From positions 11,196 to 75,195 of the forward strand of contig CALXSY010000005.1 in the NCBI GenBank assembly GCA_944391285.1: DNA of 64,000 nt, in the 5' to 3' direction. The notes below the pieces were generated by a model that did not search any database, had not been told where the DNA came from, and saw only the letters and a list, made by a program, of their open reading frames with translations. Positions 1 through 64,000 of the stretch are shown one piece after another. A program made the position numbers and the translations under genes. This stretch comes from an uncultured Clostridia bacterium. GTDB lineage: Bacteria > Bacillota > Peptococcia > Peptococcales > Peptococcaceae. Position 1 is the first letter of the stretch, and each line of letters opens with the position of its first letter.

Positions 1-73
1 AATATCGGTGCCACATCTGCCAAAGCCGGCGATATCATCGATGCTTTATCTGAGGTTATCCGAGGTGAAATGC

Positions 74-1198
74 ATGTATAGACCGGCTTGGGTAGAAATA
101 GATTTAGCGGCTGTTCGTTTTAATCTGCGAACCATCAAAGCAAAGGTGGGCTCAACAAAAATTATGGCGGTAGTTAAAGCAGATGCTTACGGTCACGGAG
201 CCGTAGAAGTAAGCCGGGTTGCCTTAGAAGAGGGTGCTTATGCCTTAGCAGTCAGCAATATGGAAGAAGCGCTGGAATTAAGAAACGCCCAGTTTGCCTG
301 CCCCATTTTAATCCTGGGCTGGAGTCCGGAGAGCTGTTACAAAGCGGCAGTTGAAAACGAGATAACCCTGGCAATATTTGATTTAGCCGAAGCCCAAAAG
401 CTGGCACAGACAGCGCAGGCTTTAGGCAAAAAGGCTAAGGTGCATTTAAAGGTGGATACAGGAATGTCTCGTATTGGCATAATGCCCGATGAAGAGGGCT
501 TAAAGACGGCAGCTGCCATTATCGGTTTAAAGGATTTGGCGGTTGAAGGCATTTTCAGCCATTTTGCCAAAGCTGACGAACGGGATAAAACTTTTGCTTA
601 TCAGCAATTAGAGCGTTTTAACAAATTTACGGCGTTAATTGAGGAAAACACCGGGCAGAAGTTTATCTTGAAGCATATTGCCAACTCGGCGGCAATCATG
701 GAAATGCCCGAAGCGTACTTGGATATGGTGCGTGCCGGCATTATTCTTTACGGCAATTATCCTTCTAAAGAGGTCGAGCGGGCTGATTTCCCTTTAAAAG
801 AGGCAATGAGCGTCAAAGCCTTGGTGGCAAGGGTGCAAAAATTGCCGCAAGGAACTACTATCGGCTACGGCGGCACCTATCGATTAAGCAAAGATACTTC
901 TGTAGCCACTATTCCGGTAGGCTATGCGGACGGCTACAATAGAAGACTGAGTAACCGAGGCTTGGTTGAGTACCAAGGACGACTGTTAAAAGTTATCGGC
1001 AATGTCTGTATGGATCAGTTTATGGTCGAAATAGCCGATGATTTAAAAATAAATGTCGGAGATACTGTAACTGTTATGGGCGGGAAATGCCCCGAAATAT
1101 CGGCTGAAAGCATAGCGGATACTTTAGGCAGTATTTCCTATGAAATCGATTGTTTGTTTAAATTGCGCTTAAGACGCATATTTAAAGATGAAAAGTAA
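74..1198 (+). CDS. alr: Alanine racemase
   Basis: PLP-lysine motif AVVKADAYGHG and typical Alr length (374 aa from the ATG at 74). GAGGTG RBS at 62-67. The track ORF starts earlier at 8, but the N-terminal extension has no Alr counterpart. Confidence 0.9.
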   Translation: MYRPAWVEIDLAAVRFNLRTIKAKVGSTKIMAVVKADAYGHGAVEVSRVALEEGAYALAVSNMEEALELRNAQFACPILILGWSPESCYKAAVENEITLAIFDLAEAQKLAQTAQALGKKAKVHLKVDTGMSRIGIMPDEEGLKTAAAIIGLKDLAVEGIFSHFAKADERDKTFAYQQLERFNKFTALIEENTGQKFILKHIANSAAIMEMPEAYLDMVRAGIILYGNYPSKEVERADFPLKEAMSVKALVARVQKLPQGTTIGYGGTYRLSKDTSVATIPVGYADGYNRRLSNRGLVEYQGRLLKVIGNVCMDQFMVEIADDLKINVGDTVTVMGGKCPEISAESIADTLGSISYEIDCLFKLRLRRIFKDEK

Positions 1199-1234
1199 AT
1201 TTGAGAGATGTTTAAGAAGATGCGGAGATGAATT

Positions 1235-1618
1235 ATGATTAAGCGCGGAGACATATTTGTAGCCAACCTAAGTCCCGTAGTTGGCTCGGAGCAGGGCGGA
1301 GAGCGGCCGGTTTTGATTATTCAAAACGATATCGGCAATCTAAACAGCCCTACTACCATTGTAGTACCGATAACTGCCCAAAGCGGCAAAGCTAAATTGC
1401 CCACTCATGTGGAGATACCGGGCAAAAGAGGCACTTTGCCCCGGGATTCGCTGGTTTTGGCGGAGCAGGTCAGGACATTGGACAAAACAAGGCTGAAGGA
1501 TAAACTCTGCTCCTTGGATGAGGAGCTGATGAAAAAGGTTGACAAGGCTTTAAAAATAAGCCTTGGTCTGTGTGAGATTGAGAAAAAAGTGGTGGACAAG
1601 CATGACAATGGAAAATGA
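1235..1618 (+). CDS. mazF: MazF/EndoA-family mRNA interferase toxin (PemK fold)
   Basis: Near-colinear with B. subtilis EndoA/NdoA ([28 protein letters not shown]...KLPTHVEI). Sits after alr, as ndoA does in Bacillus. GGAG RBS about 8 nt upstream. About 11 aa C-terminal extension overlapping the tex start. Confidence 0.9.
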
Positions 1619-3749
1619 GCATTTGGCGATCTTAGCCAAAGAATTAAACCGACCGTTGGCTAAGATAAAAAATGCGGTGGAACTATTAGATGAAGCCAAC
1701 ACTATTCCCTTTATCGCCCGTTACCGCAAGGAGCTAACCGGCGAGATGGATGAAGAGGTTTTGCGTGCCTTAGAAAGCCGGCTTAATTATCTGCGGGCTT
1801 TGGATAAGCGCAAAAATGAGATTTATAATAATATTGCCGAGCAGGGCAAAATGACCGATGAGCTGGCAGCAAAAATTGCCGCGGCAAAAATCCTGCAAGA
1901 GGTCGAGGATTTATATCTGCCTTATAAGCAAAAGAAGAAAACCCGTGCCGGTATAGCCAAAGCTAAAGGCTTAGAGCCTTTGGCTTTAGCTATATTAAAT
2001 AAAGAAAACAAAACAGCACCGCAAAAACTGGCGGAAACATATCTCAATGAAGAAGTAGAAGATGTTTTAGCCGCTTTAGCCGGGGCTGAGGATATCATCG
2101 CTGAAATCGCCAGCGATGATGCTGACTTGCGCAAAATTATCCGCTCCCTAAGCTATAAAGAAGGTATCATGCAGAGCAAAGCGGTTGATCCGGAGGCGGT
2201 AAGCCCTTACCAAATGTATTATGACTATGCCGAAAGGATAGCCAAATTACCGCCTCACCGCATTTTGGCTATGAATCGGGGCGAAAGCGCCGAGATGCTC
2301 AAAATTACCCTTGAAGTGCCGGAAGATAAAATATTAGCCCTAATCGGCGAAAAATATGCCTCCTCCTTAACCGCAGAGGCACAGGAAATAGTGCTGAGAG
2401 CCACAAAAGACGGTTATAAGCGTTTGATTGCTCCGGCAATCGAGCGGGAGCTGCGCAACGGTTTAACCGACAAAGGCGAAGAGCAGGCTATCAAAGTATT
2501 TAAGCAAAATCTGCACAGCCTGCTTTTGCAGCCGCCGGTCAAAGGGCAGGTTGTCTTGGGAGTTGACCCCGGTTTTCGTACCGGCTGCAAATTAGCGGTG
2601 GTTGATGAAACGGGCAAAGTTTTAAAAATAGGGGTTATGTATCCGCATCCGCCGCAGAAAAAATATGCCGAAGCTAAAGCGCTGATGCAAAGCATGATTG
2701 AGGAATTTCAGGTTGATATTATCGCCATCGGCAACGGCACCGCTTCCAGAGAGTCCGAGGCTTTGGCGGCTGAGGTAATCAAAGATTATCCGGATGTAAA
2801 ATATATCATCGTTTCGGAAGCGGGAGCCTCGGTTTATTCGGCATCGGCTTTAGCCAAGGAAGAATTCCCCGATTACGATTTATCCCTGCGCAGTGCTGTA
2901 TCAATCGCCCGCCGCCTGCAGGATCCTTTGGCGGAATTGGTTAAAATTGAGCCCAAGGCGGTGGGTGTCGGTCAATATCAGCACGATGTTACGCCGAAAA
3001 AATTAGATGAATCATTAGGCGCAGTAGTGGAAGACTGCGTAAATATGGTTGGCGTGGATTTAAACACTGCTTCCGGTGCATTACTCCAATATATCGCCGG
3101 TTTAACTAAATCCACCGCTAACGGCGTAGTTAAATATCGTGATGCTCAAGGTAAATTTACCAACCGTTCCGAGCTTTTAAAAGTACCGCGCTTAGGACCG
3201 AAGGCTTATGAGCAGTGCGCCGGATTTATCCGCATCAGCGATGGGGACAATCCCCTTGATAATACTTCGGTGCACCCGGAGTCTTACCAAACAGCGGAAA
3301 AATTACTGGCAGAGTTAGGGTTTAAAGCAGAGGATTTGGGAAAGAATAATGCCAAATTGCAGCAGGCGCTGGAAAAATTGCCGGTTAAGGAAACGGCAGA
3401 GCACTTGGAGGTTGGCGAACCTACTTTAAGGGATATTATCAGCGCCCTTTTAAAACCCGGCAGAGACCCTCGGGAGGAACTGCCGCCGCCGTTATTGCGC
3501 AGCGATGTTTTGTCCATCGAGGATTTAAAACCGGAGATGGAATTGATGGGCACAGTGCGCAATGTGGTTGATTTTGGTGCGTTTGTCGATATCGGTGTTA
3601 AGCACGATGGTTTGGTGCATATCTCCGAGCTGGGGGAAAAGTATGTTAAGCATCCCTTGGAAGTAGTTGCGGTAGGAGATATAGTCAAGGTTAAAGTTCT
3701 ATCAGTCGACGAAAAACGGGGACGGGTAGCTTTAACGATGAAAATGTAG
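1602..3749 (+). CDS. tex: Tex transcription accessory protein (YqgF/RuvC-like, HhH and C-terminal S1 domains)
   Basis: Conserved Tex N-terminus ([13 protein letters not shown]) and YqgF-like core ([18 protein letters not shown]). C-terminal S1 domain ([24 protein letters not shown]). GGTGG RBS before the ATG at 1602. Confidence 0.9.
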
Positions 3750-3759
3750 GAGGAAAACT

Positions 3760-4899
3760 ATGAAAAAAACTATCGCCTTGGTTAACGGGCGGATTTATAC
3801 TATCACTAAAGGCATTATTGAGCAAGGTCAGGTGCTTATCAAAGACGGTAAAATAGTTTTGGTGGGACAAAAGCTTTTATTGCCGGATAATGCAGAAGTG
3901 ATTGATGTCGAAGGAGCAATTATCAGCCCCGGTTTGATTGATGCTCATACTCATATGGGCATCGAGGAAGAAATTCATCCCGAGGGAGAGGATACCAACG
4001 AGATGACCGAGCCGGTAACTGCCGAGCTGCGGGCGATTGACGGCATCAATCCACGGGATATCGGCTATCAGGACGCTTTAAAAGCCGGAGTAACCACCGT
4101 TATGGTTACGATGGGCAGTGCCAATGTTATCGGCGGCTTGACCTGTGTGATGAAAACCTCCGGCAGGGATTTAAAGGACATGGTTTTAAAAGAGGAAGCC
4201 GGCTTAAAAATGGCTTTCGGCGAAAATCCCAAACGAGTTTACAGCGAGCAGAAGAAAGCGCCGACAACCCGCATGGCAACGATGGCTTTGGCACGGCAAG
4301 CCTTTTATGACGCTAAGCATTATGAAAGCAAAAAGGCAGAAGAGGGCTTAGATTTAGCCAATGAGCATGTGCTTAAAGCTTTAAAGAAAGAAATTCCGGT
4401 GCGCTTGCACGCTCACCGAGCCGATGACATTTTAAGCGCCCTGCGCCTGCGGGATGAATTTGATTTGGAAATGGTGATAGAGCACGGCACTGACGGGCAT
4501 TTGATTGTGCCGGAATTAGCAGAAGCCAAAGTGCCGGTAGCAGTAGGTCCCAGCTTGAGCAACAGAGCCAAGGTAGAGATGGAAAATGTAACCTTTGCTA
4601 CTGCCGGTATTTTGGCTAATGCCGGAGTAAAGGTTGCTTTAATCACCGACCATCCTTGCACGCCGATTGCTTATCTGCCTATTTGTGCCGGCTTAGCTAT
4701 CAAGCACGGCATGAGTGAGGAAGATGCCTGGAAAGCGGTAACGATTAACCCAGCGGAAATTATGCATATTGATGATCGCTTAGGCAGTATCGAAGCCGGC
4801 AAAGATGCCGATTTGGTTGTTTGGCAGGGTGAGCCTTTCAGCATTATGGGTGCTCCTAAAATAGTGATAGTTAATGGTGGGATAGTTTATAATGCTTAA
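3760..4899 (+). CDS. Metal-dependent amidohydrolase family protein (substrate unknown)
   Basis: HxH metal motif GLIDAHTHMG near the N-terminus and a C-terminal GSIE.GK.ADLVV motif typical of the amidohydrolase superfamily. AGGAGG RBS. Confidence 0.75.
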   Translation: MKKTIALVNGRIYTITKGIIEQGQVLIKDGKIVLVGQKLLLPDNAEVIDVEGAIISPGLIDAHTHMGIEEEIHPEGEDTNEMTEPVTAELRAIDGINPRDIGYQDALKAGVTTVMVTMGSANVIGGLTCVMKTSGRDLKDMVLKEEAGLKMAFGENPKRVYSEQKKAPTTRMATMALARQAFYDAKHYESKKAEEGLDLANEHVLKALKKEIPVRLHAHRADDILSALRLRDEFDLEMVIEHGTDGHLIVPELAEAKVPVAVGPSLSNRAKVEMENVTFATAGILANAGVKVALITDHPCTPIAYLPICAGLAIKHGMSEEDAWKAVTINPAEIMHIDDRLGSIEAGKDADLVVWQGEPFSIMGAPKIVIVNGGIVYNA

Positions 4900-4914
4900 A
4901 AAAATCACTGTTAA

Positions 4915-5103
4915 TTGGCAGTTTGTATGATCGTATTCGTAGCATTAGCAACTCCTACGGCTTCTCCATTCTCTGGTATGCTTTATGCCTGTAAAGATTT
5001 GGTTGCATTTAAGCAAATTGAAAGCTTATTCTTACCCATGCTGCCTATTGCGTTAATCCTTTATGTATTTATCGGTTATAACCTAGCAGGATTATTATTT
5101 TAA
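4915..5103 (+). pseudogene. Possible 3' remnant of a membrane transporter gene, or a small membrane protein
   Basis: 62-codon ORF with a TTG start and no clear RBS. Two hydrophobic segments. The LATPTASPFS segment resembles the last re-entrant loop/TM of ion-transporter-superfamily permeases. Followed directly by a terminator. Confidence 0.3.
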
Positions 5104-5112
5104 GAAGTTTAT

Positions 5113-5144
5113 AAAACCCGCACCTCAAAAGGTGCGGGTTTTAT
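5113..5144. terminator. Bidirectional intrinsic terminator between convergent genes
   Basis: aaaacccgcacc-tcaaaa-ggtgcgggtttt: GC-rich 8-bp stem flanked by an A-run and a T-run. Confidence 0.8.
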
Positions 5145-5163
5145 AGTGTAATTTGAAATAAAA

Positions 5164-5979
5164 TTAAAAAATAAAGAAATATCCTAAGACAATTAAACCT
5201 AAGACGATGCGGTAATAACCGAAAACTTTGAAATCATGAGTTTGGATATAGCGCATTAAAAATTTAATGGCAAATATAGAAACGACAAAGGAAACAAATG
5301 AACCGATAAATAATAAACTCCATTCAGCTAAAGTGAAATCCAAGCCTGCCTTTACCAATTTTAAGGCACTGGCACCGAGCATGGTCGGTATAGCCAGAAA
5401 GAAGGAAAATTCGGCGGCAACAGTGCGGGAGGTGCCCAAGAGCATAGCGCCGATAATGGTAGCTCCGGAGCGGGAGGTGCCTGGAATCATCGCCAAAGCC
5501 TGGCAGAAGCCGATTAAAATAATGGTTACATAGCCTAACTGGCTAAAGGATGTAATCCGTGGTGTGGGACGAAATTTTTCGATTAAGATAAAAAGCACAC
5601 CGTAAATGATTAAGGTTGTCGCCACTGTAGTGGAGTTAAAGAATAAGGCATCAATTTGGTCATTAAAAAGTAAGCCTAAAACTCCGGCAGGAATAATGCC
5701 GACAATTACCTTGCCCCACAAACTAAAGGTTTCCCGCCGTTCAATGATGGAGTTTCCTTTGGCATAAGGGTTAAGCTTGCGAAAATAGAGAATTACTACG
5801 GCTAAAATGGAGCCAAACTGCACCACCACTAAAAATGTGCTGACAAACAGTTCGCTTTGCTGTAATTTAATAAATTCATCTACCAAAATCATATGTCCGG
5901 TGCTGCTGATGGGCAGCCATTCGGTAATACCTTGCACAATTCCTAAAAATATTACCTTCAAAACTTCTAAGAAATACAT
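5164..5979 (-). CDS. uppP: Undecaprenyl-diphosphate phosphatase (BacA/UppP)
   Basis: Motifs [15 protein letters not shown] and [10 protein letters not shown]. About 8 TM helices, 271 aa. Confidence 0.9.
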
Positions 5980-6078
5980 TATAATTTACCTCTCTTACAA
6001 AAAAATGGTCTAAATAATATTTTACCTTATTAGCTAATTAATAGCAAGGGTTTTTTCAGGGAAAATCTTGGGCATTTG

Positions 6079-6107
6079 TTGACAAAATATCTTTTTAGAT
6101 TTATAAT
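6079..6107 (+). promoter_or_regulatory. Sigma-A type promoter for the chorismate mutase/aroE-aroK operon
   Basis: TTGACA (6079-6084), 17-bp spacer, TATAAT (6102-6107). Confidence 0.6.
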
Positions 6108-6131
6108 CAAAACAAATTTTTCTTTCAAGGA

Positions 6132-6404
6132 GTGATTATAATGGAAGATATCCAAGATTTGCGCAGAGAAATCGATAAAATTGACCAAGAAATAGTTAAG
6201 CTTTTTAATCATAGGTTGGAAATTGCTAAAAAGATAGCTCTCTATAAAAAGGCTAATAACTTAGCCGTCTTAGACCAAAAAAGAGAAGATGCTTTATTAG
6301 AAAAAATAAGCACACTCAGCCAAGATGAATATAAGGAAGAAACTTTAAAGCTTTATGATGGTATTTTAAAGATTTCCAAAGATTATCAAAAGAAACATAT
6401 TTAA
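6132..6404 (+). CDS. Chorismate mutase (AroQ class, monofunctional)
   Basis: 90 aa, all-helical. LR.EID.ID.EIV.L...R...A..IA.YK signature of the AroQ/CM_2 domain. Confidence 0.8.
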   Translation: MIIMEDIQDLRREIDKIDQEIVKLFNHRLEIAKKIALYKKANNLAVLDQKREDALLEKISTLSQDEYKEETLKLYDGILKISKDYQKKHI

Positions 6405-6416
6405 AGGGTGAGAAAG

Positions 6417-7661
6417 ATGTTCAAAGGATTTGAAAATTGGCAAATGGGGCTTTTGGGCGAAAAGCTGGGGCACAGCTTTTCCGCTTTGATTCACCCTAAA
6501 ATCGGCGATTATCAGTATAAATTGTACGAAGTTGCCCCGGAAAAATTGGGCGGATTTCTGCAAAACAGCAATTTTGCCGGCTTAAATGTCACTATTCCCT
6601 ACAAAAAGCAGGTGATGAAGTATTTAGATGATATTGCACCGATGGCGAAAAAGATCGGCGCAGTCAACACTATTAAAAAAATGCCCGACGGTTCATTGAT
6701 TGGCTACAATACCGACTACGACGGTTTTAAATATATGCTGCAAAATAATAAGGTAGTTATCAAAGATAAAAAGGTGTTGATTTTGGGCTCCGGCGGCGCC
6801 GCAGTCATGGTCAGCGCCGTTTTGGAGGAATTAGGTGCCAAGGAAATAGTGATGATTTCCCGCAAAGGGGAGAATAACTATCAAAATATCCATAAGCATT
6901 ACGATGCGCAAGCGATAATCAATGCTACTCCCGTAGGCATGTATCCCAATAATTATCAAGCTCCCCTTGACATCAGCCCTTTTAAAGCCTGCGAAAGCGT
7001 GGTAGATCTCATTTATAATCCCTTGCGCACTAAGTTGGTAACTGAGGCAAAAATGCAGGGGATAAACGCGGTAGGCGGTTTGGAAATGCTGGTAGCGCAG
7101 GCGGCAGTTTCGGCTTCTATCTGGTGTGAAAGGGAGATTGAAGCAGAGGAGATTGAGAAAATTATCACTTGGCTCAATAAGAAAATGGAGAATATCGTAT
7201 TAATCGGCATGCCCGGCTGCGGCAAGACTACCATTGCCAAAAAATTATCCGCCTTGCTTGACAAAGAAGCGGTTGATTTAGATGAAATGTTCAGCGCCCA
7301 TTTCCACCAAACGCCGGAAGAGGTTATAAATAACGAAGGCGAAGAAGTATTCCGCCAAATGGAGCATGAAATAACAAAATTGGCAGGCAAAAGAAGCGGC
7401 ATCATCATTGCCGCCGGCGGAGGAACAGTGACCAGAAGGGAAAATTATTTTCCCTTAAAGCAAAATGGTGTAATTGTCTATTTAAAACGGGATTTAACCA
7501 AACTGCCCAAAGAAGGCAGACCCCTTTCCCAAAGGAATGATTTGGCAGAGCTTTACCAAAAAAGAAAAAGCGATTACAAATATTTTGCCGATTTGACTTT
7601 GGCAATGACTGATGATGCGGAGGATAATCTAAGACGCTTATTACCAATGTTAGCTGAGTGA
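6417..7661 (+). CDS. aroE/aroK: Bifunctional shikimate dehydrogenase / shikimate kinase fusion (AroE-AroK)
   Basis: N-terminal AroE features (NVTIPYK, GYNTDY.GF, Rossmann ILGSGGAA). C-terminal ~165 aa carry the shikimate-kinase P-loop GMPGCGKTT and a GGG lid (AAGGGTV). ATG at 6417 behind AAAGGGTGAG. Confidence 0.85.
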   Translation: MFKGFENWQMGLLGEKLGHSFSALIHPKIGDYQYKLYEVAPEKLGGFLQNSNFAGLNVTIPYKKQVMKYLDDIAPMAKKIGAVNTIKKMPDGSLIGYNTDYDGFKYMLQNNKVVIKDKKVLILGSGGAAVMVSAVLEELGAKEIVMISRKGENNYQNIHKHYDAQAIINATPVGMYPNNYQAPLDISPFKACESVVDLIYNPLRTKLVTEAKMQGINAVGGLEMLVAQAAVSASIWCEREIEAEEIEKIITWLNKKMENIVLIGMPGCGKTTIAKKLSALLDKEAVDLDEMFSAHFHQTPEEVINNEGEEVFRQMEHEITKLAGKRSGIIIAAGGGTVTRRENYFPLKQNGVIVYLKRDLTKLPKEGRPLSQRNDLAELYQKRKSDYKYFADLTLAMTDDAEDNLRRLLPMLAE

Positions 7662-7699
7662 TTATAGGCGCAAAAAAGGGATAAAATATCATTTTGCTC

Positions 7700-7729
7700 T
7701 TGACAAAGGTAGCTTTGGTATGCTATGCT
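7700..7729 (+). promoter_or_regulatory. Promoter of the valS T-box leader
   Basis: TTGACA (7700-7705), 18-bp spacer, TATGCT (7724-7729) with an upstream TG. Confidence 0.55.
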
Positions 7730-7734
7730 AAATA

Positions 7735-7972
7735 AAATAGCCTGTGAACAAGAGGAGTAGGATGTGGATCATCTACAGAGAAAAAGACTGCGTTTTCGTG
7801 CTGGGAGGTCTTTGATGGGGTCGTATCTGAAGTCGCTTGGGAGGCGTGAGATTGATAATAGATCTCTCCGGGTGAGCCCGTTACAGCTGATGAGTGCTGT
7901 CGCTGACAGAATTAAGGTGGTACCACGGAAGCTTACACTTTCGTCCTTTTGAGGGCGGAAGTGTTTTTTATT
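7735..7972 (+). promoter_or_regulatory. T-box riboswitch leader (Val specifier) controlling valS
   Basis: Stem-I AGAGA element. Candidate specifier GUC followed by a purine (ctgaaGTCg, 7832-7834). Conserved T-box sequence aattaaggtggtaccacgg (7910-7928). Terminator stem 7936-7960 plus T-run to 7969. Confidence 0.9.
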
Positions 7973-7991
7973 TTAGAAAGGATGGCGAACA

Positions 7992-10643
7992 ATGGACGAA
8001 AGTAAAAACTTATCAAAGGTTTACGAGCCGGCTGCGGTCGAAGAAAAATGGTATAAATTCTGGGAGGACAACAAATTTTTTCAAGGCAAAATAGAAAAGG
8101 GCAAGGAAGCATTTTCTATCGTTATGCCTCCGCCTAATGTTACCGGCATGCTTCATATGGGACATGCTATGGACAATACCATGCAGGATATTCTCACCCG
8201 CTATAAAAGAATGCAGGGCTACAATACCCTTTGGATTCCGGGCACTGACCATGCCGGTATCGCTACCCAAGCCAAGGTAGAAGCGCAGATTAAAAAAGAA
8301 GGCACCGACCGTTACCAATTAGGCCGGGAGAAATTCTTAGAGCGGGTATGGGCGTGGAAAGAGCAATACGGCAATACTATTACTACCCAACTGCGCAAAT
8401 TAGGCAGTTCCTGCGACTGGGACAGAGAGCGTTTTACCATGGACGAAGGCTGCTCCAAAGCAGTTAGAGAAGCCTTTGTGCGCCTTTACAAAAAGGGATT
8501 GATTTATCAGGGCAATTATATCGTTAACTGGTGTCCGCACTGCCACACCACTATTTCCGATATCGAAGTAGAGCATGTTGAGCAGGAAGGCAAGCTTTAT
8601 CATTTCCGCTATCCCATCGAGGGCAGCGACGAATATATTCAAATCGCTACCACCCGTCCGGAAACTATGTTTGGTGATACCGCGGTTGCGGTGCATCCGG
8701 AGGATGAGCGCTATCAGCACTTAATTGGCAAATTTGCCGTTTTGCCGGTAATCGGTAGAAAGATTCCTATCATTGCCGATGAATATGTAGAAAGGGAGTT
8801 TGGTACCGGTGCGGTAAAAATTACTCCTTCTCACGATGTCAATGACTTTGAAGTAGGCAAACGCCATAATTTGCCGGAAGTAGTAGTTATCGATAAAAAC
8901 GGCAAGATGAATGAAAATGCCGGTCCTTACGAAGGCATGGACCGCTATGAATGCCGGGAAAAATTAATCAAAGATTTTGAAGCCAGCGGAGTTTTGGTAA
9001 AGGTTGATGATCATACCAATTCCGTCGGTCATTGCTACCGCTGCAATACTGTTATCGAGCCTTTAGTAAGCAAGCAATGGTTTGTTAAAATGAAACCATT
9101 GGCAGAGCCGGCTATGCAGGCGGCTATTAAGGGTGATGTGAGATTTGTGCCGGAGAGATTTACGAAAATCTATTTGGGCTGGTTGGAAAATATTCGCGAC
9201 TGGTGCATTTCCCGTCAGTTATGGTGGGGACACCGGATTCCTGTTTGGTACTGCCAAGACTGCGGCGAGGTAATCTGCGAAACTACCGATCCGACAGTTT
9301 GTCCTAAATGCGGTTCGCACAATTTACAGCAGGATCCCGATGTTTTGGATACCTGGTTCAGCTCCGGCTTATGGCCGTTTTCAACTATGGGTTGGCCGGA
9401 AAAAACTCCGGAGATGGAAACCTTCTATCCCACCAGTGTTTTGGTCACCGGCAGAGATATTATTTTCTTCTGGGTAGCCAGAATGCTTTTTGATGCGTTG
9501 GAATTTACCGGCGAAGTGCCTTTTAAAGATGTCTTAATTCACGGCTTAGTCTTGGACAGCCAAGGCAGAAAGATGAGCAAATCCTTAGGCAACGGCGTTG
9601 ATCCTTTGCAGGTTATCGAAGAAGTAGGTGCTGATAGTCTGCGCTTTATGCTCATCACCGGCAATACTCCCGGCAATGATTTGCGCTACCGCACCGAAAG
9701 ATTGGAAGCAGCCCGCAATTTTGCCAATAAGCTTTGGAATGCTGCCCGCTTCTCCTTGATGAATTTGGAGGATTATACTGCTGAAAGCAGTATTGATCCG
9801 GAATACCAAGTAGCCGATAAATGGATTATGAGCCGTTTCAGTGCGGTAAGCCGTGAGGTAACCGATTTAATGGACCGCTACGAATTAGGCGAAGCGGCAA
9901 GAGTTATTTATGAGTTTGCCTGGAATGAATTGTGCGACTGGTATATCGAAATCGTTAAACCTCGCCTTTACGGCAAGGAAATTCCGGAAAGCCGCTACGG
10001 TGCGCAGAAAACCTTGGCAGAAATCATGACTTCTACTATGGAGCTTTTGCATCCCTTTATGCCGTTTATCACGGAGGAAATTTGGCAGCATTTGCCCCAT
10101 GAGGGAGAAACCATTATGCTCAGCTCCTGGCCCATTAAAGATGAAAGCCAGATTGATTTAAAAATCAATGAGCAGATGAACTTGACCATTGAGGTTATCC
10201 GCTCCATCCGCAATCTTCGCAGTGAGATGAATATTCCTTTAGGCAAAAAGATTGAAGTAATCATCAATGCCAACTCCAAGGAGAATTACGCTTATTTAAA
10301 CGATACTTTAAGCTATATCACCGGTTTGGCAAGCATAGAAAAGATGGAACTCAAAGAGCAGTTAAGCGAAAAACCTGCCCAAGCAGTAACGGCTGTGGTG
10401 CATGGCATCGAAATTTATCTGCCGCTCAAAGGTTTGGTGGATATTGATAAGGAAATCGCTCGCCTGGAAAAAGAACTGGCGAAAATGGAAAGCGAAATCA
10501 AACGCATCGAAGGCAAGTTAGCCAACAAAGGCTTCGTGGCTAAAGCGCCGGCAGAGGTTATCGAGAAAGAGAAAGAAAAAATGGCTAAATACCAAGCCTC
10601 TAAGGAAGCGTTGTTGGTGCGCTTGAACGATTACCGGGCATAA
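7992..10643 (+). CDS. valS: Valine--tRNA ligase
   Basis: HIGH-type motif PPPNVTGMLHMGHA, KMSKS motif and a C-terminal coiled coil. 883 aa. Confidence 0.95.
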   Translation: MDESKNLSKVYEPAAVEEKWYKFWEDNKFFQGKIEKGKEAFSIVMPPPNVTGMLHMGHAMDNTMQDILTRYKRMQGYNTLWIPGTDHAGIATQAKVEAQIKKEGTDRYQLGREKFLERVWAWKEQYGNTITTQLRKLGSSCDWDRERFTMDEGCSKAVREAFVRLYKKGLIYQGNYIVNWCPHCHTTISDIEVEHVEQEGKLYHFRYPIEGSDEYIQIATTRPETMFGDTAVAVHPEDERYQHLIGKFAVLPVIGRKIPIIADEYVEREFGTGAVKITPSHDVNDFEVGKRHNLPEVVVIDKNGKMNENAGPYEGMDRYECREKLIKDFEASGVLVKVDDHTNSVGHCYRCNTVIEPLVSKQWFVKMKPLAEPAMQAAIKGDVRFVPERFTKIYLGWLENIRDWCISRQLWWGHRIPVWYCQDCGEVICETTDPTVCPKCGSHNLQQDPDVLDTWFSSGLWPFSTMGWPEKTPEMETFYPTSVLVTGRDIIFFWVARMLFDALEFTGEVPFKDVLIHGLVLDSQGRKMSKSLGNGVDPLQVIEEVGADSLRFMLITGNTPGNDLRYRTERLEAARNFANKLWNAARFSLMNLEDYTAESSIDPEYQVADKWIMSRFSAVSREVTDLMDRYELGEAARVIYEFAWNELCDWYIEIVKPRLYGKEIPESRYGAQKTLAEIMTSTMELLHPFMPFITEEIWQHLPHEGETIMLSSWPIKDESQIDLKINEQMNLTIEVIRSIRNLRSEMNIPLGKKIEVIINANSKENYAYLNDTLSYITGLASIEKMELKEQLSEKPAQAVTAVVHGIEIYLPLKGLVDIDKEIARLEKELAKMESEIKRIEGKLANKGFVAKAPAEVIEKEKEKMAKYQASKEALLVRLNDYRA

Positions 10644-10665
10644 AATATGCTCGAAAATATTCGCA

Positions 10666-11487
10666 ATGCCTTGGCTGCATTCCGAATTATTGTCTGAAAT
10701 GGTGGTGAATTTAATGGTTTATCTGCCGGATATGATGACAGTGATTTATGAGCGCTTGAAAAGAGAATTAAAGCTCAAAGAAGCTGACAGCTGTTCTTTG
10801 CCGGATGAAGACAGGCAAAGACCGGCTGCCTGCTTTAATTTTAAATTTTGGCAAGAAGCATTAGGCGAACACAGAAGTTTAAGCTTGAGACGAGCTTTTT
10901 TTAAAGCTTATCTGGATGCCTTAGCTCTTGACCGCTGGAAGGTGAAGCTGGAAAATTATCCGACATGGGTGCGCAGACATGAGCAGGTGCGCTGGATTAA
11001 CAATCATATGGAAATAATTATGCCTCTGGCACAAAAATCATTACACCGCCGGGAAGCCTATGGACTTGCCATAGCCAGAATGGAGACCTTTGACCGCAAG
11101 CTTGCCAAAAAGAAACGCCTTTGCTGGGCGGTAGCCGGAGAGAGCTTTTGTTTAGGCGACAAACAATGGCGTGAAAGGTTCGAAGAATTGCTGCCTAAGG
11201 GAGCGACATATCGCTTTTCTTACAGCTACAGCAGCTTAATGGCGAAAAGCTTCGCAGGCAAGCTGCTTAGTCAAGCCTTGAGCTTGCAGCCAGCGCTGTT
11301 TCTTAGTAAAGATGGGCTTTGGTATCCTAAAAGTTTAGCCGGATATGATGGATTGATCTGGGTGGGCAAAAGGGAAGACTGTCCGTTTCAGGCTAAAAAT
11401 ATTGTTTACTGCTCCCAAGAACTGACTGCCTTGGATCGGCACAATATTTTAAAAATGCATAATCAATTGAAAGAAAAAATATCATAA
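10666..11487 (+). CDS. Hypothetical protein, Trp/Arg-rich with no recognisable motif
   Basis: Long open frame of 273 codons followed by a strong terminator. No SD before the ATG at 10666. The alternative start at 10714 has GGTGGTGA upstream. No family recognised by eye. Confidence 0.5.
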   Translation: MPWLHSELLSEMVVNLMVYLPDMMTVIYERLKRELKLKEADSCSLPDEDRQRPAACFNFKFWQEALGEHRSLSLRRAFFKAYLDALALDRWKVKLENYPTWVRRHEQVRWINNHMEIIMPLAQKSLHRREAYGLAIARMETFDRKLAKKKRLCWAVAGESFCLGDKQWRERFEELLPKGATYRFSYSYSSLMAKSFAGKLLSQALSLQPALFLSKDGLWYPKSLAGYDGLIWVGKREDCPFQAKNIVYCSQELTALDRHNILKMHNQLKEKIS

Positions 11488-11520
11488 AAAAAGAGCAGAC
11501 CAGATTGTCTGCTCTTTTTT
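11486..11520. terminator. Bidirectional intrinsic terminator
   Basis: aaaaaaagagcagac-cagatt-gtctgctctttttt: 9-bp stem flanked by A and T runs, between convergent ORFs. Confidence 0.8.
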
Positions 11521-12109
11521 AGTTGATTTCGCCTAAGCTGTCCAAGATTCCTTGCAATTCTTCCAAGTTTTGTGATTCATAAGAGCCATGGATAATTTTA
11601 TCCTTTTGCTCATCGTTTAAAGCGGCAAAGGGAATATCGCTCACCAAATAAACACCGCCTAAACTGCTGATTTCGCTGGGACCATAGCAAATAGTGACGT
11701 ATTCGCCGCTTTGGTTTAAGCCCAAATGCATAATCTTTTTATGCTCCGGACACAAGCCCTCTAAAAGGTGGGTAATGGTTAAATCCCTGTCATCCAAAAA
11801 TACTGACCAATTAGGAGCAGGGAAAAGCGCCCGAATTTCCTCCTCATTTAAGCTTTGCAAATCCTCAGCGGGAGTATAATCATAACCGGTTGCAGAACAG
11901 TTGAGATTATACTCGTCACATAAAGCATAACGCTCTAAAAAAACAATATTGTATGGTTCGATCATACTGGTAACGTCGGTAACATCTTTTTTGCTGGTAA
12001 GCTCCGGTTCTTCTTCGTCGGCGCTGTTAATGGCATAGCCTAAAAAGCTTGAGCCGATAAAGAAAAACGCCGCTAAACAAAGCCAAAGAAATATTGAACG
12101 ATTTTTCAT
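11519..12109 (-). CDS. Secreted or membrane-anchored hypothetical protein (faint BofC-C-like region)
   Basis: N-terminal signal/anchor MKNRSIFLWLCLAAFFFIGSSFLGYA. ATG at 12109 behind AAGGA. The C-terminal segment GLCPEHKK.MHLGLNQSGEYVTICYGP is loosely reminiscent of the BofC C-domain, but that assignment is weak. Confidence 0.6.
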   Translation of the reverse strand: MKNRSIFLWLCLAAFFFIGSSFLGYAINSADEEEPELTSKKDVTDVTSMIEPYNIVFLERYALCDEYNLNCSATGYDYTPAEDLQSLNEEEIRALFPAPNWSVFLDDRDLTITHLLEGLCPEHKKIMHLGLNQSGEYVTICYGPSEISSLGGVYLVSDIPFAALNDEQKDKIIHGSYESQNLEELQGILDSLGEIN

Positions 12110-12170
12110 AACTACCAATCCTTTTCATTTAGTATTGGTAGTATTGCCTAAAATAAGAAAAAATATACCT

Positions 12171-12938
12171 TTATTGCTTCAGCCAAGGTTTATCTAAAGC
12201 TAAATTTTTCCTGCGCCGATAGATAAAAAGCCCCACAGCCAAAATGATAAGGGCGATGCTCATCAGCTGAGCTACTCTGAAATCACCGAGCATCAAACTA
12301 TCGGTGCGCAAACCTTCGATAAAAAAGCGCACTGCCGAGTAGGAAATCAGATAAATTAAGAAACATTCGCCTTGCTTGAGAAAGGCTTTGCGGGAGAGAT
12401 AGATTAATAACAGGAAGGTTAAAAAATCCCAGATTGATTCGTAAAGAAAGGTTGGATGGCGGTAAGCGCCGTCAATATACATAGCCCAAGGGATAACATT
12501 GGGATCCACAGCGTAGCCGTAAGCTTCCTGATTAAAAAAGTTGCCCCAGCGTCCGATAGCCTGCGCTAAAACTACCCAAGGGGCAAAAATATCTGCTGCC
12601 TGCCAAAAGCTTATTTTATAATGCCGGCAAGCAAAGATGCCGCTTATTAATCCACCTAAAATACCGCCGTGAATAGCCAAGCCTCCCCGCCAGATAGCAA
12701 TGATATGCTCCGGATGCTCAGAGTAATAGCTCCATTCAAACACCACATAATAGATTCGGGCGCAGATTACACCGCAGACAACTACAATAAGAATCAAGCT
12801 TAAAAAATCATCTTGATTTAAGCCTTGCTTTTTCACCATTCTATTGGAACCAAAATAACCGATCAAAATAGCCAAAGCAATCAATAATCCATACCAGCGC
12901 ACCGTTAAAGGTCCGATAGTAAATGCGACAGGATCCAT
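12171..12938 (-). CDS. lgt: Prolipoprotein diacylglyceryl transferase
   Basis: Lgt signatures: WYGL.IA, GGLAIHGG..GG, IGRWGNFFNQEAYG, P.HPTFLYES.W. Confidence 0.92.
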   Translation of the reverse strand: MDPVAFTIGPLTVRWYGLLIALAILIGYFGSNRMVKKQGLNQDDFLSLILIVVVCGVICARIYYVVFEWSYYSEHPEHIIAIWRGGLAIHGGILGGLISGIFACRHYKISFWQAADIFAPWVVLAQAIGRWGNFFNQEAYGYAVDPNVIPWAMYIDGAYRHPTFLYESIWDFLTFLLLIYLSRKAFLKQGECFLIYLISYSAVRFFIEGLRTDSLMLGDFRVAQLMSIALIILAVGLFIYRRRKNLALDKPWLKQ

Positions 12939-13146
12939 ATTTTTTCTCCTTTTAAATGTTTTTTCTTATTTTAACACGTTTCAGTAAAAAAAGAAAGAGC
13001 AGGAAGAAAATGATAAAAAAACTTTACATAAAATAAATGTTTTGAGAAGATAAGTCAGGCAGAATTATGGCGCTGTTTTTAAGCAGGGGAATATTTTTGG
13101 CATTATTACAGAAAATAAAGCATAAATCTTAGTGACAGGTGATCAG

Positions 13147-14010
13147 ATGAAAAAAATATTTTCCTTATTCATGATAATTGTCGGATGTTTTGTGTTTGGT
13201 TTTGCGGTTAATTATTTTGTCTTAGCCAACAATTTGGCAGAAGGAGGCTTTACCGGTATTGGTTTGCTTTTATATTACCAATTCGGCTTGCCTTTAGGGG
13301 TATTTTTTATTTTCAGCAATTTGCCTTTAATCGTCATCGGTTATTTTTTATGGGGCAAAGATTTTACTTTTAAAACTATATTAGGCGTTGCTGTGAGCTC
13401 ATTGGCAGTAGAGGTGCTGTCTCCGTTGCAATTTAAAACGGACAATCTGCTTTTAGCAGCCATTTACGGCGGACTTTTAAGCGGAGCAGGCTTAGGCATA
13501 GTCATGCGTTATGGCGGCACTACCGGCGGCAATGATATTTTGGCTCGGATTATCCAGCGCTACAAAGGAATGAGTGTCGGTCAATTTTATTTAGCTATTG
13601 ACAGCATTATTTTAACGATGGTAGCATTGATTCACGGCTTAGAGGTAGCTCTTTATTCGATAATTGTAGTTTATATGGCGAGCATCATGATTGATTTTTT
13701 CTTGGAAGGCGTGGACAGTTCTCGCCAAAGCATTATTATCACCAATCAAGTAGAGGCGATTACAGAATTTATTACCAAAGAAATGCACCGCGGATATACC
13801 CTTCTTTATGCTAAAGGCGGCTATGACAAACGGGAAAAGGAAATCATTCTTTGCGTAGTCGGTCGGCGGGAAATGTTTGAGCTGCGCAAAGCCGTTTTAA
13901 AAATTGATCCGCAGGCTTTTATCATCATCGGCACTGTACGGGAAATTTATGGGTTAGGTTTTAAAGAACGAGCAGAGGAAAGAAAGCGGCTTATCAAATC
14001 AGCGACATAA
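13147..14010 (+). CDS. YitT-family membrane protein (with DUF2179 C-terminal domain)
   Basis: 5-6 TM helices, GGTTGG.DI motif and a soluble C-terminal ~80 aa domain typical of YitT/DUF2179. ATG at 13147 behind AGGTGA. Confidence 0.75.
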   Translation: MKKIFSLFMIIVGCFVFGFAVNYFVLANNLAEGGFTGIGLLLYYQFGLPLGVFFIFSNLPLIVIGYFLWGKDFTFKTILGVAVSSLAVEVLSPLQFKTDNLLLAAIYGGLLSGAGLGIVMRYGGTTGGNDILARIIQRYKGMSVGQFYLAIDSIILTMVALIHGLEVALYSIIVVYMASIMIDFFLEGVDSSRQSIIITNQVEAITEFITKEMHRGYTLLYAKGGYDKREKEIILCVVGRREMFELRKAVLKIDPQAFIIIGTVREIYGLGFKERAEERKRLIKSAT

Positions 14011-14016
14011 TATTTC

Positions 14017-14045
14017 TTGAAAATCCCATCTTTTTATGCTATAAT
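14017..14045 (+). promoter_or_regulatory. Sigma-A type promoter
   Basis: TTGAAA (14017-14022), 17-bp spacer, TATAAT (14040-14045). Confidence 0.55.
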
Positions 14046-14077
14046 AAAACGAATTTGGCAAAAAAGGTGGGAAATAA

Positions 14078-14758
14078 ATGTTTGCAGTAATAGTAAATAC
14101 TTTAACAGTTTTGATAGGCGCAAGTTTAGGTTTGTTGTTGCATCGGGGGATTCCGGAAAGAATAACTAATGCTTTGATGATAGCTTTAGGCTTGTGTACT
14201 ATTTATATCGGCATCGACGGAGCATTGGTCGGCGAAAATGCTTTAGTTACTATTTTGTCGATGTGCATCGGGGTAGCTGTCGGCGAATTATTAGATTTGG
14301 AAGGCAAATTAAATGGCTTTTCTCATTTGATTGAAAGAAAATTTGCCAAAGGAAGCGGTAAAATATCCATCGCCCAAGGATTTATGACCGCCAGCGTGCT
14401 TTTTTGCATAGGCTCCATGACTATTGTCGGCGCCATGCAGGCCGGCATCAACGGCGATAATACCATGCTTTTAACCAAATCAACCTTGGATTTGATTTCA
14501 TCCTTTGCTTTAGCGGCATCATTGGGAATTGGTGTACTTTTAGCGGCAGCATTTGTTTTGGTATTTGAAGGGGGACTGGTATTATTAGCCCAGTATATCG
14601 CCCCTTTTATGACTGATTATGTAATTAATGAGATCACCTGTGCCGGATCATTAATTATCATTGCCATCGGTCTGAATTTAATTGGCTTAACTAACATTAA
14701 GTGCGCCAATTTTCTGCCGGCTATTTTTTTGCCGGTAATCCTTTGCTTATTTATGTAA
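14078..14758 (+). CDS. DUF554-family membrane protein (YdfK/YqgA-like)
   Basis: N-terminus IVNT..VLIG...G and a polytopic 226-aa protein of characteristic length for DUF554. Confidence 0.7.
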   Translation: MFAVIVNTLTVLIGASLGLLLHRGIPERITNALMIALGLCTIYIGIDGALVGENALVTILSMCIGVAVGELLDLEGKLNGFSHLIERKFAKGSGKISIAQGFMTASVLFCIGSMTIVGAMQAGINGDNTMLLTKSTLDLISSFALAASLGIGVLLAAAFVLVFEGGLVLLAQYIAPFMTDYVINEITCAGSLIIIAIGLNLIGLTNIKCANFLPAIFLPVILCLFM

Positions 14759-14774
14759 AATAGGGAGGGAGGAA

Positions 14775-15830
14775 GTGAAAGAAAAACTAAACTCTTGGCA
14801 ATTGGGCTTGACCTATGCCGGCTGCTTTTTAGGAGCGGGATATGTATCGGGGCAGGAGTTGTGGCAGTTTTTCGGAGCATTTGAATCGTGGCGGCTGGGA
14901 TTAATCCTGGGCCTATTTTTAATTTTTCTTTTTGGCTGTATCAGCTTAATGACAATTTTTTGGAGCCAAAAAAGTCAGGCAGCGGATATTGTTGTCAGAA
15001 AAGACAGGCGAGTTTTAAAAGGTACACTTAACGGAACTATCGCTTTGTTTTTGTATGCGGTTTTAATAATCATGTCGGCAGGAGTGGGAGCAGTGGCAGA
15101 GCAGCTCTTTGGTTTGTCGGCAAAAATTTTTTCGACCTTAGCTTGCTTTGGCTATGCCTTATTTTCTTTAGGCGGAGTAAAAAGCATGGTTCAGGCATTT
15201 TCGGCAGTAGTACCTGTTTTAACTATAATGGCAGCGGCAGTAAGTTTGCGGATTTGCTTAGCGGAGGAAATATCGTTTAATACTGTGGTGCTTAATGGTG
15301 ATAATTTCGGCGGATGGTGGTCTTGGGCAGCCTTGGTTTTTGTAGCACATAATCTTTTCGGCGCTGTTGGCATTTTAACTCCGGTAGGTGTAAAACTAAA
15401 GGACGGCAAAAGCATTATAAAAGGGGTGGCTTTAGGCGTTGGGATTTTAGGCATGATTGCTTTTTTAGTCTTAAAAGCAATGCATACTTTGCCAATATCC
15501 GCCTCTAAGCAATTACCAATGCTTTATCTGGCGGCTTATTGCGGTGATATCGTAGGCTTGATCTACGGATTGTTGTTAATTTTGGCGATGAGCACCAGCG
15601 CCTTGGCTTCCTTGGTAGCGCTGGAAGAGATGGTTTTGGAAAAGAAGCATTTTAAGCGTTCCATTTTAGCTTTAATTTTGGCCTTTGCCGGAGCAATAGG
15701 TGCTTCCGGCGGATTTAGCAACTTAATCAGCATTATCTATCCTTTGTGCGGTTATGTGGGAATAGTGGTGTTAGTTGGTTTAACAGAACATTTTATATTT
15801 TTATGCAGAAAAAGAAAAAGCACGGAGTAA
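14775..15830 (+). CDS. YkvI-family polytopic membrane protein (putative transporter)
   Basis: GTG start behind GGGAGGGAGG. The GAGYVSGQE.WQFF motif near the N-terminus and about 10 TM helices resemble YkvI-family proteins. Confidence 0.6.
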   Translation: MKEKLNSWQLGLTYAGCFLGAGYVSGQELWQFFGAFESWRLGLILGLFLIFLFGCISLMTIFWSQKSQAADIVVRKDRRVLKGTLNGTIALFLYAVLIIMSAGVGAVAEQLFGLSAKIFSTLACFGYALFSLGGVKSMVQAFSAVVPVLTIMAAAVSLRICLAEEISFNTVVLNGDNFGGWWSWAALVFVAHNLFGAVGILTPVGVKLKDGKSIIKGVALGVGILGMIAFLVLKAMHTLPISASKQLPMLYLAAYCGDIVGLIYGLLLILAMSTSALASLVALEEMVLEKKHFKRSILALILAFAGAIGASGGFSNLISIIYPLCGYVGIVVLVGLTEHFIFLCRKRKSTE

Positions 15831-15842
15831 TCCGTGCTTTTA
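15816..15842. terminator. Bidirectional terminator overlapping the stop codon of the YkvI-like gene
   Basis: aaaagcacgga-gtaa-tccgtgctttt. Confidence 0.7.
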
Positions 15843-15845
15843 ATA

Positions 15846-17027
15846 TTAGCCTTCGGTGATTATTCTGACTCGGATAACGCCCTCAATAGCTTCCAAATCT
15901 TTCTTAACTTGTTCAGCTTTGCCGTTTAAGTTTTCTACTTCAATCAAGGCATAAGCGAAATCGCCTTTACTGCTGCTGACGATATTAGGAATATTGAGCT
16001 GTTCGCTGCCTAAAACAGAGGTGATAGCGTTGATCATGGCAGGAATATTTTTGTGATGAATACCAATACGAGCCTTGCCGGGAGTTACCGGCAAATAGCA
16101 GTTGGCATAGTTGACGGAGTTTTGAATATTGCCGCTCTCCAAGTATTCTTTGATTTCCAAAGCAGCCATAGCAGCACAGTTTTCTTCGGATTCAGGAGTA
16201 GAAGCGCCGATATGGGGCAGAGCGATAACATTGTCGATTTCCAATACTTCTTTAGAGGGGAAATCAGTTACATAAAAGGCGATAGTGCCTTCGGCGATAG
16301 CTTCTTTAATATCAGCGTTGTTGACTAATTCACCGCGGGAGAAGTTTAACAAACGTACGCCTTTTTTCATCAAAGCAAAAGCGTCTTTGTTGAACATATA
16401 TTTGTTATCTGCGGTTAACGGTACATGAACGGTGATATAATCGCTTTGCTTCATGATTTGATTCAAATCGGTGGTATAGGTGAAATTGTGGGTAAATTTA
16501 GCGTGAGCATCTTCCTCGCTCATAAAAGGATCATAGCCCAATACTTGCATGCCTAAAGCGGCAGCGGCAATAGCTACCCGACCGCCGGTATTGCCCAAAC
16601 CGATAACACCTAAGGTTTTGCCCATGATTTCTGGTCCGATAAATTGGGATTTGCCTTTTTCTACTTGTTTGTCGGCATCGTCCTGACCTTTTAAAGTTTT
16701 AACCCATTCGATACCGTTAATTACCTTACGGGAAGAGAAGAGCAAGGCGCAGAGAACTAATTCTTTAACGGCGTTGGCATTGGCACCGGGAGAGTTAAAG
16801 ACAACTATGCCTTCTTCGGCGCATTTATTCACCGGAATATTATTGGTGCCGGCACCGGCTCTGGCGATGGCTAATAAGCTTTTGGGCAGTTCCATTTCAT
16901 GCATGGAGTAGCTGCGCAGGATAATGCCGTCGGGATTTTCAATATTGTCGCCGACATTGAAGCGGCTGGCAGGCAGTTTATCCAAGCCTACCGGAGAAAT
17001 TTTATTTAAAGTTAAAATATTGTACAT
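15846..17027 (-). CDS. serA: D-3-phosphoglycerate dehydrogenase with C-terminal ACT domain
   Basis: 2-hydroxyacid dehydrogenase fold (GVIGLGNTGGRVA, catalytic R/E/H region ALPHIGAST). C-terminal ACT-like ~70 aa. ATG at 17027 behind AGAGGTG. Downstream of serC. Confidence 0.88.
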   Translation of the reverse strand: MYNILTLNKISPVGLDKLPASRFNVGDNIENPDGIILRSYSMHEMELPKSLLAIARAGAGTNNIPVNKCAEEGIVVFNSPGANANAVKELVLCALLFSSRKVINGIEWVKTLKGQDDADKQVEKGKSQFIGPEIMGKTLGVIGLGNTGGRVAIAAAALGMQVLGYDPFMSEEDAHAKFTHNFTYTTDLNQIMKQSDYITVHVPLTADNKYMFNKDAFALMKKGVRLLNFSRGELVNNADIKEAIAEGTIAFYVTDFPSKEVLEIDNVIALPHIGASTPESEENCAAMAALEIKEYLESGNIQNSVNYANCYLPVTPGKARIGIHHKNIPAMINAITSVLGSEQLNIPNIVSSSKGDFAYALIEVENLNGKAEQVKKDLEAIEGVIRVRIITEG

Positions 17028-17044
17028 CTCAATCACCTCTGAAA

Positions 17045-18136
17045 TTATTTATTGTTTTTTTCAAAATCAGCCATGAAATCAACCAAAGCCTGCACGCCGT
17101 CTTTAGGCATAGCATTGTAAATGCTGGCACGCATACCGCCGACAGTGCGGTGACCTTTTAAGTTAACCAAGCCTTTAGCAGTAGCTTCTTTGATAAATTT
17201 AGCGTTTAATTCCTCGGTAGGAGCGACAAAAGGCACATTCATCAAAGAGCGGTCTTCTTTAACGACAGTACCGGTAAAGAACTGGGATTGGTCTAAGAAG
17301 TCATAGAGCAAAGCAGCTTTGTTTTGATTAATCTTTTGCATTGCCTCAACGCCGCCGCGCTCTAAAACCCATTTTAACACTAAGCCGACAATATAAATGG
17401 AGTAGGATGGCGGAGTATTGTAAAGGGAATTGTTTTTAGCGTGAGTTTCATAACGCAGCATGGTAGGAGTGATCGGCAAATGTTTGCCGATTAAATCCTC
17501 TCTGACGATGGCAATGGTGACACCGGCAGGACCTAAGTTTTTCTGAGCACCGGCAAAGAGAATGCCGAATTTGGAAACATCAATTTTCTCTGCCAAAATA
17601 TTGGAAGAAATATCTCCGACCAACGGTACATCGCCGCATTGGGGCAATTTGTCGGGAGTGTAATGAGTGCCGTAAATAGTATTATTATAGCAAATATAGA
17701 AATAATCGGCATTCGGTGTAAAAGTAGCCGAATCCAAAGCAGGGATATAGCTGAAATTTTTATCCTCGCTGGAAGCTACAACATTAACTGTGCCGTAAAG
17801 CTTAGCTTCCGGCATAGCTTTTTTGGTCCATTGACCGGTATGCACATAATCAGCAATCATGGAGTCGTGGAATAAGTTGAGCGGAACCATGGCAAACTGG
17901 GTGCTGCCGCCGCCTTGCAAAAACAATACTTTGTAATTATCGGGAATATTCATCAAAATACGCAAATCTTTCTCGGCGGTTTGGATAATCTCCTCAAAAT
18001 CCTTAGAGCGATGGCTCATCTCCATTACCGACATACCACTGTCTTTATACACTACCAATTCTTTTTGGGCTTGTTCCAAGACTTCTAAAGGAAGCATGGA
18101 AGGACCGGCTGAAAAATTATAAACTCTGTTCATCAT
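17045..18136 (-). CDS. serC: Phosphoserine aminotransferase
   Basis: N-terminus YNFSAGPSMLP..VL and PLP-lysine region FAGAQKNLGPAGVT. 363 aa. AAGGAGGA RBS. Confidence 0.92.
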   Translation of the reverse strand: MMNRVYNFSAGPSMLPLEVLEQAQKELVVYKDSGMSVMEMSHRSKDFEEIIQTAEKDLRILMNIPDNYKVLFLQGGGSTQFAMVPLNLFHDSMIADYVHTGQWTKKAMPEAKLYGTVNVVASSEDKNFSYIPALDSATFTPNADYFYICYNNTIYGTHYTPDKLPQCGDVPLVGDISSNILAEKIDVSKFGILFAGAQKNLGPAGVTIAIVREDLIGKHLPITPTMLRYETHAKNNSLYNTPPSYSIYIVGLVLKWVLERGGVEAMQKINQNKAALLYDFLDQSQFFTGTVVKEDRSLMNVPFVAPTEELNAKFIKEATAKGLVNLKGHRTVGGMRASIYNAMPKDGVQALVDFMADFEKNNK

Positions 18137-18149
18137 AATATCCTCCTTA

Positions 18150-18390
18150 AAAATTAAATATAATAAAAAAACTCTCGTCCCTTAAAATAGGGACGAGAGT
18201 AAAATTCCCGCGTTGCCACCCGAATTGCCAATAATTGACCGCTCAATAGCTGTAAAGGGCAGACCCTCCGTAAAGGCAACTCCAAAGTGGAACATCTCAT
18301 CTTTATATCAGCTTGCACCAAGCGCTGACTCTCTAAAATAAAGAACTAAGACTTAGTTTTTTCATCGTTGATAACAATCTTAAATTATTG
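18150..18390 (-). promoter_or_regulatory. T-box riboswitch leader (probable Ser specifier) controlling serC-serA
   Basis: Read on the minus strand: stem-I agagagtc...ggtgcaag and candidate specifier UCC followed by A (plus coordinates 18289-18291). T-box sequence ttcgggtggcaacgcggg (plus 18207-18224). Terminator actctcgtccc-tatttta-agggacgagagt plus T7 (plus 18164-18200). Confidence 0.85.
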
Positions 18391-18396
18391 ATATTA

Positions 18397-18425
18397 AGTA
18401 TATCATTTATTATTCCGCTTGACAA
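18397..18425 (-). promoter_or_regulatory. Promoter of the serCA T-box leader
   Basis: Minus strand: TTGTCA (18420-18425), 17-bp spacer, TATACT (18397-18402). Confidence 0.6.
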
Positions 18426-18648
18426 GGGCAAATTAAAGAAAAAAATATTAATATTTTTTATATAACAACAATTGCTGTTTTCCGTTAATTGTTAATTACA
18501 CTTTGAAAAAAGGTTTAATCTATATCTATAATGAATTATAATAGAAAAATGTGTGAAAAAATTGAAATATTTTTGGAAAAACTATTGGTTTTTTTCGCCA
18601 AATAGGGTAAACTAAAGGATAGATTATTTTTAATAAGGAGCGAGAAAA

Positions 18649-20046
18649 ATGTTAGCGCAAGCAGTAGATATTAAAAGTTTGTACCGCAATTCCGAGGAAT
18701 ATCTCAATAAAGAAATTACGGTAGTAGGCTGGATCAGAACAATTCGTACTTCCAGTCATTTTGGTTTTATTGAATTAAATGACGGCGGATTTTTCCGCAA
18801 TCTGCAAATCGTTTTTGAAGAAAATTTGCCTAACTTTGCCGAAGTAGGTAAATTAACCATCAGCACCGCTTTGATTGTGAAAGGTGTATTGGTTCCTTCG
18901 CCGGGAGCAAAACAGCCTTTTGAATTAAAAGCCACAGAAGTTTTTGTGGAAGGCACTTGCCCCAGCGATTATCCTTTGCAGAAAAAACGCCATACTATGG
19001 AGTATATGCGCACCATTGCCCATTTACGCCCCAGAAGCAATACTTTTTCCGCAGTATTTCGCCTGCGTTCGGTTTTAGCCTATGCTATTCACAAATATTT
19101 TCAAGAGAAAGGCTTTGTTTATGCCCACACTCCAATTATTACCGGCAGTGACTGCGAAGGTGCCGGCGAGATGTTCCGAGTTACCACCTTGGATTTAAAC
19201 AATCTGCCTTTGACCGAAGACGGCAAGGTCGATTTCAGCAAGGATTTCTTCGGCAAGGAAACCAATCTGACTGTAAGCGGTCAGTTAAATGCTGAAACCT
19301 TTGCGATGGCATTTAGAAATGTTTATACTTTCGGTCCGACATTCCGGGCTGAGCAATCCTTTACTGCCCGTCATGCTGCGGAATTTTGGATGATTGAGCC
19401 GGAAATGGCTTTTGCCGATTTGGAAGATATCATGAATATTTCCGAAGATATGATGAAATATCTTATCAACTATTGTTTGGAAAACCTGCCAGAAGAGATG
19501 GAGTTTTTCAACCAATTCATGGACAAAGGCTTATTGGAAAGATTAAACCATATTGTTAATTCGGATTTTGCCCGGGTTACTTATACTGAAGCTATTGAAA
19601 TCTTAGAAAAAGCTGATGTGAAGTTTGAATATCCCGTTTCTTGGGGTATTGATTTGCAGACTGAGCATGAACGCTATTTAACCGAGCAGCATTTTAAACG
19701 TCCGGTTTTTGTTACCGATTATCCGGTGGAGATTAAAGCTTTCTATATGCGTTTAAATGATGACCAAAAAACTGTTGCAGCAGTGGATTTATTAGTTCCC
19801 GGCATCGGCGAAATTATCGGCGGCAGTCAGCGTGAGGAAAGACTGGAGCTTTTGGAAGCCCGCATGGATGAACTGGGCTTAAAGAAAGAGGATTACTGGT
19901 GGTATTTGGAGCTGCGCAAATACGGCGGCACCCGTCACAGCGGCTTTGGCATGGGCTTTGAGCGCTTGATTATGTATCTTTCCGGCATAGGCAATATCCG
20001 TGACGTTTTGCCGTATCCCCGCACAACCGGCAGTGCAGAATTTTAA
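18649..20046 (+). CDS. asnS: Asparagine--tRNA ligase
   Basis: Class IIb aaRS with an N-terminal OB fold and motifs [19 protein letters not shown]. Length and sequence are typical of AsnS. Confidence 0.92.
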
Positions 20047-20062
20047 TTAAGGAGGAATTGAG

Positions 20063-20557
20063 ATGGCTAAAGAACCAAGCTTTGATGTGGTATCTCAAGT
20101 GGATATGCAAGAGGTAACCAATGCTTTAAATCAAACTACCAAAGAAATTTCCCAGCGCTATGATTTTAAAGGCTCAAAAAGCGAAGTAGTCAAAGATGAT
20201 GACGGCATTAAAATTACCACCGAAGATGAGATGCATTTGAATGCTATCATTGATATTTTAAAGAGCAAATTTATCAAGCGCGGGGTTAGTATTAAAAATT
20301 TGGAGTATGGAAAAATCGAAGATGCTGCCGGCGGCATGGTGCGCCAGAAAATTAAAATTAAGCAAGGCATCGAAAGCGATGTTGCTAAAAAGATTACTAA
20401 AGACATCAAAGAAACCAAGCTGAAGGTGCAGGCGCAGATTCAAGATGATCAAGTGAGAGTCAGCGGCAAAAAGATTGATGACTTGCAGGCAGTAATTGCT
20501 TTCTTAAAAGAAAAGGATTATGGGCTGGATTTGCAATATATCAATTTCCGCTCCTAA
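20063..20557 (+). CDS. yajQ: YajQ-family nucleotide-binding protein (UPF0234/DUF520)
   Basis: PSFD.VS.VD.QEV.NA.NQ...E...RYDFKG N-terminus. 164 aa. Confidence 0.85.
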
Positions 20558-20614
20558 GGTAGAAGAATTTACTAAAATTTATGCAAAAAAACTATTAAAA
20601 ATACAAAAAAGCTC

Positions 20615-20643
20615 TTGACAAACAAAAAATGTAGGAGTATAAT
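20615..20643 (+). promoter_or_regulatory. Consensus sigma-A promoter of a T-box leader
   Basis: TTGACA (20615-20620), 17-bp spacer, TATAAT (20638-20643). Confidence 0.7.
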
Positions 20644-20649
20644 ACATTT

Positions 20650-20917
20650 CAATAAAAATGCTATGACCAAGAAGTAGTAACTATGGCAAAACCTTAAAGA
20701 GAGTTGGCGGTTGGTGCAAGCCAATGAAGGGGAGAAATAGTGAATTCATCTTGAGAGCAGCACGCCGAGATTTTAGTAGGTGGTGACGGTTGCGCCCGTT
20801 ATAGTGCTAGGGTATAAGCAATAGCCGTACCCAAAGAGGATATCGTCGTAAGGCGATATTAAATTGAGGTGGTACCACGGGATATTTGCCCGTCCTCTGA
20901 GTTGAGGACGGGTTTTT
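20650..20917 (+). promoter_or_regulatory. T-box riboswitch leader (candidate Phe specifier UUC) controlling the paaK-like/ACT operon
   Basis: Stem-I aaagagag...ggtgcaag. Specifier-loop context agtgaaTTCa (20745-20747). T-box sequence aaattgaggtggtaccacgg (20861-20880). Terminator cccgtcctc-tgagt-tgaggacggg plus T6 (20889-20917). Confidence 0.88.
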
Positions 20918-20957
20918 TCTTGTCCTCGAAAAGAAATTATTTTTTGGAGGGAATATT

Positions 20958-22277
20958 ATGAAAACAGCAGTTAACAAAATTTACAATCCGGAGATCGAAT
21001 GTATGTCCCGGGAAGCTATCAGAGAAATGCAGAACGAACGCCTGCAAAAAACTATTCGCTTAGTGTATGACAAGGTAGAAGTATACCGCAAACGTATGGA
21101 TGAAAAAGGCGTTAAACCGGAGGATATCAAAACTATTGACGATTTGCACCTTTTGCCGTTCACTGAGAAAACCGATTTGCGAGATTATTTCCCTTATGGT
21201 TTGTTCGCCGCTGATTTAAAGGATATCGTGCGGATTCAGGGTTCATCGGGCACTACCGGCAAGCCTATTGTCAGCGGTTATACCGAAAATGACGTTGAAG
21301 CTTGGAGCGAAATGGTTGCCAGAGCATTATACGCTGCCGGAGGCGGAGAAGATGACATTGTGCAGGTTGCCTATGGCTACGGCTTATTCACCGGCGGTTT
21401 GGGTGCTCACCAGGGTGCAACTAAAATTGGGGCAACAGTTATCCCCATGTCCAGCGGCAACACCGAGCGTCAAATTATGATGATGCAGGAATTGGGCGCT
21501 ACCATGCTTTGCTGCACTCCATCTTATGCTACTTATTTAGGTGAGACTGTAAAGGAAAAGGGTTTGCAGGGCAAAATCAAATTAAAATCCGGCTGCTTCG
21601 GAGCTGAGCCTTGGACAGAAGAAATGCGCCAAAACCTGGAGAATCTCTTAGATATTGATGCTATGAATATTTACGGCTTAACAGAAATGGGCGGACCTGG
21701 TATTGCTTTTGAATGTCTGGAGAAAGACGGCATGCATATTAACGAAGATCATGTTATCGCCGAAATCATCGACCCGGTAACCGATGAACCGTTGCCTTAC
21801 GGCGAATACGGCGAGTTAGTATTCACCAGCATTACCAAAACCGGCATGCCCCTTATTCGCTATCGTACTCATGATATCTGCTGCTTAAATCCTGAACCCT
21901 GCGCCTGCGGACGCACTCATGTACGCATGAGCCGTATTACCGGACGAACTGACGATATGATGGTTATCCGCGGAGTCAATGTTTTCCCCAGCCAGATTGA
22001 GTCAGTATTGATGCGTGTAAAAGGCGTAACTCCCAATTATATGCTGATTGTTGACCGGGTTAACTCTACCGATACTTTAGAGGTTCAGGTCGAATTAAGC
22101 GAAGAAATGTTTACCGATACAGTAAGCGGTATCGAAAGAATCCGTGATGAAATCAAAGAAAATATTAAATCGGTAGTTGGCATTAGTGTTAAAGTACAAT
22201 TAGTACCGCCTAAAACTATTCAAAGATTTGAAGGCAAAGCTAAGAGAGTAATTGACAACCGCAAATTGGGATTCTAA
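20958..22277 (+). CDS. Phenylacetate--CoA ligase family adenylate-forming enzyme (PaaK-like)
   Basis: AMP-binding core [14 protein letters not shown] and the C-terminal region typical of PaaK/coenzyme F390-synthetase-like proteins. 439 aa. Confidence 0.85.
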
Positions 22278-22291
22278 AGGAGGAATAGCAT

Positions 22292-22729
22292 ATGTATGTA
22301 AAACAAATTTCCGTGTACTTGGAAAATGTTCGTGGTACCTTAAGAGAAATGACTAAAACCTTGGCGCAAAACGGCGTTGATATGCTGGCATTGTCTATCG
22401 CTGATACTGCTAATTTCGGGATCGTGCGCTTAGTAGTGAGAGAAGAGCAGATTCCTTTAACTATTGAATGTATGCGCAGTGCAGGATTTATGGTAAGAAT
22501 GGACGAAGTAATTTGTGTGCAGGTGCCCAATAAACCGGCAGGCTTGGACAGCGTATTGGAGGTAGTAGATAACGCTGGATTATCTGTAGAATACATTTAT
22601 TCTTTTACCATCAGTTTAGAGAATGGTGCCTTGCTGATTATCCGCACCAATGACAATGACAAAGCTTATGAGGCTTTGAATAAAGGCAAAATCAAAGTTT
22701 ACAATCAAAACGAGATCAATAGTTTATAA
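22292..22729 (+). CDS. ACT domain-containing protein (tandem ACT, small-molecule binding)
   Basis: 145 aa. Starts KQISVYLENVRGTL..., the usual form of the ACT protein that commonly follows PaaK-like genes in anaerobes. Confidence 0.75.
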   Translation: MYVKQISVYLENVRGTLREMTKTLAQNGVDMLALSIADTANFGIVRLVVREEQIPLTIECMRSAGFMVRMDEVICVQVPNKPAGLDSVLEVVDNAGLSVEYIYSFTISLENGALLIIRTNDNDKAYEALNKGKIKVYNQNEINSL

Positions 22730-22733
22730 TTTT

Positions 22734-22760
22734 AAACCGCAGATTTTTCTGCGGTTTTTA
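22734..22760 (+). terminator. Intrinsic terminator
   Basis: aaaccgcaga-ttttt-ctgcggttttta. Confidence 0.75.
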
Positions 22761-22816
22761 TGAGTATAGCCAGAAGCTGAAATTGGAATAATATTTCAAG
22801 GCAAGGAGAGTGAAAA

Positions 22817-23677
22817 ATGGCAAAAATAGGTTTAGTTTTGGAAGGCGGAGGCAGCAGAGGTATTTATACGGCTGGAGTGCTGGATGTTTTTTTGGAAAAT
22901 GATATTGCGGTTGACGGTGTAATCGGCGTATCTGCCGGGGCGATTCACGGCTGCAGCTATGTTTCCAAGCAAATCGGTCGTTCCATAGGTTATGCGATGA
23001 AATACAGCCGTGATCCCCGCTATATGAGTTTGCGGTCGTTGTTGAAAACAGGTGATTATGTCGGAGTGGAATTTTGCTATCATGAACTGCCGGAAAAGCT
23101 GTATCCTTTTGATAATGACACTTTCGAAGCGTCACCGATAGATTTTTATGTAACCTGCACCGATGTAGAAAGCGGTCAAGCGGTGTATCAAAAATGCCCA
23201 TCGGTCAGAGGAAATGATATAGATTGGGTCAGAGCATCGGCTTCACTGCCGTTATTTTCCCGCATCGTGGAGATTGAGGGGCAGAAACTTTTAGACGGAG
23301 GAATAGCTGATTCTATACCGCTGAAAGCCTTTGAAAAGCTGGGTTTTGAGCGCAATATCGTTATTTTAACCCGTATTGCCGGCTATCAAAAGAAGCCTAC
23401 TTCATCGATGCCTTTATTGCGCCGAAGCTTAAAAGCATATCCCAAATTTTTGCAGACAGCGCAAAACCGGCATAATATTTACAATCAAGAGGTCGCCTAC
23501 ACCGAAAAAGAAGAACGAGAGGGTAATGTTTGCTTGATTCGCCCCAGTGAATATTTAAAGGTCGGGCGCTTGGAGCGCAAACCGGAAAAATTGCAAGAAA
23601 TGTATGAGTTAGGAAGAAAGGATGCTTTAGCAAAGCTCGCCGAAGTAAAGCGGTTTGTTGAAGAAAGTAAAAAATAA
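22817..23677 (+). CDS. Patatin-like phospholipase family protein
   Basis: Oxyanion motif LEGGGSRG, nucleophile elbow GVSAGA and catalytic DGG (LLDGGIAD). 286 aa. Confidence 0.85.
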   Translation: MAKIGLVLEGGGSRGIYTAGVLDVFLENDIAVDGVIGVSAGAIHGCSYVSKQIGRSIGYAMKYSRDPRYMSLRSLLKTGDYVGVEFCYHELPEKLYPFDNDTFEASPIDFYVTCTDVESGQAVYQKCPSVRGNDIDWVRASASLPLFSRIVEIEGQKLLDGGIADSIPLKAFEKLGFERNIVILTRIAGYQKKPTSSMPLLRRSLKAYPKFLQTAQNRHNIYNQEVAYTEKEEREGNVCLIRPSEYLKVGRLERKPEKLQEMYELGRKDALAKLAEVKRFVEESKK

Positions 23678-23711
23678 GCTCTTAGGCTTAAGCCTAAGAG
23701 CTTATTTTTTT
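23674..23711. terminator. Bidirectional intrinsic terminator
   Basis: Perfect 14-bp palindromic stem aagctcttaggctt/aagcctaagagctt followed by T7. Confidence 0.8.
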
Positions 23712-23718
23712 GAGAAAA

Positions 23719-24087
23719 TTAATGCCCGGGGCAAGAATGCTCACCGTGACCATGGGATTCGCAAGCGATTTGATTGTCTTTCAGCTCACCGCGCAGCCAA
23801 GCTTCGGCAACTTGGCGAACATCGCCGGAGCAACCACGAATTACTTCGATGCCGTTCGCATTTAAGACATTTTTAGCACCGTCACCCATGTTGCCGCCGC
23901 ACATAACCAAAACGCCTTTTTGAGCTAATACCGGAGCAATGCCGGATTTGCAGCCGCAGCCTTCCGGAGACTCCATAGTTTCCTCAGCAACAATTTTACC
24001 GCCTTCAACGGTAAATAAAGTGTAATAAGCACAATGACCAAAATGATCATCGATACGACCATCTCTGGTAGGACAACAGATTTTCAT
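23719..24087 (-). CDS. NifB/NifX-family (dinitrogenase FeMo-cofactor-binding-like) small protein with a Cys/His-rich tail
   Basis: MKI..P...G.IDDHFGHC..Y N-terminus typical of NifX/NifB-C-like DUF proteins. C-terminal tail CESHGHGEHSCPGH. Confidence 0.75.
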   Translation of the reverse strand: MKICCPTRDGRIDDHFGHCAYYTLFTVEGGKIVAEETMESPEGCGCKSGIAPVLAQKGVLVMCGGNMGDGAKNVLNANGIEVIRGCSGDVRQVAEAWLRGELKDNQIACESHGHGEHSCPGH

Positions 24088-24118
24088 AGATAAAACCCCT
24101 TTCTGTGATTATGAGTTT

Positions 24119-24147
24119 ATTATAACGCAGTTATAGACATTTGTCAA
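24119..24147 (-). promoter_or_regulatory. Consensus promoter for the NifX-like gene
   Basis: Minus strand: TTGACA (24142-24147), 17-bp spacer, TATAAT (24119-24124). Confidence 0.65.
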
Positions 24148-24207
24148 TAAAAAAGTCATAAAATAACTTAAAATCCATTTTTGATGATTATAGGCAAATG
24201 ACAATAT

Positions 24208-24266
24208 TGTGATAATGTGGTGATAATGTTGTGATCAACTTGTGAAATCTTGAAAATTTCTTGACA
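24208..24266 (+). repeat. Helically phased (11-bp period) direct repeats upstream of the surface-protein-A promoter
   Basis: GTGATAATGT at 24209 and 24220, GTGATCAACT at 24231, GTGAAATCT at 24242, then CTTGA at 24249 and 24260. TTGACA -35 at 24276. Confidence 0.7.
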
Positions 24267-24275
24267 CTTAAACCA

Positions 24276-24305
24276 TTGACAAACAGCAAATAAAAATTAT
24301 ATAAT
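24276..24305 (+). promoter_or_regulatory. Promoter of surface protein A
   Basis: TTGACA (24276-24281), 18-bp spacer, TATAAT (24300-24305). About 150-nt 5' UTR before the AGAGGAGGAG RBS. Confidence 0.65.
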
Positions 24306-24460
24306 GCCCTTGTAAGGAAGTTGTAACTTTTCTTAGGCTGAAGTAAAAAAGAGATTGTGTGCAATAACCCAATGACAACTAATTAAAATAAAAGCCGGAG
24401 TAAAGTGCAGAAAATTCCCAAAAAAAAGAATATTTTCCCGAAAAAGAGGAGGAGAAGAAA

Positions 24461-27439
24461 ATGAAAAGGAAAAAGATTTGTGCGGCTATCACCTTAGTAG
24501 CATTCATTTTGACCATGATGCCAATGATGGCTTTCGCTGCTTCGGCAAGCAATTCATCTATCTCGGTCGATGATGGCAGTGCTAAAGCCGATGGCAAAGA
24601 CACGTTAACATTTATTGTTGACCTGGATGAAAACTTAAACACTAAGCAAGTTGAAGGCTCTGCTGACGCTTATCAAGCAGTAGCTAAAGAAAATGTAGCA
24701 AGAAAAACTGTTTTAGCAGCAGATTACTACAACAATGATGGTACTGTGACTTATCAAACAAACAGTGATTATGATGCAAGTACTGAGTACTACAGAAAAA
24801 TTGCTGGCACTCAGGTTCAGTATGAAAAAGAAAATTCACCGCAAGTTTCTACTGAAAAATATTTAACCACCACTGTTTATGAGGCTGATCAAAAAACAGG
24901 AAATGAAACTATTATCGTTAGTGATCCATTAGCAGCCGATTCTGCATTTACTAAAGATGATGGCAAAAACTATGTGGCTATTGCCGAAGCAAAAGTAGAA
25001 TCTGAAGAAGCTTTAAAGCAAGGAACTTACTACACAAAAAGTGATAAAACTTATACTAAAGACGATAGCTATGATATAAGTGAAACGTATTACACCATCA
25101 CTGATGTAGCTGACCCTCAAACTTATCAAAAATTAACCCAAACTTATTACAATGATAATGGTACTGTGACCTATAACAGCGGAGATAAATACGAAAGCTT
25201 AACTGACTATTACAACAAAAAAGAAGCTGTAGCTGACAGCTATGAAAAAGTTGAGGCAGACAGCGTAGCTAAAAAAGAAGTATTAACCAAAGAGTACTTC
25301 AATAACGATGGTACAACTACTTATACCGTTGGCAGCGATTACAATGACGGCACTGCGTATTATGAAAAAGTAAAAGCAACTGAAACCAAAGCTACCCAAT
25401 ATTTATATATCTGGGCTGAGAGAAACGGCACCTATTCTGATGCTGATCTGCTTTCTTTAAGCAAAGACAGCGGCTACAGCTCCTACTTGGCATTGGACTA
25501 CAGCCAAATTTCTAAAGGCGAAACTAAAGTATATGTTAAATCCAATACTGCCGGAACCATCACCTTAAAAGCTTATATCATTACCTCGGACAGCAAACCA
25601 AGCTTCCCGGAAGTTTACAATGGATCTTCTAGTTTTCTGAAAACTGCCTTAGTCGGCAATGGCGCTACCGGTAAATTTAATGCTACTTCCAGTGAAATCA
25701 CCGTTTCCGGTACCGTAACTCCTTATGACAGCGGCAAAGCTCAAACCAGCAAAGATTTTGCTAAAGATACTACTTACAATGGCAATTTAAATGCCAATAA
25801 CGGTGTTGATTACTACTATGTATCTTTGAAATTCCAAAAAGGCGGCAGCAAATTAGTTGATGAGGAAGTTTCTTTCTCTATTGATAAAAACGGCGGTACC
25901 ATCAACAAAGAATCTGATAAAACCAGCGCTACCGGTGCGGTAAACTTTAAAGTATCTGCCAGCAAAGGCGGCACTTATACTGTAACCGTTGACTGCGGTA
26001 CTTACAGCGAATCCTTTAAAGTAGTATTTGGTTCTGCTGATATTACTAAGATTCAAGTTGTTTCTTCTACCGAAGAAGTAATTGCTGTTGACCAAAATGA
26101 AGAAGTAGCAGTAGAGTTAGTGGCTTATGATGCTAATGGCAACACTATTAAAGCAGATAATACCGTAGCTAATTCTTTAAATGAAAAGTTTAATGTAGAA
26201 GTAACCAAAGCTCCTGCTGATTCTTCAATGCAGGATGAAGTATTGAGCGATCCCTTTAAATATAACGGAGATTATTCTTCCAATATCTATTTAAGCTTTG
26301 AGCCGGATGCAGTTGGCTCCTACACCTTAAAAATCTACAACAATGTTACCGGCGTATCTGACTATGCATATCTGACAGCTAAAGAGTTTGGCAAAATCAC
26401 TTCTGCTACAATTTCTTATGATTCCGCTTCTTACACCTTAGGCAGCACCACTGAAGCTCCTACCGTAAAAGTAGTAGACGAAAACGGTGTAACCAAAACT
26501 GCTTCTAAAGGCTCTGTACAATTCTCTTACAGCGGTATTGGTGTAGCAAACTTTAACTCTTCCAACGGTAAGATTACCTTTAAAGATGATACTGACTATG
26601 TAGGAAATAAAATTACTGTCAATGTTGTAGTAAGCAATAAAGTAGCAGCTTCCACCACAATTACTATCGGCAACGAGGCTTCTTATTTAGGATTCAAAGA
26701 AGCAAATGGTGCTGTTGGCGAAGAAGTAACTGTTACCGGTTCTGCTTATGATTATGATGGCAAGTTAAGTGCAATCGGCGGTTCCAGCGGTGATTACACT
26801 GTAAAAGTACAAAATGCTTTAATTACCTCCAAACCGGAAGGAAGCAACGCTACTATCGATGCTTCTAATTTTGAAAATAACAATTTCTTAACTACCGGTT
26901 CAGCTAATGTTATCGTAAGCTGCAACAAAGAAGGTAAGGTAGTAGGTAATGTAGTATTAGAAATCACCAACAATACTACCAATAAAACCACTTATTTAGC
27001 CGGTGTAGTTACTGTTAACTTTGGCAAATATACCGATGAGGACAAAACCTATAGCAAAAATGTAACTATGATTCTTGGTTCTAAAACCTTCGTTTTTGAT
27101 GGCGGCGTATATACTACCGATGTAGCTCCTTTTATCAGCAACGGACGTACTATGTTGGCTATCCGTGCCTTAGCTGAATCTACCGGTGCTGATGTTGAAT
27201 ACAACGATGTTACCCGCACCGTTACCATTACCGGTAAAGATTTAGAAGCTACTATGGTTATCGGCTCCAATGTTTTAACCGTTAACGGCGAAACTACCGT
27301 AATGGATGTATCCGCATCTATCGTAGACGGCAGAACAGTTATTCCGGTACGCTATGCTGCTGAAATCTTAGGCTATGACTTTGAGTTAACCTATGACAAT
27401 AAAGGAAATATTGTAGCAGTAACTATGTATCAAGAATAA
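24461..27439 (+). CDS. Secreted cell-surface protein A: signal peptide, Tyr-rich repeats, Ig-like domains, C-terminal copper-amine-oxidase-N-like domain
   Basis: Signal peptide MKRKKICAAITLVAFILTMMPMMAFA|AS. Three ~35-aa repeats (VL..DYYNNDGT.TY..SDYD..T.YY.K). Beta-rich Ig-like middle. C-terminal ~110 aa motif VAPFI.NGRTM..IRALAES.GA.V.Y......V....G.....G.....VNG.....D....I.DGRT.IP.RYAAE.LG. Confidence 0.85.
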   Translation: MKRKKICAAITLVAFILTMMPMMAFAASASNSSISVDDGSAKADGKDTLTFIVDLDENLNTKQVEGSADAYQAVAKENVARKTVLAADYYNNDGTVTYQTNSDYDASTEYYRKIAGTQVQYEKENSPQVSTEKYLTTTVYEADQKTGNETIIVSDPLAADSAFTKDDGKNYVAIAEAKVESEEALKQGTYYTKSDKTYTKDDSYDISETYYTITDVADPQTYQKLTQTYYNDNGTVTYNSGDKYESLTDYYNKKEAVADSYEKVEADSVAKKEVLTKEYFNNDGTTTYTVGSDYNDGTAYYEKVKATETKATQYLYIWAERNGTYSDADLLSLSKDSGYSSYLALDYSQISKGETKVYVKSNTAGTITLKAYIITSDSKPSFPEVYNGSSSFLKTALVGNGATGKFNATSSEITVSGTVTPYDSGKAQTSKDFAKDTTYNGNLNANNGVDYYYVSLKFQKGGSKLVDEEVSFSIDKNGGTINKESDKTSATGAVNFKVSASKGGTYTVTVDCGTYSESFKVVFGSADITKIQVVSSTEEVIAVDQNEEVAVELVAYDANGNTIKADNTVANSLNEKFNVEVTKAPADSSMQDEVLSDPFKYNGDYSSNIYLSFEPDAVGSYTLKIYNNVTGVSDYAYLTAKEFGKITSATISYDSASYTLGSTTEAPTVKVVDENGVTKTASKGSVQFSYSGIGVANFNSSNGKITFKDDTDYVGNKITVNVVVSNKVAASTTITIGNEASYLGFKEANGAVGEEVTVTGSAYDYDGKLSAIGGSSGDYTVKVQNALITSKPEGSNATIDASNFENNNFLTTGSANVIVSCNKEGKVVGNVVLEITNNTTNKTTYLAGVVTVNFGKYTDEDKTYSKNVTMILGSKTFVFDGGVYTTDVAPFISNGRTMLAIRALAESTGADVEYNDVTRTVTITGKDLEATMVIGSNVLTVNGETTVMDVSASIVDGRTVIPVRYAAEILGYDFELTYDNKGNIVAVTMYQE

Positions 27440-27459
27440 ACCCTCATCTTATATTAAGG

Positions 27460-27488
27460 CTGATTCCTGCGGGAATCAGTCTTTTTTT
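27460..27488 (+). terminator. Intrinsic terminator of surface protein A
   Basis: ctgattcc-tgcg-ggaatcag followed by a T-run. Confidence 0.8.
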
Positions 27489-27535
27489 AATGGAAAATGC
27501 TTCTATCAGTAAAATTGCCGAAAAAAGTTATCACA

Positions 27536-27590
27536 GTTTAAACACCGTTTAAGCACTGTTTAATCACGTACTCTTGATATTCTCTTGATA
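27536..27590 (+). repeat. Helically phased (11-bp period) direct repeats upstream of the surface-protein-B promoter
   Basis: GTTTAAnnCAC at 27536, 27547 and 27558. CTCTTGATA at 27571 and 27582. TTGACA -35 at 27600. TTATCACAG at 27528 is the reverse complement of the copy-A motif TGTGATAA. Confidence 0.7.
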
Positions 27591-27599
27591 CCTGAAATA

Positions 27600-27629
27600 T
27601 TGACAAAAGCTATCTCAAAAGGCTATAAT
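27600..27629 (+). promoter_or_regulatory. Promoter of surface protein B
   Basis: TTGACA (27600-27605), 18-bp spacer, TATAAT (27624-27629). Confidence 0.65.
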
Positions 27630-27769
27630 ACATATTGTAAGGAAAATGTTACTTTTCTTGGAAAGCAACAAAATGATTACGCGTAATGAAAAAAGCCAGT
27701 AAGCCAAGATTAAGTGCAGAATTTTTTGAAAAAAGCACACAATTTTATCACAAATGAGGAGGACAAAAA

Positions 27770-30748
27770 ATGAGGAAAAGAAAAATCTGGGCTTTTGTTA
27801 CTTTGGTAGCTTTTGCCTTAACCATGATGCCTATGGGAGCCTTTGCAGCCTCAGCCAGCAATTCATCAATTGCAGTTGATGACAGCAGTGCCAAAGCCAA
27901 TGGCGAGGACACTTTGACCTATATCGTCGATTTGGATGATGATTTAAAAACTACCCAGACCACCGGCGATAGCTACACTGAAGTTAGTAGCGTTAACACC
28001 AAAGAGGTCTTAACCCAAATCTATTATGATTCTGACGGATCAACTACTTATAATATTGACGATGTTTATGATGAAGACATAACTTATTATAATAAGGTTG
28101 AAGGTCAGCCAGCAGAATATGGAGAGGTTGTATCCCCTGCAACCGAAACATATTTAACAGAAGCTGCAAGCTACATTTCTAACGGCAGTATCGGCGGTGA
28201 CAGCATTACAATTGTCGAGCAGTCTTCCGGCGAAGAGTTTGATGAAGCTAAAACTTATGTTCAAATTACCCAGGATACAGGGACATACGACGAAAGCAAG
28301 AGTTATTATACTAAATCGGGAGATACCTATACAAAAACAAAGGAAGTAATAACTCCTTCAGAGGGAGAATATTACACCATTGAAGCAACTGAACCAACTA
28401 CCGAAAAAAAATTAACTGCTGATTATTACACAGAAAATGAAGGAGTTTATACTGAAGTTAAAAGCGGTACTGCCTATGTTGCTGGAACTACTTATTATGA
28501 GCAGACCCAACCGGCTACAGAAGACAGTTATTCTATAGCTACTCCAACTACCAAAACAGTATTAGCAGAAGATTATTATGATGAAAACGGAAATCTCGAC
28601 TATGCAAAAGATAGCGATTATGATGAAACAGGAGAAACAAAATACTATCAAAAAGGCACAGCAACAACTACCAAAGCCGCTCAGTATTTATTCATCTGGG
28701 CGGAGAGAAACGGCTCCTATTCCGATGCCGATTATCTTGCCTTAAATGATGAAGACGGCACTTATGAAGACGGCACTTACAGCTCTTATCTGGCATTGGA
28801 CTACACCGACATTGAAGCCGGCGAAAGCACTGTTTATGTCAAATCCAATACCGCCGGAACAATCACCTTGAAAGCCTATATCATTACCTCTGATTATCTG
28901 CCCAGCTTTGCAGAGGTTTACAACGGCTCTTCCGAATTCTTGAAAACTGCTTTAGTAGGAAGCGGTGACACCGGTAAATTTTCTGCTACCTCCAGCGAGA
29001 TTACCGTTGAAGGTACAGTAACGCCTTATGTGAGCGGCGATGCCGGCACCAGTTCGGATTTCGAAGCCGATGCAACCTATGACAGCGGGCTAAGAGCCAA
29101 CAACGGCGTTGATTACTACTATGTATCTTTGAAATTCAAAAAAGGCGGCAGTAAATTAGTCGGCGAAGATGTAGCTTTTGCTGTTGATAAAAACGGAGCT
29201 ACCATCAACAAAGAAGAGGATACAACCTCAGCTACCGGTGCGGTAAACTTTAAAGTTTCTGCCAGCAAATCCGGCACTTATACCGTTACTATTGACTGCG
29301 GCAGTTACAGCGAATCAATTGAATTAGTCTTCGGTGCTTCCAGCATCACTAAAGTAAATGTAGTTTCCAGCGCTGAAGAAACTATTGCTGTAGACCAAAA
29401 TGAAGAAGTAGCAGTAGAGGTAGTGGCTTATGATGCCAACGGCAATTCCATTAAGGCTTCTGATTCCGTTGCTTCGACCTTAAATGAAGATTTCAGTGTT
29501 GAAGTAACCAGCGCCCCCAGCGATTCTTCCTGGGAGGATGAAACCTTAAGTGATCCTTTCAAGTACAATTCCAATTATTCTTCTTATGTTTATTTAAGCT
29601 TTGAGCCCGATGCTGTCGGCTCCTACACCTTAAAGATTTACAACAATACCACCGGTGTAGCGGACTATGCTTATTTGACCGCCGAGGAATTCGGCACAAT
29701 CGCTTCGGCAACTATTTCCTATGATTCGGCTTCCTACACCTTAGGCAGCACTACTGAAACTCCGACGGTAAAAGTAGTTGACCAAAACGGCGTCACCAAA
29801 ACCGCTTCTGCAAGCTCCACTAAATTTTCTTACAGCGGTGTCGGAGTAGCAAGCTTTGATTCTTCTAACGGTGTTATCACCTTTAGAGATGATGAAGAGT
29901 ACGTCGGCAATCAGATTACGGTAAATGTAGTAGTTAGTAATAAAGTTTCTGCTTCCACCACCATTACTATCGGCAATGAAGCTTCTTACTTAAGCTTTGC
30001 TGAAACTGACGGTGCCGTCGGTGAAGAGGTTAGTGTAACTGGTTATGCTTACGATGCTGACGGCAATTTAAGTGCAATCGGCGGCACCAGTGATGATTAT
30101 ACCGTAACGGTGCAAAGTGCATTGATTACTTCTAAACCTGAAGGCAGTACCGCTACCATTGACGCCGACAATTTTGAAGATGCAGCCAATAACTTCTTAA
30201 GTGAAGGCTATGGAACGGTAGTCGTCAGCTGCAATACGGAAGGTACTGTAGTTGGCAATGTAGTTATAGAGATTACCGACAATGACACTTCGGAAACATT
30301 TTATTTAGCCGGCGTAGTTACCGTTAATTTCGGCGAAGCAAGCACTTCCGGAAACAACTATGCTCAGACTGTAACTATGATTCTTGGCTCCAATACCTTT
30401 GTTTATGACGGAGGAGTCTGCACCACTGACGTCGCTCCCTTTATCAGCAACGGACGCACCATGATCGCTATCCGTGCTTTAGCTGAATCTACCGGTGCTG
30501 ATGTTGAGTACAACGATGCTACCCAAACTGTCACCATTACCGGCGACGGGATAGAAGCTACTATGATTATCGGTTCCAATATTTTAACCGTTAACGGAGA
30601 AACTACCGTCATGGATGCATCTGCATCAATCGTTGACGGCAGAACAGTTATCCCGGTACGCTATGCTGCGGAAATCTTAGGCTATGACTTTGAATTAACT
30701 TACGACGATAACGGCAACATCGTAGCCGTAACTATGTATCAAGAATAA
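27770..30748 (+). CDS. Secreted cell-surface protein B (paralogue of A, same architecture, also 992 aa)
   Basis: Colinear with 24461-27439. The signal peptide, residues from ~303 onward and the C-terminal copper-amine-oxidase-N-like domain are highly similar. Residues ~62-302 are strongly diverged but keep the Tyr-rich repeats. Confidence 0.85.
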   Translation: MRKRKIWAFVTLVAFALTMMPMGAFAASASNSSIAVDDSSAKANGEDTLTYIVDLDDDLKTTQTTGDSYTEVSSVNTKEVLTQIYYDSDGSTTYNIDDVYDEDITYYNKVEGQPAEYGEVVSPATETYLTEAASYISNGSIGGDSITIVEQSSGEEFDEAKTYVQITQDTGTYDESKSYYTKSGDTYTKTKEVITPSEGEYYTIEATEPTTEKKLTADYYTENEGVYTEVKSGTAYVAGTTYYEQTQPATEDSYSIATPTTKTVLAEDYYDENGNLDYAKDSDYDETGETKYYQKGTATTTKAAQYLFIWAERNGSYSDADYLALNDEDGTYEDGTYSSYLALDYTDIEAGESTVYVKSNTAGTITLKAYIITSDYLPSFAEVYNGSSEFLKTALVGSGDTGKFSATSSEITVEGTVTPYVSGDAGTSSDFEADATYDSGLRANNGVDYYYVSLKFKKGGSKLVGEDVAFAVDKNGATINKEEDTTSATGAVNFKVSASKSGTYTVTIDCGSYSESIELVFGASSITKVNVVSSAEETIAVDQNEEVAVEVVAYDANGNSIKASDSVASTLNEDFSVEVTSAPSDSSWEDETLSDPFKYNSNYSSYVYLSFEPDAVGSYTLKIYNNTTGVADYAYLTAEEFGTIASATISYDSASYTLGSTTETPTVKVVDQNGVTKTASASSTKFSYSGVGVASFDSSNGVITFRDDEEYVGNQITVNVVVSNKVSASTTITIGNEASYLSFAETDGAVGEEVSVTGYAYDADGNLSAIGGTSDDYTVTVQSALITSKPEGSTATIDADNFEDAANNFLSEGYGTVVVSCNTEGTVVGNVVIEITDNDTSETFYLAGVVTVNFGEASTSGNNYAQTVTMILGSNTFVYDGGVCTTDVAPFISNGRTMIAIRALAESTGADVEYNDATQTVTITGDGIEATMIIGSNILTVNGETTVMDASASIVDGRTVIPVRYAAEILGYDFELTYDDNGNIVAVTMYQE

Positions 30749-30766
30749 ACCCTCATCATATATTAA

Positions 30767-30797
30767 GACTAATCTCTTAGGGGATTAGTCTTTTTTT
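30767..30797 (+). terminator. Intrinsic terminator of surface protein B
   Basis: gactaatc-tcttagg-gattagtc plus T7. Confidence 0.8.
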
Positions 30798-30851
30798 GTA
30801 ATCTGGAAGTAAAAAATATGTTATTTTTTTTGACAAATATCCTTTTACCCC

Positions 30852-30880
30852 TTGACAATTTCCCGGGAAATGCGTATACT
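30852..30880 (+). promoter_or_regulatory. Promoter of the polyamine-operon leader
   Basis: TTGACA (30852-30857), 17-bp spacer, TATACT (30875-30880). Confidence 0.65.
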
Positions 30881-30886
30881 TAGATT

Positions 30887-31228
30887 CGTATGAATGATAT
30901 TCCTGATGGGACTTTCATGCAAATATTTTCGACCACCTTTATCTTAAAGGTTAAGGCCACGGACAGCCGGGTCGACTGCCGATCGGCAACTTTGGTTGCC
31001 TTATTGATTGGGTTTTATGCTCAAATTTTATAAGTTGGTTACTTTATAACCAGTGTGCCTTTTGCACATCATGCTTGTGAAACGGTCAATAAGAGTAGTA
31101 AAAGTAAAATATTTGCTGTATAGACTCTGATCCCATCTTTAAGTATTTCGTATCTTTTCGTCTGTCCGAAAAATATTATGTCGAAATACCCAAGCAAGCA
31201 ATGTGCCAATGCATTGCTTGCTTTTTTA
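30887..31228 (+). promoter_or_regulatory. Long structured 5' leader with intrinsic terminator, upstream of speD (unclassified attenuator/riboswitch candidate)
   Basis: About 340 nt between the promoter and a strong terminator: aagcaagcaatg-tgccaatg-cattgcttgctt plus T-run (31192-31228). Several perfect small hairpins: ccttta/taaagg 30945-30960, ggcaac/gttgcc 30984-31000, nested gtatttcg...cgaaatac 31142-31179. No known riboswitch class recognised. Confidence 0.6.
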
Positions 31229-31255
31229 TTTTTTAAATTTTAGGAGGGGTATATT

Positions 31256-32014
31256 ATGGAGAAAAAACTTAAATTATATGGCTTTAATAACCTCACCAAG
31301 TCATTGAGTTTTAATATTTACGATGTCTGCTATGCCAAAACACCAAGAGAGCAGAAAGATTATATTGCTTATGTTGACGAGCAATATAATTCAGAACGTC
31401 TAACCAAAATTTTGACTAATTTAACCGATATGATAGGGGCCAATATCCTCAATATCTCCAAGCAGGATTATGATCCGCAGGGTGCATCGGTAACTATTTT
31501 GATTGCTGAGCAAAGTATGACTCCGGTAGGAGAAACTCAAGTAGCTCATTTGGATAAAAGCCATGTGACTGTTCATACCTATCCGGAATATCATCCGGAA
31601 ACCTGCTTAGCAACTTTTCGGGTTGATATTGATGTAGCTACCTGCGGGGAAATCACACCGCTTTCTACATTGGACTTTTTAATCAGCTCCTTTGATTCGG
31701 ATATCATCACTATGGATTATCGGGTCAGAGGCTTCACCAGAGATGTTGACGGCAAAAAGTTATTTATGGATCACAAGGTAGCGTCTATTCAAGATTATAT
31801 CGATCCTAAAACCTTGAGAAGATATGACGCTGTTGATATCAATGTTTATGAAGCTAATCTCTTCCATACTAAAATGATGGTTAAAGATATTGATTTGCAA
31901 AATTATCTTTTTAAAACCGATGTATACGAATTGCCTCCCTGCGAGAGATTAGAAATAATGAACAATCTTCGCCGGGAGATGATTGAAATCTTCAGCGGCT
32001 GCAATATTTTTTGA
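31256..32014 (+). CDS. speD: S-adenosylmethionine decarboxylase proenzyme (E. coli-type SpeD)
   Basis: N-terminus [23 protein letters not shown] and autoprocessing site AHLDK|[10 protein letters not shown] matching the E. coli SpeD Lys-Ser cleavage site. GGAGGGG RBS. Confidence 0.9.
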
Positions 32015-32027
32015 GGAGGAATAGCCA

Positions 32028-33479
32028 ATGTTGTCACAAGAGCGGGCGCCTATTTATGAAGCGCTGGAAAACTTCAAAAAAATGCGGGTTGTGCCCTTTG
32101 ATGTGCCTGGGCACAAAAGGGGCAGAGGTAATCCGGAGCTGGTTGCTTTATTGGGTGAAAAATGCGTAAGCATGGATGTTAATTCCATGAAGCCTTTGGA
32201 CAACTTATGTCATCCTATATCGGTTATCCGCGAAGCGGAAGATTTAGCGGCAGAAGCTTTCGGCGCTGCGCACGCCTTTTTAATGGTCGGCGGTACAACT
32301 TCAGCGGTGCAAAGCATGGTGCTGTCGGTGGTAAAGAGGGGAGATAAAATAATTTTACCCCGCAATGTTCACCGCAGTGTTATGGGAGCTTTGGTTTTAT
32401 GCGGTGCTGTGCCGGTGTATGTCAATCCGGAATGTGATGAACGTTTAGGCATTTCCTTAGGGATGTCCATAGATGCCGTTAAACAAGCTATTGCCGACAA
32501 TCCGGAGGCTAAGGCTATTTTGGTCAATAATCCGACCTATTACGGAATTTGCTCCGATTTAAAAAGCATCGTGGAGCTGGCTCACGCTCACGGCATGTAT
32601 TGCTTAGCTGACGAAGCTCACGGCACTCATTTTTATTTCGGTGAAAATATGCCTATCTCGGCAATGGCTGCCGGCGCTGATATGGCAGCAGTTTCGATGC
32701 ATAAATCCGGCGGCAGCTTAACCCAGTCCTCGTTACTATTAATCGGGGAAAATATTCAGGAAGGCTATGTACGCCAGATTATCAATCTGACTCAGACCAC
32801 CAGCGCTTCCTATTTATTATTATCCAGCTTGGATATTTCCCGACGCAATCTGGCATTGAGAGGTAAAGAAGCCTTTGCCAAAGTTGCGCAAATGGCTCAA
32901 TACGCCCGCAAAGAAATTAATTCTATCGGCGGGTATTATGCCTACGGTTCTGAGTTGATAAACGGTGACAGCGTATATGATTTTGATACCACTAAATTAG
33001 CTGTCAATACCTTAGATATCGGCTTAGCCGGCATCGAGGTTTATGATCTTCTGCGTGATGAGTACGATATTCAAATAGAATTCGGCGATTTGGGCAATAT
33101 TTTGGCTTATCTTTCCATCGGCGACCGAGAAAGGGATTTGGAGAGATTGGTCAGCTCTTTAGCAGAGATTCGCCGCCGCTTCGGCAAAAGCGGCAATGAG
33201 CTGATGAAGCAGGAGTATATAGACCCCAAAGTAGTTGCTTCGCCCCAGGAGGCTTTTTATGCTGACAAGGAATCCTTGCCTATCGAGCAGACTGAAGGAA
33301 GAATTTCCAGCGAATTTCTCATGTGCTATCCTCCGGGTATTCCCATTATTGCTCCCGGTGAGTTGATTACCAAAGAAATTTTAAATTATATTCAGTATGC
33401 TAAGGAAAAAGGCTGTTCCATCACCGGACCGGAAGATGCCGAGATAACTCGTTTAAATGTGTTGAAGGAGGGAGTTTAA
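32028..33479 (+). CDS. speA: PLP-dependent Orn/Lys/Arg decarboxylase (fold I), probable arginine decarboxylase as in Bacillus SpeA
   Basis: FDVPGHK.G N-terminus and PLP-lysine motif SMHKSGGSLTQSS. 483 aa. Sits in an operon with agmatinase. Confidence 0.8.
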   Translation: MLSQERAPIYEALENFKKMRVVPFDVPGHKRGRGNPELVALLGEKCVSMDVNSMKPLDNLCHPISVIREAEDLAAEAFGAAHAFLMVGGTTSAVQSMVLSVVKRGDKIILPRNVHRSVMGALVLCGAVPVYVNPECDERLGISLGMSIDAVKQAIADNPEAKAILVNNPTYYGICSDLKSIVELAHAHGMYCLADEAHGTHFYFGENMPISAMAAGADMAAVSMHKSGGSLTQSSLLLIGENIQEGYVRQIINLTQTTSASYLLLSSLDISRRNLALRGKEAFAKVAQMAQYARKEINSIGGYYAYGSELINGDSVYDFDTTKLAVNTLDIGLAGIEVYDLLRDEYDIQIEFGDLGNILAYLSIGDRERDLERLVSSLAEIRRRFGKSGNELMKQEYIDPKVVASPQEAFYADKESLPIEQTEGRISSEFLMCYPPGIPIIAPGELITKEILNYIQYAKEKGCSITGPEDAEITRLNVLKEGV

Positions 33480-34339
33480 TGGATTTATGGTTTTCCGAAA
33501 AACAAACGCCTTATGTTAAATTGTCCATCAAGGTAGACCGTCAGCTTTACAGCGGCAGAAGCGAATTTCAGCGGATTGATGTTTTTGAATCACCGGAATT
33601 CGGGCGTTTTTTGACCTTGGACGGCTACATGATGTTAACGGAAAAAGATGAATTTATCTATCATGAGATGATTACCCATGTGCCGATGGCAGTACACCCC
33701 AATGTCAAAAATGTTTTGGTAATCGGCGCCGGAGACGGCGGTGTTATCCGTGAATTAGCCCGCTATAATGATTTGGAGCATATCGACATGGTGGAGATTG
33801 ATCCGCTGGTAGTGGAGGTGTGCAAAAAATATTTGCCTCAGACAGCCTGCGCCTTTGATGATCCCCGTTTGGATATTCACTATGAAGACGGACTGAAATT
33901 TATCCGCAACTATGAGAATTGCTATGATTTGATTATCGTTGATTCCACCGATCCCTTTGGACCTGGTGAAGGATTATTTACCCGTGAATTTTACGGCAAC
34001 TGCTATAAGGCGCTGAAAGACGACGGTATTATGGTTAATCAGCACGAAAGCCCCTTCTATGAAGAGGATAGAATTGCCTGTCAGAGAGCCCATAAGCGCA
34101 TTGTTGAATCATTCCCCATCAGTAGAGTTTATCAGGCGCATATTCCGACATATCCGTCCGGACATTGGCTTTTTGGTTTTGCTTCCAAAAAATATCACCC
34201 GCTGAAAGATTTAGACTCCGTTCGCTGGAATGCTCGGGGATTAAAATGCAATTATTACACAACTATGCTTCACCGGGGAGCATTTTATATTCCCGCTTAT
34301 GTAGAGGAGATGCTAAAAGATGTTGAAAGCGAATATTGA
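33479..34339 (+). CDS. speE: Spermidine synthase (aminopropyltransferase)
   Basis: LDG..M.TE.DEF.YHEM, VIGAGDGGVIRE, IIVDSTDP.GPGEGLF. Confidence 0.92.
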   Translation: MDLWFSEKQTPYVKLSIKVDRQLYSGRSEFQRIDVFESPEFGRFLTLDGYMMLTEKDEFIYHEMITHVPMAVHPNVKNVLVIGAGDGGVIRELARYNDLEHIDMVEIDPLVVEVCKKYLPQTACAFDDPRLDIHYEDGLKFIRNYENCYDLIIVDSTDPFGPGEGLFTREFYGNCYKALKDDGIMVNQHESPFYEEDRIACQRAHKRIVESFPISRVYQAHIPTYPSGHWLFGFASKKYHPLKDLDSVRWNARGLKCNYYTTMLHRGAFYIPAYVEEMLKDVESEY

Positions 34340-35174
34340 GACTTTTTTAGCCTGTGATGCTGATTATAATGAGGCGCAGATTGTCATGTTCGGCGCACCT
34401 TATGATTCCACAACTTCATTTCGTCCGGGCACCCGTTTCGGTGCTCACGCCATCCGCTCCGAATCCTTCGGTTTAGAAAGCTACTCGCCGTATCAGGACA
34501 AGGATTTAACGGATTATGCTATCTTAGATATAGGCGATTTAGAATTGCGTTTTGGCGGACCGGAGAGTGCATTAAATGATATCGAGGACTGTGCCGAAGA
34601 AATTTTAGCCGATAATAAACTGCCCTTTTTAATCGGCGGTGAGCATTTAGTAACATTAGGCGCATTCAGAGCGGTGCAGAAGAAATATAATGATGTTTAT
34701 ATTATTCATTTTGATGCTCATGCAGATTTGAGGGAAGATTATCTGGGCGAAAAGCTTTCGCATGCTTGTGTCATGCGCCGCTGCTGGGATATCATCGGCG
34801 ACGGACACATTTTTCAATTCGGTATTCGCTCCGGCGACAAGTCCGAATGGCTCTTTGCCAAAGAGCATGTGACCATGAATCCTTTTAATTTAGAAACTTT
34901 AGAAGATGTAGTTGCCAAGCTTAAAGATAAAAAGGTTTATTTTACCCTTGATTTGGATATTTTGGATCCGTCAGTTTTTCCCGGAACCGGGACACCGGAG
35001 GCAGGAGGAATATCCTTTGACGAATTAAGAAAAGCAGTAACTTTAATTTGTCAAAGCTTGGATATCGTGGGTGTTGATGTGAACGAACTAAGCCCTCACT
35101 ATGACCAAAGCGGCACTTCGACGGCGGTCGCTTGCAAAATCATCAGAGAAATGTTATTAGCCTTAACCAAATAA
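34320..35174 (+). CDS. speB: Agmatinase (ureohydrolase family)
   Basis: Mn-binding motifs HFDAHADL, DLDILDP and GGIS..E. 284 aa. Overlaps the speE 3' end by 20 nt. Confidence 0.88.
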   Translation: MLKANIETFLACDADYNEAQIVMFGAPYDSTTSFRPGTRFGAHAIRSESFGLESYSPYQDKDLTDYAILDIGDLELRFGGPESALNDIEDCAEEILADNKLPFLIGGEHLVTLGAFRAVQKKYNDVYIIHFDAHADLREDYLGEKLSHACVMRRCWDIIGDGHIFQFGIRSGDKSEWLFAKEHVTMNPFNLETLEDVVAKLKDKKVYFTLDLDILDPSVFPGTGTPEAGGISFDELRKAVTLICQSLDIVGVDVNELSPHYDQSGTSTAVACKIIREMLLALTK

Positions 35175-35198
35175 GAGACACCAAAGGAGGAAATTTAA

Positions 35199-36458
35199 AT
35201 GGGAAAAGCATTAATTATCGGTTGCGGTGGAGTTGCCGGCGTAGTAATTCATAAATGCTGCCAAAACAGCGAGGTTTTTGAGGAAATCTGCATTGCCAGC
35301 CGTACCAAATCCAAATGCGACGACATGAAAGCTAAGTTGGAAGATACTACTAAAACCAAAATCACCACTGCGCAAGTTGACGCTGATAAAGTAGAAGAGG
35401 TTATCGCTTTAATCAACGAAGTGAAACCGGATATCGTGATGAATATCGCTCTGCCTTATCAGGATTTAACTATTATGGACGCTTGCTTGGCTTGCGGTGT
35501 TAACTATATGGATACCGCCAACTATGAGCCTGAAGATATCACCGAACCCACTTGGCGGGCAGCTTACGAAAAACGCTGTAAGGAAGAAGGCTTCACCGCT
35601 TATTTTGATTATTCCTGGCAATGGGCATATAAAGAAAAATTTGAAAAAGCCGGCTTAACTGCTCTCTTAGGCTCTGGCTTTGACCCCGGTGTTACTCAAG
35701 CCTACTGCGCTTATGCCCAAAAGCATTTATTTGACCAAATCGATACTATCGATATTTTGGACTGCAATGGCGGTGACCATGGTTATCCTTTCGCTACCAA
35801 CTTTAACCCGGAGATTAACCTTAGAGAAGTATCCGCTCCCGGCTCTTACTGGGAAAACGGTCATTGGGTAGAAATTCCGGCAATGAGCATCAAAAGAGAA
35901 TACAATTTCGACCAAGTAGGCATGAAAGATATGTACCTTTTGCACCACGAAGAAATTGAATCCTTAGCGAAAAATATCCCCGGTGTTAAACGCATTCGTT
36001 TCTTTATGACCTTTGGACAAAGCTATCTTACTCACATGAACTGCCTGCAAAATGTCGGTATGCTTTCTACCGAACCGATTATGTATGAGGGCAGAGAAAT
36101 CGTGCCTATCCAATTTTTAAAAGCTCTCTTGCCTGACCCGGCATCTTTAGGTCCCCGCACTGTGGGCAAGACCAATATCGGCTGTATCTTCACCGGCAAA
36201 AAGGACGGCAAAGAAAAGACCGCTTACATTTATAACGTCTGTGACCACCAGGAATGCTACAAAGAAGTAGGCTCGCAAGCTATTTCATACACCACCGGTG
36301 TGCCGGCAATGATTGGTGCGATGATGCTTCTAACCGGCAAATGGTCCAAACCAGGCGTTTATACTGTAGAGGAATTTGATCCAGATCCGTACATGGAAGC
36401 CTTAAACAAATGGGGATTGCCTTGGCAGATCGATGATAATCCGGTATTGGTGGACTGA
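35199..36458 (+). CDS. Carboxy(nor)spermidine dehydrogenase (saccharopine-dehydrogenase family, CASDH/CANSDH)
   Basis: N-terminal Rossmann IIGCGGVAGV, ~419 aa, immediately upstream of and start/stop-overlapping an nspC-type decarboxylase. Confidence 0.82.
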   Translation: MGKALIIGCGGVAGVVIHKCCQNSEVFEEICIASRTKSKCDDMKAKLEDTTKTKITTAQVDADKVEEVIALINEVKPDIVMNIALPYQDLTIMDACLACGVNYMDTANYEPEDITEPTWRAAYEKRCKEEGFTAYFDYSWQWAYKEKFEKAGLTALLGSGFDPGVTQAYCAYAQKHLFDQIDTIDILDCNGGDHGYPFATNFNPEINLREVSAPGSYWENGHWVEIPAMSIKREYNFDQVGMKDMYLLHHEEIESLAKNIPGVKRIRFFMTFGQSYLTHMNCLQNVGMLSTEPIMYEGREIVPIQFLKALLPDPASLGPRTVGKTNIGCIFTGKKDGKEKTAYIYNVCDHQECYKEVGSQAISYTTGVPAMIGAMMLLTGKWSKPGVYTVEEFDPDPYMEALNKWGLPWQIDDNPVLVD

Positions 36459-37594
36459 TGATGGAAAAATTTGACGATGGTGCCTTACGCACACCTTATT
36501 ATTTGATTGACGAGAGTCTGTTAAAGCATAATTTAGAAATACTGCAGGACGTGGCTGAAAGAAGCGGGGCGAAAATTTTATTAGCTCAAAAAGCTTTTTC
36601 CATGTTTGCTGTTTATCCGCTGTTAAATCAATATTTGGCAGGCACAGCCGCCAGCGGTTTATACGAAGCAAGGCTGGGGCATGAATATTTCGGGGGAGAA
36701 ACGCATGTTTTTTCCCCTGCTTTTCGTGAGGACGAGTTTGCGGAAATATTGCGCTATGCCGACCATGTAGTGTTTAACTCACCGGCACAGGTGAAAAAGT
36801 TTGCGCCGCAAGCCAAAGCGGCAGGCAAAGAAGTAGGTATTCGGATTAATCCCGAATGCTCCACCCAAGAAGGTCACGCCATTTATGACCCTTGCGCCGT
36901 GGGTTCCCGCTTAGGCACAACTTTGGCGAATTTTGACGAAAGTATTTTGCCCCTTTTGGACGGTATGCATTTTCATACTCTATGCGAGCAAAACAGCGAT
37001 GATTTGGAAACGACTTTAAAGGCTTTTGAAGAGAAATTCGGCAAATATCTTCCTGATTTAAAATGGCTTAATTTAGGCGGAGGGCATCATATTACCCGCA
37101 AAGATTACGATCTTGAACGCTTAGTTAAGCTGATTATTCATCTAAAAGAAACATATAATCTCCAAGTTTATTTAGAGCCGGGAGAAGCGGTAGTCTTAAA
37201 TGCCGGCTTTTTGGTAACTTCAGTTTTGGAAACTATGCACAACGGTATGGATATTGCCATTTTGGATACCTCAGCGGCTTGCCATATGCCCGATGTCTTG
37301 GAAATGCCTTACCGACCGCCGTTATATAATGAACAAAAGGACAATCCACCCTATACTTACCGTTTGGGCGGACCTACCTGCTTAGCAGGAGATATAATCG
37401 GCGATTACGGCTTTAGCCAAAGGCTGAAAGCCGGCGATCGGTTAGTTTTTTTGGACATGGCTTTATATACCATGGTCAAAAACAACACCTTTAACGGTAT
37501 GCCGTTACCAATGATCGTGCTGAAACATTTAGATGGCTCCTTTGAAATTGTACGCCGGTTCGGCTATGAGGATTTCAAAAACCGCTTATCCTAA
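36458..37594 (+). CDS. nspC: Carboxy(nor)spermidine decarboxylase
   Basis: TPYYLIDE..L..N N-terminus, LNLGGGHH motif, alanine-racemase-fold decarboxylase, 378 aa. ATGATG overlap with the upstream gene. Confidence 0.85.
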   Translation: MMEKFDDGALRTPYYLIDESLLKHNLEILQDVAERSGAKILLAQKAFSMFAVYPLLNQYLAGTAASGLYEARLGHEYFGGETHVFSPAFREDEFAEILRYADHVVFNSPAQVKKFAPQAKAAGKEVGIRINPECSTQEGHAIYDPCAVGSRLGTTLANFDESILPLLDGMHFHTLCEQNSDDLETTLKAFEEKFGKYLPDLKWLNLGGGHHITRKDYDLERLVKLIIHLKETYNLQVYLEPGEAVVLNAGFLVTSVLETMHNGMDIAILDTSAACHMPDVLEMPYRPPLYNEQKDNPPYTYRLGGPTCLAGDIIGDYGFSQRLKAGDRLVFLDMALYTMVKNNTFNGMPLPMIVLKHLDGSFEIVRRFGYEDFKNRLS

Positions 37595-37620
37595 AAAAGG
37601 TTAAAATTTCAAGCAAAAAA

Positions 37621-37674
37621 TTTACACAAAATTTACATTTAGAGATAGTAATTTTTACATACTATCTCTATAAT
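37621..37674 (+). promoter_or_regulatory. Pho-box-like phased TTTACA repeats, a perfect 10-bp inverted repeat and a -10 element upstream of the Na/Pi-phoPR operon
   Basis: TTTACA at 37621, 37632 and 37654 (spacing 11 and 22 bp). Inverted repeat AGAGATAGTA-N9-TACTATCTCT at 37641-37669. TATAAT at 37669-37674. Confidence 0.5.
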
Positions 37675-37706
37675 TTAAGCAAATTTGCTTTAAAGAGGAG
37701 ATATAT

Positions 37707-39461
37707 ATGACCATTTTCAATGTCTTATCGTTTTTAGGCGGATTGGCGCTTTTCTTGTTCGGCATGACTATCATGGGTGAAGCCTTGGAAAAAGCTGCCG
37801 GCAGCAAGCTCAAAGCGATATTATCCAAACTCACTACCAGTCCTATCAAAGGTTTGCTTTTTGGTGCCGGAGTTACAGCCATTATCCAAAGTTCTTCCGC
37901 TACAACTGTTATGGTGGTGGGCTTCGTAAACTCTGGACTCATGCAGTTAGGACAAGCCATCGGTGTTATTATGGGTGCCAATATCGGTACAACTATGACT
38001 GCATGGATCTTGAGTTTATCAGGCATTTCCGGCGAAGGAATTTTATTGAAACTGCTGAAACCATCTTCATTTTCACCGGTTTTGGCTTTTATCGGCATCG
38101 GTCTTTTAATGTTTTCTAAAAAAGACAAAATGCGCAACTTTGGCTATGCACTACTGGGCTTTGCAGTTTTAATGTTTGGTATGGAAACTATGTCGGATAA
38201 TGTCAAACCATTAACTAACGTGGAAGGCTTTACCAATATTTTAACAGCTTTTTCTAATCCGATTTTAGGTATCTTAGCCGGCACAGTCATTACCGGTATT
38301 ATCCAGAGTTCCTCGGCTTCGGTGGGTATCCTGCAAGCTTTGTGCGTAACCGGTGCTGTCAGCATCGGCAGTGCTATTCCCATCATCATGGGACAAAATA
38401 TCGGTACCTGCGTAACCGCATTGATCTCATCAATCGGCACCAGTACCGGCGCAAAAAGAGCAGCAGCAGCACACTTGTATTTTAATATTATCGGTTCGAT
38501 AGTCGGTGTAACTATCTTTTTAATCGTAAGAACTATATTCCAGCCGGATATTTTTTCTGCCAGCGCTACTCAATGGGAAATCGCCGTTATTCACACCGGC
38601 TTTAACGTCTTTTGTACCTTATTGATCCTACCGTTTATCAAACAGTTGGAGAAATTAGTTTGTGTTACCGTGCGAGAGCATAAAGAAAGTAAAAAAGAAA
38701 AAAATGTACTTTTGGACGAACGTATGATGTTAACTCCGTCTATTGCTTTGGAAAATTGTCAAAATCTTACATTCCAAATGGCTGAGTTAGCTCAAGAAAG
38801 TCTATTCTTATCCTTGCGTATGCGGGAAAAATACGACTATAAAGACGAAGAAACTATTCTAGCCATGGAAGAAAAAATCGACCAATACGAGGATGCATTG
38901 AGCACTTATCTGGTGCGTTTAAACAGTAAATCCTTATCACAAAGGGATAACAGTATCGTTTCTAAGCTATTGCATGACTTAGGTGATTTGGAGCGTATGG
39001 GCGATCACTCGGTTAGTATTATGAATGTCTATCGGCAAATGCATGAAAACAACTTAAAGTTCTCAGACAAAGCTACCGAAGAGTTAGAAATTTTAATTAA
39101 AGCGGTCAATGAAACCTTAGAGTTGACCTTTAGCGGCTTAATCGAAAATGATATGACCGCAGCATTCATGGTTGAGCCATTATCAGAAGTAATCAAGAAC
39201 TTGAGGAAAACTTTGATGGACAAACATATCATGCGTCTGCAAGAAGGCACTTGTACTTTAGAGATGGGTATGCTGCTTTCCGAATTACTGCATGATTTAG
39301 GACGCATAGTAAATCATTGCTCTAACTTGGCAGCATATCAAATCGAATATTCCCAAGACAGCTACGATGTTCATGCTTATATTGAAAGCGTCAAAAAAGG
39401 TACCGATCCTTTGTTTGTCAATCTTTATCAGGATTACAGCCGCAAATATGCGCTTGCATAA
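37707..39461 (+). CDS. Na+/phosphate cotransporter family protein (NptA-like) with C-terminal PhoU-like domain
   Basis: Duplicated Na_Pi_cotrans motifs (QSSSATT.. and QSSSASVGI). C-terminal helical ~220 aa with PhoU-type E/D..D motifs (LGDLERMGDH). Confidence 0.85.
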   Translation: MTIFNVLSFLGGLALFLFGMTIMGEALEKAAGSKLKAILSKLTTSPIKGLLFGAGVTAIIQSSSATTVMVVGFVNSGLMQLGQAIGVIMGANIGTTMTAWILSLSGISGEGILLKLLKPSSFSPVLAFIGIGLLMFSKKDKMRNFGYALLGFAVLMFGMETMSDNVKPLTNVEGFTNILTAFSNPILGILAGTVITGIIQSSSASVGILQALCVTGAVSIGSAIPIIMGQNIGTCVTALISSIGTSTGAKRAAAAHLYFNIIGSIVGVTIFLIVRTIFQPDIFSASATQWEIAVIHTGFNVFCTLLILPFIKQLEKLVCVTVREHKESKKEKNVLLDERMMLTPSIALENCQNLTFQMAELAQESLFLSLRMREKYDYKDEETILAMEEKIDQYEDALSTYLVRLNSKSLSQRDNSIVSKLLHDLGDLERMGDHSVSIMNVYRQMHENNLKFSDKATEELEILIKAVNETLELTFSGLIENDMTAAFMVEPLSEVIKNLRKTLMDKHIMRLQEGTCTLEMGMLLSELLHDLGRIVNHCSNLAAYQIEYSQDSYDVHAYIESVKKGTDPLFVNLYQDYSRKYALA

Positions 39462-39487
39462 TTTAAAATTGCTAAAGGGGGGAGAAG

Positions 39488-40159
39488 ATGATTTATATTT
39501 TGGAGGACGATGCCAATATTCGTCAAATGGAAGCTTATGCCTTGGAGCACAGCGGTTATGAAGTGAAACAGTTTGAAAACAGTGACGAATTGTGGGAGGC
39601 GTTGTCCAAAGCTTTGCCGGAAATGCTGATTTTAGATCTGATGCTGCCCGGTGATGAAGATGGCTTAGCCGTTTTAAATCGTCTGCGTTCAACCCCCAAA
39701 TATGCAAAAATTCCGGTTATCATTGTCAGTGCTAAAGACAGCGAGCTGGATTTGGTTAAAGGCTTGGACAGCGGTGCTGATGATTATATCGCCAAGCCTT
39801 TCGGCATTATGGAATTTATCTCCCGTATTAAAGCAGTTTTGCGCCGTATTGATACTGCGCCGACTAAGCAAATAGTCTTCGGCGATATCGTTTTTGATGA
39901 TGACAAAAAACAAATCTTTGTCAAAGGCGAACTATGCCATTTAACCTTTAAAGAGCAGGAACTGCTGAAGCTTCTGCTGCTTAATTCAGACATTGTCCTA
40001 ACCAGAGAAGTAATCATGGACAAAATCTGGGGCTTTGATTATTTAGGCGAAAGCAGAACAGTGGATATGCATATTAAAAGCATCAGACAGAAGCTGGGAG
40101 CCTGCGGAGGATACATTAAAACGGTGCGGGGTATCGGTTATAAGGTTGAATTAGGATGA
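39488..40159 (+). CDS. OmpR/PhoB-family response regulator (PhoP-like)
   Basis: Receiver domain (ILEDD..., LDLMLPG.DG, phospho-acceptor Asp context) plus a winged-helix C-terminus (T.EV..D.H...R.KL.......I.TVRG.GY). Confidence 0.88.
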   Translation: MIYILEDDANIRQMEAYALEHSGYEVKQFENSDELWEALSKALPEMLILDLMLPGDEDGLAVLNRLRSTPKYAKIPVIIVSAKDSELDLVKGLDSGADDYIAKPFGIMEFISRIKAVLRRIDTAPTKQIVFGDIVFDDDKKQIFVKGELCHLTFKEQELLKLLLLNSDIVLTREVIMDKIWGFDYLGESRTVDMHIKSIRQKLGACGGYIKTVRGIGYKVELG

Positions 40160-41157
40160 AAAAGAAAATATATATCTATTTTGTGATGATGGGGATCATA
40201 ATTTTTGCAGGCACAGTGCTATTGGCAGCAGTGATGCTAAATAATTTCTCCTGGGTAGAATTAAAAAGTTATTCTTGGAAACTGATTATTTATATCGTTA
40301 CTTTGCTTATCCTTATTGTTCTTTTGGCGGCTGTATTAGCTCGTCATTTAACAAAATGCTTAGTTGAACCAATTGAACAAATGGCTGATAATTTAGAAAG
40401 CGTTTATCAAAAAGTGCCTTATCCGGAACTGATACCCTTTGCTCTCACTCTTCAAGCCGCAGAGGAAGAAAAGAAGCAGAGCGAAGAGCAGAGGAGGGAG
40501 TTTACTGCCAATGTCAGCCATGAACTCAAAACTCCTTTAACCAGTATTTTAGGCTACAGCGAGATGATTGAAACCGGTTTAGCCAATAAAGAGGACATCA
40601 AGCTTTTTGCCGGCAAGATTCGTTCTGAAGCAGAGCGGCAACTGCACCTCATCGCGGATATTATTCAATTAAGCGAGCTGGATGTCAAAAGCTCAAAAGA
40701 CAATTTTGAAAAAGTTGATTTGTACGCTTTAAGCGAAAGCGTGGCTGAATATTTATCCTTTGCCGCCCAAAATTATCAAGTAAGCCTGAGCATTGAAGGC
40801 AAGCATTTAACAGTAATGGGCAGCAAAAGTCTCTTGGAAGAATTGATTTACAATCTCTGCGACAATGCTATTCGCTATAACCGCCCCAACGGCAAGGTTG
40901 TAATCAGAATCGGCAAAAAAGGTGAAAGAATCGTCCTTTCTGTCAGTGATAATGGCATCGGTATTGCTCCGCAATACCAAAACCGAGTCTTTGAGCGTTT
41001 TTACCGGGTAGATAAAAGCCGCAGCCGGGATACCGGCGGAACAGGATTGGGTTTGGCTATCGTAAAGCATGTGGCTATTCAGCACGATGCCGAGCTGTTT
41101 TTAAAAAGCCTGCCCGGCTTAGGCACAACTATCGAAGTAAGTTTTCAGGACAATTAA
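40156..41157 (+). CDS. Sensor histidine kinase (PhoR-like, two TM helices, no obvious sensory domain)
   Basis: H-box FTANVSHELKTPLTSI, N-box CDNAIRYN, G-boxes DNGIGI and GGTGLGLAIV. ATGA overlap with the response-regulator gene. Confidence 0.88.
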   Translation: MKKKIYIYFVMMGIIIFAGTVLLAAVMLNNFSWVELKSYSWKLIIYIVTLLILIVLLAAVLARHLTKCLVEPIEQMADNLESVYQKVPYPELIPFALTLQAAEEEKKQSEEQRREFTANVSHELKTPLTSILGYSEMIETGLANKEDIKLFAGKIRSEAERQLHLIADIIQLSELDVKSSKDNFEKVDLYALSESVAEYLSFAAQNYQVSLSIEGKHLTVMGSKSLLEELIYNLCDNAIRYNRPNGKVVIRIGKKGERIVLSVSDNGIGIAPQYQNRVFERFYRVDKSRSRDTGGTGLGLAIVKHVAIQHDAELFLKSLPGLGTTIEVSFQDN

Positions 41158-41193
41158 AAAACCTTCTCTCATAATTGAGAAAAGGTCTTTTTT
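41156..41193. terminator. Bidirectional intrinsic terminator
   Basis: aaaaaaccttctctc-ataatt-gagaaaaggtcttttttt (one mismatch in the stem). Confidence 0.7.
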
Positions 41194-43964
41194 TATTTTT
41201 GCAAGGATTTCTTTTCCATCCAGCGGTTTAATTTATCGCATATAGAATCCAAATTTTCTCTTAAAACTGTCATAGCGGGCAAAGAACGCATAAAATCCTG
41301 TCCGTAGCTTTTAGAGATAATGCGGTTGTCTAAAATAATTATTGCTCCCCAGTCAGTGGAAGTGCGGATTAGACGTCCGCAGCCCTGGCGGAATTTGAGA
41401 ATTGCCTGCGGCAAGGAATAATTAGCAAAGCCGTTTTTCCCCATTGACTGCAATAATTCCAGCTTCGCACTGTCAATAGGCTTAGTCGGAGGAGCAAAGG
41501 GCAGCTTGACTATGACTACTGTTGTCAGTCCGTCGCCTTTTACATCAATGCCTTCCCAAAAGCTGCTGGCACCTAAGACAATGGTTTTCTCAGCATTATT
41601 GAGATTATGCAAAATACTGCTGCGGCTGCCGTCCTGTCCGTGAGCCAGAATATTGTATTCGCTTAAGTCCGGGTTGCGCTTTAAGGCAAAATAAACCTTA
41701 TTGAGCATCGCATAAGAGGTGAATAAAATCAATACTCCGCCTTTAACCGCCGGAATAATCTTTTCCAGATTGCGGATTACCATATCGGCATAGGCATATT
41801 CATTGATTTGAGAGTAATCAGGATTATCGATAGGAATCGCTACCACCGCTTGTTTTTTGTAATCAAAAGGCGAAGGAGTGACATAGGAAAGATATTCGTC
41901 GCTGTCTAAAAGAAAAGTTTCGGCAGTATAGGTTAAATTGTTTTTGATAGCCAAAGTTGCCGAAGTTAAAACGACGGTTTCGTTATTATCAAAAAGCTTT
42001 TCCTTCAAGAGAGGCATGATATCAATCATTGCAACAGACAAACTTAAATTGCTGCCCCAGCTGCTTTTGTTAAACTCCATCCAGTAAACCTGCTTTTCTG
42101 ACTGACCGCTTATAAATTCCTCTAAAATTTCATCCTGCTCTTTGAAAACAGCAATAATCGCATTCAGCTCTTTTAATAAGTCCTCAACATAGCTTTTGAA
42201 CTCCAAAAGATTGGCAATTTTGCTCAAGCGGTGATGGATAGTAGAAACCAAATTTTTACACTGGGTTAAATATTCCGCTAATGACTGCCACCAATCACTT
42301 TGCCGTTCTTTTTTAGTCAGGCGTTTTTCGTTGAGTTTTTCTAACTGCTTCACAGTAAAGACAAAATTGATAGTTTCGGTTAACTGCTTATCCATTTGGG
42401 CTATATCATCATGCAAGGCAGTGTTTACTTCATTTATTTTATTATAAATATCGGTAAAAATGGGATTGTCATATATATGATGCAAAATTCTCGGCACAAT
42501 GCCGGCAGCACGCTCCAGCTGTTTGGTGGATTTGCGCAGCAGCTCCAAATCAACCGTTTCGGTAAACTGTCTGATAGCCTCATCTTCCAAATGATGCGCC
42601 TCATCGATAATTAAATGATTAAACTGCGGTAAAACAGTGCCTTCTAATTTTAAATCCTGCAAAAGCTGAGCATGATTGGTGATAATAATCTGGCTTTGCT
42701 CGCATTTGCGGCGATTGTTCATAAAAAAGCATTTTTGGTAATACTTGCAGCGGCTGCCCAAGCAAGTTTCTCCCTGGCTGGAAACATTGCTCCAGTATTG
42801 GTGTTCCAATTTGTTTAAGTTCAAGGTTTCTTTATCGCCGGTGGTGGTAGTTTTCAGCCAATAAATAAGCTGGGCGATGAAGATTTTTTCACTCCAAAGC
42901 ATGGTTTTAAGCTGGCTTTGGTATAAATCCAGCCGGCGGGAGCAGAGATAGTTGCTGCGTCCTTTGCTTAAGGCTGCGGTAAAGTTGTATTGGAGAGCCT
43001 TGCGCAGAAAGGGAACATCAATATTATAAAGCTGCTCCTGCAAAGCGATGGTGTTAGTGGAAATGATGACCTTGCTTTTGGTTTCCACTGCCCATAAAAG
43101 AGAGGGCAGAAGATAAGCAAAAGATTTGCCGGTACCGGTGCCGGCTTCGATGATGGCGTGTTTGCTGTGCAAAAACGCTTCGGTAATAGTACGCAGCATA
43201 GCTATCTGCTGCGGACGGTATTGAAAATTAGGCAAATATTTACTCATCATACCGCCGCTATGGAAAAATATTTCGGCATTGGCGAAAGACAGTGCCGGTT
43301 TTTCATTGGGATAAAACTCTGTCTCAGCGGTATAGTTGTCCACGCCAACGATGGAATTGGTGATAGCATAATTAAGCAAAAGAGAAAGGATATGAGTAAA
43401 ACCGTTAGTTTCTCCTGCAAAGACATTTGAAATTTTTTGCAGAGTAAATGCTCCTGCCAAGAGAGCCTTATTCAGCATAATCAATAAAGCTTTAGCACAT
43501 ATTTCGGCATCAGCCAATGCCCGGTGATGCTCAGAAGCCTCAATTTGCAACTCCTGACCTATGCTAACCAGCTTATAGCTGGTTAAGGTAGGCAGAAATA
43601 CCTTGGCAAAATCATGGGTATCAGCCCAAAGATTTGGAGTTTCATAGCCCAAATGATTTTCCAAAATAGTTCTATCAAAGCTTACATTATGCGCAATCAA
43701 TATATTATCGCCGATAAAATCTAAAATTTCTGCTCTAACATCCTCAAAATGTGGAGAATCAGCCACCATCTGATTATCAATACCGGTGATTAAGGTTATT
43801 TCCGTGGGAATAATATAAACCGGCTTAATCAAATAGGAAAGGGTATCAGTTATTTCTCCGTGCTCAACCTTGCAAAGACCGATTTCGATTATTTCGGCGG
43901 TTTCTTCTAAGCCTGTAGTTTCTAAGTCAATGGCGACAAAAGAAAGATCAAGCATTATCTTCAC
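41193..43964 (-). CDS. dinG: DinG-family ATP-dependent helicase with N-terminal DnaQ-like 3'-5' exonuclease domain
   Basis: Exo motif AIDLETTGL, Walker A EAGTGTGKS, DEAH box IIDEAHHLED. Cys pattern NYLC...C-x4-C-x5-C matches XPD/DinG Fe-S ligand spacing. 923 aa. Confidence 0.88.
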   Translation of the reverse strand: MKIMLDLSFVAIDLETTGLEETAEIIEIGLCKVEHGEITDTLSYLIKPVYIIPTEITLITGIDNQMVADSPHFEDVRAEILDFIGDNILIAHNVSFDRTILENHLGYETPNLWADTHDFAKVFLPTLTSYKLVSIGQELQIEASEHHRALADAEICAKALLIMLNKALLAGAFTLQKISNVFAGETNGFTHILSLLLNYAITNSIVGVDNYTAETEFYPNEKPALSFANAEIFFHSGGMMSKYLPNFQYRPQQIAMLRTITEAFLHSKHAIIEAGTGTGKSFAYLLPSLLWAVETKSKVIISTNTIALQEQLYNIDVPFLRKALQYNFTAALSKGRSNYLCSRRLDLYQSQLKTMLWSEKIFIAQLIYWLKTTTTGDKETLNLNKLEHQYWSNVSSQGETCLGSRCKYYQKCFFMNNRRKCEQSQIIITNHAQLLQDLKLEGTVLPQFNHLIIDEAHHLEDEAIRQFTETVDLELLRKSTKQLERAAGIVPRILHHIYDNPIFTDIYNKINEVNTALHDDIAQMDKQLTETINFVFTVKQLEKLNEKRLTKKERQSDWWQSLAEYLTQCKNLVSTIHHRLSKIANLLEFKSYVEDLLKELNAIIAVFKEQDEILEEFISGQSEKQVYWMEFNKSSWGSNLSLSVAMIDIMPLLKEKLFDNNETVVLTSATLAIKNNLTYTAETFLLDSDEYLSYVTPSPFDYKKQAVVAIPIDNPDYSQINEYAYADMVIRNLEKIIPAVKGGVLILFTSYAMLNKVYFALKRNPDLSEYNILAHGQDGSRSSILHNLNNAEKTIVLGASSFWEGIDVKGDGLTTVVIVKLPFAPPTKPIDSAKLELLQSMGKNGFANYSLPQAILKFRQGCGRLIRTSTDWGAIIILDNRIISKSYGQDFMRSLPAMTVLRENLDSICDKLNRWMEKKSLQK

Positions 43965-43971
43965 TCCTTGA

Positions 43972-45216
43972 TTATACTTGCCAGCTGTTAAGGTAGGCTT
44001 CTTGTTCGGGGGTTAATTTATCTATCTTAATACTTAACGCTTTAAGCTTTAAGAGCGCTACCCTCTGGTCGATTTCTTTAGGCACACTGTAAACAGCGGC
44101 AGCTAAATTGGGATTATGGAGCAAATGCACTAAGGATAAGGTTTGCAGTCCAAAGGTTAAATCCATGATCTCAGCCGGATGACCGTCACCGGCGGAAAGA
44201 TTGACTAAACGGCCTTCGCCCAAAAGATATAAAGTACGACCATTAGTCAAATGATATTCGGTAATATTGGGTTTGCCGGGAGTGATAGAGGAGGAGAGTT
44301 TCTCCAAAGCGTTTTTGTCTATCTCCACATCAAAATGACCGGCATTGGCTAAAATAGCCTTGTCCTTCATCGCCGCTAAATGTTCATAAGCGATAACACT
44401 TTTGTTGCCGGTTACGGTGATGAAATAATCGCCCAAAGGAGCCGCTTCAATTAACGGCATGACGGAAAAGCCGTCCATCATAGCTTCCATAGCTTTAATA
44501 GGGTCGATCTCGGTAACGATAACTTTAGCACCTAAGCCTTTAGCCCGCATAGCTGTGCCTTTGCCGCACCAGCCATAACCAACAACGACTACAGTTTTGC
44601 CGGCTACCACCAAATTGGTGGTGCGCATAATAGCGTCCCAAACGGATTGACCGGTGCCGTAGCGGTTGTCAAAGAAATATTTGCTCAAGGCATCATTTAC
44701 GGCAATCATCGGAATTTTAAGAGCTTTGTCGTTAGCCATGGAGCGCAGACGGATAATGCCGGTGGTTGTTTCTTCGCAGCCGCCGATAATATCTTTTAAG
44801 ATTTCCTGATAATGATTGTGCAGGACATTGGTTAAATCACCGCCGTCATCAATGAATAAATCTGGCTTAAATTGCGCTAATTGGTGGATATGATTGGTGT
44901 ATTCTTCAGCAGTAGCCCCATGCCAGGCAAAGGCAGTAATACCGCTGTCTACTAAAGCGGCAACTACATCATCCTGAGTAGAAAGAGGATTGCTGGCGGC
45001 AACAGCTACAGTTGCTCCGCCTGCGGCGATTACTTGTGCCATATAAGCAGTTTTTGCCTCCAAATGCAGGCAAATAGCAACCTTTTTGCCTTGAAAAGGC
45101 TTAGTTTGGCGAAATTCTTCTTCTAAACTATTTAAAATGGGCATATGGGCTTTTACCCAATTAATTTTAACCCAACCGCTGGGAGCTAAGGATAAATCAC
45201 GAATTTGACTTTGCAT
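43972..45216 (-). CDS. ahcY: Adenosylhomocysteinase
   Basis: DDGGD, EETTTG and NAD Rossmann VVGYGWCGKG. 414 aa. Confidence 0.92.
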   Translation of the reverse strand: MQSQIRDLSLAPSGWVKINWVKAHMPILNSLEEEFRQTKPFQGKKVAICLHLEAKTAYMAQVIAAGGATVAVAASNPLSTQDDVVAALVDSGITAFAWHGATAEEYTNHIHQLAQFKPDLFIDDGGDLTNVLHNHYQEILKDIIGGCEETTTGIIRLRSMANDKALKIPMIAVNDALSKYFFDNRYGTGQSVWDAIMRTTNLVVAGKTVVVVGYGWCGKGTAMRAKGLGAKVIVTEIDPIKAMEAMMDGFSVMPLIEAAPLGDYFITVTGNKSVIAYEHLAAMKDKAILANAGHFDVEIDKNALEKLSSSITPGKPNITEYHLTNGRTLYLLGEGRLVNLSAGDGHPAEIMDLTFGLQTLSLVHLLHNPNLAAAVYSVPKEIDQRVALLKLKALSIKIDKLTPEQEAYLNSWQV

Positions 45217-45442
45217 AAAACTTCCTCCTTTAGATATGTAGCAGTAAAATATGTAACACTTTATTATAAACCATTTTTTTCTTAATTACAAGCCAAATTG
45301 CGGAAATAATTTGTGTTTTTCACCAAGGTAAAATTTGCATCGTTAGAAATAAACTGCTATTTAATAATAAATTATTGACAAATAAGGAAATTTGGATTAT
45401 ATTTAATTGTAGTGCATAAGTATATTAAGGAGGGGTTTTCCA

Positions 45443-46594
45443 ATGAACATAACAGCAGATATTAAATATGTAGGCGTAAATGACCATGATATCGACTTAT
45501 TTGAGGGACAATACGTTGTACCTAACGGCATGGCATATAATTCTTATGTAATAATTGATGAAAAAATTGCCGTGATGGACACAGTTGATGTGCATTTCTC
45601 CGATGAATGGCTTAATAATATTGCGAAAGCAACCGACGGCAGAAAGGTCGATTATTTAATCATTCAGCATATGGAGCCGGATCATTCGGCTAACATTGCC
45701 AGATTTATGGAGTTAAATCCTCAGACTACCATTGTTGCTACTCAAAAAGCTTTTGTGATGATGAATCAGTTTTTCGCTGATGATTATGCTGAGAGAAGAA
45801 TTGTTGCGTCTGAAGGCAGTGTTTTAAATTTAGGCAAACATGAGCTGACATTCTACACAGCGCCGATGGTTCACTGGCCGGAGGTTATGGTTACTTATGA
45901 TAAATTGGACAAAGTGCTCTTTAGTGCAGACGGCTTTGGCAAATTCGGCGCCGGAGATGTTGAGGAAGAATGGGACTGCGAAGCCAGACGCTACTATATC
46001 GGTATTGTCGGCAAATACGGCGCTCAGGTTCAAGCGCTGCTCAAAAAAGCCAGCGGCTTGGATATTCAAATCATCTGCCCTTTGCATGGTCCGGTTTTAA
46101 AAGAAAACTTGGCTCATTATCTCAATCTTTACAACACTTGGTCCAGCTACGGTGTTGAAAGCGAAGGTGTAGTAATCGCTTATACTTCTGTGTATGGTCA
46201 CACCAAAGAAGCAGTAGAAAAATTGGCAGAAAAATTAACAGAAAAAGGCTGCCCTAAGGTTGTAGTCTGTGATTTAGCGCGTTCGGATATGGCAGAAGCG
46301 GTCGAAGATGCTTTCCGTTACGGCAAGGTAGTATTGGCTACCACTACTTATAACAACGAATTGTTCCCCTTTATGAAAATTTTCATTGACCATTTGACCG
46401 AAAGAAACTATCAAAATCGTTTTGTCGGCTTTATCGAAAACGGCACTTGGGCACCTACTGCGGCGAAAAATATGAAAAAGATGCTCGAAGGCTGCAAAAA
46501 TATGACTTATGCCGATACGACTGTTACTATTAAATCAGCTTTAAATGCCGATAATTTAACTCAAATCGAGGAATTAGCTTCTGAGCTTTGCTAA
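45443..46594 (+). CDS. fprA: A-type flavodiiron protein (metallo-beta-lactamase-like plus flavodoxin-like domains)
   Basis: Diiron motif QHMEPDHS and a C-terminal flavodoxin-like domain (VVIAYTSVYGHT). 383 aa. Confidence 0.85.
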   Translation: MNITADIKYVGVNDHDIDLFEGQYVVPNGMAYNSYVIIDEKIAVMDTVDVHFSDEWLNNIAKATDGRKVDYLIIQHMEPDHSANIARFMELNPQTTIVATQKAFVMMNQFFADDYAERRIVASEGSVLNLGKHELTFYTAPMVHWPEVMVTYDKLDKVLFSADGFGKFGAGDVEEEWDCEARRYYIGIVGKYGAQVQALLKKASGLDIQIICPLHGPVLKENLAHYLNLYNTWSSYGVESEGVVIAYTSVYGHTKEAVEKLAEKLTEKGCPKVVVCDLARSDMAEAVEDAFRYGKVVLATTTYNNELFPFMKIFIDHLTERNYQNRFVGFIENGTWAPTAAKNMKKMLEGCKNMTYADTTVTIKSALNADNLTQIEELASELC

Positions 46595-46616
46595 TAAATT
46601 CAAGGAGGAAGAAAAA

Positions 46617-46991
46617 ATGGAACAAAAATTTTATATTTGCAAGCATTGCGGAAACATTGTAGCAATGGTTAAAAATGCCGGTGTACCTTTTATGTGCTGC
46701 GGTCAGAAGATGGAGCAAATCATTCCCGGTACTACCGATGCAGCTCAGGAAAAACATGTACCTGTCTACAAAGTAGAGGGTAACAAAGTATTGGTAACTG
46801 TAGGCTCTGCTCCTCATCCCATGCAGGATGAACATTATATCGAATGGATTTCTTTGCAAACCAAAGGCGGCAATCAACGCAAAGCCTTAAAACCCGGCGA
46901 TGAACCAAAAGTTTGCTTTGCTATTTGCGAAGGCGACGAAGTAGAAGCTGTCTATGCTTACTGCAATTTGCACAGCTTATGGAAAGCGTAA
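46617..46991 (+). CDS. dfx: Desulfoferrodoxin (2Fe superoxide reductase)
   Basis: N-terminal desulforedoxin CxxC...CC (CKHCGNIV...MCCG). Centre-II ligands (EKHVP, HPM..EHYIEW, YCNLH). 124 aa. Confidence 0.9.
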   Translation: MEQKFYICKHCGNIVAMVKNAGVPFMCCGQKMEQIIPGTTDAAQEKHVPVYKVEGNKVLVTVGSAPHPMQDEHYIEWISLQTKGGNQRKALKPGDEPKVCFAICEGDEVEAVYAYCNLHSLWKA

Positions 46992-46993
46992 TA

Positions 46994-47027
46994 AAAAACC
47001 AATCCCTAAAAGGGATTGGTTTTTTTA
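46994..47027. terminator. Bidirectional intrinsic terminator
   Basis: aaaaaaccaatccct-aaa-agggattggttttttt. Confidence 0.85.
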
Positions 47028-47807
47028 TTTTATGCGGTCGATAGCTTTTAAAATACCGTAAATAATTGCCGGCGGGCGGGGAGGACAGCCGGGAATATAC
47101 ATATCAACAGGAATAACGCTGTCTACACCGTTATTGGTCGCATAACTATCTCTAAAGATACCACCGCTTAAAGCACAAGCACCGCAGGCTACAACAATTT
47201 TCGGATCCGGTGTTGCTTCGTAGGCTTGCAGGAGAGCTCTGTGCATATTGCGGGTAACCGAACCGGTCACTAAAAGCATATCAGCGTGGCGGGGAGAAGC
47301 CACAAAAGTAATGCCTAAGCGCTCTAAATCGTTCAAAGGGTTCATCAGCGCATTGGCTTCGTAATCACAGCCGTTGCAGGAGCCGGCGTCAATTTCTCGG
47401 ATCTGCAAAGAGCGGCGCAGGGTTTTTTGAATCTTAGTTTTTAGTTCCTCCGCCAATGCTTCCGTATCAACTGCCGGAATTTGCTCAATAATCATAGGTT
47501 TGCGGAGTAAATTGGCTTTATTGCTGGTGCTGTCGGTGAAGGATTCGGTCATGAATATTGCTTGAGCGTGGCAAAGGTCAGCACATAAGCTGCAATAGAT
47601 GCATTGGTCGATATGCACATTGGGATAGCCGTCATTATCAATGCTAATCGCTTTAGCCGGACAATTCTGGGCGCAGATACGGCATTTCTGACATTTATCA
47701 GCCAGTATAGCCGGTGCACCAACATAGCCGGTATTGTCAATGGGCTTAAAGGGATAATCATTGGTCAAGCGGCGATATTTCAATACTTTTTCGTATTTTT
47801 TCAGCAT
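47025..47807 (-). CDS. Fusion of a 2x[4Fe-4S] ferredoxin module (HycF/HyfH/NuoI-like) to a NuoB/HycG/HyfI-like small subunit
   Basis: N-terminal half: CQKCRICAQNCP and CIYCSLCADLCH. C-terminal half: DAGSCNGCDYE, ACGACALSGG and IPGCPPRP, the NuoB-type proximal-cluster ligands. Confidence 0.85.
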   Translation of the reverse strand: MLKKYEKVLKYRRLTNDYPFKPIDNTGYVGAPAILADKCQKCRICAQNCPAKAISIDNDGYPNVHIDQCIYCSLCADLCHAQAIFMTESFTDSTSNKANLLRKPMIIEQIPAVDTEALAEELKTKIQKTLRRSLQIREIDAGSCNGCDYEANALMNPLNDLERLGITFVASPRHADMLLVTGSVTRNMHRALLQAYEATPDPKIVVACGACALSGGIFRDSYATNNGVDSVIPVDMYIPGCPPRPPAIIYGILKAIDRIK

Positions 47808-47821
47808 AAGAAAAACTCCTT

Positions 47822-49462
47822 TTAAAGGTCATTGCCTGAGTAAGAGAGGTTGAAACTTTTGTTGATTAACGGAAAATCCGGCACCAAATTGGTATTGACC
47901 GCATAAGGCACAGCCATCCAGTTGCAGAAGGAGGGAGTGCGGACTTTATAGCGGTAAATAGTGTTGTTTTCGCCGACCATCAGCCAATGCATATTTTCGC
48001 CGCGGGCAGCTTCGGTGATTCCGTAAGCGTATTCATAAGGCGGCAGTTTATCAGGCAGAGGAACGGAGATTTCGCCGTCCTTTAAGCCGTCGATGACGCT
48101 GAGCATGAGATTAACGGAGCTTAAAGCTTCGCTTAAACGGACGTTGAAACGGCAGCTGACATCGCCGCAGTCCAAATGATGAGCGGCAAATTTGAATTGA
48201 TCGTAAACGCTGTAAGGATGATTTTTGCGTACATCATAATCCAAACCGGAAGCTCTGCCGGCTATGCCGGTAGCATTTAAATCATACGCCGTATGGGCAT
48301 ACAAAACCCCGGTGTGCTCTAAGCGGTCGAGAAACATCGTGTCATTTTGCGCAATCTCCGTCGTGTCAATGATTTCCCTGCGAATAGCTTTCAGCTGCTC
48401 AACAGCACCGTGTTCTTTGCCCTTTAAAAAATCTTTGCGCACACCGCCTAATTTATTGGTACTGCGCAAAAAACGAGTATTGGTCAAATAATGGGCTAAA
48501 TTGTAGCCCATGATGCGCAGCATATTAAACTGTGAAGCCAAGAAAAGATTGGCTGTATCCCCGGCAATTCCGGATAAATCGCCGAAATGCGAAATAATTC
48601 GTTCTAATTCAGCAAGGATAATGCGTGTGTGCTGAGCCCGAAGCGGAACCTCTGCCTTAGCAATTTTTTCTGCCGCTAAGCAATAAGCAAAAGAATTGGC
48701 AAAGGTTTCATCGCCGCTGATACGCTCAGAGAGGAAGAAGCCTTGCTGAATGGTCATTTGCTCGGCAAGCTTTTCCGTGCCTTTATGAGTGTAGTGCATC
48801 TTGGTTTGCAGGTTGATAATCGGCTCACCGGCTACGGTGAAACGAAAATGCCCCGGCTCGATGACTCCGGCGTGAATAGGTCCAACCGGTATTTGATAAA
48901 CATCAGGACTGTCAATAGTGATTAATGCCGGCTCCGGCACATCTTTAGCCTCCGGCAAGGGCGGCTGAGAAAGATCGGTCACGCTTTTTCTTAGATGAGG
49001 CGGATGATTCTGCCAGTTGCCGTGATAGATTAAATCAGTAGGATTGGGATGCTCCAAGGGTTCTAAGGCAAATAAATCCCGGATTTCCCGCTCATATTTA
49101 TCAGCAGCCGGAGTTATTTTGGTGATGGAGGGAAAATTAGGCTCCTCGGGAGTAATAGGCACAGTGATGATAAAATGGCAGTTTTGCAGATGGTGCGAAT
49201 AGGTATAATAGAGGGTGAAATGACCGTTAATAGCTATCTCATCATTGCAAAAAAGGTTAGTCAGAGGCAAACGATGAGTGTGATTGAGGAGCATATTGAA
49301 TTTGCGCAGATTGGTGGTAGTGGTGTTAAGATAAATTTCATTGCCGTTTTTGCGGATCACAGCAGTTTTGGTTTGAGTTTGTTCGTTTATCTTTGTCAGC
49401 TGCTTTAATATTTCGTCAGCTAAAGTTGCTGACGGCGCTAAATGGGCTTTGTAATCGTACAT
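47822..49462 (-). CDS. Group-4 [NiFe]-hydrogenase large-subunit homologue (NuoC-NuoD / HycE / HyfG-like) lacking the NiFe cysteine ligands
   Basis: Colinear with HycE/HyfG. The L1 motif position reads ERISGDETFAN where R-x-C-G-x-C-xxx-H is expected. The C-terminus reads SFNLSYSGNDL-stop where D-P-C-x-x-C-x-x-R is expected. No C-terminal cleavable extension. Confidence 0.85.
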   Translation of the reverse strand: MYDYKAHLAPSATLADEILKQLTKINEQTQTKTAVIRKNGNEIYLNTTTTNLRKFNMLLNHTHRLPLTNLFCNDEIAINGHFTLYYTYSHHLQNCHFIITVPITPEEPNFPSITKITPAADKYEREIRDLFALEPLEHPNPTDLIYHGNWQNHPPHLRKSVTDLSQPPLPEAKDVPEPALITIDSPDVYQIPVGPIHAGVIEPGHFRFTVAGEPIINLQTKMHYTHKGTEKLAEQMTIQQGFFLSERISGDETFANSFAYCLAAEKIAKAEVPLRAQHTRIILAELERIISHFGDLSGIAGDTANLFLASQFNMLRIMGYNLAHYLTNTRFLRSTNKLGGVRKDFLKGKEHGAVEQLKAIRREIIDTTEIAQNDTMFLDRLEHTGVLYAHTAYDLNATGIAGRASGLDYDVRKNHPYSVYDQFKFAAHHLDCGDVSCRFNVRLSEALSSVNLMLSVIDGLKDGEISVPLPDKLPPYEYAYGITEAARGENMHWLMVGENNTIYRYKVRTPSFCNWMAVPYAVNTNLVPDFPLINKSFNLSYSGNDL

Positions 49463-49476
49463 TTATTTCAACTCCT

Positions 49477-50955
49477 CTATGGTAGGATAACTTGTTGGGC
49501 TAAGGTTAAAAGTTTAGTTAAAAAAGGCGGAGTATAAATACCCATAACGGCGATTAAAATTAACAAAAGCAAAATTACACAATTTCCGCTGATACTTTTA
49601 AAAGAAGATGTAGGTGTTGATTCATCTTTTTCACCGTAGAAAATCGGTGTTATGGTGTAGATGATGGAAGCAAAAATAACCGCCAAAAGCACTGCCAAAA
49701 TACCGCCTAAAACAAAGCTTTTTGCTTGAAAGATTGCCGTTAAAACCGTAAACTCGCTGATAAAAACGGAAAAGGGCGGAGTACCGGCGATGGCAAATAA
49801 GCCTAACAAAAAGACAACGGCAGTAAATGGTGCAGTTTTTAATAACGCCTTAACACTTTTGATTTCTCCTGACTGATAGGTATGGAGAATATTGCCGGTA
49901 GTTAAAAAGAGCATGGTTTTGGTTAAAGAGTGATTGAGCAAATGAAACAAAGCACCGTAAACAGCTAAGGGAGTATTGATTGCTAATGCTAAAACGATGA
50001 TGCCCATATGCTCTATGCTGGAATATGCCAAAAGGCTTTTGTATTCCCGCTGGCTCAAGATAAAGTAAACTGCTGCCAATATAGAGAGAAACGCGAGAAT
50101 TAACAAAAATGGGGTGGTATATTGGGAGCCGTCGGCATTGGTATTTAAAATGCCGGTGATGCGGATAATGGGATAAAGGGCTGTATTTAACAATACCCCG
50201 GACAAAAGGGCGCTGATAGGCGAAGGGGATTGGCTGTGAGCGCTGGGCAGCCAGGAATGCATAGGCGCCAAGCCGGCTTTAGTGCCAAAGCCGATCAGCA
50301 TAAAAATAAAGGCTAAGCGCAGGGTATCAGTATCTAAATTAGCAGCATTGAGGGTCAATGCTTGTACGCAAAGATAGAGATCTTCGCTTAAGCATTGCAG
50401 GGAAGATAAATGCAGCAAAATTACGCCCAAAAAAGCTGTAGCAATACCGACCGAGCAAATGATAACGTATTTCCAAGCCGCCTCAACAGAAGAATGTTTG
50501 TTGTAAAAGCCAACCAAAAAGGTGCTGGCTAAAGTGGTAGCTTCCACAGCAATCCAGATGATACCGAAATTGCCGCTTGTTAAGGCTAAAAGCATGGTAA
50601 AGGTAAAAATATTGGTCATGATGTAGTAAATGCGGATCCTGGCAGAGGTTATCTTGCCGTGATGGACATCAAAGTTTAAATAATTGACCGCATAAATACT
50701 GATTAAAAAGTTTAAAAAAGCAGTAATCAGCAAAAGCAGTGTATTTAAAGGGTCTAAATACGTATGCAGATTGTGATTAGCCAAAACACTGCGCACCAGA
50801 ACCTCTTTTGTAAGCAGAAGAACAATAATTAAAACCACGCCGTTAATTAAAATATTGGCTGCATGGTGCAGGCGGTTGCTGCGGGTTGCAATGTAGATGG
50901 GCAGGCTAATTAAAGGTAAAATTGGCAAAACAGTTGCCAGATTAATCAAGCTCAT
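49477..50955 (-). CDS. NuoN/HyfF-like antiporter-type membrane subunit
   Basis: 492 aa, ~14 TM helices. Mrp/NuoLMN-family motifs (GFGTKAGL.PMH.WLP.AH, LAYSSIEHMG). Confidence 0.85.
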   Translation of the reverse strand: MSLINLATVLPILPLISLPIYIATRSNRLHHAANILINGVVLIIVLLLTKEVLVRSVLANHNLHTYLDPLNTLLLLITAFLNFLISIYAVNYLNFDVHHGKITSARIRIYYIMTNIFTFTMLLALTSGNFGIIWIAVEATTLASTFLVGFYNKHSSVEAAWKYVIICSVGIATAFLGVILLHLSSLQCLSEDLYLCVQALTLNAANLDTDTLRLAFIFMLIGFGTKAGLAPMHSWLPSAHSQSPSPISALLSGVLLNTALYPIIRITGILNTNADGSQYTTPFLLILAFLSILAAVYFILSQREYKSLLAYSSIEHMGIIVLALAINTPLAVYGALFHLLNHSLTKTMLFLTTGNILHTYQSGEIKSVKALLKTAPFTAVVFLLGLFAIAGTPPFSVFISEFTVLTAIFQAKSFVLGGILAVLLAVIFASIIYTITPIFYGEKDESTPTSSFKSISGNCVILLLLILIAVMGIYTPPFLTKLLTLAQQVILP

Positions 50956-50961
50956 AATGAT

Positions 50962-51606
50962 CTATCCTCTCAAGTTGTGTAGTTTATCGGTATCAGTCGA
51001 TTGAAATTTGGTGTCGATTTGAAAGATTATCATGCTCATGATGATGATTGCGGTCAGTAAATCGATGAAAATACCTAAATCAACTATTAACGGCATACCT
51101 CGGGTTGTAAAAAGCGCAGTGGAAAACAAGCCGTTTTCGATTACCAAAAAACCGATAATGTGACCTAAGGCATCCTTGCGGCTGATCATAAACAATAAAC
51201 CAATCAAGACGATTGCTAAGTTGCAGCTTAAGGGAGTAACTACACCTTTGGCGGAAATTAAGGGTATTTGGTAGATGCTGATATAACAAATAACTACCAA
51301 CAGGCAGGCTATAAAGGATAGAATGGGGATATTCAGATAAAAATCCTTGTGAATCTCGTGCGTTACTTTATTATAGGTACGGCGCAGATATTTGGGAATA
51401 TAGATGACTTTTAAAAACAACATTAAACAGCCAACAATCAACAACTCCAAATGCTGAGTTTCAGCTGCCATGATTAAAGCACCGATGGTGATTACCAAGG
51501 ATTGAACCTGAAAGGTGCGGATGTAAGAAAGGGATCTTTTATTGGCGATTAAAACTATGCCGGACAATAAAATAATCATGGAGAACATATCGTAAATACT
51601 ATTCAT
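50962..51606 (-). CDS. HyfE-like small membrane subunit
   Basis: About 214 aa with 6-7 TM helices. Position and size match hydrogenase-4 component E. ATG at 51606 behind AAGGAG. Confidence 0.7.
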   Translation of the reverse strand: MNSIYDMFSMIILLSGIVLIANKRSLSYIRTFQVQSLVITIGALIMAAETQHLELLIVGCLMLFLKVIYIPKYLRRTYNKVTHEIHKDFYLNIPILSFIACLLVVICYISIYQIPLISAKGVVTPLSCNLAIVLIGLLFMISRKDALGHIIGFLVIENGLFSTALFTTRGMPLIVDLGIFIDLLTAIIIMSMIIFQIDTKFQSTDTDKLHNLRG

Positions 51607-51621
51607 CAGGCACACTCCTTG

Positions 51622-52563
51622 TTAAAATATATAAACGCACAGAAAGCCCAAAAGGCTTAAGATAACTGCTAAGGCGGCATAGTTGGCGATACTGAAGAAA
51701 CGAAGCTTAACCGTGTTGGTTTCAATTAATCCTAAGATTATGCTGATAATGATAACCTTGAGCACCAATATACTTAAGCTTAAAACGATTCCTAAAATTC
51801 CTCCAAAGCTGATGAGCTGATCATGGGGAAAGAAGATATTAGCAATCAGGGTAATATAAATTAATTGCTTTAAATAAGCCGCCAATTCCACTAAGCCCAA
51901 ATGACGGCCGGAATACTCCAATATCATAGCCTCATGAATCATCGTTAACTCCAAATGGGTGGAAGGATCATCAATGGGAATACGGGCGGTTTCAGTAATA
52001 GTGACCATTAATAAAGCCAAAAGCAGCAGCAAATGCACCGGGTCGATGCTTAAGGAAGAATTGGCGCTTTCAATCATGATTTTGCGCAAATCGGTAGAAC
52101 CGTAATAAATAGCTAAAGTTACCAAGGCAATAATTAACGCCGGTTCGATGATGCTTTTTAAGGTATTCTCCCGGCTGCTGCCCATACCGCCGAAGGTGCT
52201 GGAGGTATCTAAGGCTGCCAAGGTTAAGAAAAAGCCGCCTAAGGCAAGAGTATAAACCAAAACAAGCATATCACCCGGCAGATTGACTGTTACTTTGGTG
52301 CTCAAGGGCACCAAGCAGGCTGCCAAAAGGGTACTGCCCAGAAGAATATAGGGAGTGAGCACAAGCACCTTGCTGGAAGTGGTGGAAATTGTTACCTGCG
52401 GTTTTTTTAGGAGCTTGATCAAGTCATAATAAGGCTGAAATATGGAAGCTCCGCGGCGTTTTTGAAAACGCGCTTTTATTTTGCGGATAATGCCGGTTGG
52501 CAGAGGAGCCAAAAGAAGCATGATAATTATTTGAAGAAAAGTATAGGTAATGAGAGTTGTCAT
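51622..52563 (-). CDS. NuoH/HycD/HyfC-like membrane subunit
   Basis: 313 aa. Motifs RK..A..Q.R.G and E.E..L..G...EYSG typical of NuoH/HycD. Confidence 0.82.
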   Translation of the reverse strand: MTTLITYTFLQIIIMLLLAPLPTGIIRKIKARFQKRRGASIFQPYYDLIKLLKKPQVTISTTSSKVLVLTPYILLGSTLLAACLVPLSTKVTVNLPGDMLVLVYTLALGGFFLTLAALDTSSTFGGMGSSRENTLKSIIEPALIIALVTLAIYYGSTDLRKIMIESANSSLSIDPVHLLLLLALLMVTITETARIPIDDPSTHLELTMIHEAMILEYSGRHLGLVELAAYLKQLIYITLIANIFFPHDQLISFGGILGIVLSLSILVLKVIIISIILGLIETNTVKLRFFSIANYAALAVILSLLGFLCVYIF

Positions 52564-52583
52564 GTTTATTCTCCTTATTTTGC

Positions 52584-54617
52584 TTAAAGCACGCTATTGT
52601 ACACAATAAAGACGATTAAAACCAAAAGAATATACAAAAGATACTGCTGGATATAACCGTTTTGCAGTCTTTCTGTCAAAAATTGAGAAATTTTTTGGTG
52701 AGTATGAATAAATGGTTCATAGAGATACTGCACAATAGGTTTTTTAATGGTTTGGCTGTAGGTAAGCTTTTGCCGGTTGTAGGGATTGTAATTGTCATTG
52801 CCGCTTTTGAATTCCGGCTGATAAAGCAGGCGGAAGATAATTAAAATCGGGTTGGCATAAGCGCTGGAGGAATACTGCATAAGAGGAGTTTGGTGAGTAA
52901 AGCCGCAGTCCCAAGTATTATAATAGCGTTTTTTGAGCTTGCCGCCGATAATGATGCTCATGATAAGACCAAATAAAATTAAAGCCAGCAAAAGAATGAT
53001 GATTACTGTCGGGTCATAGTTAGCCAGAGCAGGAGAATTATCATAAGTAGGCAGATTATAAATGTAGTAGGGATTGACTGCCGGCAAATGAGCAGCAGAA
53101 GATACGACTGTTGTTATCATGCCGACAGCAAAGGAAGGATAAACCGAATTAAAGATTAAAAAAGCAACCGGCAAAACCAGAGCAATGCGCATGGAAAGAG
53201 GAACCTCCTGCGCTTTTTGGGCATGTGCACTCCGGGGCGTGCCTAAAAAGGTGATGCCGAAAAATTTAACAAAGGTTAACGCCGCCAATGCTCCCACCAT
53301 TGCTAAAAGGGCGATAGTTAAAATTAAAATCAAATTCATAAAAGGCGTATTGGCAGAAATCAGAGCGATCAACGACTGATAGGTGAGCCATTCACTGCTA
53401 AAGGTAGCAAAGGGCACTACTGCCGCCACGGCTAAGGATAAAATTAAGACACAAGCCGCCGTAAAGGGCATGACCTTTGCCAGACCGCCTAAAAGAGGAA
53501 TTTCCTTGGTGTGGGCAGCGTATTGAACGCAGCCGGCGCTTAAAAATAAGCCGCCTTTGACGATGGTGTGATTTAAGGTGTGGAAAAGACCACCCATCAA
53601 AGCTAAAGAAGCAATAGCAGGATGATTTAAATTGTCTGCTACCATAGCCGCTCCTAAGGCTGTAGTGATGATGCCGATATTTTCAATGCTGGAGTAAGCC
53701 AAAAGTCTTTTAAAATTGTTTTCCACTGCCGCATAAGCAATACCGCCGACGGCGCTTACAATGCCGATGATTAAAACCAGCGTGCAAAACCATAAAGGCA
53801 AGGAAAAGGGAATAAAGATAAAACGGATAAAGCCATAGACAGCTGTTTTAATCATAATGCCGCTCATTAAGGCGCTGACATTGGAGGGAGCCGCAGGGTG
53901 AGCCATGGGCAGCCAAATATGAAAAGGAACTAAGCCCGCTTTGGTGCCAAAGCCGATAAACAGAAGAATTGCCAATATAACTTGCAAGCCCGAGCTTAAG
54001 AAGCTTAGATCTTGAGGCAGCAGCATGCTTTCGGTATAAGTAAAGATTACTAAAAAAGCAATCAAGAGCAAAGAAGCCGCCAAATGGGTCATGATGACAT
54101 AAAGGGTAGAAGCTTTCTGTGTTTCTTTGTCAGCATGCTCGAAATTAGCCAAAAAGTAACTGCTGACCGACATGATCTCCCAGAAGATATAGAAGCTTAA
54201 CAAATTTTGGGCGGTAAATACTACAAATAACGAAAAAATGAAGGCGCTGTTGAGCAAATTAAAAACCGCCAAATTATATTTATCTTGGTAGTGGGTTAAA
54301 TATTTAGGAGTATAAATTGCAACTGCCAGCAAAAGCAGATTTAAGTCTAAGAGAAAATAAGCGCTTAAGTAATCTATACCTAAAGTAAAAGTAAAATTGG
54401 GAATAGAAGTAGGCAGGTCAAATAGAGCGATGTATTCTAAGCTGCTGTTAAGCTGATACATAGCGCTGATTATCCCTGCAAAAGCGCCTAAAGCTAAAAG
54501 AATATTCACCAGATACGAATTAATCTTTTGCCATTTTATGCTTATAACCGCCGCTAAAAAAGCTAAAAGATAAAAGGAAGCACAGAGAATATAAGGTGAA
54601 GATAAAAGTTGAAACAT
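52584..54617 (-). CDS. NuoL/HyfB/HycC-like antiporter-type membrane subunit
   Basis: 677 aa. FWE.MS..SY, GFGTKAGLVPFH.WLP.AH and LAYSSIENIG. First gene of the operon, with a GGGAGG RBS. Confidence 0.85.
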   Translation of the reverse strand: MFQLLSSPYILCASFYLLAFLAAVISIKWQKINSYLVNILLALGAFAGIISAMYQLNSSLEYIALFDLPTSIPNFTFTLGIDYLSAYFLLDLNLLLLAVAIYTPKYLTHYQDKYNLAVFNLLNSAFIFSLFVVFTAQNLLSFYIFWEIMSVSSYFLANFEHADKETQKASTLYVIMTHLAASLLLIAFLVIFTYTESMLLPQDLSFLSSGLQVILAILLFIGFGTKAGLVPFHIWLPMAHPAAPSNVSALMSGIMIKTAVYGFIRFIFIPFSLPLWFCTLVLIIGIVSAVGGIAYAAVENNFKRLLAYSSIENIGIITTALGAAMVADNLNHPAIASLALMGGLFHTLNHTIVKGGLFLSAGCVQYAAHTKEIPLLGGLAKVMPFTAACVLILSLAVAAVVPFATFSSEWLTYQSLIALISANTPFMNLILILTIALLAMVGALAALTFVKFFGITFLGTPRSAHAQKAQEVPLSMRIALVLPVAFLIFNSVYPSFAVGMITTVVSSAAHLPAVNPYYIYNLPTYDNSPALANYDPTVIIILLLALILFGLIMSIIIGGKLKKRYYNTWDCGFTHQTPLMQYSSSAYANPILIIFRLLYQPEFKSGNDNYNPYNRQKLTYSQTIKKPIVQYLYEPFIHTHQKISQFLTERLQNGYIQQYLLYILLVLIVFIVYNSVL

Positions 54618-54963
54618 AGAGAGATCCTCCCGGAATTATTTAAAATATTTACAAGATTAGCGCATACCTTTCTAATTGTAATACTTTTAAGAAAAAGGGT
54701 CAAGGAAAAGGAAATAGTACGAATATTATATTTTTTTATTATAATTAGTAAAAATTAGGGAAAAAAGGAAAAATCCATTTGTCTTTTTTTAAAATAGGTT
54801 CAAACATATTTATTTATAGTTAAATAAGAATATTTCCTTATATAAAGATATAACAAAAATACTTAAAAATGTGAAAAAAATAACTTGTAATTTCTTATAT
54901 AATAGTATTATAATAGTTAGAAAGATTAATTGATATACATATAAAGAATGGGGTTTTGTACTT

Positions 54964-55599
54964 ATGAAAAATGTAAAAATACCTGAAGTGGCAGTAAGCC
55001 GTTTGTCAGTTTATTCTCGTTTTCTAACACAGATAGAAAAAAGCGGTGTGGTAAGAATTTCTTCCGGCGAAATAGCTGCCGGTACAGGAGGAACTCCGGC
55101 TCAAGTACGCAAAGATTTAGCTTATTTCGGTGAGTTCGGCACCAGAGGTGTTGGTTATAACGTAGCAGAGCTCAATAAAGAAATCTGCAATATTTTAGGT
55201 ATCGGTAAAAAGTGGCGGGTAATTTTAGTCGGAGCCGGTAATTTAGGCTCGGCTTTGACCCAATACGCCGGATTTAAAAGCCGAGGGTTTGATATTGAAG
55301 CAGTCTTTGACAATGATTTAAATAAAGTCGGCTTAAGATTAAACGATACACCGGTTATGGCAATTAATCGCATTTATGATTATGTAGTTGAAAATAAGAT
55401 TGATATTGCCATTATTGCCGTGCCGGATAAACATGCTCAAGATATTGCTGATTTATTGGTTACCAGCGGCATCAAAGGAATTTTAAACTTTGCACCGGTT
55501 ACTTTAAATATTCCGGAAGATGTCCAAGTCAGAAATGTTGATTTAGCTGTAAATTTGGAAATTTTAAGCTTTAATATCGTTGTCAATAATAAGGAATAA
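54964..55599 (+). CDS. rex: Redox-sensing transcriptional repressor Rex
   Basis: IP...V.RL..Y.R.L winged-helix N-terminus, Rossmann VGAGNLG.AL. 211 aa. Confidence 0.92.
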   Translation: MKNVKIPEVAVSRLSVYSRFLTQIEKSGVVRISSGEIAAGTGGTPAQVRKDLAYFGEFGTRGVGYNVAELNKEICNILGIGKKWRVILVGAGNLGSALTQYAGFKSRGFDIEAVFDNDLNKVGLRLNDTPVMAINRIYDYVVENKIDIAIIAVPDKHAQDIADLLVTSGIKGILNFAPVTLNIPEDVQVRNVDLAVNLEILSFNIVVNNKE

Positions 55600-55607
55600 T
55601 TCCCTTT

Positions 55608-55642
55608 CCCGCTCAGATAATTATTATCTGAGCGGGTTTTTT
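55608..55642 (+). terminator. Intrinsic terminator after rex
   Basis: cccgctcagataa-ttatt-atctgagcggg plus T6. Confidence 0.85.
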
Positions 55643-55765
55643 GCGAAATTATAAAGAATTATTTACTCTTTCAATTTTTGCCTTTTGAGATATTTACATC
55701 TTACTTGCTTTTATGGTAAAATGTATTGACAATTATTTGGCAGAAGAAACGGAGTTTAGATTAAG

Positions 55766-56344
55766 ATGTCAGCAATTATTTTAGCTTCATCATCGCCGCG
55801 GCGTTTTCAGATTTTAGAGCAAATCGGTATTAAATTTACCGTTGACAGTGCAGAAATTGATGAAAATCTGCCGGGACTTGCAGCGGCAGAGCTGGTTAAA
55901 GCTTTATCTTTAAAAAAGGCTCAGGCAGTAGCTGAGAAATATCAAGAAGGCATCGTTATTGGTGCCGATACCGTAGTAGCTGTGGACGGTCAAATATACG
56001 GCAAACCAAAGAGCAAGGAGCAAGCGCGGGAAATGATGCAAAATTTATCCGGAAGATCTCATGAAGTTTTGACAGCCATTGCATTAGTCGATGCAGCCGG
56101 CAAAAAGAAATGGGTGCAGAAGCTTGTCAGCACCAAAGTATTTTTTCGCAAGTTAACCAACGAAGAAATAGAGCGCTATTTAGCTTGGGATGAATATCAA
56201 GACAAAGCCGGAGCTTATGGTATTCAAGGAAAAGGCGCTGTTTTAGTGGAAAAAATTGACGGCTGCTATTATAATGTAGTTGGACTGCCGGTCAGCGCAT
56301 TATTGGACGCTTTTCATGAAATGGGAGTAGATATTTATGAATGA
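55766..56344 (+). CDS. maf: Maf-family nucleoside-triphosphate pyrophosphatase
   Basis: ILAS.SPRR...L and GADT.V....I.GKP...E.A..ML..LSG..H.V.T. 192 aa. Confidence 0.9.
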   Translation: MSAIILASSSPRRFQILEQIGIKFTVDSAEIDENLPGLAAAELVKALSLKKAQAVAEKYQEGIVIGADTVVAVDGQIYGKPKSKEQAREMMQNLSGRSHEVLTAIALVDAAGKKKWVQKLVSTKVFFRKLTNEEIERYLAWDEYQDKAGAYGIQGKGAVLVEKIDGCYYNVVGLPVSALLDAFHEMGVDIYE

Positions 56345-57029
56345 AAATTCCTTAGATGATTTAATACCTAAAGACCGCCAGCCGAAAGAACGGTTGTTGT
56401 TGTTAGGCGCAGAAATGCTGACTGATTTGGAATTAATCAGCCTTTTACTGGCTCAAGGCAGTGAAGATAAAAATGTGCTGGAATTATCCGGAGAGCTTTT
56501 AAATGAAGCCGGCAGTTTGCGTGAGCTCAGAATGATGTCTTTGGAAGAAATGAGTCAGATAAAAGGAATCAGCGCTGATAAAGGTGCCAGAGTTTTAGCC
56601 GGATTGGAGCTGGGCAAGCGCGCTTCATTGGAGGACAAGCGTTTTATGCCGCTGATAAATTCGACGCAGGATGTTTTGGAGTTAATGGCTGATGAAATGC
56701 GCTCGTTAGAAAATGAGACTGTGAAATTGCTGCTTTTAAACAGCAAGCACAGGCTGATACATATTACGACCATTTCGTTTGGAGGGGTGAATTATTCCTC
56801 TGCTCATCCCAGGGAGGTTTATAAGGCAGCGGTAAAATTTGCAGCCAGCGGCTTAATTTTGGTGCATAATCATCCCAGCGGTGATTTTTTACCCAGTGAA
56901 AAGGATATTACTATTACCAGAAGATTAGTGGAAGCAGGAGAAATTATGGGAATTCCCCTTTTAGATCATATTATTATAGCAGAAACAGGGTATTATAGTT
57001 TTAGTGAGGAAAATATTATCAAGTATTGA
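56337..57029 (+). CDS. radC: RadC-family JAB/MPN-domain protein
   Basis: PRERL...G...L.D.ELI..LL N-terminus, HhH region and JAMM motif HNHPSGD..PS..D. 230 aa. Confidence 0.9.
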   Translation: MNENSLDDLIPKDRQPKERLLLLGAEMLTDLELISLLLAQGSEDKNVLELSGELLNEAGSLRELRMMSLEEMSQIKGISADKGARVLAGLELGKRASLEDKRFMPLINSTQDVLELMADEMRSLENETVKLLLLNSKHRLIHITTISFGGVNYSSAHPREVYKAAVKFAASGLILVHNHPSGDFLPSEKDITITRRLVEAGEIMGIPLLDHIIIAETGYYSFSEENIIKY

Positions 57030-57080
57030 TAAGTGAAATTTTAAGATGCAACATCATCAGATTTCAGCGGGGGCAAAGGC

Positions 57081-57923
57081 ATGACACGAAAGAAAAAGGC
57101 GCTTGTGGTAGCCATAGTTTTGATAATAGCAATACTGTTAATTAGCTTAGCAGTTTTAACAACGCAACAGAGAGATGATTTAACTTTTGTGGAAAAAGGT
57201 TTGCGCATTGTAGCAAGCCCTATCCAGCATGCTATCAGCAATTTAGGTGAAAAAATCGGCGGATTTTTCGGGGCATTTACCGATTATGACCAGCTGCAAA
57301 AGGAAAATCAGGAGCTAATGCTGCAAATCGAAGAACTAAGCATCGCCAATAATGATTTGCAGGAAGCTCTTTTAGAAAATATTCGCCTAAAGCAAATGCT
57401 GGAGTTTAAAGATGCTACCAGCAATCAATATACCTTAGCTGCGGCAAAGGTTATTGCTGAAAATAACAACAACTTGCAGCATACAATCGTTTTAGACAAA
57501 GGCAGTGATGACGGAATCCAAAATAACATGGTAGTTATTAACCATTTAGGGCTTATCGGTCGAGTGGTCAATGTCTTGTCATCCAGCTGTGAGGTTGTTT
57601 TAATTACCGACCGCCAAAGCGCAGTAGGTTCCCGTATTTGGGAGACCAGAGAAACTTTGGGAGTAGTAGAAGGCATGGGCAGTGAAAATACCTATTTGCG
57701 CTTGATTCACATGCCCCATGATGCGGATATTGAAATAGGTGACAAAGTAGTAACCAGCGGCTTGGACGGAATTTTCAGCGAAGGTATTCCTATTGGCACG
57801 GTGGTTGAAATTGCCGACGAGGTTGGGGGATTGACCAAGCAGGCGACTATTGAGCCTTATGTCAACTTTTACCGCTTAGAGGAAGTTTTCATCATCCTTA
57901 ATAACAAAGGAAGTGGTAATTGA
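57081..57923 (+). CDS. mreC: Rod shape-determining protein MreC
   Basis: N-terminal TM helix, coiled coil (L..EN..L..E...L) and C-terminal beta-barrel repeats (G.VGRV, V.TSGLDGIF..G.PIG.V). Confidence 0.88.
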   Translation: MTRKKKALVVAIVLIIAILLISLAVLTTQQRDDLTFVEKGLRIVASPIQHAISNLGEKIGGFFGAFTDYDQLQKENQELMLQIEELSIANNDLQEALLENIRLKQMLEFKDATSNQYTLAAAKVIAENNNNLQHTIVLDKGSDDGIQNNMVVINHLGLIGRVVNVLSSSCEVVLITDRQSAVGSRIWETRETLGVVEGMGSENTYLRLIHMPHDADIEIGDKVVTSGLDGIFSEGIPIGTVVEIADEVGGLTKQATIEPYVNFYRLEEVFIILNNKGSGN

Positions 57924-58444
57924 TGCCTAAAGACAAAGAATCTTTTTTCCGCAATCCCCTTTTTGTAGCGATATTTCTCTTGGTTTTGGGATATATACTT
58001 CTTATTCTGCGTGATACCTTGTTTACCAAATGGTCCATTGCCGGCGGAAAACCGGACTTTATCTTAATTTTAACGGTTTATTATGCTATCTTTCAAGGCT
58101 GGAAAAAAGGCGGCATAATGGGATTGGCGCTGGGCTTTTTGGAAGATTTGATGGCAGGCAGATTTTTAGGAATCAATGCTTTGTGCAAAGGCATAATCGG
58201 TTTGGTATTCGGCTTGGTAGCCGGCAAAATATATCGGGATAACTTTTTAGTGCCGATTGCCTGCCTGCTTTTGAGCTCATTATGCTCTTCGGCAATATAT
58301 TTTGTCTTGGCTAAAATAATTGGCAGTAATATTTATTTCAGCGGCATGCTTTTAAATGCTGTTCCCAATGGCATTTATACTGCTTGCTTCGGACCGGTTT
58401 TGTATGTTTTAATCTATTTGATGAATAAAAAAGAAGGCGAATAG
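57920..58444 (+). CDS. mreD: Rod shape-determining protein MreD
   Basis: 174 aa with 5 TM helices. ATGA overlap with mreC. GL..D motif. Confidence 0.8.
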   Translation: MMPKDKESFFRNPLFVAIFLLVLGYILLILRDTLFTKWSIAGGKPDFILILTVYYAIFQGWKKGGIMGLALGFLEDLMAGRFLGINALCKGIIGLVFGLVAGKIYRDNFLVPIACLLLSSLCSSAIYFVLAKIIGSNIYFSGMLLNAVPNGIYTACFGPVLYVLIYLMNKKEGE

Positions 58445-58476
58445 GCGATAATGATATTATTAAAGGAGGTGGCTGC

Positions 58477-60447
58477 ATGGAAAGTAAAGACCGTCAGGCT
58501 CTTTGGCAAAAAGGGCGAGTATTTGCGGCTGTTTTATTGGCATTCGGCATTATCATAACCTTGCGTTTGGCATGGCTGCAAATTATTCAAAGCGATGTTT
58601 ATCAAACCAGCGCAGCCAGCAACAGAACCAGGCTTTTAACCATTAAAGCCGCCAGAGGAGATATAATAACCTCTGACGGAGTAGTTATGGCGACGGATCA
58701 GCCGGTTTTTCAGGTTAATATCAACAGTCAAACTATCGGTGATTTGCCTGAGGAACAGCAAAGTGAAATTATCAACACTTTGGTCAGCATTCTGAACGAT
58801 CCGGAAATTACTGCTGAAACCATTACTCAGCTTTTAGAGGATAATGTTTACCGTAATTATAAGCCGGTCACGATTAAAACCAATCTGGACATGGAAACAG
58901 TCAGCCAAATCGAAGCCCGCCGGATTGAATTAGTGGGGGTAACAGTTAGCAGTGAGCCGAAAAGAGTTTATTTGCAGGGCAATATGGCAGGGCATCTCAT
59001 CGGTTATCTGGGCGAAGTCAATGAGGACGAAATGGCAGCCAATGAGGATTACAACCTGGGAGATTTGGTCGGCAAAATCGGCGTTGAAAAATCCTATGAT
59101 GAATATTTGCGGGGCGAAGATGGTGTCCAGCAAGTGCAGGTAGACGTTTACAATAATGCCGTAGGCGAAGTAACCACCATTGATTCTTCTTCCGGCAATG
59201 ACGTAGTGTTAACTATTGATTATGATTTGCAAAAGGTAATGGAAGAGTCTTTCGATAAATTAATTGCCAACTTGCAGGCTAATCCTCGCTCTGATAAAGC
59301 CGGAGCCGGTGCAGCAGTTTTAATTGAAGTCAATACCGGCAAAGTATTGGCAATGGTTTCCCGCCCAGACGATAAGGTAACACAGCAAAACCGTGCAATC
59401 CAAGGACGATATATTCCCGGTTCTACCTTTAAACCGGTTACTTTGGCGGCGGCTTTAGAAAATGACGCCATAACCTTAACGGAAAAAATTTATAATCCCG
59501 GCCGTTACTGGGAAGCGCCTTATATTAAAAGTACAGCGCCGGTAGGATATTACGACGTTTATTCGGCTACCGCTAAATCGGACAACGTATTTTTCCAGGA
59601 GTTGGGACGCCGAGTAGGAGTCGATAAAATCGGTGAAGCCGGTATTGAGCTGGGCTTGGAAGGCTATACGGGCATAGATTTGCCCTACGAAAACCGCGGC
59701 GAACGGGTTACCGAGGGCTTACCTACCCGGGAGAAAATTGATGCTTATAATGATTGGGCAGCTCAGTCTAAATCCGATTATTACGATAACATCATTGAGG
59801 AAACTCAAGCGGAATATGATGCTGCTTTAGCTGCGGCGCAAAGCGAAGAGGAAAAGAAAAGTATCGAGCGTCAATACAACAATACTTTAGCCCAATTAAA
59901 AGCGCAAAAGGCTATCGATGTCAAATGGGTTTCCGAATGGCATGCCGCCGATACTTACAACGTAGCTATCGGTCAGGGCCGCCAAAACTATACTCCTTTG
60001 CAGCTGGCTCGCTACTGTGCTACCATCGCTAACGGCGGTGATATTTATCAGCCTTATGTGGTAGATCGAGTTTTAGACAAAGACGGCAATGTCATTTTGC
60101 AAAACGAGCCCACTTTGCAGGCTCATTCCGGAATCAGCGATGAAACCTTTAAAATTATCGAAGATGCCATGGTAGGTGTATCACAGCCGGGCGGAACAGC
60201 ATATAGTGTATTCTACGATTTTCCGCCGGAAATCAAAGTAGCTGCCAAAACCGGTACTTCACAGCCCGGGCAGGCAAGCTATACAAGCGGCGACAAAGAG
60301 TATTATGACGGTGTATTTATTGCTTATGCTCCGGCAGATGATCCGCAAATTGCCTTCGCAGCTGTTGTAGAATACGGTTACAGCGGCAACGGCAGCGGCG
60401 GTCAGATTTGCCGTGATGTCTTTAAAGCCTATTTCGGTTTAAACTGA
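58477..60447 (+). CDS. mrdA: Penicillin-binding protein 2 (class B transpeptidase, elongasome)
   Basis: N-terminal TM helix plus dimerisation domain. Active-site motifs STFK (PGSTFKP), SxN (KSDN) and KTGT. Confidence 0.88.
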   Translation: MESKDRQALWQKGRVFAAVLLAFGIIITLRLAWLQIIQSDVYQTSAASNRTRLLTIKAARGDIITSDGVVMATDQPVFQVNINSQTIGDLPEEQQSEIINTLVSILNDPEITAETITQLLEDNVYRNYKPVTIKTNLDMETVSQIEARRIELVGVTVSSEPKRVYLQGNMAGHLIGYLGEVNEDEMAANEDYNLGDLVGKIGVEKSYDEYLRGEDGVQQVQVDVYNNAVGEVTTIDSSSGNDVVLTIDYDLQKVMEESFDKLIANLQANPRSDKAGAGAAVLIEVNTGKVLAMVSRPDDKVTQQNRAIQGRYIPGSTFKPVTLAAALENDAITLTEKIYNPGRYWEAPYIKSTAPVGYYDVYSATAKSDNVFFQELGRRVGVDKIGEAGIELGLEGYTGIDLPYENRGERVTEGLPTREKIDAYNDWAAQSKSDYYDNIIEETQAEYDAALAAAQSEEEKKSIERQYNNTLAQLKAQKAIDVKWVSEWHAADTYNVAIGQGRQNYTPLQLARYCATIANGGDIYQPYVVDRVLDKDGNVILQNEPTLQAHSGISDETFKIIEDAMVGVSQPGGTAYSVFYDFPPEIKVAAKTGTSQPGQASYTSGDKEYYDGVFIAYAPADDPQIAFAAVVEYGYSGNGSGGQICRDVFKAYFGLN

Positions 60448-60457
60448 GGAGAAGAAA

Positions 60458-61177
60458 ATGCAAAATTACGATGAAATTTTAAATGCCGCTGTAGCGGCAA
60501 AAAACCATGAGGAATATGAAAAAGCAGCTGAGCTTTTTTCTCAGGCTTTAGAATTAAAACCTAACGAGGCAAAGGTTTGGTTTTATCGAGCCAATATTTA
60601 TAATCACAGCCTGAAAGAATACCAAAAGGCGTTAAATGATTACCATAAAGCCATTGAGCTAAAAGATGATGATGAGTTTTATTATTACAACCGCGCATTG
60701 TGCTATCTGAACTTAGGCGAAGTGGATTTAGCGCTGGAGGATTATAACCGGGCGCTAAAGATTAATAAAGATTACGCTTTAGCTCTTTGGGATCGGGCGT
60801 TGATCTTAGCCCAGGATGAAGAGTATGAGCAGGCTTTAAGCGATTTAATGCGGGTTTTGGAACTGTCACCCTATTCCGCTGCCATTATTTATAAGGATTT
60901 AGGGGGTATTTATTACCAGATGGAGGATTATCCCAAAGCCTTGGAGGCGTACAATAAATCCTTAGAGCTGGATCCTTATTCAATTTACGCCTATAAAGGA
61001 CGGGGAAATTTGTATTTTTCCTTGGGCGAATATGAAAAAAGCCTGGCAGATTACAATAAAGTCAGCGAATTGGCTCCGGCTGATAAAGAAGCTATTAATA
61101 AACGCATCATGATTTATCAAAAGCTGGGGCAGGATGATTTAGCCCAAGCGGAAAAAAATAAGCTTAATTTGCCATAA
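60458..61177 (+). CDS. Tetratricopeptide-repeat protein
   Basis: Six to seven 34-aa TPR units (A...Y..AL.L.P......Y.RA). Confidence 0.8.
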   Translation: MQNYDEILNAAVAAKNHEEYEKAAELFSQALELKPNEAKVWFYRANIYNHSLKEYQKALNDYHKAIELKDDDEFYYYNRALCYLNLGEVDLALEDYNRALKINKDYALALWDRALILAQDEEYEQALSDLMRVLELSPYSAAIIYKDLGGIYYQMEDYPKALEAYNKSLELDPYSIYAYKGRGNLYFSLGEYEKSLADYNKVSELAPADKEAINKRIMIYQKLGQDDLAQAEKNKLNLP

Positions 61178-61236
61178 AACTGGGGCATTACCTTATTTTA
61201 GGGAATATACTATTACTAAAATGAGGAGGTGCCGCT

Positions 61237-61476
61237 ATGGACAGAGAGCTTGAAATTTTTGAGCAGAAGCTTGACAATCTCATAAAAGAAACCGATGAGC
61301 TGCTGCAGGAGCTGGCTCAACTGCGCCGCAATAATCCTGCTGCCAAAGCTCAGAGTGCGAAAATCATAGAAAATCATTTAATTCAACTGTCGCGCAGAAT
61401 CAAACAAATATGTAAAGCCAACAATGATGATATCACCGCAGGAATATCCTTTTTAAAGATTAAAATGTTTGGCTGA
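61237..61476 (+). CDS. Small hypothetical coiled-coil protein (79 aa)
   Basis: Strong GAGGAGG RBS 8 nt upstream. Heptad-like helical sequence. Its own terminator directly downstream. Confidence 0.55.
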   Translation: MDRELEIFEQKLDNLIKETDELLQELAQLRRNNPAAKAQSAKIIENHLIQLSRRIKQICKANNDDITAGISFLKIKMFG

Positions 61477-61508
61477 GCAAAGCCAAAGGTTTATCCTTTG
61501 GCTTTTTT
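61473..61508 (+). terminator. Intrinsic terminator
   Basis: agccaaagg-ttta-tcctttggct plus T6. It lies inside the 5' extension of the track ORF 61469-62224, which argues for the later trmK start. Confidence 0.75.
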
Positions 61509-61519
61509 GGAGGAAAAAG

Positions 61520-62224
61520 ATGAAATTATCAAAACGTTTGCAAACAGCAGCCCAATTTGTACCCCAAGGAAGCATTTGCGCCGATATCGGCAGTGACCAC
61601 GGATATTTGCCGATTTATCTGGTAGAAAAAGAGATTTGCCCCAAGGCAATTTGTGCCGATGTCGCCAAAGGACCGTTAAAAAGCGCCGAAAAAAATATTG
61701 AAGATGCTAACCTTGCTGATAAAATTTCCTTAAGATTAGGCAACGGCTTAATGGTTTTAGCAGAAGGCGAAGCCGACTGTGTCACTATTTGCGGCATGGG
61801 CGCAAGCTTGATGGGGGAAATATTAGATAATTCGCCCAAAATTGTTCAAAATATCGATACCATTATCCTGGCGCCCAATGTAGCGCCGGAAATACTGCGC
61901 CGCTGGGCTTATGAGCATGATTGGCAGATAGCAGCTGAGGAATTGGTTTGGGAAGACGGGCATTTTTATCCCATCATTGTACTTAAAAAAGGCAGGATGG
62001 CTGAATTAAATTTAGCAGAGTTATTTGCCGGTCCTCTTCTTTTAAAGGACAAACACCCTCTTTTAGGCGAATATCTGCGCTCTTTGCGGCAAAAGGAACT
62101 GACTTTGGCAGAAAAGCTGTTAAAGATAGGACAAGCTGACACCATAAAAAAAGGTGAGGAGCTGAAAAATAAATGGCAAAAAATTGAGGAGGCATACTTA
62201 TGGCAGTACAAGTCAGCACTATAA
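61520..62224 (+). CDS. trmK: tRNA (adenine22-N1)-methyltransferase
   Basis: MKLSKRL..A...V..G....DIGSDH.YLPI.L. GGAGG RBS before the ATG at 61520. Followed by a Nif3-family gene, as in the Bacillus yqfN-yqfO pair. Confidence 0.85.
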   Translation: MKLSKRLQTAAQFVPQGSICADIGSDHGYLPIYLVEKEICPKAICADVAKGPLKSAEKNIEDANLADKISLRLGNGLMVLAEGEADCVTICGMGASLMGEILDNSPKIVQNIDTIILAPNVAPEILRRWAYEHDWQIAAEELVWEDGHFYPIIVLKKGRMAELNLAELFAGPLLLKDKHPLLGEYLRSLRQKELTLAEKLLKIGQADTIKKGEELKNKWQKIEEAYLWQYKSAL

Positions 62225-63309
62225 TCAAAGAAATAAATATCTGGGCGCCGTTAAGCTGGGCTGAAGACTGGGACAATGTTGGTTTACAGGTGGGGCGCAA
62301 TGATAAAAATGTAAAAAAAGCTTTATTGGCTCTGACTCCCGGTGCAGATGTTATCGCTAAAGCCATCGAGGATAATTATGACTGCGTCATTACGCATCAT
62401 CCGCTGATTTTTAAAGCCTTAAAGCAAATTACTGACCAAAGCGTTGACGGACGCAAAGTTTTGGCATTGGCTCAGCATGATGTAGCCTTAATGAGCTTTC
62501 ACACCAATTTGGATATTGCTTTCGGCGGAGTAAATGATGTTTTGGCTGAAGCTATCGGCTTGGAAAATATCAGCCCCTTTGTCATAACGGGTAAAGAGAA
62601 ATATTATAAACTGGTAGTCTATGTGCCCGACGGTTATGAGGAAAAAGTGCGGGAGGCTATTTGCGCCAACGGCGCCGGCTGGATCGGCAAATACAGCGAT
62701 TGCAGTTTTAGATGCCAAGGCAAAGGCACTTTTAAGCCTTTAGAAGGAACTAAGCCTTTTTTGGGCGAAATAAATAATATCCACAAAGCTGATGAATGGC
62801 GCTTGGAAACTATTGTGCCTGCCGGCAGACTGAATAATGTTATTGCCGCCATGCTGAAGGCTCATCCCTATGAAGAAGCAGCTTATGACGTTTTTGAACA
62901 AGCCTTCAGCGCCAAAGAGCGCAGTATCGGCAGAGTAGGCGAGATTGCGCAGGAATGCACCTTGAAGGAGTTTTTAGCCCGAGTAGCCAAAAGCACCGGC
63001 GCTGAAAATTTAAGCTACAGCGGTAATTTAAACCGCAAACTAAAAAAAGCCGCATTGTGCGGCGGCAGCGGCTGCTCATATTTAACGGAAGCCAAGAAAA
63101 TCGGTGCCGATGTCTATTTAACCGGTGATGTTAAATTTCACGATTTCCAACTGGCCAAGGAATTGGACATTGCCTTGATTGACGGCGGACATTTTCATAC
63201 TGAGCATTTAATCGTGGAAAAAATGAAGCAATATTTGCAGGAGAAATTTCCTGAGGTAGTATTTGATCTTTACAATGAGCAGGATTTTCGCCTATTTTTT
63301 CAGGAATAG
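62200..63309 (+). CDS. Nif3-family dinuclear-metal-centre protein (YqfO-like, with PII-like insert)
   Basis: AE.WDNVGL.VG, ITHHP.IF and C-terminal GG.FHTEH. 369 aa. Confidence 0.85.
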   Translation: MAVQVSTIIKEINIWAPLSWAEDWDNVGLQVGRNDKNVKKALLALTPGADVIAKAIEDNYDCVITHHPLIFKALKQITDQSVDGRKVLALAQHDVALMSFHTNLDIAFGGVNDVLAEAIGLENISPFVITGKEKYYKLVVYVPDGYEEKVREAICANGAGWIGKYSDCSFRCQGKGTFKPLEGTKPFLGEINNIHKADEWRLETIVPAGRLNNVIAAMLKAHPYEEAAYDVFEQAFSAKERSIGRVGEIAQECTLKEFLARVAKSTGAENLSYSGNLNRKLKKAALCGGSGCSYLTEAKKIGADVYLTGDVKFHDFQLAKELDIALIDGGHFHTEHLIVEKMKQYLQEKFPEVVFDLYNEQDFRLFFQE

Positions 63310-63381
63310 TCGTTCAAACATGCTTTATTTTTAGAAGTTGATGTGTTATAATAAAGGCGCAAAAGGAAAGGAGCTGAAAAT

Positions 63382-64000
63382 TTGCGAAAAATTTGTGGAA
63401 TATTAGCAATAATTATGATAACCTTCCTTTTTAGCGGCTGCAGCTTAGAGGTGCCCTCACCGGATAGTTTGATCATCGCTCCTTTAGACAGCCAGGAAAA
63501 GGTTAATTTAAAACAAAAAATATCCGATTGGCTCGATAACGATGAATATCTGACTACACCGTTGGAGATGGACAATAAAATGAGCTATACTTTGCTTAAT
63601 ATTGACAGCGACAGCGAAGATGAATTGGTTGCCTTTATTAAAAAAGACAGCGGTTATGAGCTGGGATTTGCTATTTTTGATGTGGACGAAAATGATGAAT
63701 TGCAGCTGGATGAAAAAGTTATTTTATCCGGCACCTCGGTAGACTATTTCAAGGTAGTGGATTTAAATGGCACTGATAAGCTCAAAGAATTGCTCTTTGG
63801 CGTTAATGTCGGCGGAGTGAAGTATTTATATGTTTATCAGTATGCTGATGGAACCTTAAATTTAATAGGTGATAAACTTCAATACGATATTTTAACCTTA
63901 GGCAGTTTAACCAACGATAACAGCAAACAAATTGTGACTGCGACCCGCAGTACGACCAGCGAGGATTACAGCAGCACAATTAGATTGTACGAATTAGCAG
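63382..64000 (+). CDS. Putative lipoprotein, 5' partial (runs off the window)
   Basis: TTG start 8 nt after GGAG. Lipobox signal LRKICGILAIIMITFLFSG|C. The frame stays open to position 64000. It is absent from the ORF track because no stop is reached. Confidence 0.65.
   Translation, partial: MRKICGILAIIMITFLFSGCSLEVPSPDSLIIAPLDSQEKVNLKQKISDWLDNDEYLTTPLEMDNKMSYTLLNIDSDSEDELVAFIKKDSGYELGFAIFDVDENDELQLDEKVILSGTSVDYFKVVDLNGTDKLKELLFGVNVGGVKYLYVYQYADGTLNLIGDKLQYDILTLGSLTNDNSKQIVTATRSTTSEDYSSTIRLYELA

Follow-up and report, generated by a model that had tools for sequence, protein, structure and literature searches.

The locus analysed here has its closest described analogue in sap-eag of Bacillus anthracis, together with sl2-eag of Bacillus cereus AH187, in which two paralogous S-layer genes adjoin on the same strand, each with its own promoter and terminator, and the products of each pair share an anchor module and an acidic pI. 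The two genes studied here, named A and B, present the same arrangement, although their S-layer status is proposed, and the assembly domain of Sap has a fold like that of the A/B body (Foldseek 1.2e-11). Nevertheless, the Bacillus proteins carry three N-terminal SLH repeats, whereas A and B carry a C-terminal PF07833 domain; identity between the A and B bodies is 75-90%, against only a distant relationship between the crystallisation domains of Sap and EA1; and temporal succession, control by Spo0A, CodY and PagR, and lattice formation have been shown in Bacillus, whereas A and B are known from their sequences. We know of no described counterpart of the directional lysine loss that affects one of the two paralogues. 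The members of the sl2/eag pair endow the cell with distinct surface properties (PMC9277125).

The slpA cassettes of Clostridioides difficile place a surface-exposed hypervariable domain on a conserved anchoring part, as proposed for A and B, and their alleles are likewise swapped between strains by recombination via conserved flanks, the sequence being near-clonal on both sides. However, C. difficile has one gene, whose product is cleaved to LMW and HMW subunits and anchored by CWB2, whereas A and B are encoded separately, each with a putative PF07833 anchor, and carry their variable part as an insert in the first domain. The SbsA, SbsB and SbsC proteins of Geobacillus stearothermophilus are S-layer variants within one species that resemble A and B in having Ig-like beta domains arranged as beads on a string, SbsC and SbsB being the best structural matches, but they use SLH or other N-terminal anchors and their TM-scores to A and B are low. 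Variant switching in G. stearothermophilus proceeds by DNA rearrangement and not by two resident promoters. Finally, Swol_0133, which exceeds all other envelope proteins of Syntrophomonas wolfei in abundance, was predicted to be an S-layer protein by its authors; it is large, has a pI of 4.7, and no domain can be recognised in it other than a C-terminal one of the copper-amine-oxidase N-terminal-like type (PMC3582634). Compared by description and not by body sequence, it resembles A and B as a large acidic protein with a C-terminal PF07833 domain, but it is encoded by a single gene and its S-layer status is likewise predicted. Apart from those of C. difficile, the S-layers of gut Clostridia are almost unstudied. 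Variation of the outer tip between strains is a familiar theme; the protein family described here is uncharacterised.

Organization of the two expression units

The window, i.e., the whole stretch of 64,000 nt analysed, from an uncultured Clostridia bacterium, contains two units, colinear and each about 3.2 kb long, located at 24276-27490 (A) and 27600-30799 (B) (Table 1). An earlier note on this DNA had described the tandem duplication of a complete expression unit, and this description holds, since the two units agree in the order of promoter, leader, RBS, ORF and terminator. The GAGGAGG RBS that it had read in both units lies 7-8 nt 5' of each ATG.

Table 1. Features of units A and B (positions in the window).
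Feature	Position	Strand	Basis or properties
Distal 11-bp phased-repeat array (TGTGATAATGT-like), 5' of promoter A	24203-24252	+	TRF period 11, strain comparison
Proximal direct repeat TCTTGA-N5-TCTTGACAC, just 5' of -35 box A	24248-24267	+	sequence; 10-promoter comparison
Promoter A, TTGACA-18-TATAAT	24276-24305	+	score 12/12
Conserved leader start A, TTGTAAGGAAGTTGTAACTTTTCTT	24310-24334	+	direct repeat TGTAAG-N5-TGTAAC + T-rich tract
RBS of gene A, GAGGAGG	24446-24452	+
Gene A, 992 aa	24461-27439	+	mature protein pI 4.5, 75 Lys, net charge -48; GC3 0.32
Sec-type signal peptide A, MKRKKICAAITLVAFILTMMPMMAFA then ASAS	24461-24538	+	read from sequence
Tyr-scaffold hypervariable insert A	24638-25375	+	aa ~60-305, four YY...YY modules
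Core A, chain of Ig-like beta domains	25376-27055	+	aa ~306-865; one domain is a sub-threshold Big_1 match; proposed to be the body or to serve assembly
C-terminal Cu_amine_oxidN1 (PF07833) domain A, proposed wall anchor	27095-27403	+	99.8 bits, cut-off 24.2
Conserved 21-nt 3' spacer and intrinsic terminator A	27440-27490	+
Distal 11-bp repeat array (ATCACAGTTTA-like), 5' of promoter B	27532-27567	+
Proximal direct repeat B, TCTTGA-N5-TCTTGATAC	27572-27591	+
Promoter B, TTGACA-18-TATAAT	27600-27629	+	score 12/12
Conserved leader start B, TTGTAAGGAAAATGTTACTTTTCTT	27635-27659	+
RBS of gene B, GAGGAGG	27756-27762	+
Gene B, 992 aa	27770-30748	+	mature protein pI 4.05, 38 Lys, net charge -111; GC3 0.39
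Tyr-scaffold hypervariable insert B	27941-28699	+	aa ~58-310
C-terminal Cu_amine_oxidN1 domain B	30407-30694	+	98.6 bits, cut-off 24.2
Conserved 21-nt 3' spacer and intrinsic terminator B	30749-30799	+

Architecture and proposed role of the encoded proteins

The signal peptide, read from the sequence, combines a KRKK n-region with a hydrophobic core and AFA-A, and is conserved family-wide. The Pfam search identified a Cu_amine_oxidN1 domain (PF07833) in A and B (E=1e-28; bit scores in Table 1) and yielded no match to SLH repeats at E<=0.1 and none to CWB2 repeats in either protein; NCBIfam contained no model matching A or B. To our knowledge, the experimentally established S-layer anchors are SLH and CWB2, PF07833 not being among them, and our literature search found predictions only and no report of PF07833 in a proven S-layer. 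This domain is present on peptidoglycan hydrolases of a surfaceome (PMC4137172), has been treated as a wall-binding module (bioRxiv 2026.09.23.753664) and is contained in the cell-surface protein OlpC (PMC3413522). Nine of ten distant homologues of A and B keep PF07833 and one has a cohesin and a dockerin instead; the proposed C-terminal anchor thus appears to be a swappable module. This replacement, together with the occurrence of the domain on peptidoglycan hydrolases and surface proteins, suggests a wall-binding role for PF07833.

The AF2 model is all-beta (pLDDT 86). Its best Foldseek matches are SbsC (6.8e-14), SbsB (7.2e-12) and Sap (1.2e-11), with low TM-scores (0.1-0.25) and with generic Ig-chain proteins scoring nearly as high. 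The composition of the proteins is typical of S-layer proteins (pI 4.05-4.5, 2-3 Cys, Thr+Ser 22-24%). The wall-associated, S-layer-like architecture that the earlier note had read from the sequence is supported by the PF07833 match, the modelled fold with its resemblance to SbsC, SbsB and Sap, and the literature precedents for a C-terminal PF07833 domain on surface proteins or abundant envelope proteins.

The 245-residue Tyr-scaffold insert sits in the first domain. Between strains its nucleotide identity is about 70%, versus 95-99% in the flanks, and its tyrosines are invariant while everything else varies. According to the AF2 model, these invariant tyrosines (pLDDT >90) would act as a structural scaffold. 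In fold searches with the insert, the best E-values were 0.075 for PDB and 0.066 for BFVD, neither of them significant. A hypervariable domain of this kind, without a structural relative, could be useful as a strain marker and is a likely phage-receptor site.

We propose, with a probability of about 55%, that the locus arose by ancient tandem duplication of a self-contained unit for a secreted, wall-anchored, all-beta S-layer-type coat protein of about 105 kDa. The protein would leave the cell via Sec, with cleavage after AFA, PF07833 would attach it non-covalently to the wall, and the Ig-like chain would build the coat, either as a lattice or as a dense layer. The Tyr-scaffold insert would be the outermost face, and phages, immunity or competitors would drive its diversification. 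If A and B form the coat, they would set the contact of this uncultured Anaerotignaceae lineage with phages, immunoglobulins and mucus, and PF07833 would become established as an S-layer anchor. The family was not found among the cultured Anaerotignum species representatives, and thus no cultured relative with a described S-layer backs this assignment.

It is possible, though not likely, that A and B are instead wall-anchored Ig adhesins or fibrils of the invasin/intimin type that do not form a lattice, the Tyr-rich insert being a head whose ligands are glycans of the host or the diet, or other cells. Tyr-rich surfaces are typical of carbohydrate-binding sites, intimin is the best PDB sequence match (1.9e-4), the Foldseek matches include invasin and cadherin-like chains, and Big_1 scores 21.6 bits in A and 25.3 bits in B, below the gathering cut-off of 34.9, and up to 52 bits in homologues. 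However, the best fold matches are S-layer proteins, and the invariant tyrosines seem to have a structural function in the model. Furthermore, the expression signals are extreme and the codon bias is strong, and the genomes of relatives each have a single copy, located at a conserved position and showing an allele diversity like that of S-layer cassettes, all of which fit better with a coat protein than with an adhesin.

Charge divergence and codon usage

A-type alleles encode about 76 Lys and a net charge of -31 to -48, and B-type alleles about 36 Lys and a net charge of -103 to -116; the C-terminal segment of B (aa 861-992), which includes the PF07833 domain, has zero lysine, whereas the PF07833 domain of A has 5. 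Lysines found in the outgroup and in A were lost in B at 16 positions, versus 1 in the reverse case (p=3e-4), and since the duplication B has gained 20 Asp/Glu and A 12 Lys. The paralogues have thus diverged directionally and in opposite charge directions, a feature newly found here that makes the pair a natural experiment on post-duplication subfunctionalisation via surface charge. Since B has half the lysines of A, it should be under-detected by tryptic metaproteomics.

The GC3 of both genes (Table 1) can be compared with 0.44 +/- 0.04 for 45 other ORFs, and A prefers the codons GTA, GCT, TCT and TTA. The window contains no ribosomal-protein genes to calibrate this bias, and the unrelated rex and maf genes also have a low GC3. 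Returning to the S-layer-type coat, both genes would be strongly expressed, and A, because of its stronger codon bias, would be the major component. The 12/12 promoters, the strong RBS, the long leaders and the lowered GC3 are indirect signs of high abundance. The charge density of the coat would be set by the A:B ratio, which the distinct distal repeat arrays may tune.

Promoters, leaders and terminators

The two promoters, of the sigma-A type, have the TTGACA-18-TATAAT structure attributed to them in the earlier note, with a full score in each case, and the phased upstream repeats, of 11 bp, are also present 5' of both. The proximal architecture is common to the A and B promoters, the TCTTGA repeat being kept in all those compared (n=10), and the differences are confined to the distal arrays. 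The copy number of the A array changes with the strain (4 in the window and in L026, 6 in L004, 7 in L015 and 0 in L027), and the GTG/CAC core of the B array is reversed in orientation relative to that of A. Promoters and leaders are identical in the window, L004 and L015, though the flanks differ by 2-5%; the more divergent L026 and L027 have variant spacers and leaders and keep both hexamers. The TGTAAG-N5-TGTAAC repeat of the leader start resembles, imperfectly, what we take to be the WalR consensus, and we consider it a lead only.

These arrays bring up a second alternative, which we regard as unlikely, i.e., that A and B are mutually exclusive or condition-specific coats, alternative coats having been suggested in the earlier note, and that a regulator reading the distal arrays switches between the moderately acidic, Lys-rich A and the hyper-acidic, Lys-poor B, as in the Sap to EA1 change in B. 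anthracis and B. cereus. The different sequence and orientation of the two arrays, the variable copy number in A and the strong, directional charge divergence are in agreement with such a switch, which has a precedent in the growth-phase succession of sl2/eag (PMC9277125), and in the sister species a PhoB-like two-component system of the OmpR family is encoded directly 3' of its one copy. In the window, a PhoB-like regulator is encoded at 39488-40159. However, both promoters are perfect consensus promoters with the proximal TCTTGA repeats and the leader start in common, which points to common and not opposite control. Moreover, neither an invertible promoter nor flanking inverted repeats indicative of phase variation were found at either promoter, and the repeats do not match a Pho box, the sole clean TTTACA-N5-TTTACA box being located at 37621-37637, away from the coat promoters.

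Returning to a coat made of both proteins, a more speculative extension, to which we give a rather low probability, is that they represent an experimentally unstudied class of Gram-positive surface layers, with a C-terminal PF07833 anchor and a Tyr-scaffold tip without known structural relative. This would be a two-component, charge-tunable coat whose A:B ratio is set by an OmpR-type regulator reading the 11-bp phased direct repeats (0, 4, 6 or 7 copies in A, depending on the strain).

The leader-start motif of A is also found in paralogue B and in the orthologues of other species. The UTR lengths had been given as 150-190 nt in the earlier note and should be corrected to about 149 nt (A) and 134 nt (B), assuming that transcription starts 6-7 nt after the -10 box. 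The leader hairpin claimed in the same note is conserved as a sequence motif but is unconvincing as a structure (-4/-5 kcal/mol, z 0.1/-1.1), since it folds no better than shuffles and the orthologue of the sister species (L017) has none; the z-scores for folding of the whole leaders are -1.25 and +1.75. The covariance models of Rfam 15 gave no match in either leader and only sub-threshold, chance-level ones elsewhere, and no Rfam family was found in the 3' UTR.

The terminator hairpins (27456-27483 in A and 30765-30792 in B) are each followed by a T-run, and their stems show compensatory differences between A and B. The sequence past the stop codon is nearly identical, as had been observed, with 20 of 21 nt the same (AACCCTCATC[T/A]TATATTAAG); the pairing of this spacer with the 5' leader is no better than that of shuffled spacers.

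Age, distribution and homogenisation of the pair

The A and B proteins share 68% overall identity, and their genes show a pS of 0.62, a dS of about 1.3, i.e., synonymous sites near saturation, and a dN/dS of 0.18. Identity along the protein is about 76% in the signal peptide, about 34% in the Tyr-rich region and 75-90% in the C-terminal two-thirds, where pS is 0.5-0.7. Hence, the similarity of these two-thirds in spite of many synonymous differences was correctly perceived in the earlier note, and the divergence is mosaic and not uniform along the unit. Within each paralogue the alleles have a dN/dS of 0.10-0.24, and both ORFs are intact and evolve under purifying selection in every strain.

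At least six strain haplotypes, among them those of the window/L001, L004, L015/L016, L026 and L027, have the pair at this locus; the duplication is ancient and appears to be fixed in the species. The sister species (L017) has a single copy behind the same neighbouring gene, and single copies of 750-850 aa, lacking the insert, occur in species further removed. Of two scans of genome collections, the first gave no match, and the relatives retrieved by the second, all from MAGs of gut 'Peptococcaceae' and Clostridia, were no closer than about 30% identity. The placement of this gut bacterium as a relative of Anaerotignum is therefore based on its AsnRS, which is 76-77% identical to that of Anaerotignum lactatifermentans. 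The family is under-represented in binned genomes because metagenome assemblies tend to break at this locus. The A alleles and the B alleles have been reshuffled by recombination independently of each other.

The weakest alternative, that the pair is an assembly-collapsed repeat or a decaying duplicate with one silent pseudogene, is refuted by the saturated dS, by the presence of the pair in an identical scaffold and in five other, divergent haplotypes that were assembled independently, by the intact ORFs with their low allelic dN/dS, and by promoters and leaders that are unchanged across the window, L004 and L015 haplotypes.

The gene conversion that the earlier note had suspected at the 3' end was only partly borne out. 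A recent tract was rejected, the longest identical run being 30 nt (permutation P=0.15); the longest runs are 30-38 nt over nine A-by-B comparisons (three haplotypes), and the count of synonymous codons was not significant either (P=0.15). What stands is an old homogenisation of the anchor: in the outgroup-polarised site patterns, coalescence of A and B is later for the anchor than for the core (ratio 1.60 vs 0.80, Fisher P=0.0013).

Organization of the Tandem Units

The tandem paralogues A and B (Table) are each preceded by one of the only two perfect 12/12 promoter matches that a sigma-70-type scan yielded on the + strand of the region, and both carry a GAGGAGG ribosome binding site 7-8 nt ahead of the ATG. 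The upstream alignment takes in the proximal TCTTGA repeats, both promoter hexamers (-35 and -10), and 25 nt at the start of the leader; the 3' ends match at 20 of 21 nt past the stop codon, and compensatory differences separate the two terminator stems. Thus, the two units are colinear, as the earlier note had stated. A leader is indeed present in both, but it is shorter than the 150-190 nt attributed to it, i.e., about 149 nt in A and 134 nt in B, taking as inferred transcription start a position 6-7 nt past the -10 box. The conserved leader hairpin had to be abandoned: the sequences fold at only -4 and -5 kcal/mol, which does not improve on shuffled sequence, and the orthologue from the sister species L017 forms none.

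Coordinates of the A and B units and of other features of the window
Feature	Position	Strand	Basis
Promoter A, 12/12 match, 18-nt spacer	24276-24305	+	sigma-70-type site scan
ORF A, 992 codons	24461-27439	+	
Strong terminator hairpin, unit A	27456-27483		same scan
Promoter B, 12/12 match, 18-nt spacer	27600-27629	+	sigma-70-type site scan
ORF B, 992 codons	27770-30748	+	
Strong terminator hairpin, unit B	30765-30792		same scan
Nitro_FeMo-Co-family gene	23719-24087		
Third perfect promoter, TTGACA-17-TATAAT	24119-24147	-	
Polyamine operon leader, ~400 nt	30830-31255		
Near-consensus promoter in that leader	30852-30880		
ldcC/SpF59 RNA motif	30930-30982		
Strong terminator-like hairpin	31192-31223		
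Pho-box-like repeat	37621-37637		
Na/Pi-cotransporter-PhoU gene and two-component system	37707-41157		

Age and Distribution of the Pair

The window sequence recurs unchanged in a 95-kb ENA scaffold, and the pair is also found in five more mutually divergent haplotypes from independent assemblies (L004, L015/L016, L026, L027), always with a Nitro_FeMo-Co-family gene on one side and the speD polyamine operon on the other, which rules out an assembly artefact. A and B differ at a proportion of synonymous sites (pS) of 0.62, corresponding to a dS of about 1.3, so that the duplicate is not a recent or assembly-type one, in agreement with the earlier note. The dN/dS values, 0.18 between the paralogues and 0.10-0.24 between alleles of one paralogue, indicate that both genes are maintained by selection.

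The sister species L017 has one 974-aa gene after the same neighbouring gene, and in more distant relatives a single gene of 750-850 aa lies at a different locus, for instance between purA and tig-clpP-clpX. When the core site patterns are polarised with the outgroup, A and B appear as sisters (264 sites vs. 164 and 168), indicating that the duplication postdates the divergence from the L017 lineage. The AsnRS encoded in the window and that of Anaerotignum lactatifermentans share 76-77% identity, and metagenome groups stand at 89% and 98-99%, which places the host as an uncultured relative of Anaerotignaceae (Lachnospirales), known from metagenome assemblies only. The source assemblies presumably come from the gut, judging by the record names and the gut origin of related MAGs.

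Divergence of the Paralogues

The amino acid identity between A and B is a mosaic, i.e., ~76% in the signal peptide, ~34% in the Tyr-rich insert, 75-90% in the Ig-like core, and 85-92% in the C-terminal anchor. The gene conversion suspected at the 3' end is not recent: runs as long as the 30-nt identical one occur elsewhere and its length is not significant (P=0.15), and a simple count of synonymous codons is not significant either (P=0.15). An older homogenisation of the anchor is supported, since the A-B synonymous distance is lower there (0.35-0.46 vs. 0.50-0.68 elsewhere), the distance to the outgroup is the same as elsewhere (pS 0.66-0.72), and the ratio of A+B-shared to outgroup-shared differences is doubled (1.60 vs. 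0.80, Fisher P=0.0013). We read this as a 3' end that would have been homogenised long ago. At the opposite end, the first 60 codons (24461-24640 vs. 27770-27950) encode proteins ~76% identical with a pS of 0.92, above random expectation, i.e., the choice of synonymous codons at the 5' coding ends differs systematically.

The paralogues differ most clearly in charge. All A-type alleles contain ~75-79 Lys and have a net charge of -31 to -48, and all B-type alleles contain 35-38 Lys and have a net charge of -103 to -116. Polarising these changes with the outgroup over the well-aligned two-thirds, 16 Lys were lost in B but kept in A and one the reverse (p=3e-4), B gained 20 Asp/Glu, and A gained 12 Lys. 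The charge split is directional subfunctionalisation rather than drift. The GC3 of A (0.32) and B (0.39) compares with 0.44 +/- 0.04 in 45 other ORFs, and the preference for GTA, GCT, TCT, and TTA is strongest in A. By analogy with other low-GC Firmicutes, this codon usage suggests that both genes are highly expressed, A more so, in a window without ribosomal genes for calibration.

The Variable Insert

The insert (A 24638-25375; B 27941-28699) is built from four (V/L)L..YY..DG..tY.....Y.....YY modules, whose tyrosines are invariant across 13 full-length relatives while nearly all other positions change. A separate model of residues 28-330 reached a pLDDT >90 over ~240 residues, and searches of the PDB (best E 0.075) and of predicted viral structures (best E 0.066) gave no significant match to it. 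In strain comparisons, identity is 95-99% for the flanking genes and falls to ~70% at the nucleotide level for the insert, in A and B alike (pS 0.36-0.38, pN 0.17-0.18), the pattern expected for a putative exposed and diversifying surface borne by a conserved scaffold. Over the 5' 1.8 kb of A, the window and L004 do not differ at all, yet they differ strongly in the B insert, and thus A and B alleles are reshuffled independently by recombination.

Regulation

Both hexamers and the 18-nt spacer are kept in 10 of the 10 A and B promoters compared. Upstream lies a conserved TCTTGA-N5-TCTTGAYAC element (one base off in the B copies of L026/L027), and downstream the leader start TGTAAG-N5-TGYTAC-TTTTCTT, found again in the orthologues of other species as TTGTAA-N5-TTG(T/A)(A/T/C)(A/G)C-TTTTTC. 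Being conserved in sequence and not in structure, the leader start may be a site where a protein binds DNA or RNA, or a determinant of 5'-end stability. The proximal architecture common to A and B argues for a common basal control. The distal array of A is made of TGTGATAATGT units whose number varies between strains by whole 11-bp steps (4, 6, 7, or none); that of B is fixed, with ATCACAGTTTA-like units in the opposite orientation, and these differences leave room for differential tuning. No inverted repeats able to flip a promoter were found at the pair. Co-expression of the two coats with A dominant is favoured over their successive or alternative use.

The third perfect promoter is directed away from gene A and faces the small Nitro_FeMo-Co-family gene, which is conserved next to the coat gene, on its upstream side, in this species and the sister species alike. 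A perfect Pho-box-like TTTACA-N5-TTTACA repeat precedes a gene in which a Na/Pi cotransporter is fused to PhoU, and a PhoB/PhoR-like two-component system comes next; in L017, this repeat (~3945-3961) and the two-component system lie directly downstream of the single coat gene.

Protein Family and Relation to S-Layers

Pfam recognises in A and B only the C-terminal Cu_amine_oxidN1 domain (PF07833, E=1e-28) and a sub-threshold Big_1, and no NCBIfam model matches. An AlphaFold model built on a family alignment of 35 sequences (pLDDT 86) is all-beta between residue 33 and the C-terminus. When this model was compared with the PDB by Foldseek, the S-layer proteins SbsC, SbsB, and Sap ranked first (6.8e-14 to ~1e-11), with generic Ig-domain chains just behind and low TM-scores, so that the predicted body fits the S-layer type, short of proof.

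In the family alignment, an almost invariant signal peptide leads into a first beta domain interrupted by the insert, which has 245 residues in A, B, and L017 and is reduced or missing in the other members. Then come a conserved core of ~550 residues, another small variable site, and the anchor. This second hot spot, in the last body domain (alignment columns ~1060-1120, A residues ~838-846), is short in A and B and holds up to ~60 additional residues in other members. A sensitive core-only search returned just 149 representative clusters among 1.84 billion. The PF07833 end is kept in nine of ten sampled distant members and replaced by cohesin plus dockerin in the other, which marks the C-terminus as a putative exchangeable attachment module. 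The homologues P0206 and P0064 retain the core and lack the PF07833 end; P0206, carrying CHB_HEX_C, cohesin, and dockerin modules, would be a coat-type body joined to a cellulosome-style attachment system.

PF07833 has been found on peptidoglycan hydrolases of a surfaceome (PMC4137172) and in the cell-surface protein OlpC (PMC3413522), and in Paenibacillus hydrolases it is regarded as a module for wall binding (bioRxiv 2026.09.23.753664). In Swol_0133, which exceeds all other envelope proteins of Syntrophomonas wolfei in abundance, it is the sole domain, also C-terminal, and the authors predicted this protein to form the S-layer (PMC3582634). Our literature search found no paper proving an S-layer with PF07833 anchoring, and on indirect features A and B are candidate members of this class.

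Among known systems, the pair comes closest to the neighbouring S-layer genes sap-eag (sl2-eag) of the Bacillus cereus group; there, one product follows the other in the course of growth and surface properties change (PMC9277125). In its strain-level cassette behaviour, the pair resembles slpA of C. difficile. Unlike these systems, A and B have highly similar bodies, a C-terminal PF07833 domain as the proposed anchor in place of SLH or CWB2, a Tyr scaffold without known fold match, and a directional lysine loss in B. The pair is a genuine, tidy case of a well-known theme, here within an uncharacterised family of an uncultured gut lineage.

Metagenome contigs with a family member (P0016-P0063) are mostly ~2.5-3 kb, with assembly breaks at the gene flanks, and a scan of 185,579 species-representative genomes gave only ~30%-identity relatives; binned genomes probably under-represent the family owing to its strain-level hypervariability. 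In gut 'Peptococcaceae' from water buffalo and mouse, distant relatives with 28-32% identity are present as two or three scattered paralogues per MAG (loci L005, L006, and L009 in one MAG, L007 and L008 in another), so the coat-type gene appears to have multiplied more than once, not in tandem there.

Other Features of the Window

The speD gene at 31256 opens a polyamine operon that continues with a decarboxylase, speE, speB, and carboxyspermidine pathway genes up to 37594. Its leader combines a near-consensus promoter, an ldcC/SpF59 RNA motif (63 bits vs. a gathering score of 37.2), and a terminator-like hairpin just ahead of the speD ribosome binding site, and looks like an attenuator on a candidate orphan riboswitch. 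There are also two T-box leaders: that at 20654-20900 precedes an AMP-binding (PaaK-like) gene and an ACT-domain gene (20958-22729), an unusual T-box target, and that at 7735-7951 precedes an 883-aa ORF (7992-10643).

Follow-up and report, generated by a model that had tools for sequence, protein, structure and literature searches.

A candidate polyamine-responsive attenuator of the ldcC RNA family precedes a six-gene polyamine operon in an uncultured Clostridia bacterium

Polyamines are essential polycations, and to our knowledge the sole validated class of polyamine riboswitch is the spermidine-sensing variant of the SAM-I riboswitch. This variant, for which the ligand has been shown, terminates transcription 5' of ldcC, speE and speB in Firmicutes, and it is rare, its consensus being drawn from 13 representatives (Salvail et al. 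2023; PMC10853860). A second RNA, the ldcC motif, was proposed in 2017 to take part in polyamine homeostasis; as published and as catalogued in Rfam it is a 54-nt bulged hairpin found in the 5' UTRs of Arg/Orn/SAM decarboxylase or potA genes, and a pseudoknot formed by its invariant nucleotides has been proposed (Weinberg et al. 2017; PMC5737381). The literature that we searched, from 2017 onward, yielded no ligand for the ldcC motif.

The 64,000-nt stretch of DNA analysed here (the window) carries on its forward strand an operon of six polyamine genes that, with its ribosome-binding site, spans 31242-37594. By Pfam and NCBIfam models these are speD (31256-32014, above the TIGR03331 cut-off), an Orn/Lys/Arg decarboxylase assigned at the level of its class (32028-33479), speE (33479-34339, above the NF002010 and TIGR00417 cut-offs), the agmatinase gene speB (34320-35174, above the TIGR01230 cut-off), a carboxynorspermidine-synthase-like gene whose model score of 429 bits lies under the 800-bit cut-off (35199-36458), and nspC (36458-37594, above the TIGR01047 cut-off). 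An earlier, sequence-only reading of this DNA had placed both spermidine routes under one leader, and the gene content agrees, with speD, speE and speB accompanied by the carboxynorspermidine-synthase-like gene and nspC. That reading had further described a promoter, a leader without a gene and a strong terminator just before speD, all of which are borne out. The sigma-70-type promoter-like site (TTGACA-17-TATACT, 30852-30880, forward strand as for all leader features below unless noted) matches at 11 of 12 positions, and similar -35 and -10 boxes are present in relatives a short way 5' of the conserved CGTATGGA; from this site we infer a transcription start for the leader at about 30887. The terminator (31192-31234) has a 14-bp stem at 31192-31223 with a 4-nt loop and the tail TTTTATTTTT, and thus the G+C-containing stem-loop with a U-run directly 3' that marks an intrinsic terminator; four terminator-like sites occur in 30600-31400 where 0.4 are expected. 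The ribosome-binding site AGGAGGGG (31242-31249) precedes the speD ATG at 31256, and no separate promoter for speD was found in 31235-31256.

The leader, 349 nt in length, folds with a predicted energy of -104.1 kcal/mol compared with -74.8 +/- 5.4 for shuffled sequences (z = -5.4, with 0 of 100 shuffles equalling it). Its open reading frames are all short, with 47 aa at 30890-31033 and 34 aa at 31203-31307 on the forward strand and 46 aa at 31069-31209 on the reverse strand. Leader peptides encoded by the 47-aa frame, or by frames starting at ATG 31018 and ATG 31072, were considered and rejected as being broken by the varying loop lengths; the 47-aa frame is lost in relatives because the differences in hairpin-loop length are not multiples of three, and ATG 31072 is missing in most relatives, in which A-ACTTG replaces ATGCTTG. 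None of the candidate leader-peptide frames has a Shine-Dalgarno sequence in front of it.

A cmscan search against Rfam places the ldcC motif (RF02440, SpF59_sRNA/ldcC RNA) at 30930-30982, where it scores 63.0 bits (gathering score 37.2; E = 5.7e-9 when the entire window is searched) in an alignment covering model positions 1-54 of 54. The leader had been described as unclassified and possibly new, with a confident hit to an existing family named in advance as the refuting outcome, and that claim falls with this match. By the Rfam assignment the leader is a member of the ldcC RNA family, an orphan cis-regulatory candidate. Matches to other Rfam families in the leader all have E >= 0.45 and lie far under their gathering scores, and the view that it is neither a T-box nor a SAM-I riboswitch holds, with no such match in 30750-31300 at E <= 10. 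The motif comprises an outer stem (30931-30934/30970-30973), an inner stem (30935-30940/30946-30951), a bulge (30952-30969) and the 3' tail ACTGCCGA; the segment 30952-30982 fits the ldcC consensus (bulge AAGGCC..CGGACAGCCGGGUC, tail UGCCGA) save for a 2-nt deletion (AU). Co-variation is seen in relatives at 6/6 pairs of the inner stem, the outer stem and the 18-nt bulge are invariant, and the nucleotides of the proposed pseudoknot are identical in every copy compared. The motif lies 274 nt 5' of speD, and so has the location in the 5' UTR of polyamine genes that is characteristic of the family.

The catalogued hairpin is one branch of a larger RNA. When leaders of related speD loci are aligned, the structure proves to be conserved in 76 of 80 loci with helices that co-vary, and conservation and covariation together delimit an element of ~260 nt (~30888-31153); on this delimitation RF02440 models just about one fifth of it (53 nt within ~260 nt). 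Conservation in the aligned leaders (n = 46) spans ~30914 to 31129. The element is closed by helix P0, whose 5' strand (30888-30911; segments 30888-30893, 30896-30901 and 30905-30911, the last GATGGGA) pairs in the minimum-free-energy fold with 31131-31153 (TCCCATC 31131-31137, AGTATT 31142-31147 and TTCGTA 31148-31153), the latter strand forming the 3' limit of the conserved fold. In relatives the 5' flank complements GACTCTG and the 16 non-conserved nucleotides 3' of it, and P0 flanks pair better with their own partners than with those of other loci (-8.5 vs -6.3 kcal/mol; Wilcoxon p = 9e-8). Within P0, helix Pa joins GCAAATA (30919-30925) to TATTTGC (31110-31116); 91.8% of its cells are paired in the MAFFT alignment A1, compensatory changes occur at 3/7 pairs, and with RNAduplex the partner is located at a constant position in almost every locus, including the variants GCAGGAAT/ATTCTTGC and GCAAGA/TCTTGC.

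The part 3' of the ldcC hairpin, here called the 3' domain, was modelled as R1 (144 positions, 44 bp), which matches 76/80 speD loci and occurs once in the window (30984-31129, 153.5 bits). In the R1 alignment the fraction of paired cells is 94.3%, compared with 87.7% in shuffled alignments and ~39% with slid partners, and compensatory changes occur at 28 of the 44 pairs against 12.9 in shuffles, a value reached by 0 of 500; a conserved aptamer with a covariation-supported structure, as is looked for in a riboswitch, is present. R1 begins with hairpin Hb (GGCAAC/GTTGCC, 30985-30990/30995-31000), which is compensatory at 6/6 pairs with 96% of cells paired, and continues with a three-way junction domain (31002-31091) made of Pc (31002-31009/31084-31091), Hd (31010-31013/31019-31022, co-varying at 4/4 pairs), Pe (31026-31035/31073-31082), Hf (31036-31041/31047-31052, 5/6 pairs) and Hg (TGTGC/GCACA, 31054-31058/31064-31068, 5/5 pairs). 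Pairing reaches 96-97% in Pc and Pe, with changes mainly of the G-U/A-U type, and the many U-G pairs imply that the forward strand is the RNA strand. The purine-rich joining region AGAGTAGTAAAAGTAAAA (31092-31109), all of whose columns are invariant or more than 90% conserved, leads into the 3' strand of Pa and the conserved CTGTATAGACTCTG (together 31110-31130). A possible helix Ph (AGAGT 31092-31096 with ACTCT 31124-31128) is 99% paired with zero compensatory changes, being invariant, and would be pseudoknotted with Pa. GACTCTG can in most relatives pair with a 5' CAGAGT; the window has no such box, and there the flanking P0 takes its place. Many of the helices are rich in A-U and G-U pairs, and folding might answer to cations generally rather than to one metabolite. 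A candidate second copy, GGACAGCCGG at 47083, was rejected as it falls within a minus-strand open reading frame, in keeping with the single R1 match.

The perfect hairpins listed in the sequence-only reading all exist, some of them about 10 nt from where they had been placed. The one given as ccttta/taaagg at 30945-30960 is present as ACCTTT/AAAGGT at 30935-30940/30946-30951, and this helix, GGCAAC/GTTGCC and TGTGC/GCACA are all conserved and co-varying. The nested hairpin GTATTTCG...CGAAATAC, with TTTTCG/CGAAAA inside it, is found both in the sequence and in the minimum-free-energy fold, at 31143-31189 and not 31142-31179; sequence conservation ends at ~31130 in the 46 relatives, so this linker hairpin was dropped as a conserved element and is lineage-specific. 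Of the long-range complementarity suggested between GGACAG (30961) and CTGTCC (31162), both halves are there; CTGTCC occurs in just 3/46 linkers, the pairing in 3/46 leaders, and the duplex between ldcC core and linker (-12.1 kcal/mol) is no better than with shuffled sequence (-12.9 kcal/mol), so that it is probably due to chance and was rejected as a switch.

A different strand has the properties of a switch. The segment CACAT CA TGCTTG (31065-31077) consists of the 3' half of Hg followed by the first bases of the Pe 3' strand, and it can alternatively pair with the terminator 5' arm CAAGCAATGTG (31195-31205) through 11 bp with a 2-nt bulge; we identify it on this basis as the predicted antiterminator strand. 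The mean energy of this duplex in the leaders of 64 relatives is -11.9 kcal/mol, compared with -5.2 when other windows of the linker are used and -5.9 with shuffled sequence, and the terminator arm is the best linker partner of the switch strand in 75%; in 67 metagenomic leaders among the matches listed the corresponding values are -15.5, -6.8 and -7.3 kcal/mol, and the arm ranks first in 85%. The sequence of the terminator 5' arm is maintained from genus to genus (ACAGGCAATGTG, GCAAGTGATG and CGCAAGTCTGCAC), and the two strands vary jointly, CATCAACTTG/CAAGTGATG in some leaders corresponding to GCAGACTTG/CAAGTCTGC in others. Counted base by base in a fixed register, an aptamer G stands opposite an arm C or T in 60/81 leaders and an aptamer A opposite an arm T in 9/16, although these counts are noisy because bulges vary between groups, and the duplex-energy tests are firmer. 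In nearest-neighbour models of the nascent RNA extended to 31207 the aptamer and antiterminator folds are equal at -85.0 kcal/mol, and once the terminator 3' arm has been made the terminator state is favoured (-104.1 vs -87.2 kcal/mol). These computations predict mutually exclusive structures linked to the aptamer, as in an expression platform. The earlier claim of a transcription-attenuation anatomy is upheld by the conserved structured RNA, its terminal intrinsic terminator and the co-varying antiterminator strand. The switch strand lies ~120 nt 5' of the terminator (100-250 nt in relatives) with a non-conserved linker between, a distance that is unusual for riboswitch expression platforms, and some variants have no terminator and seemingly block the ribosome-binding site instead.

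The element is widespread and modular. A pattern scan of metagenomes gave at least 120 ldcC matches, and the 3' domain follows all 104 of the metagenomic ldcC cores with at least 260 nt of downstream sequence among the matches listed. The 3' domain has no entry in Rfam, and at least 10 leaders in which Rfam gives no match carry it while lacking the ldcC hairpin; R1 thus extends detection to leaders that Rfam misses. The ldcC bulge is the most invariant piece of the element and yet is missing from at least 10 otherwise intact leaders, so the hairpin is, to judge by these leaders, dispensable in some lineages. Scans of viral contigs also gave matches, L081 to both the ldcC-core and the 3'-domain patterns and L084-L086 to the ldcC-core pattern with the full RNA present, and in L085 and L086 a decarboxylase-speE operon lies 3' of the RNA; two other viral matches to the 3'-domain pattern were discarded as chance occurrences inside phage genes. 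The RNA is found 5' of speD, Orn/Lys/Arg decarboxylase, carboxynorspermidine synthase or potA, the first gene 3' of it, among the matches listed, being an OKR decarboxylase in 60 cases, SpeD in 19, a PotA-like ABC ATPase in ~10 and a saccharopine-dehydrogenase-like protein in at least three. Placing synthesis and import genes under one RNA fits end-product repression.

With moderate confidence we propose that the leader acts in cis as an ldcC-family attenuator and polyamine-responsive OFF riboswitch, perhaps for spermidine. Family membership, conserved structure and terminator/antiterminator complementarity are computed results; that the folded state means OFF, which signal acts and that it binds the RNA itself are inferred, as follows. 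The first ~260 nt of the transcript from the 30852-30880 promoter (~30888-31153) would fold into a large domain made of P0, Pa, the ldcC hairpin, Hb, the junction domain (Pc, Hd, Pe, Hf and Hg) and the purine-rich joining strand, and the strand 31065-31077 would either find its partners within this domain or take up the terminator 5' arm at 31195-31205 as an antiterminator. A stably folded domain would lock the strand, allowing the terminator at 31192-31223 to form and transcription to stop before speD; a domain that is not stabilised would yield the antiterminator and transcription of the six-gene operon. Polyamine sufficiency is the most likely signal, given that in other genomes this RNA lies 5' of potA, an importer gene, as well as of genes for polyamine synthesis; the best candidate would be spermidine, as common end product. 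Direct binding of spermidine to the RNA is probable, and the leader would then be an OFF riboswitch. More tentatively, and with the chances somewhat against it, the ~260-nt RNA may represent a second, structurally unrelated and far commoner class of spermidine riboswitch in Firmicutes, in which the 3' domain and closing helices form the core and the ldcC hairpin is accessory; if so, assays with the 54-nt motif alone could not reveal the ligand.

The same attenuator could be governed by other signals. The fold may be stabilised or melted by a macromolecule that docks on the RNA in trans and is itself the sensor, for instance a regulatory protein (one that binds polyamines or another), a part of the ribosome or a tRNA. 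The size of the element (~260 nt) and its long invariant single-stranded tracts (AAGAGUAGUAAAAGUAAG and the 18-nt ldcC bulge) are also typical of protein- or tRNA-binding leaders, a modular protein site could well be lost, like the ldcC hairpin, while the rest is unchanged, and such a sensor would agree with the lack of a ligand in the literature since the motif was described. We nonetheless consider it unlikely, as no regulator gene adjoins the leader in the window, Rfam gives no T-box match in the region at E <= 10, and none of the repeat signatures of TRAP, HutP, PyrR, RAT or ANTAR sites is evident in the leader by eye. We are more doubtful of direct sensing of a precursor or intermediate (SAM, dcSAM, agmatine, arginine or putrescine) or, in the manner of an M-box, of polycation or Mg2+ status. 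The genes controlled do not by themselves mark out spermidine, since speD uses SAM and the decarboxylase an amino acid; Pe, Pc and Pa, weak helices of A-U and G-U pairs, would respond to polycations of any kind, and the two states of the window's RNA are isoenergetic at the decision point. The joint control of potA and both spermidine routes nevertheless points to the common end product, a precursor-activated ON switch is at odds with the folded aptamer being the termination-compatible state, and no M-box or SAM-class Rfam match was found in the region.

Two further readings were weighed. Rfam types RF02440 as "Gene; sRNA" and names it after Streptococcus SpF59, and the promoter and terminator would give a discrete transcript of ~345 nt, so the terminated leader could be mainly a trans-acting sRNA whose terminator merely ends its gene. 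This is very improbable for an RNA that lies directly 5' of a polyamine gene, in the same orientation, in 76/80 speD loci and in 104/104 metagenomic cases (among the matches listed, with enough downstream sequence). The terminator arm moreover co-varies with an internal aptamer strand, something not expected of the terminator of a plain sRNA; terminator-less variants seem to occlude the ribosome-binding site, and speD is without an independent promoter in 31235-31256. A/T-rich DNA often contains short perfect hairpins, and the linker hairpin and the GGACAG/CTGTCC pair are indeed not conserved, but it is next to inconceivable that the whole leader is an A/T-rich spacer in which hairpins, an ordinary terminator-like one among them, arose by chance and regulate nothing; this reading is refuted by the RF02440 match (E = 5.7e-9), the folding z of -5.4 and the conservation and covariation across many genera.

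As a candidate OFF riboswitch the leader can be set beside several known systems. It shares with the ldcC/SpF59 RNA (RF02440) a full-length, above-threshold match, the same 5' UTR position and the same suspected role in polyamine control, and differs in that the motif of the window is one branch of a ~260-nt co-varying fold that is joined to a terminator; in this sense the catalogued motif of 54 nt is a fragment, with the predicted switching strand in the uncatalogued part. The T-box is of comparable size and follows a transcription-attenuation logic in Firmicutes, but its polarity is opposite because tRNA binding stabilises the T-box antiterminator, and in 30750-31300 there is neither a match to RF00230 at E <= 10 nor T-box sequence or specifier architecture. 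Two true T-boxes, of 108 and 139 bits, are present elsewhere in the window. The M-box (ykoK) Mg2+ riboswitch has a large multi-helix aptamer that cations compact, which ties up an antiterminator strand and lets a downstream terminator form. It serves as a working analogy in which folded means OFF, cation dependence of the window's RNA being speculative; there is no match in sequence or structure, and the genes concerned are those of polyamines and not of Mg2+ transport. The spermidine-sensing SAM-I variant resembles the leader in its proposed function, as an OFF termination switch with competing antiterminator and terminator that places polyamine synthesis under end-product control, but its fold is unrelated, no SAM-family Rfam match being found in 30750-31300 at E <= 10. 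Through the RNA described here, placed before genes of synthesis and of import alike, gut Clostridia could adjust polyamine production together with uptake, and if its effector is spermidine this RNA would be the main polyamine sensor in a dominant group of gut bacteria. In abundance the two RNAs also differ, that of the window occurring in 76/80 sampled speD loci and in at least 120 metagenome matches, whereas the SAM-I variant is rare.

In front of the speD polyamine operon (plus strand; speD ATG start codon at 31256), the interval that begins after the upstream gene's terminator (30765-30792) holds a promoter-like site (TTGACA-17-TATACT, 30852-30880, plus strand; 11 of 12 positions match), ~370 nt without a credible gene, and an intrinsic terminator on the same strand with a 14-bp stem (31192-31223) followed by TTTTATTTTT. 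A ribosome binding site (AGGAGGGG, 31242-31249, plus strand) lies 3' of the terminator. The leader folds at -104.1 kcal/mol, versus -74.8 +/- 5.4 kcal/mol for shuffled sequences (z = -5.4). These features and the folding score confirm the structured leader with promoter and terminator described in the sequence-only reading, and all of the hairpins listed there exist, with two coordinate sets displaced by ~10 nt. Directly 5' of this unit is a 992-aa open reading frame (27770-30748, plus strand) with a signal-peptide-like N-terminus and a high content of Thr, Ser, Asp and Tyr, for which an NCBIfam search gave no match; a strong terminator of its own sets it apart from the leader, which is therefore a separate transcription unit.

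The leader had been taken as unclassified, but running the proposed cmscan check against Rfam 15 identifies positions 30930-30982 as a known family, RF02440, "SpF59 sRNA (ldcC RNA)", with a full-length model match of 63.0 bits (gathering score 37.2; E = 5.7e-9 for the whole window). No other Rfam family comes near threshold in the leader, and the T-box, SAM and M-box models have no match there at E <= 10, in agreement with the earlier exclusion of T-box and SAM-I; all testable features of the ldcC motif are present, and those of T-box and SAM-I are absent. Two T-box leaders (RF00230, gathering score 93) are present elsewhere in the window, at 7735-7951 (plus strand, 107.7 bits) and 20654-20900 (plus strand, 138.9 bits). 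The ldcC motif was described by Weinberg et al. 2017 as a hairpin that has a bulge and numerous invariant nucleotides and is widespread among Firmicutes, in the 5' UTRs of potA and of genes for arginine, ornithine and SAM decarboxylases, with a possible part in polyamine homeostasis (PMC5737381). Our search of the later literature found no paper giving its ligand or mechanism.

The element is larger than the Rfam motif. With SpeD as bait, 80 genomic loci were gathered from Oscillospiraceae, Lachnospiraceae, Christensenellaceae, other Clostridia and one record titled Bacillus. The ldcC core sits 224-471 nt 5' of speD in 46 of these; long leaders are therefore usual. Alignment of the 46 shows conservation continuing past 30982, from ~30914 to 31129; RNAalifold predicts 48 pairs, 16 with compensatory changes. 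A covariance model, R1, of the part 3' of the Rfam match (30984-31129; 144 positions, 44 base pairs) matches 76 of the 80 speD loci and has a single match in the window, with a score of 153.5 bits. In the R1 alignment, which leans to the model's own structure because it was fitted to it, 94.3% of cells are paired (87.7% in column shuffles, ~39% with slid partners), and 28 of 44 pairs have both-sided changes versus 12.9 in shuffles, a value reached by none of 500 shuffles. Covariation is strong in hairpins Hb, Hd, Hf and Hg; Pc (TATTGATT/GGTCAATA) and Pe (TTTTATAAGT/GCTTGTGAAA), the long-range helices, are 96-97% paired, with changes mostly from G-U to A-U. The frequency of U-G pairs places the RNA on the plus strand. 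The suggested comparison of related leaders thus yields both conservation and covariation, and the leader is almost certainly a conserved cis-regulatory structured RNA. An exact GGACAGCCGG 10-mer at 47083, within a minus-strand open reading frame (47025-47807), was considered as a second copy and is attributed to chance, since neither Rfam nor R1 matches it.

Two further helices close the structure. Pa joins GCAAATA just 5' of the ldcC hairpin (30919-30925) to TATTTGC (31110-31116, both plus strand), with 91.8% of cells paired and 3 of 7 pairs compensatory in a structure-blind MAFFT alignment; RNAduplex places its partner at a constant position, with variants such as GCAGGAAT/ATTCTTGC. P0 (30888-30911/31131-31153, plus strand), also present in the MFE fold, pairs the transcript 5' end with a segment made up of the last bases of the conserved block and the ~16 non-conserved bases beyond it, and its duplexes are stronger with a locus's own flanks than with those of other loci (-8.5 versus -6.3 kcal/mol; Wilcoxon p = 9e-8). 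From Pa and P0 the element spans about 30888-31153. AGAGT (31092-31096) and ACTCT (31124-31128, both plus strand) can pair as Ph, which is invariant among the aligned leaders and, if formed, would be pseudoknotted with Pa; in most relatives the ACTCT is able to pair instead with a 5' CAGAGT. Most relatives also show a resemblance between a 5' segment, AGAGTA-TCCAT-GCAAATA, and an invariant internal one, AGAGTA-GTAAAA-GTAAGTA (window 30912-30925 and 31092-31109); each is complementary to the 3' TATTTGC-TATAT-AGACTCT (window 31110-31128), which may reflect an additional, internal set of two alternative pairings.

The ldcC hairpin can be absent from the RNA, in contrast to the 3' domain. Full-length R1 copies occur in leaders where both nhmmer and Rfam find no ldcC motif, and a Rfam search of ten such leaders gave no match at the gathering threshold. 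In six Lachnospiraceae loci (L016, L034, L037, L040, L045 and L046), at sites ~140 nt upstream of hits of the speD-leader model R1, the hairpin is cleanly gone and TCCATGCAAATATTTT is joined directly to Hb, with the remaining RNA and its terminator coupling intact; a close relative, L035, retains the hairpin, and other R1-positive leaders have a divergent hairpin in its place. Exact ldcC cores are present at 120 or more metagenomic loci, a sample biased to gut Clostridia and exact core matches, and the 3' domain follows immediately in every one of the 104 listed loci whose downstream sequence extends for 260 nt or more. On a contig classed as viral, one copy (L085:8431-8589) has a 15-nt tandem duplication within the 3' domain (GTGAAACGGTCAAT repeated), splitting the nhmmer match; the near-identical L086 is without it.

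Terminator stem sequences ordinarily drift freely. Here the 5' arms are kept across genera (ACAGGCAATGTG, GCAAGTGATG, CGCAAGTCTGCAC) and are the complement of one aptamer strand, which consists of the 3' strand of Pe preceded by the 3' half of Hg. CACAT (31065-31069) and TGCTTG (31072-31077) of this switch strand pair, in the window, with ATGTG (31201-31205) and CAAGCA (31195-31200) as an 11-bp antiterminator with a 2-nt bulge. Across 64 genomic leaders the strand pairs with the arm at -11.9 kcal/mol (other linker windows -5.2, shuffled strand -5.9), the arm being its best linker partner in 75%; in 67 non-redundant metagenomic leaders the values are -15.5, -6.8 and -7.3 kcal/mol, and 85%. Strand and arm change jointly, CATCAACTTG with CAAGTGATG in speD-type and GCAGACTTG with CAAGTCTGC in decarboxylase-type leaders, and a G/A polymorphism 3' of CTTGT in the strand is mirrored by C/T in the arm. 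For the nascent window RNA ending at 31207 the aptamer and antiterminator folds are predicted to be equal (-85.0 kcal/mol each), and after synthesis of the terminator's 3' arm the terminator fold is predicted to win, at -104.1 versus -87.2 kcal/mol. These energies and pairings associate the folded aptamer with termination: folding would allow the terminator to form and stop transcription before speD, and unfolding would permit the antiterminator and read-through. A terminator/antiterminator mechanism of this kind is likely, and the sequence-only interpretation is partly supported, its transcription attenuator upheld and its unclassified status not. Three short variants (L043:1169-1449, L050:2719-3001 and L053:2723-3001) have retained Pc, Pe and the ldcC hairpin but not Hg and have a different 3' end (GGACCTCT); no terminator was found in them, the start codon is only ~85 nt away, and GCAAGT, which is complementary to the switch ACTTG, is followed by a hairpin (CCATCTT/AGGATGG) over the ribosome binding site. 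In these leaders the same switch may act on translation.

The window operon encodes speD (E. coli-type AdoMetDC), an Orn/Lys/Arg decarboxylase, speE, speB (agmatinase), a carboxynorspermidine-synthase-like protein scoring below its NCBIfam cut-off, and nspC. Among the metagenomic matches listed, the first gene 3' of the RNA encodes an OKR decarboxylase (at least 60 loci), SpeD (at least 19), a PotA-like ABC ATPase (ABC_tran + TOBE_2; at least about 10) or a saccharopine-dehydrogenase-like enzyme (at least 3). Two synthesis routes and import under one signal, with the folded state OFF, point to end-product repression; an OFF response to polyamine sufficiency is moderately probable, and we infer spermidine to be the best single candidate effector. 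Direct binding of a polyamine by the RNA is a tentative proposal, falling a little short of an even chance; the effector may instead act through a protein.

The kind of element, a riboswitch-like attenuator, and its family, ldcC, are already known, and the described extent of the family had been incomplete. Relative to Rfam 15 and the literature searched, the full ~260-nt architecture, the dispensability of the catalogued ldcC hairpin, the ldcC-less leaders missed by Rfam and the identification of the switching strand appear to be new. The sole validated polyamine riboswitch in that literature, a spermidine-sensing SAM-I variant (PMC10853860), shares the gene set and the OFF terminator switch predicted for the ldcC leader, and in its predicted mode of action the ldcC leader also resembles the M-box, in which a large fold hides the antiterminator strand.

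Follow-up and report, generated by a model that had tools for sequence, protein, structure and literature searches.

An intact Ehr-type operon of a Clostridia bacterium, predicted to encode a relative of group-4 [NiFe] hydrogenases without NiFe-binding cysteines

Overview of the operon

Six co-directional genes on the minus strand of an uncultured Clostridia bacterium (positions 47025-54617 of the 64,000-nt stretch of DNA analysed here, referred to as the window; Table 1) encode an Ehr (energy-converting hydrogenase-related) complex of the complex I/group-4 hydrogenase superfamily. In the reading that we consider most likely, with a probability of about 0.5, this complex would be a ferredoxin-fed, ion-translocating oxidoreductase with a non-proton acceptor. 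The operon is intact and selectively maintained, not decaying, and its large subunit, EhrL, cannot bind NiFe via the canonical ligands. The Ehr family is already known and common (at least 589 species genomes of bacteria and archaea), and this operon adds one more member. At the family level, we find two gained aspartates (D251 and D302), hydrogenase-like residues in the columns of the quinone-binding Tyr and His, and loss of the NuoB cluster in some relatives.

Table 1 Features of the operon and its flanks (positions in the window).
Feature	Description	Length (aa)	Position	Strand	Evidence
ehrA	HyfB/HycC/NuoL-type antiporter-like membrane subunit	677	52584..54617	-	PF00361 9.9e-51; NCBIfam hydrogenase-4 subunit B 7.5e-165
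ehrB	HycD/NuoH-like membrane subunit	313	51622..52563	-	PF00146 7.4e-43
ehrC	HyfE-like small membrane subunit		50962..51615	-	NCBIfam NF008556 hydrogenase-4 membrane subunit 4.9e-27, full length
ehrD	HyfF/MbhH/NuoM-N-type antiporter-like subunit	492	49477..50955	-	PF00361 7e-55; HyfF model 4.6e-130
ehrL	NuoC-NuoD fusion/HycE-like large subunit without the four NiFe cysteines	546	47822..49462	-	PF00329 and PF00346
Asp302	Ehr-specific; column of complex I Nqo4 Asp139/E. coli NuoCD Asp329		48557..48559	-	Two pairwise and one multiple alignment
Ex-L1 metal motif	ERISGDETFAN, aa 246-256		48695..48727	-	Against HycE RVCGICGFAH; translation verified
Ex-L2 motif and C-terminus	NLSYSGNDL-stop, aa 538-546		47825..47851	-	Against HycE DPCYSCTDR; translation verified
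ehrS	Ferredoxin::NuoB fusion		47025..47807	-	Fer4 dicluster families; PF01058 5.8e-34
EhrS ferredoxin domain	HycF/NuoI-like, 2x[4Fe-4S], ~aa 30-90		47538..47720	-	
EhrS proximal-cluster domain	HycG/NuoB-like, ~aa 140-260		47028..47390	-	
Terminator	Likely bidirectional intrinsic terminator, 15-bp-stem hairpin between A/T runs		46993..47025	.	Terminator scan
Promoter candidates	Two, sigma-70-like: TTTACT-16-TATAAT and TTGACC-17-TACAAT		54675..54752	-	Consensus scan only

The gaps between the genes measure 20, 6, 6, 14 and 14 nt from ehrA to ehrS, and both ORF coordinates and domain profiles bear out the Hyf/Hyc-like gene order proposed in an earlier, sequence-only reading of this DNA. For ehrC, a GTG start gives 217 aa and the ATG at 51606, chosen by the gene callers on the source contigs, gives 214 aa. 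The hairpin separates the stop codon of ehrS (47025) from that of a convergent desulfoferrodoxin (dfx-like) gene (46991) and is likely an intrinsic terminator common to both genes. The promoter candidates, located in the 346-nt AT-rich region 5' of ehrA, are weak because such matches are no more numerous there than in the shuffled expectation. No Rex operator was found, though a rex gene adjoins the operon; this adjacency is not kept in the relatives' loci.

Conservation and selection

In relatives with 70-80% identity, all six genes are intact and of equal lengths, with no frameshifts and no internal stops. Together with dN/dS below 0.1 in every gene (pN 0.12-0.26 against pS 0.71-0.81, the latter saturated), this indicates that the operon is not decaying and that strong purifying selection acts on each of its six genes. 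A pseudogene cluster left after the loss of hydrogen metabolism, as the missing catalytic ligands and the lack of nearby maturation genes might suggest, is therefore scarcely credible: the pN/pS values refute it, barring the unlikely case that every sampled relative is an equally recent pseudogene, the residues that replace the ligands are conserved across phyla, and Ehr subunits have been detected as abundant proteins in Geobacter (PMC7894505). The replacement motifs, ERISGDE[T/S] and NLSY[A/S]GNDL, are near-invariant in the 120 closest homolog clusters and are also kept in about 70 distant loci; their recurrence in all 120 clusters shows that the canonical cysteines have not merely been shifted or displaced by a frameshift. 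Synteny with relatives covers the six genes only. A total of 80 loci, drawn from many phyla, share this core, and no partner gene, be it for a donor or an acceptor, recurs near them; NuoEFG, formate dehydrogenase and CO dehydrogenase partners are found neither at the operon nor beside the operons of its relatives.

Loss of the NiFe ligands in EhrL

EhrL finds its best PDB match in HycE (phmmer, 3.8e-73), which is also the top Foldseek match of its AF2 model (TM 0.80), a monomer model with low confidence at the pocket itself (residues 177-227 and 515-546); the match to the NiFeSe_Hases profile lies below the cutoff. Alignments to HycE, HyfG and NuoCD confirm that all four NiFe cysteines are gone. 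Relative to HycE, Cys1 of the L1 motif is replaced by Ser249, Cys2 by Glu252 and the His by Asn256. The first and third of these changes had been read correctly from the sequence, but the second had been taken as Cys to Asp; the aspartate in question, Asp251, is a gained residue at the 'x' of CGxC. At L2, the earlier calls hold, with Cys3 replaced by Ser540 and Cys4 by Gly543, while Asp545 is kept. The predicted absence of a cleavable tail is likewise upheld, as EhrL stops within two residues of the aligned NLSYSGND, where HycE and HyfG carry a 32-aa tail. With the four metal-binding cysteines exchanged for a conserved acidic pocket, the complex cannot make hydrogen.

It could be argued that EhrL still acts as a hydrogenase through a non-canonical metal site or displaced cysteines, given that it retains the general fold and most of the conserved residues of the hydrogenase core and that HycE is the best match in both sequence and structure. 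We regard this as very improbable. No member of the clade has Cys in any of the four ligand columns, EhrL contains no alternative CxxC (its only conserved cysteines, C261, C437 and C513, are scattered), and Cys-retaining sisters illustrate how a working site is built in this lineage. In line with the sequence-only reading, precomputed Pfam annotations, covering the window and adjoining stretches of its 95-kb source scaffold, contain no hyp, hycI, formate dehydrogenase, CO dehydrogenase or nickel-transport genes.

These Cys-retaining sisters, of group 4f (putative 'Ehf'), occur, for example, in Thermincola, Desulfotomaculum/Peptococcaceae and Ectobacillus, as well as in D. ruminis (Desru_3260-3265), and form the basal branches of the Ehr tree. 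They share with the operon six genes in equal order, a tail-less ...xDR/L end and the IEPGHFRF beta1-beta2 loop, and their large subunit is 35-40% identical to EhrL. In contrast to EhrL, they keep RICG[AV]C..H and ELCY[AS]CxDR, with Gly in place of Asp302 and V/A/I in place of Asp251, and are presumably true hydrogenases. Ehr has been placed beside group 4f (PMC10284858), and a four-Cys EhrL has been noted in D. ruminis (PMC3569383). In the most likely reading, the ancestor of the Ehr complex would be a tail-less, group-4f-like [NiFe] hydrogenase, with a conserved polar/acidic pocket now standing where its NiFe site was. The Hyf/Hyc-type label given earlier stands in part: the subunits do match Hyc and Hyf, but the closest hydrogenase relatives are group-4f-like rather than Hyf/Hyc proper.

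Relation to the quinone site of complex I

Asp302 lies in the quinone-site Asp column of complex I; the column holds Asp in 91% of Cys-less members and Phe in HycE and HyfG. With the Q-module (NuoB, NuoCD, NuoI and NuoH) the operon also shares a NuoC-NuoD fusion as in E. coli, the lack of NiFe cysteines and the C-terminal end point of the large subunit, EhrL having the C-terminal length of NuoD. A minimal complex I without the N-module has been proposed for NDH-1 and Fpo-like complexes, and the Ehr-specific Asp302, the shared C-terminal length and the many family members in quinone-containing aerobes (Nitrospira, Acidobacteriota, actinomycetes and AOA) would all suit a ferredoxin:quinone (menaquinone) oxidoreductase of this kind. 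We nevertheless consider it unlikely here. The columns of the head-group ligands Nqo4 Tyr87 and His38 hold Gly250 and Ile201, both invariant, a pattern found in true hydrogenases as well, and EhrB is far nearer to HycD (7z0s_D, 4.8e-39, followed by MbhM and MbsM) than to complex I NuoH (1e-7 to 1e-8). The closest named relatives include Acetobacterium, whose type species A. woodii is reported to possess neither quinones nor cytochromes (PMC3315566, for A. woodii only), and no quinone-biosynthesis genes are annotated in the window or in the adjoining stretches of the 95-kb scaffold. Unlike complex I, the operon has no N-module (NuoEFG) and no NuoA/J/K set, encodes only two antiporter-like subunits, and has membrane subunits much nearer to Hyc/Mbh.

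Iron-sulfur clusters, membrane subunits and a plausible coupling mechanism

EhrS matches HycG (2.7e-44), MbhJ (2.2e-41), MbsJ (3.8e-26) and HycF (2.5e-08) in the PDB. Its NuoB proximal-cluster ligands C144, C147, C211 and C241, which had been noted as retained, are conserved in the clade together with eight ferredoxin-domain cysteines (12/12), and this ligand set shows that the predicted complex keeps three [4Fe-4S] clusters, two in the HycF/NuoI-like domain and the proximal one in the NuoB-like domain. Both antiporter-like subunits, described earlier as intact, indeed retain the TM5 Glu, TM7 Lys, TM8 Lys and TM12 Glu; in EhrD aligned to MbhH, the conserved set is TM5 Glu, TM7 Lys/His, TM8 Lys and TM12 Glu. 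The top PDB match of EhrA is HycC (7z0s_C, 1.7e-63). EhrL also keeps MBH-type coupling residues, namely a glutamate in the beta1-beta2 loop (E202) and an aspartate at the C-terminus (D545), both invariant across the family and equivalents within the MbhL set Glu21, His75 and Asp379, whose roles have been described (PMC11228991).

As a plausible mechanism for a ferredoxin-fed oxidoreductase, a soluble donor of low potential, with reduced ferredoxin as the most plausible candidate, would dock on the fused ferredoxin-like domain of EhrS, and the three clusters would carry electrons to the L/S/B interface. A redox-linked change of charge or protonation in the former NiFe pocket, now rich in carboxylates (E202, D251, E252 and D302), could then shift the beta1-beta2 loop and thereby drive H+ or Na+ translocation via the antiporter-like subunits, with the electrons passing to a terminal acceptor other than H+. 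A precedent is Pyrococcus MBS/Mbx (PDB 6U8Y), a hydrogenase-derived polysulfide reducer that lost H2 chemistry yet stayed ferredoxin-driven and ion-translocating with a new acceptor; it differs in being a distant match (MbsL 8.4e-21, MbsJ 3.8e-26, MbsM 4.5e-19) and in having 13 subunits with Mrp-type extras and another active-site remodelling.

In twelve family members, the E/N-type sisters of Methanosarcina and Dehalococcoidia among them, the ligands of the NuoB cluster have been lost and no ferredoxin domain is present, so that redox chemistry cannot be the family-wide function. Such cluster-less relatives, which miss all four of these ligands, belong to Methanosarcina, Dehalococcoidia, Moduliflexus, Patescibacteria, Bdellovibrionales and Thermoleophilia; their operon still has all six genes, and their L subunit has the same pocket. 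Their existence favours an Mrp-like cation/proton antiporter that is either independent of redox or at most gated by it, in which the peripheral arm would serve as a cap with a structural or regulatory role, the acidic former NiFe pocket would bind an ion or proton, and the Fe-S clusters would only sense redox. Such an antiporter, also suggested by the lack of conserved donor or acceptor partner genes near the 80 loci, by an EhrL without recognisable acceptor-site residues and by carboxylates D251 and D302 gained beside E202 and E252, is a possible but doubtful alternative: strict conservation of 12 Fe-S cysteines in the clade and fusion of an extra two-cluster domain would be costly for regulation alone, and this domain is of the HycF/NuoI type, the electron wire of FHL, MBH and complex I.

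Place in the Ehr family

The sequence features support the earlier assignment of the predicted complex to the published Ehr family, whose six-subunit A-B-C-D-L-S layout, Cys-less large subunit and kept NuoB cluster it matches; the literature up to 2026, including the papers describing these features, gives the function as unknown (PMC6349859, PMC10284858, PMC10432482, PMC7894505, PMC3569383). By published description, G. sulfurreducens EhrABCDLS (GSU0739-45) and M. tuberculosis Rv0082-Rv0087 resemble the operon in having two antiporter-like, NuoH-like, HyfE-like, NiFe-Cys-less large and NuoB-like small subunits, no dedicated maturation genes and no known function (PMC7894505, PMC6728331, PMC10284858, PMC10432482). 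For every subunit, the best solved-structure matches are E. coli FHL (Hyc, PDB 7Z0S) and hydrogenase-4 (Hyf), with the NCBIfam HyfB/E/F models on top; in contrast to these systems, the operon has no NiFe cysteines, no HycI-cleaved tail, no HycB/HyfA, no FdhF partner and no adjacent hyp/hycI, and a single fused ehrS stands for their separate HycF/HyfH and HycG/HyfI genes. The fused 2x[4Fe-4S] domain also sets the operon's clade apart from most Ehr members, in which NuoB is plain or differently extended. In its pocket, this clade is of the 'E/N' subtype, with Glu in the Cys2 position and Asn in that of the L1 His, and most bacterial members are 'T/S-H'. Locus order varies as well among the loci compared, being S-A-B-C-D-L in those of actinobacteria, as is typical of Rv0082-87, and A-B-C-D-L-S in those of Bacillota.

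Operon architecture and subunit assignment

The ehr operon consists of six co-directional open reading frames with intergenic gaps of 20, 6, 6, 14, and 14 nt. Their coordinates and Pfam/NCBIfam assignments (see table) bear out the gene order proposed in an earlier sequence-only reading, i.e., HyfB-, HycD-, HyfE-, and HyfF-like subunits, a large subunit, and a ferredoxin-NuoB fusion. Each subunit finds its best match among solved structures in the E. coli formate hydrogenlyase (7Z0S; E-values of 3.8e-73 for HycE, 2.7e-44 for HycG, 4.8e-39 for HycD, and 1.7e-63 for HycC), with the Pyrococcus MBH next. In EhrS, Cys144, Cys147, Cys211, and Cys241 align with the proximal [4Fe-4S] ligands of HycG and MbhJ, and the ferredoxin domain carries eight cysteines in two CxxCxxCxxxC motifs; all 12 of these Fe-S cysteines (12/12) are conserved in the window clade and in the wider Bacillota clade. 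Both antiporter-like subunits keep the charged residues Glu on TM5, Lys on TM7, Lys on TM8, and Glu on TM12. The proximal-cluster ligands and the antiporter-like modules are thus intact, as that reading had also held.

Table. Features of the ehr operon and of other genes in the window
Feature	Coordinates	Strand	Length	Assignment
ehr operon	47025-54617	-		six genes, ehrA-B-C-D-L-S
HyfB-type antiporter-like subunit		-	677 aa	hydrogenase-4 subunit B model, 7.5e-165 (Pfam/NCBIfam)
NuoH/HycD-type subunit		-	313 aa	Pfam/NCBIfam
HyfE-type subunit		-	217 aa	Pfam/NCBIfam
HyfF-type antiporter-like subunit		-	492 aa	Pfam/NCBIfam
EhrL	47822-49462	-	546 aa	HycE-type large subunit, NuoC+NuoD fusion (Pfam/NCBIfam)
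EhrS	47025-47807	-	260 aa	two-[4Fe-4S] ferredoxin domain fused with NuoB domain (Pfam/NCBIfam)
Rex-type regulator	54964-55599	+		divergent, upstream of the ehr operon
Flavodiiron protein and desulfoferrodoxin	45443-46991	+		convergent with the ehr operon
First tandem paralog	24461-27439	+	992 aa	Cu_amine_oxidN1 domain
Second tandem paralog	27770-30748	+	992 aa	Cu_amine_oxidN1 domain
Polyamine biosynthesis cluster	31256-37594	+		
PemK-family toxin gene	3244-3627	+		coordinates of locus L084

Loss of the NiFe ligands in EhrL

Pairwise alignment places HycE RVCGICGFAH over RISGDETFAN of EhrL, and HycE DPCYSCTD over NLSYSGND. A multiple alignment of EhrL with HycE, HyfG, and NuoCD from E. coli K-12 yields identical columns, so that the cysteine loss falls at the same positions each time: Cys241, Cys244, Cys531, and Cys534 of HycE are replaced by Ser249, Glu252, Ser540, and Gly543, and the histidine of the first metal motif (L1) by Asn256. 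The loss of all four cysteines described earlier therefore stands, while the second replacement had been placed one residue off; it is Glu252, and Asp251, previously taken for the substitute, lies between the two former cysteines. EhrL ends two residues past Asp545 and lacks the cleavable HycI-type tail, as had been noted; the Cys-retaining sisters and NuoD end likewise.

None of the four ligands (0/4) of the group-4 [NiFe] motifs L1 (RxCGxCxxxH) and L2 (DPCxxCxxR/H) is a cysteine, and EhrL scores 19.1 against the Pfam NiFeSe_Hases model, short of the cutoff of 25.8. Other group-4 traits are present, namely the proximal [4Fe-4S] cluster of the small subunit and, in the large subunit, an invariant glutamate in the β1-β2 loop (Glu202). 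As the four non-Cys ligand columns predict, and as had been proposed before, the complex cannot ligate NiFe; a hydrogenase activity persisting in spite of these replacements is extremely improbable.

Conservation and selection

The same EhrL protein, identical throughout, is present on several independent metagenome contigs, and the nearest label among its homologs, carried by the cluster at 80% identity, is 'Clostridiales bacterium'. In orthologous operons at 80% and 70% amino acid identity, all six genes (6/6) are intact and of equal length, with a non-synonymous divergence of 0.12-0.26 versus a saturated synonymous divergence of 0.71-0.81, and dN/dS is below 0.1 wherever it is computable for the six genes. 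The motif ERISGDE[T/S]xxN and the C-terminal NLSY[A/S]GNDL occur in all of the 120 closest homolog clusters (120/120; 47-99% identity), so the substituted residues are themselves conserved, contrary to what is expected of a dead site. Two trivial explanations, cysteines displaced by a frameshift and a decayed cluster, do not hold, since all close homologs carry the replacement motifs and the orthologues are intact with low dN/dS. Hence the operon, as judged from these comparisons, is neither an artefact nor decaying and is under selection, and pseudogenisation is given next to no weight.

Placement in the Ehr family

Energy-converting (or Ech-) hydrogenase-related (Ehr) complexes were first named in Geobacter and later described as a 'missing link' connecting group-4 hydrogenases with complex I; they have also been reported in M. 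tuberculosis (Rv0081-87), comammox Nitrospira, ammonia-oxidising archaea (AOA), and candidate phyla, and the same papers give their function as unknown (PMC7894505, PMC6349859, PMC6728331, PMC10284858, PMC10432482, PMC3569383). Our literature search on EhrL, EhrS, and newer biochemistry or structures of Ehr complexes yielded genomic and proteomic mentions only. With a large subunit that is homologous to group-4 enzymes and NuoD yet devoid of the NiFe CxxC motifs, and with the six-gene A, B, C, D, L, S layout, the operon is, on its sequence features, a member of this family. The basis of this assignment is how the literature defines the family, whose founding members are Geobacter GSU0739-45 and M. 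tuberculosis Rv0082-87, together with the occurrence of reported Ehr taxa (Nitrospira, AOA, and actinomycetes) among the retrieved loci. Layout, Cys-less large subunit, and tree placement all fit the published family, which supports the Ehr interpretation offered in the earlier reading.

Using two conserved peptides to search a single genome from each species, we find relatives in at least 589 species of Bacillota, Acidobacteriota, Nitrospirota, Verrucomicrobiota, Actinomycetota, Chloroflexota, and Rokubacteria, together with AOA, Methanosarcina, and Methanomassiliicoccales. Among the matches listed, none exceeds 49% identity. The six-gene core recurs in 80 loci, with the NuoB gene either last or first. 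Ten retrieved relatives, including Thermincola, Desulfotomaculum/Peptococcaceae, Ectobacillus, and a Negativicutes MAG, keep all four cysteines (RICG[AV]C..H and ELCY[AS]CxDR-stop). In a neighbour-joining distance tree, calculated without support values and rooted on HycE/HyfG, these 4f-like sequences are basal and the window protein falls inside the Cys-less group. This fits published work that places Ehr nearest to group 4f and describes a D. ruminis EhrL with its cysteines kept (PMC10284858, PMC3569383). Because all Cys-less members have Ser at ligand positions 1 and 3 and Gly at position 4, the pattern is consistent with a single ancient loss of the cysteines.

Nitrospirota MAGs (L023 and L074) show a tandem pair of Ehr operons on one contig, one with the pocket type 'STSHSG' and lacking Asp251 and Asp302, the other with 'SDTHSG'. 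In a Chloroflexota MAG (L061, JALYXG010000207.1), a large subunit with four NiFe cysteines accompanies a fused ferredoxin-NuoB protein whose proximal ligand positions read E/C/E/D.

Genomic neighbourhood

Precomputed Pfam annotations of the window and the read flanks of the 95-kb metagenome scaffold ERZ28614964 (ENA) list housekeeping genes only, with no hyp, hycI, fdh, CODH, or nickel-transport genes among them, in agreement with the absence of maturation, formate dehydrogenase, and CODH genes already remarked for the window. When the flanking open reading frames within 6 kb of 80 operons are clustered, no recurrently adjacent gene family emerges, and no formate dehydrogenase (FDH), CODH, NuoEFG, or quinone genes are found; the clusters hold spurious antisense ORFs, histidine kinases, ArsR-type regulators, and ABC transporters. 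The pairing of FDH with Ehr suggested for Margulisbacteria (PMC6349859) finds no support here, FDH being absent among the flanking genes.

The rex, desulfoferrodoxin, and flavodiiron neighbours of the operon suggested a link to NADH sensing or oxygen detoxification. We dropped this idea because a search across the window for the Rex operator TTGTKAANNNNTTMACAA with up to two mismatches gave no match near the operon (a single match elsewhere is at chance level), and because the operons orthologous at 80% and 70% identity lack these neighbours. The number of promoter candidates upstream of ehrA does not exceed what shuffled sequence yields.

Remodelling of the former NiFe pocket

Few other columns switch along with the cysteine loss, namely Asp251, Asp302, Pro510, and Asn538. 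Among Cys-less members, 91% have Asp at column 302, where the Cys-retaining sisters have Gly and HycE/HyfG have Phe. In two pairwise alignments and the multiple alignment this column coincides with Asp139 of T. thermophilus Nqo4 and Asp329 of E. coli NuoCD. Nqo4 Asp139 is the complex I aspartate that pairs with the quinone ligand His38. Both Asp251 and Asp302 are missing from one Nitrospirota clade, so the two appear to have been gained together. Two pocket subtypes can be told apart by the residues at the second Cys and L1 His columns: 'E/N' (Glu and Asn) in the window, other Bacillota, AOA, Methanosarcina, and Dehalococcoidia, and 'T/S-H' (Thr or Ser, with the His kept) in most other bacteria. 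Since these subtypes are clades, we do not claim independent co-variation.

MBH simulations assign the roles of proton donor and coupling elements to two residues of MbhL, Glu21 in the β1-β2 loop, which is the structural counterpart of Nqo4 His38, and Asp379, which follows the second CxxC (PMC11228991). Their window equivalents, Glu202 and Asp545, are invariant in Cys-retaining and Cys-less members alike. The AF2 monomer of EhrL reaches a pTM of 0.80, with HycE (TM 0.80) and then NuoCD (0.77) as best Foldseek matches; pLDDT is below 50 in the pocket-forming segments (the β1-β2 loop region and the C-terminal motif), so the model says nothing about the pocket or a cavity.

Proposed coupling mechanism and alternatives

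The complex combines a three-cluster wire ending beside the large subunit with intact antiporter-like modules and loop-coupling residues. As the main reading, to which we give about an even chance (roughly 0.5), ferredoxin-fed electron transfer would be coupled to ion translocation via the acidic pocket. The fused HycF/NuoI-type domain would likely serve as the dock for a soluble low-potential carrier, e.g., ferredoxin, because no dehydrogenase partner is encoded here or beside the relatives. Complex I relatives devoid of the N-module offer one analogy for such docking. MbhN in MBH offers another (PMC11228991). Electrons would then reach the L/S/B interface, where a redox-linked change of charge or protonation in the carboxylate-rich pocket (Glu202, Asp251, Glu252, and Asp302) could drive the β1-β2 loop and, in turn, ion translocation.

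Comparison with complex I bears on a second possibility, that the complex is a ferredoxin:quinone oxidoreductase. Asp302, matching the Asp139 column, is the sole feature in its favour. However, the quinone ligands Tyr87 and His38 of Nqo4 are unmatched in EhrL, where their columns stay hydrogenase-type (Gly250 and Ile201), and the membrane subunit is HycD-like rather than NuoH-like. Close homologs in Acetobacterium speak weakly against it as well: the type species of the genus, A. woodii, is reported to lack quinones, but the same paper names Rnf as its sole ion-motive enzyme (PMC3315566), so that A. woodii itself probably lacks Ehr. Altogether we regard quinone reduction as improbable. The architecture differs too, in that complex I has 11-14 core subunits, including NuoA, J, and K and three antiporter-like subunits (L, M, and N), whereas ehr has six genes, two of them antiporter-like. 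Mrp antiporters, in contrast, comprise the MrpA-G set without a NuoB/NuoD arm, while ehr has the peripheral arm L + S and no MrpE/F/G-like genes; its antiporter-like subunits match MrpA/D at 1e-32 to 4e-37.

Twelve Cys-less members also lack the four NuoB cluster ligands and the ferredoxin domain, yet keep the six-gene operon (L055 and L065 from Methanosarcina; L048 and L073 from Dehalococcoidia; L062, L030, L034, L040, L047, L054, L067, and L068). They comprise Methanosarcina, Dehalococcoidales, Dehalogenimonas, Moduliflexus, several Patescibacteria, one Bdellovibrionales MAG, and one Thermoleophilia MAG, and read, for example, GSDNSTE, GDDA, and PGNPP at the lost ligands. The peripheral arm of these operons has no recognisable redox cofactor. 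Their existence, together with the lack of any acceptor signature, favours the main rival to ferredoxin-fed coupling, a redox-independent or redox-gated antiporter, which we consider rather unlikely for the window complex.

Beyond ferredoxin-fed coupling, one may speculate, with considerable doubt, that the NiFe pocket was rebuilt as a dedicated carboxylate cation/proton site (Glu202, Asp251, Glu252, and Asp302 in 'E/N'; Glu202, Asp251, Asp302, and His256 in 'T/S-H') and that the complex I superfamily has in Ehr its third functional class. If this were so, the 'substrate' of the coupling site would be neither H2 nor quinone but an ion or a metal centre of the non-thiolate kind; the Fe-S-free relatives would represent the redox-free extreme, and the Bacillota clade with the fused ferredoxin domain the redox-driven version.

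Implications and other genes of the window

Ehr, standing between energy-converting hydrogenases and complex I, is carried by hundreds of species, among them pathogens such as M. tuberculosis, nitrifiers, methanogens, and anaerobes from gut or sediment. The window locus is a clean, compact, self-contained six-gene example with a built-in ferredoxin-type entry domain in a Clostridiales-like organism; the family is already recognised and widespread, and this locus alone is no more tractable than many known Ehr operons. The comparative details are useful leads for future purification: the Asp pair gained as the cysteines were lost, of which one lies in the column of complex I Asp139, the retained MBH-type coupling residues, the two pocket subtypes, and the lineages that also lack the NuoB cluster. 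Public names of Cys-less large subunits include 'NADH-quinone oxidoreductase subunit C' and 'Ni,Fe-hydrogenase III large subunit/component G', and one homolog-cluster member is named 'pyridine nucleotide-disulfide oxidoreductase'; such systematic mis-naming can mislead metabolic reconstructions.

Elsewhere in the window, the PemK-family toxin gene lies between alanine racemase and a Tex-like protein, with no obvious antitoxin beside it in the Pfam listing. The polyamine biosynthesis cluster looks complete, encoding AdoMet decarboxylase, Orn/Lys/Arg decarboxylase, spermidine synthase, and agmatinase/arginase-fold, saccharopine-dehydrogenase-like, and Orn/DAP/Arg decarboxylase-fold proteins. The tandem paralogs are 66% identical over their full length, and since each has an N-terminal signal-peptide-like segment and its Cu_amine_oxidN1 domain at the C-terminus, they are probably duplicated cell-surface proteins.
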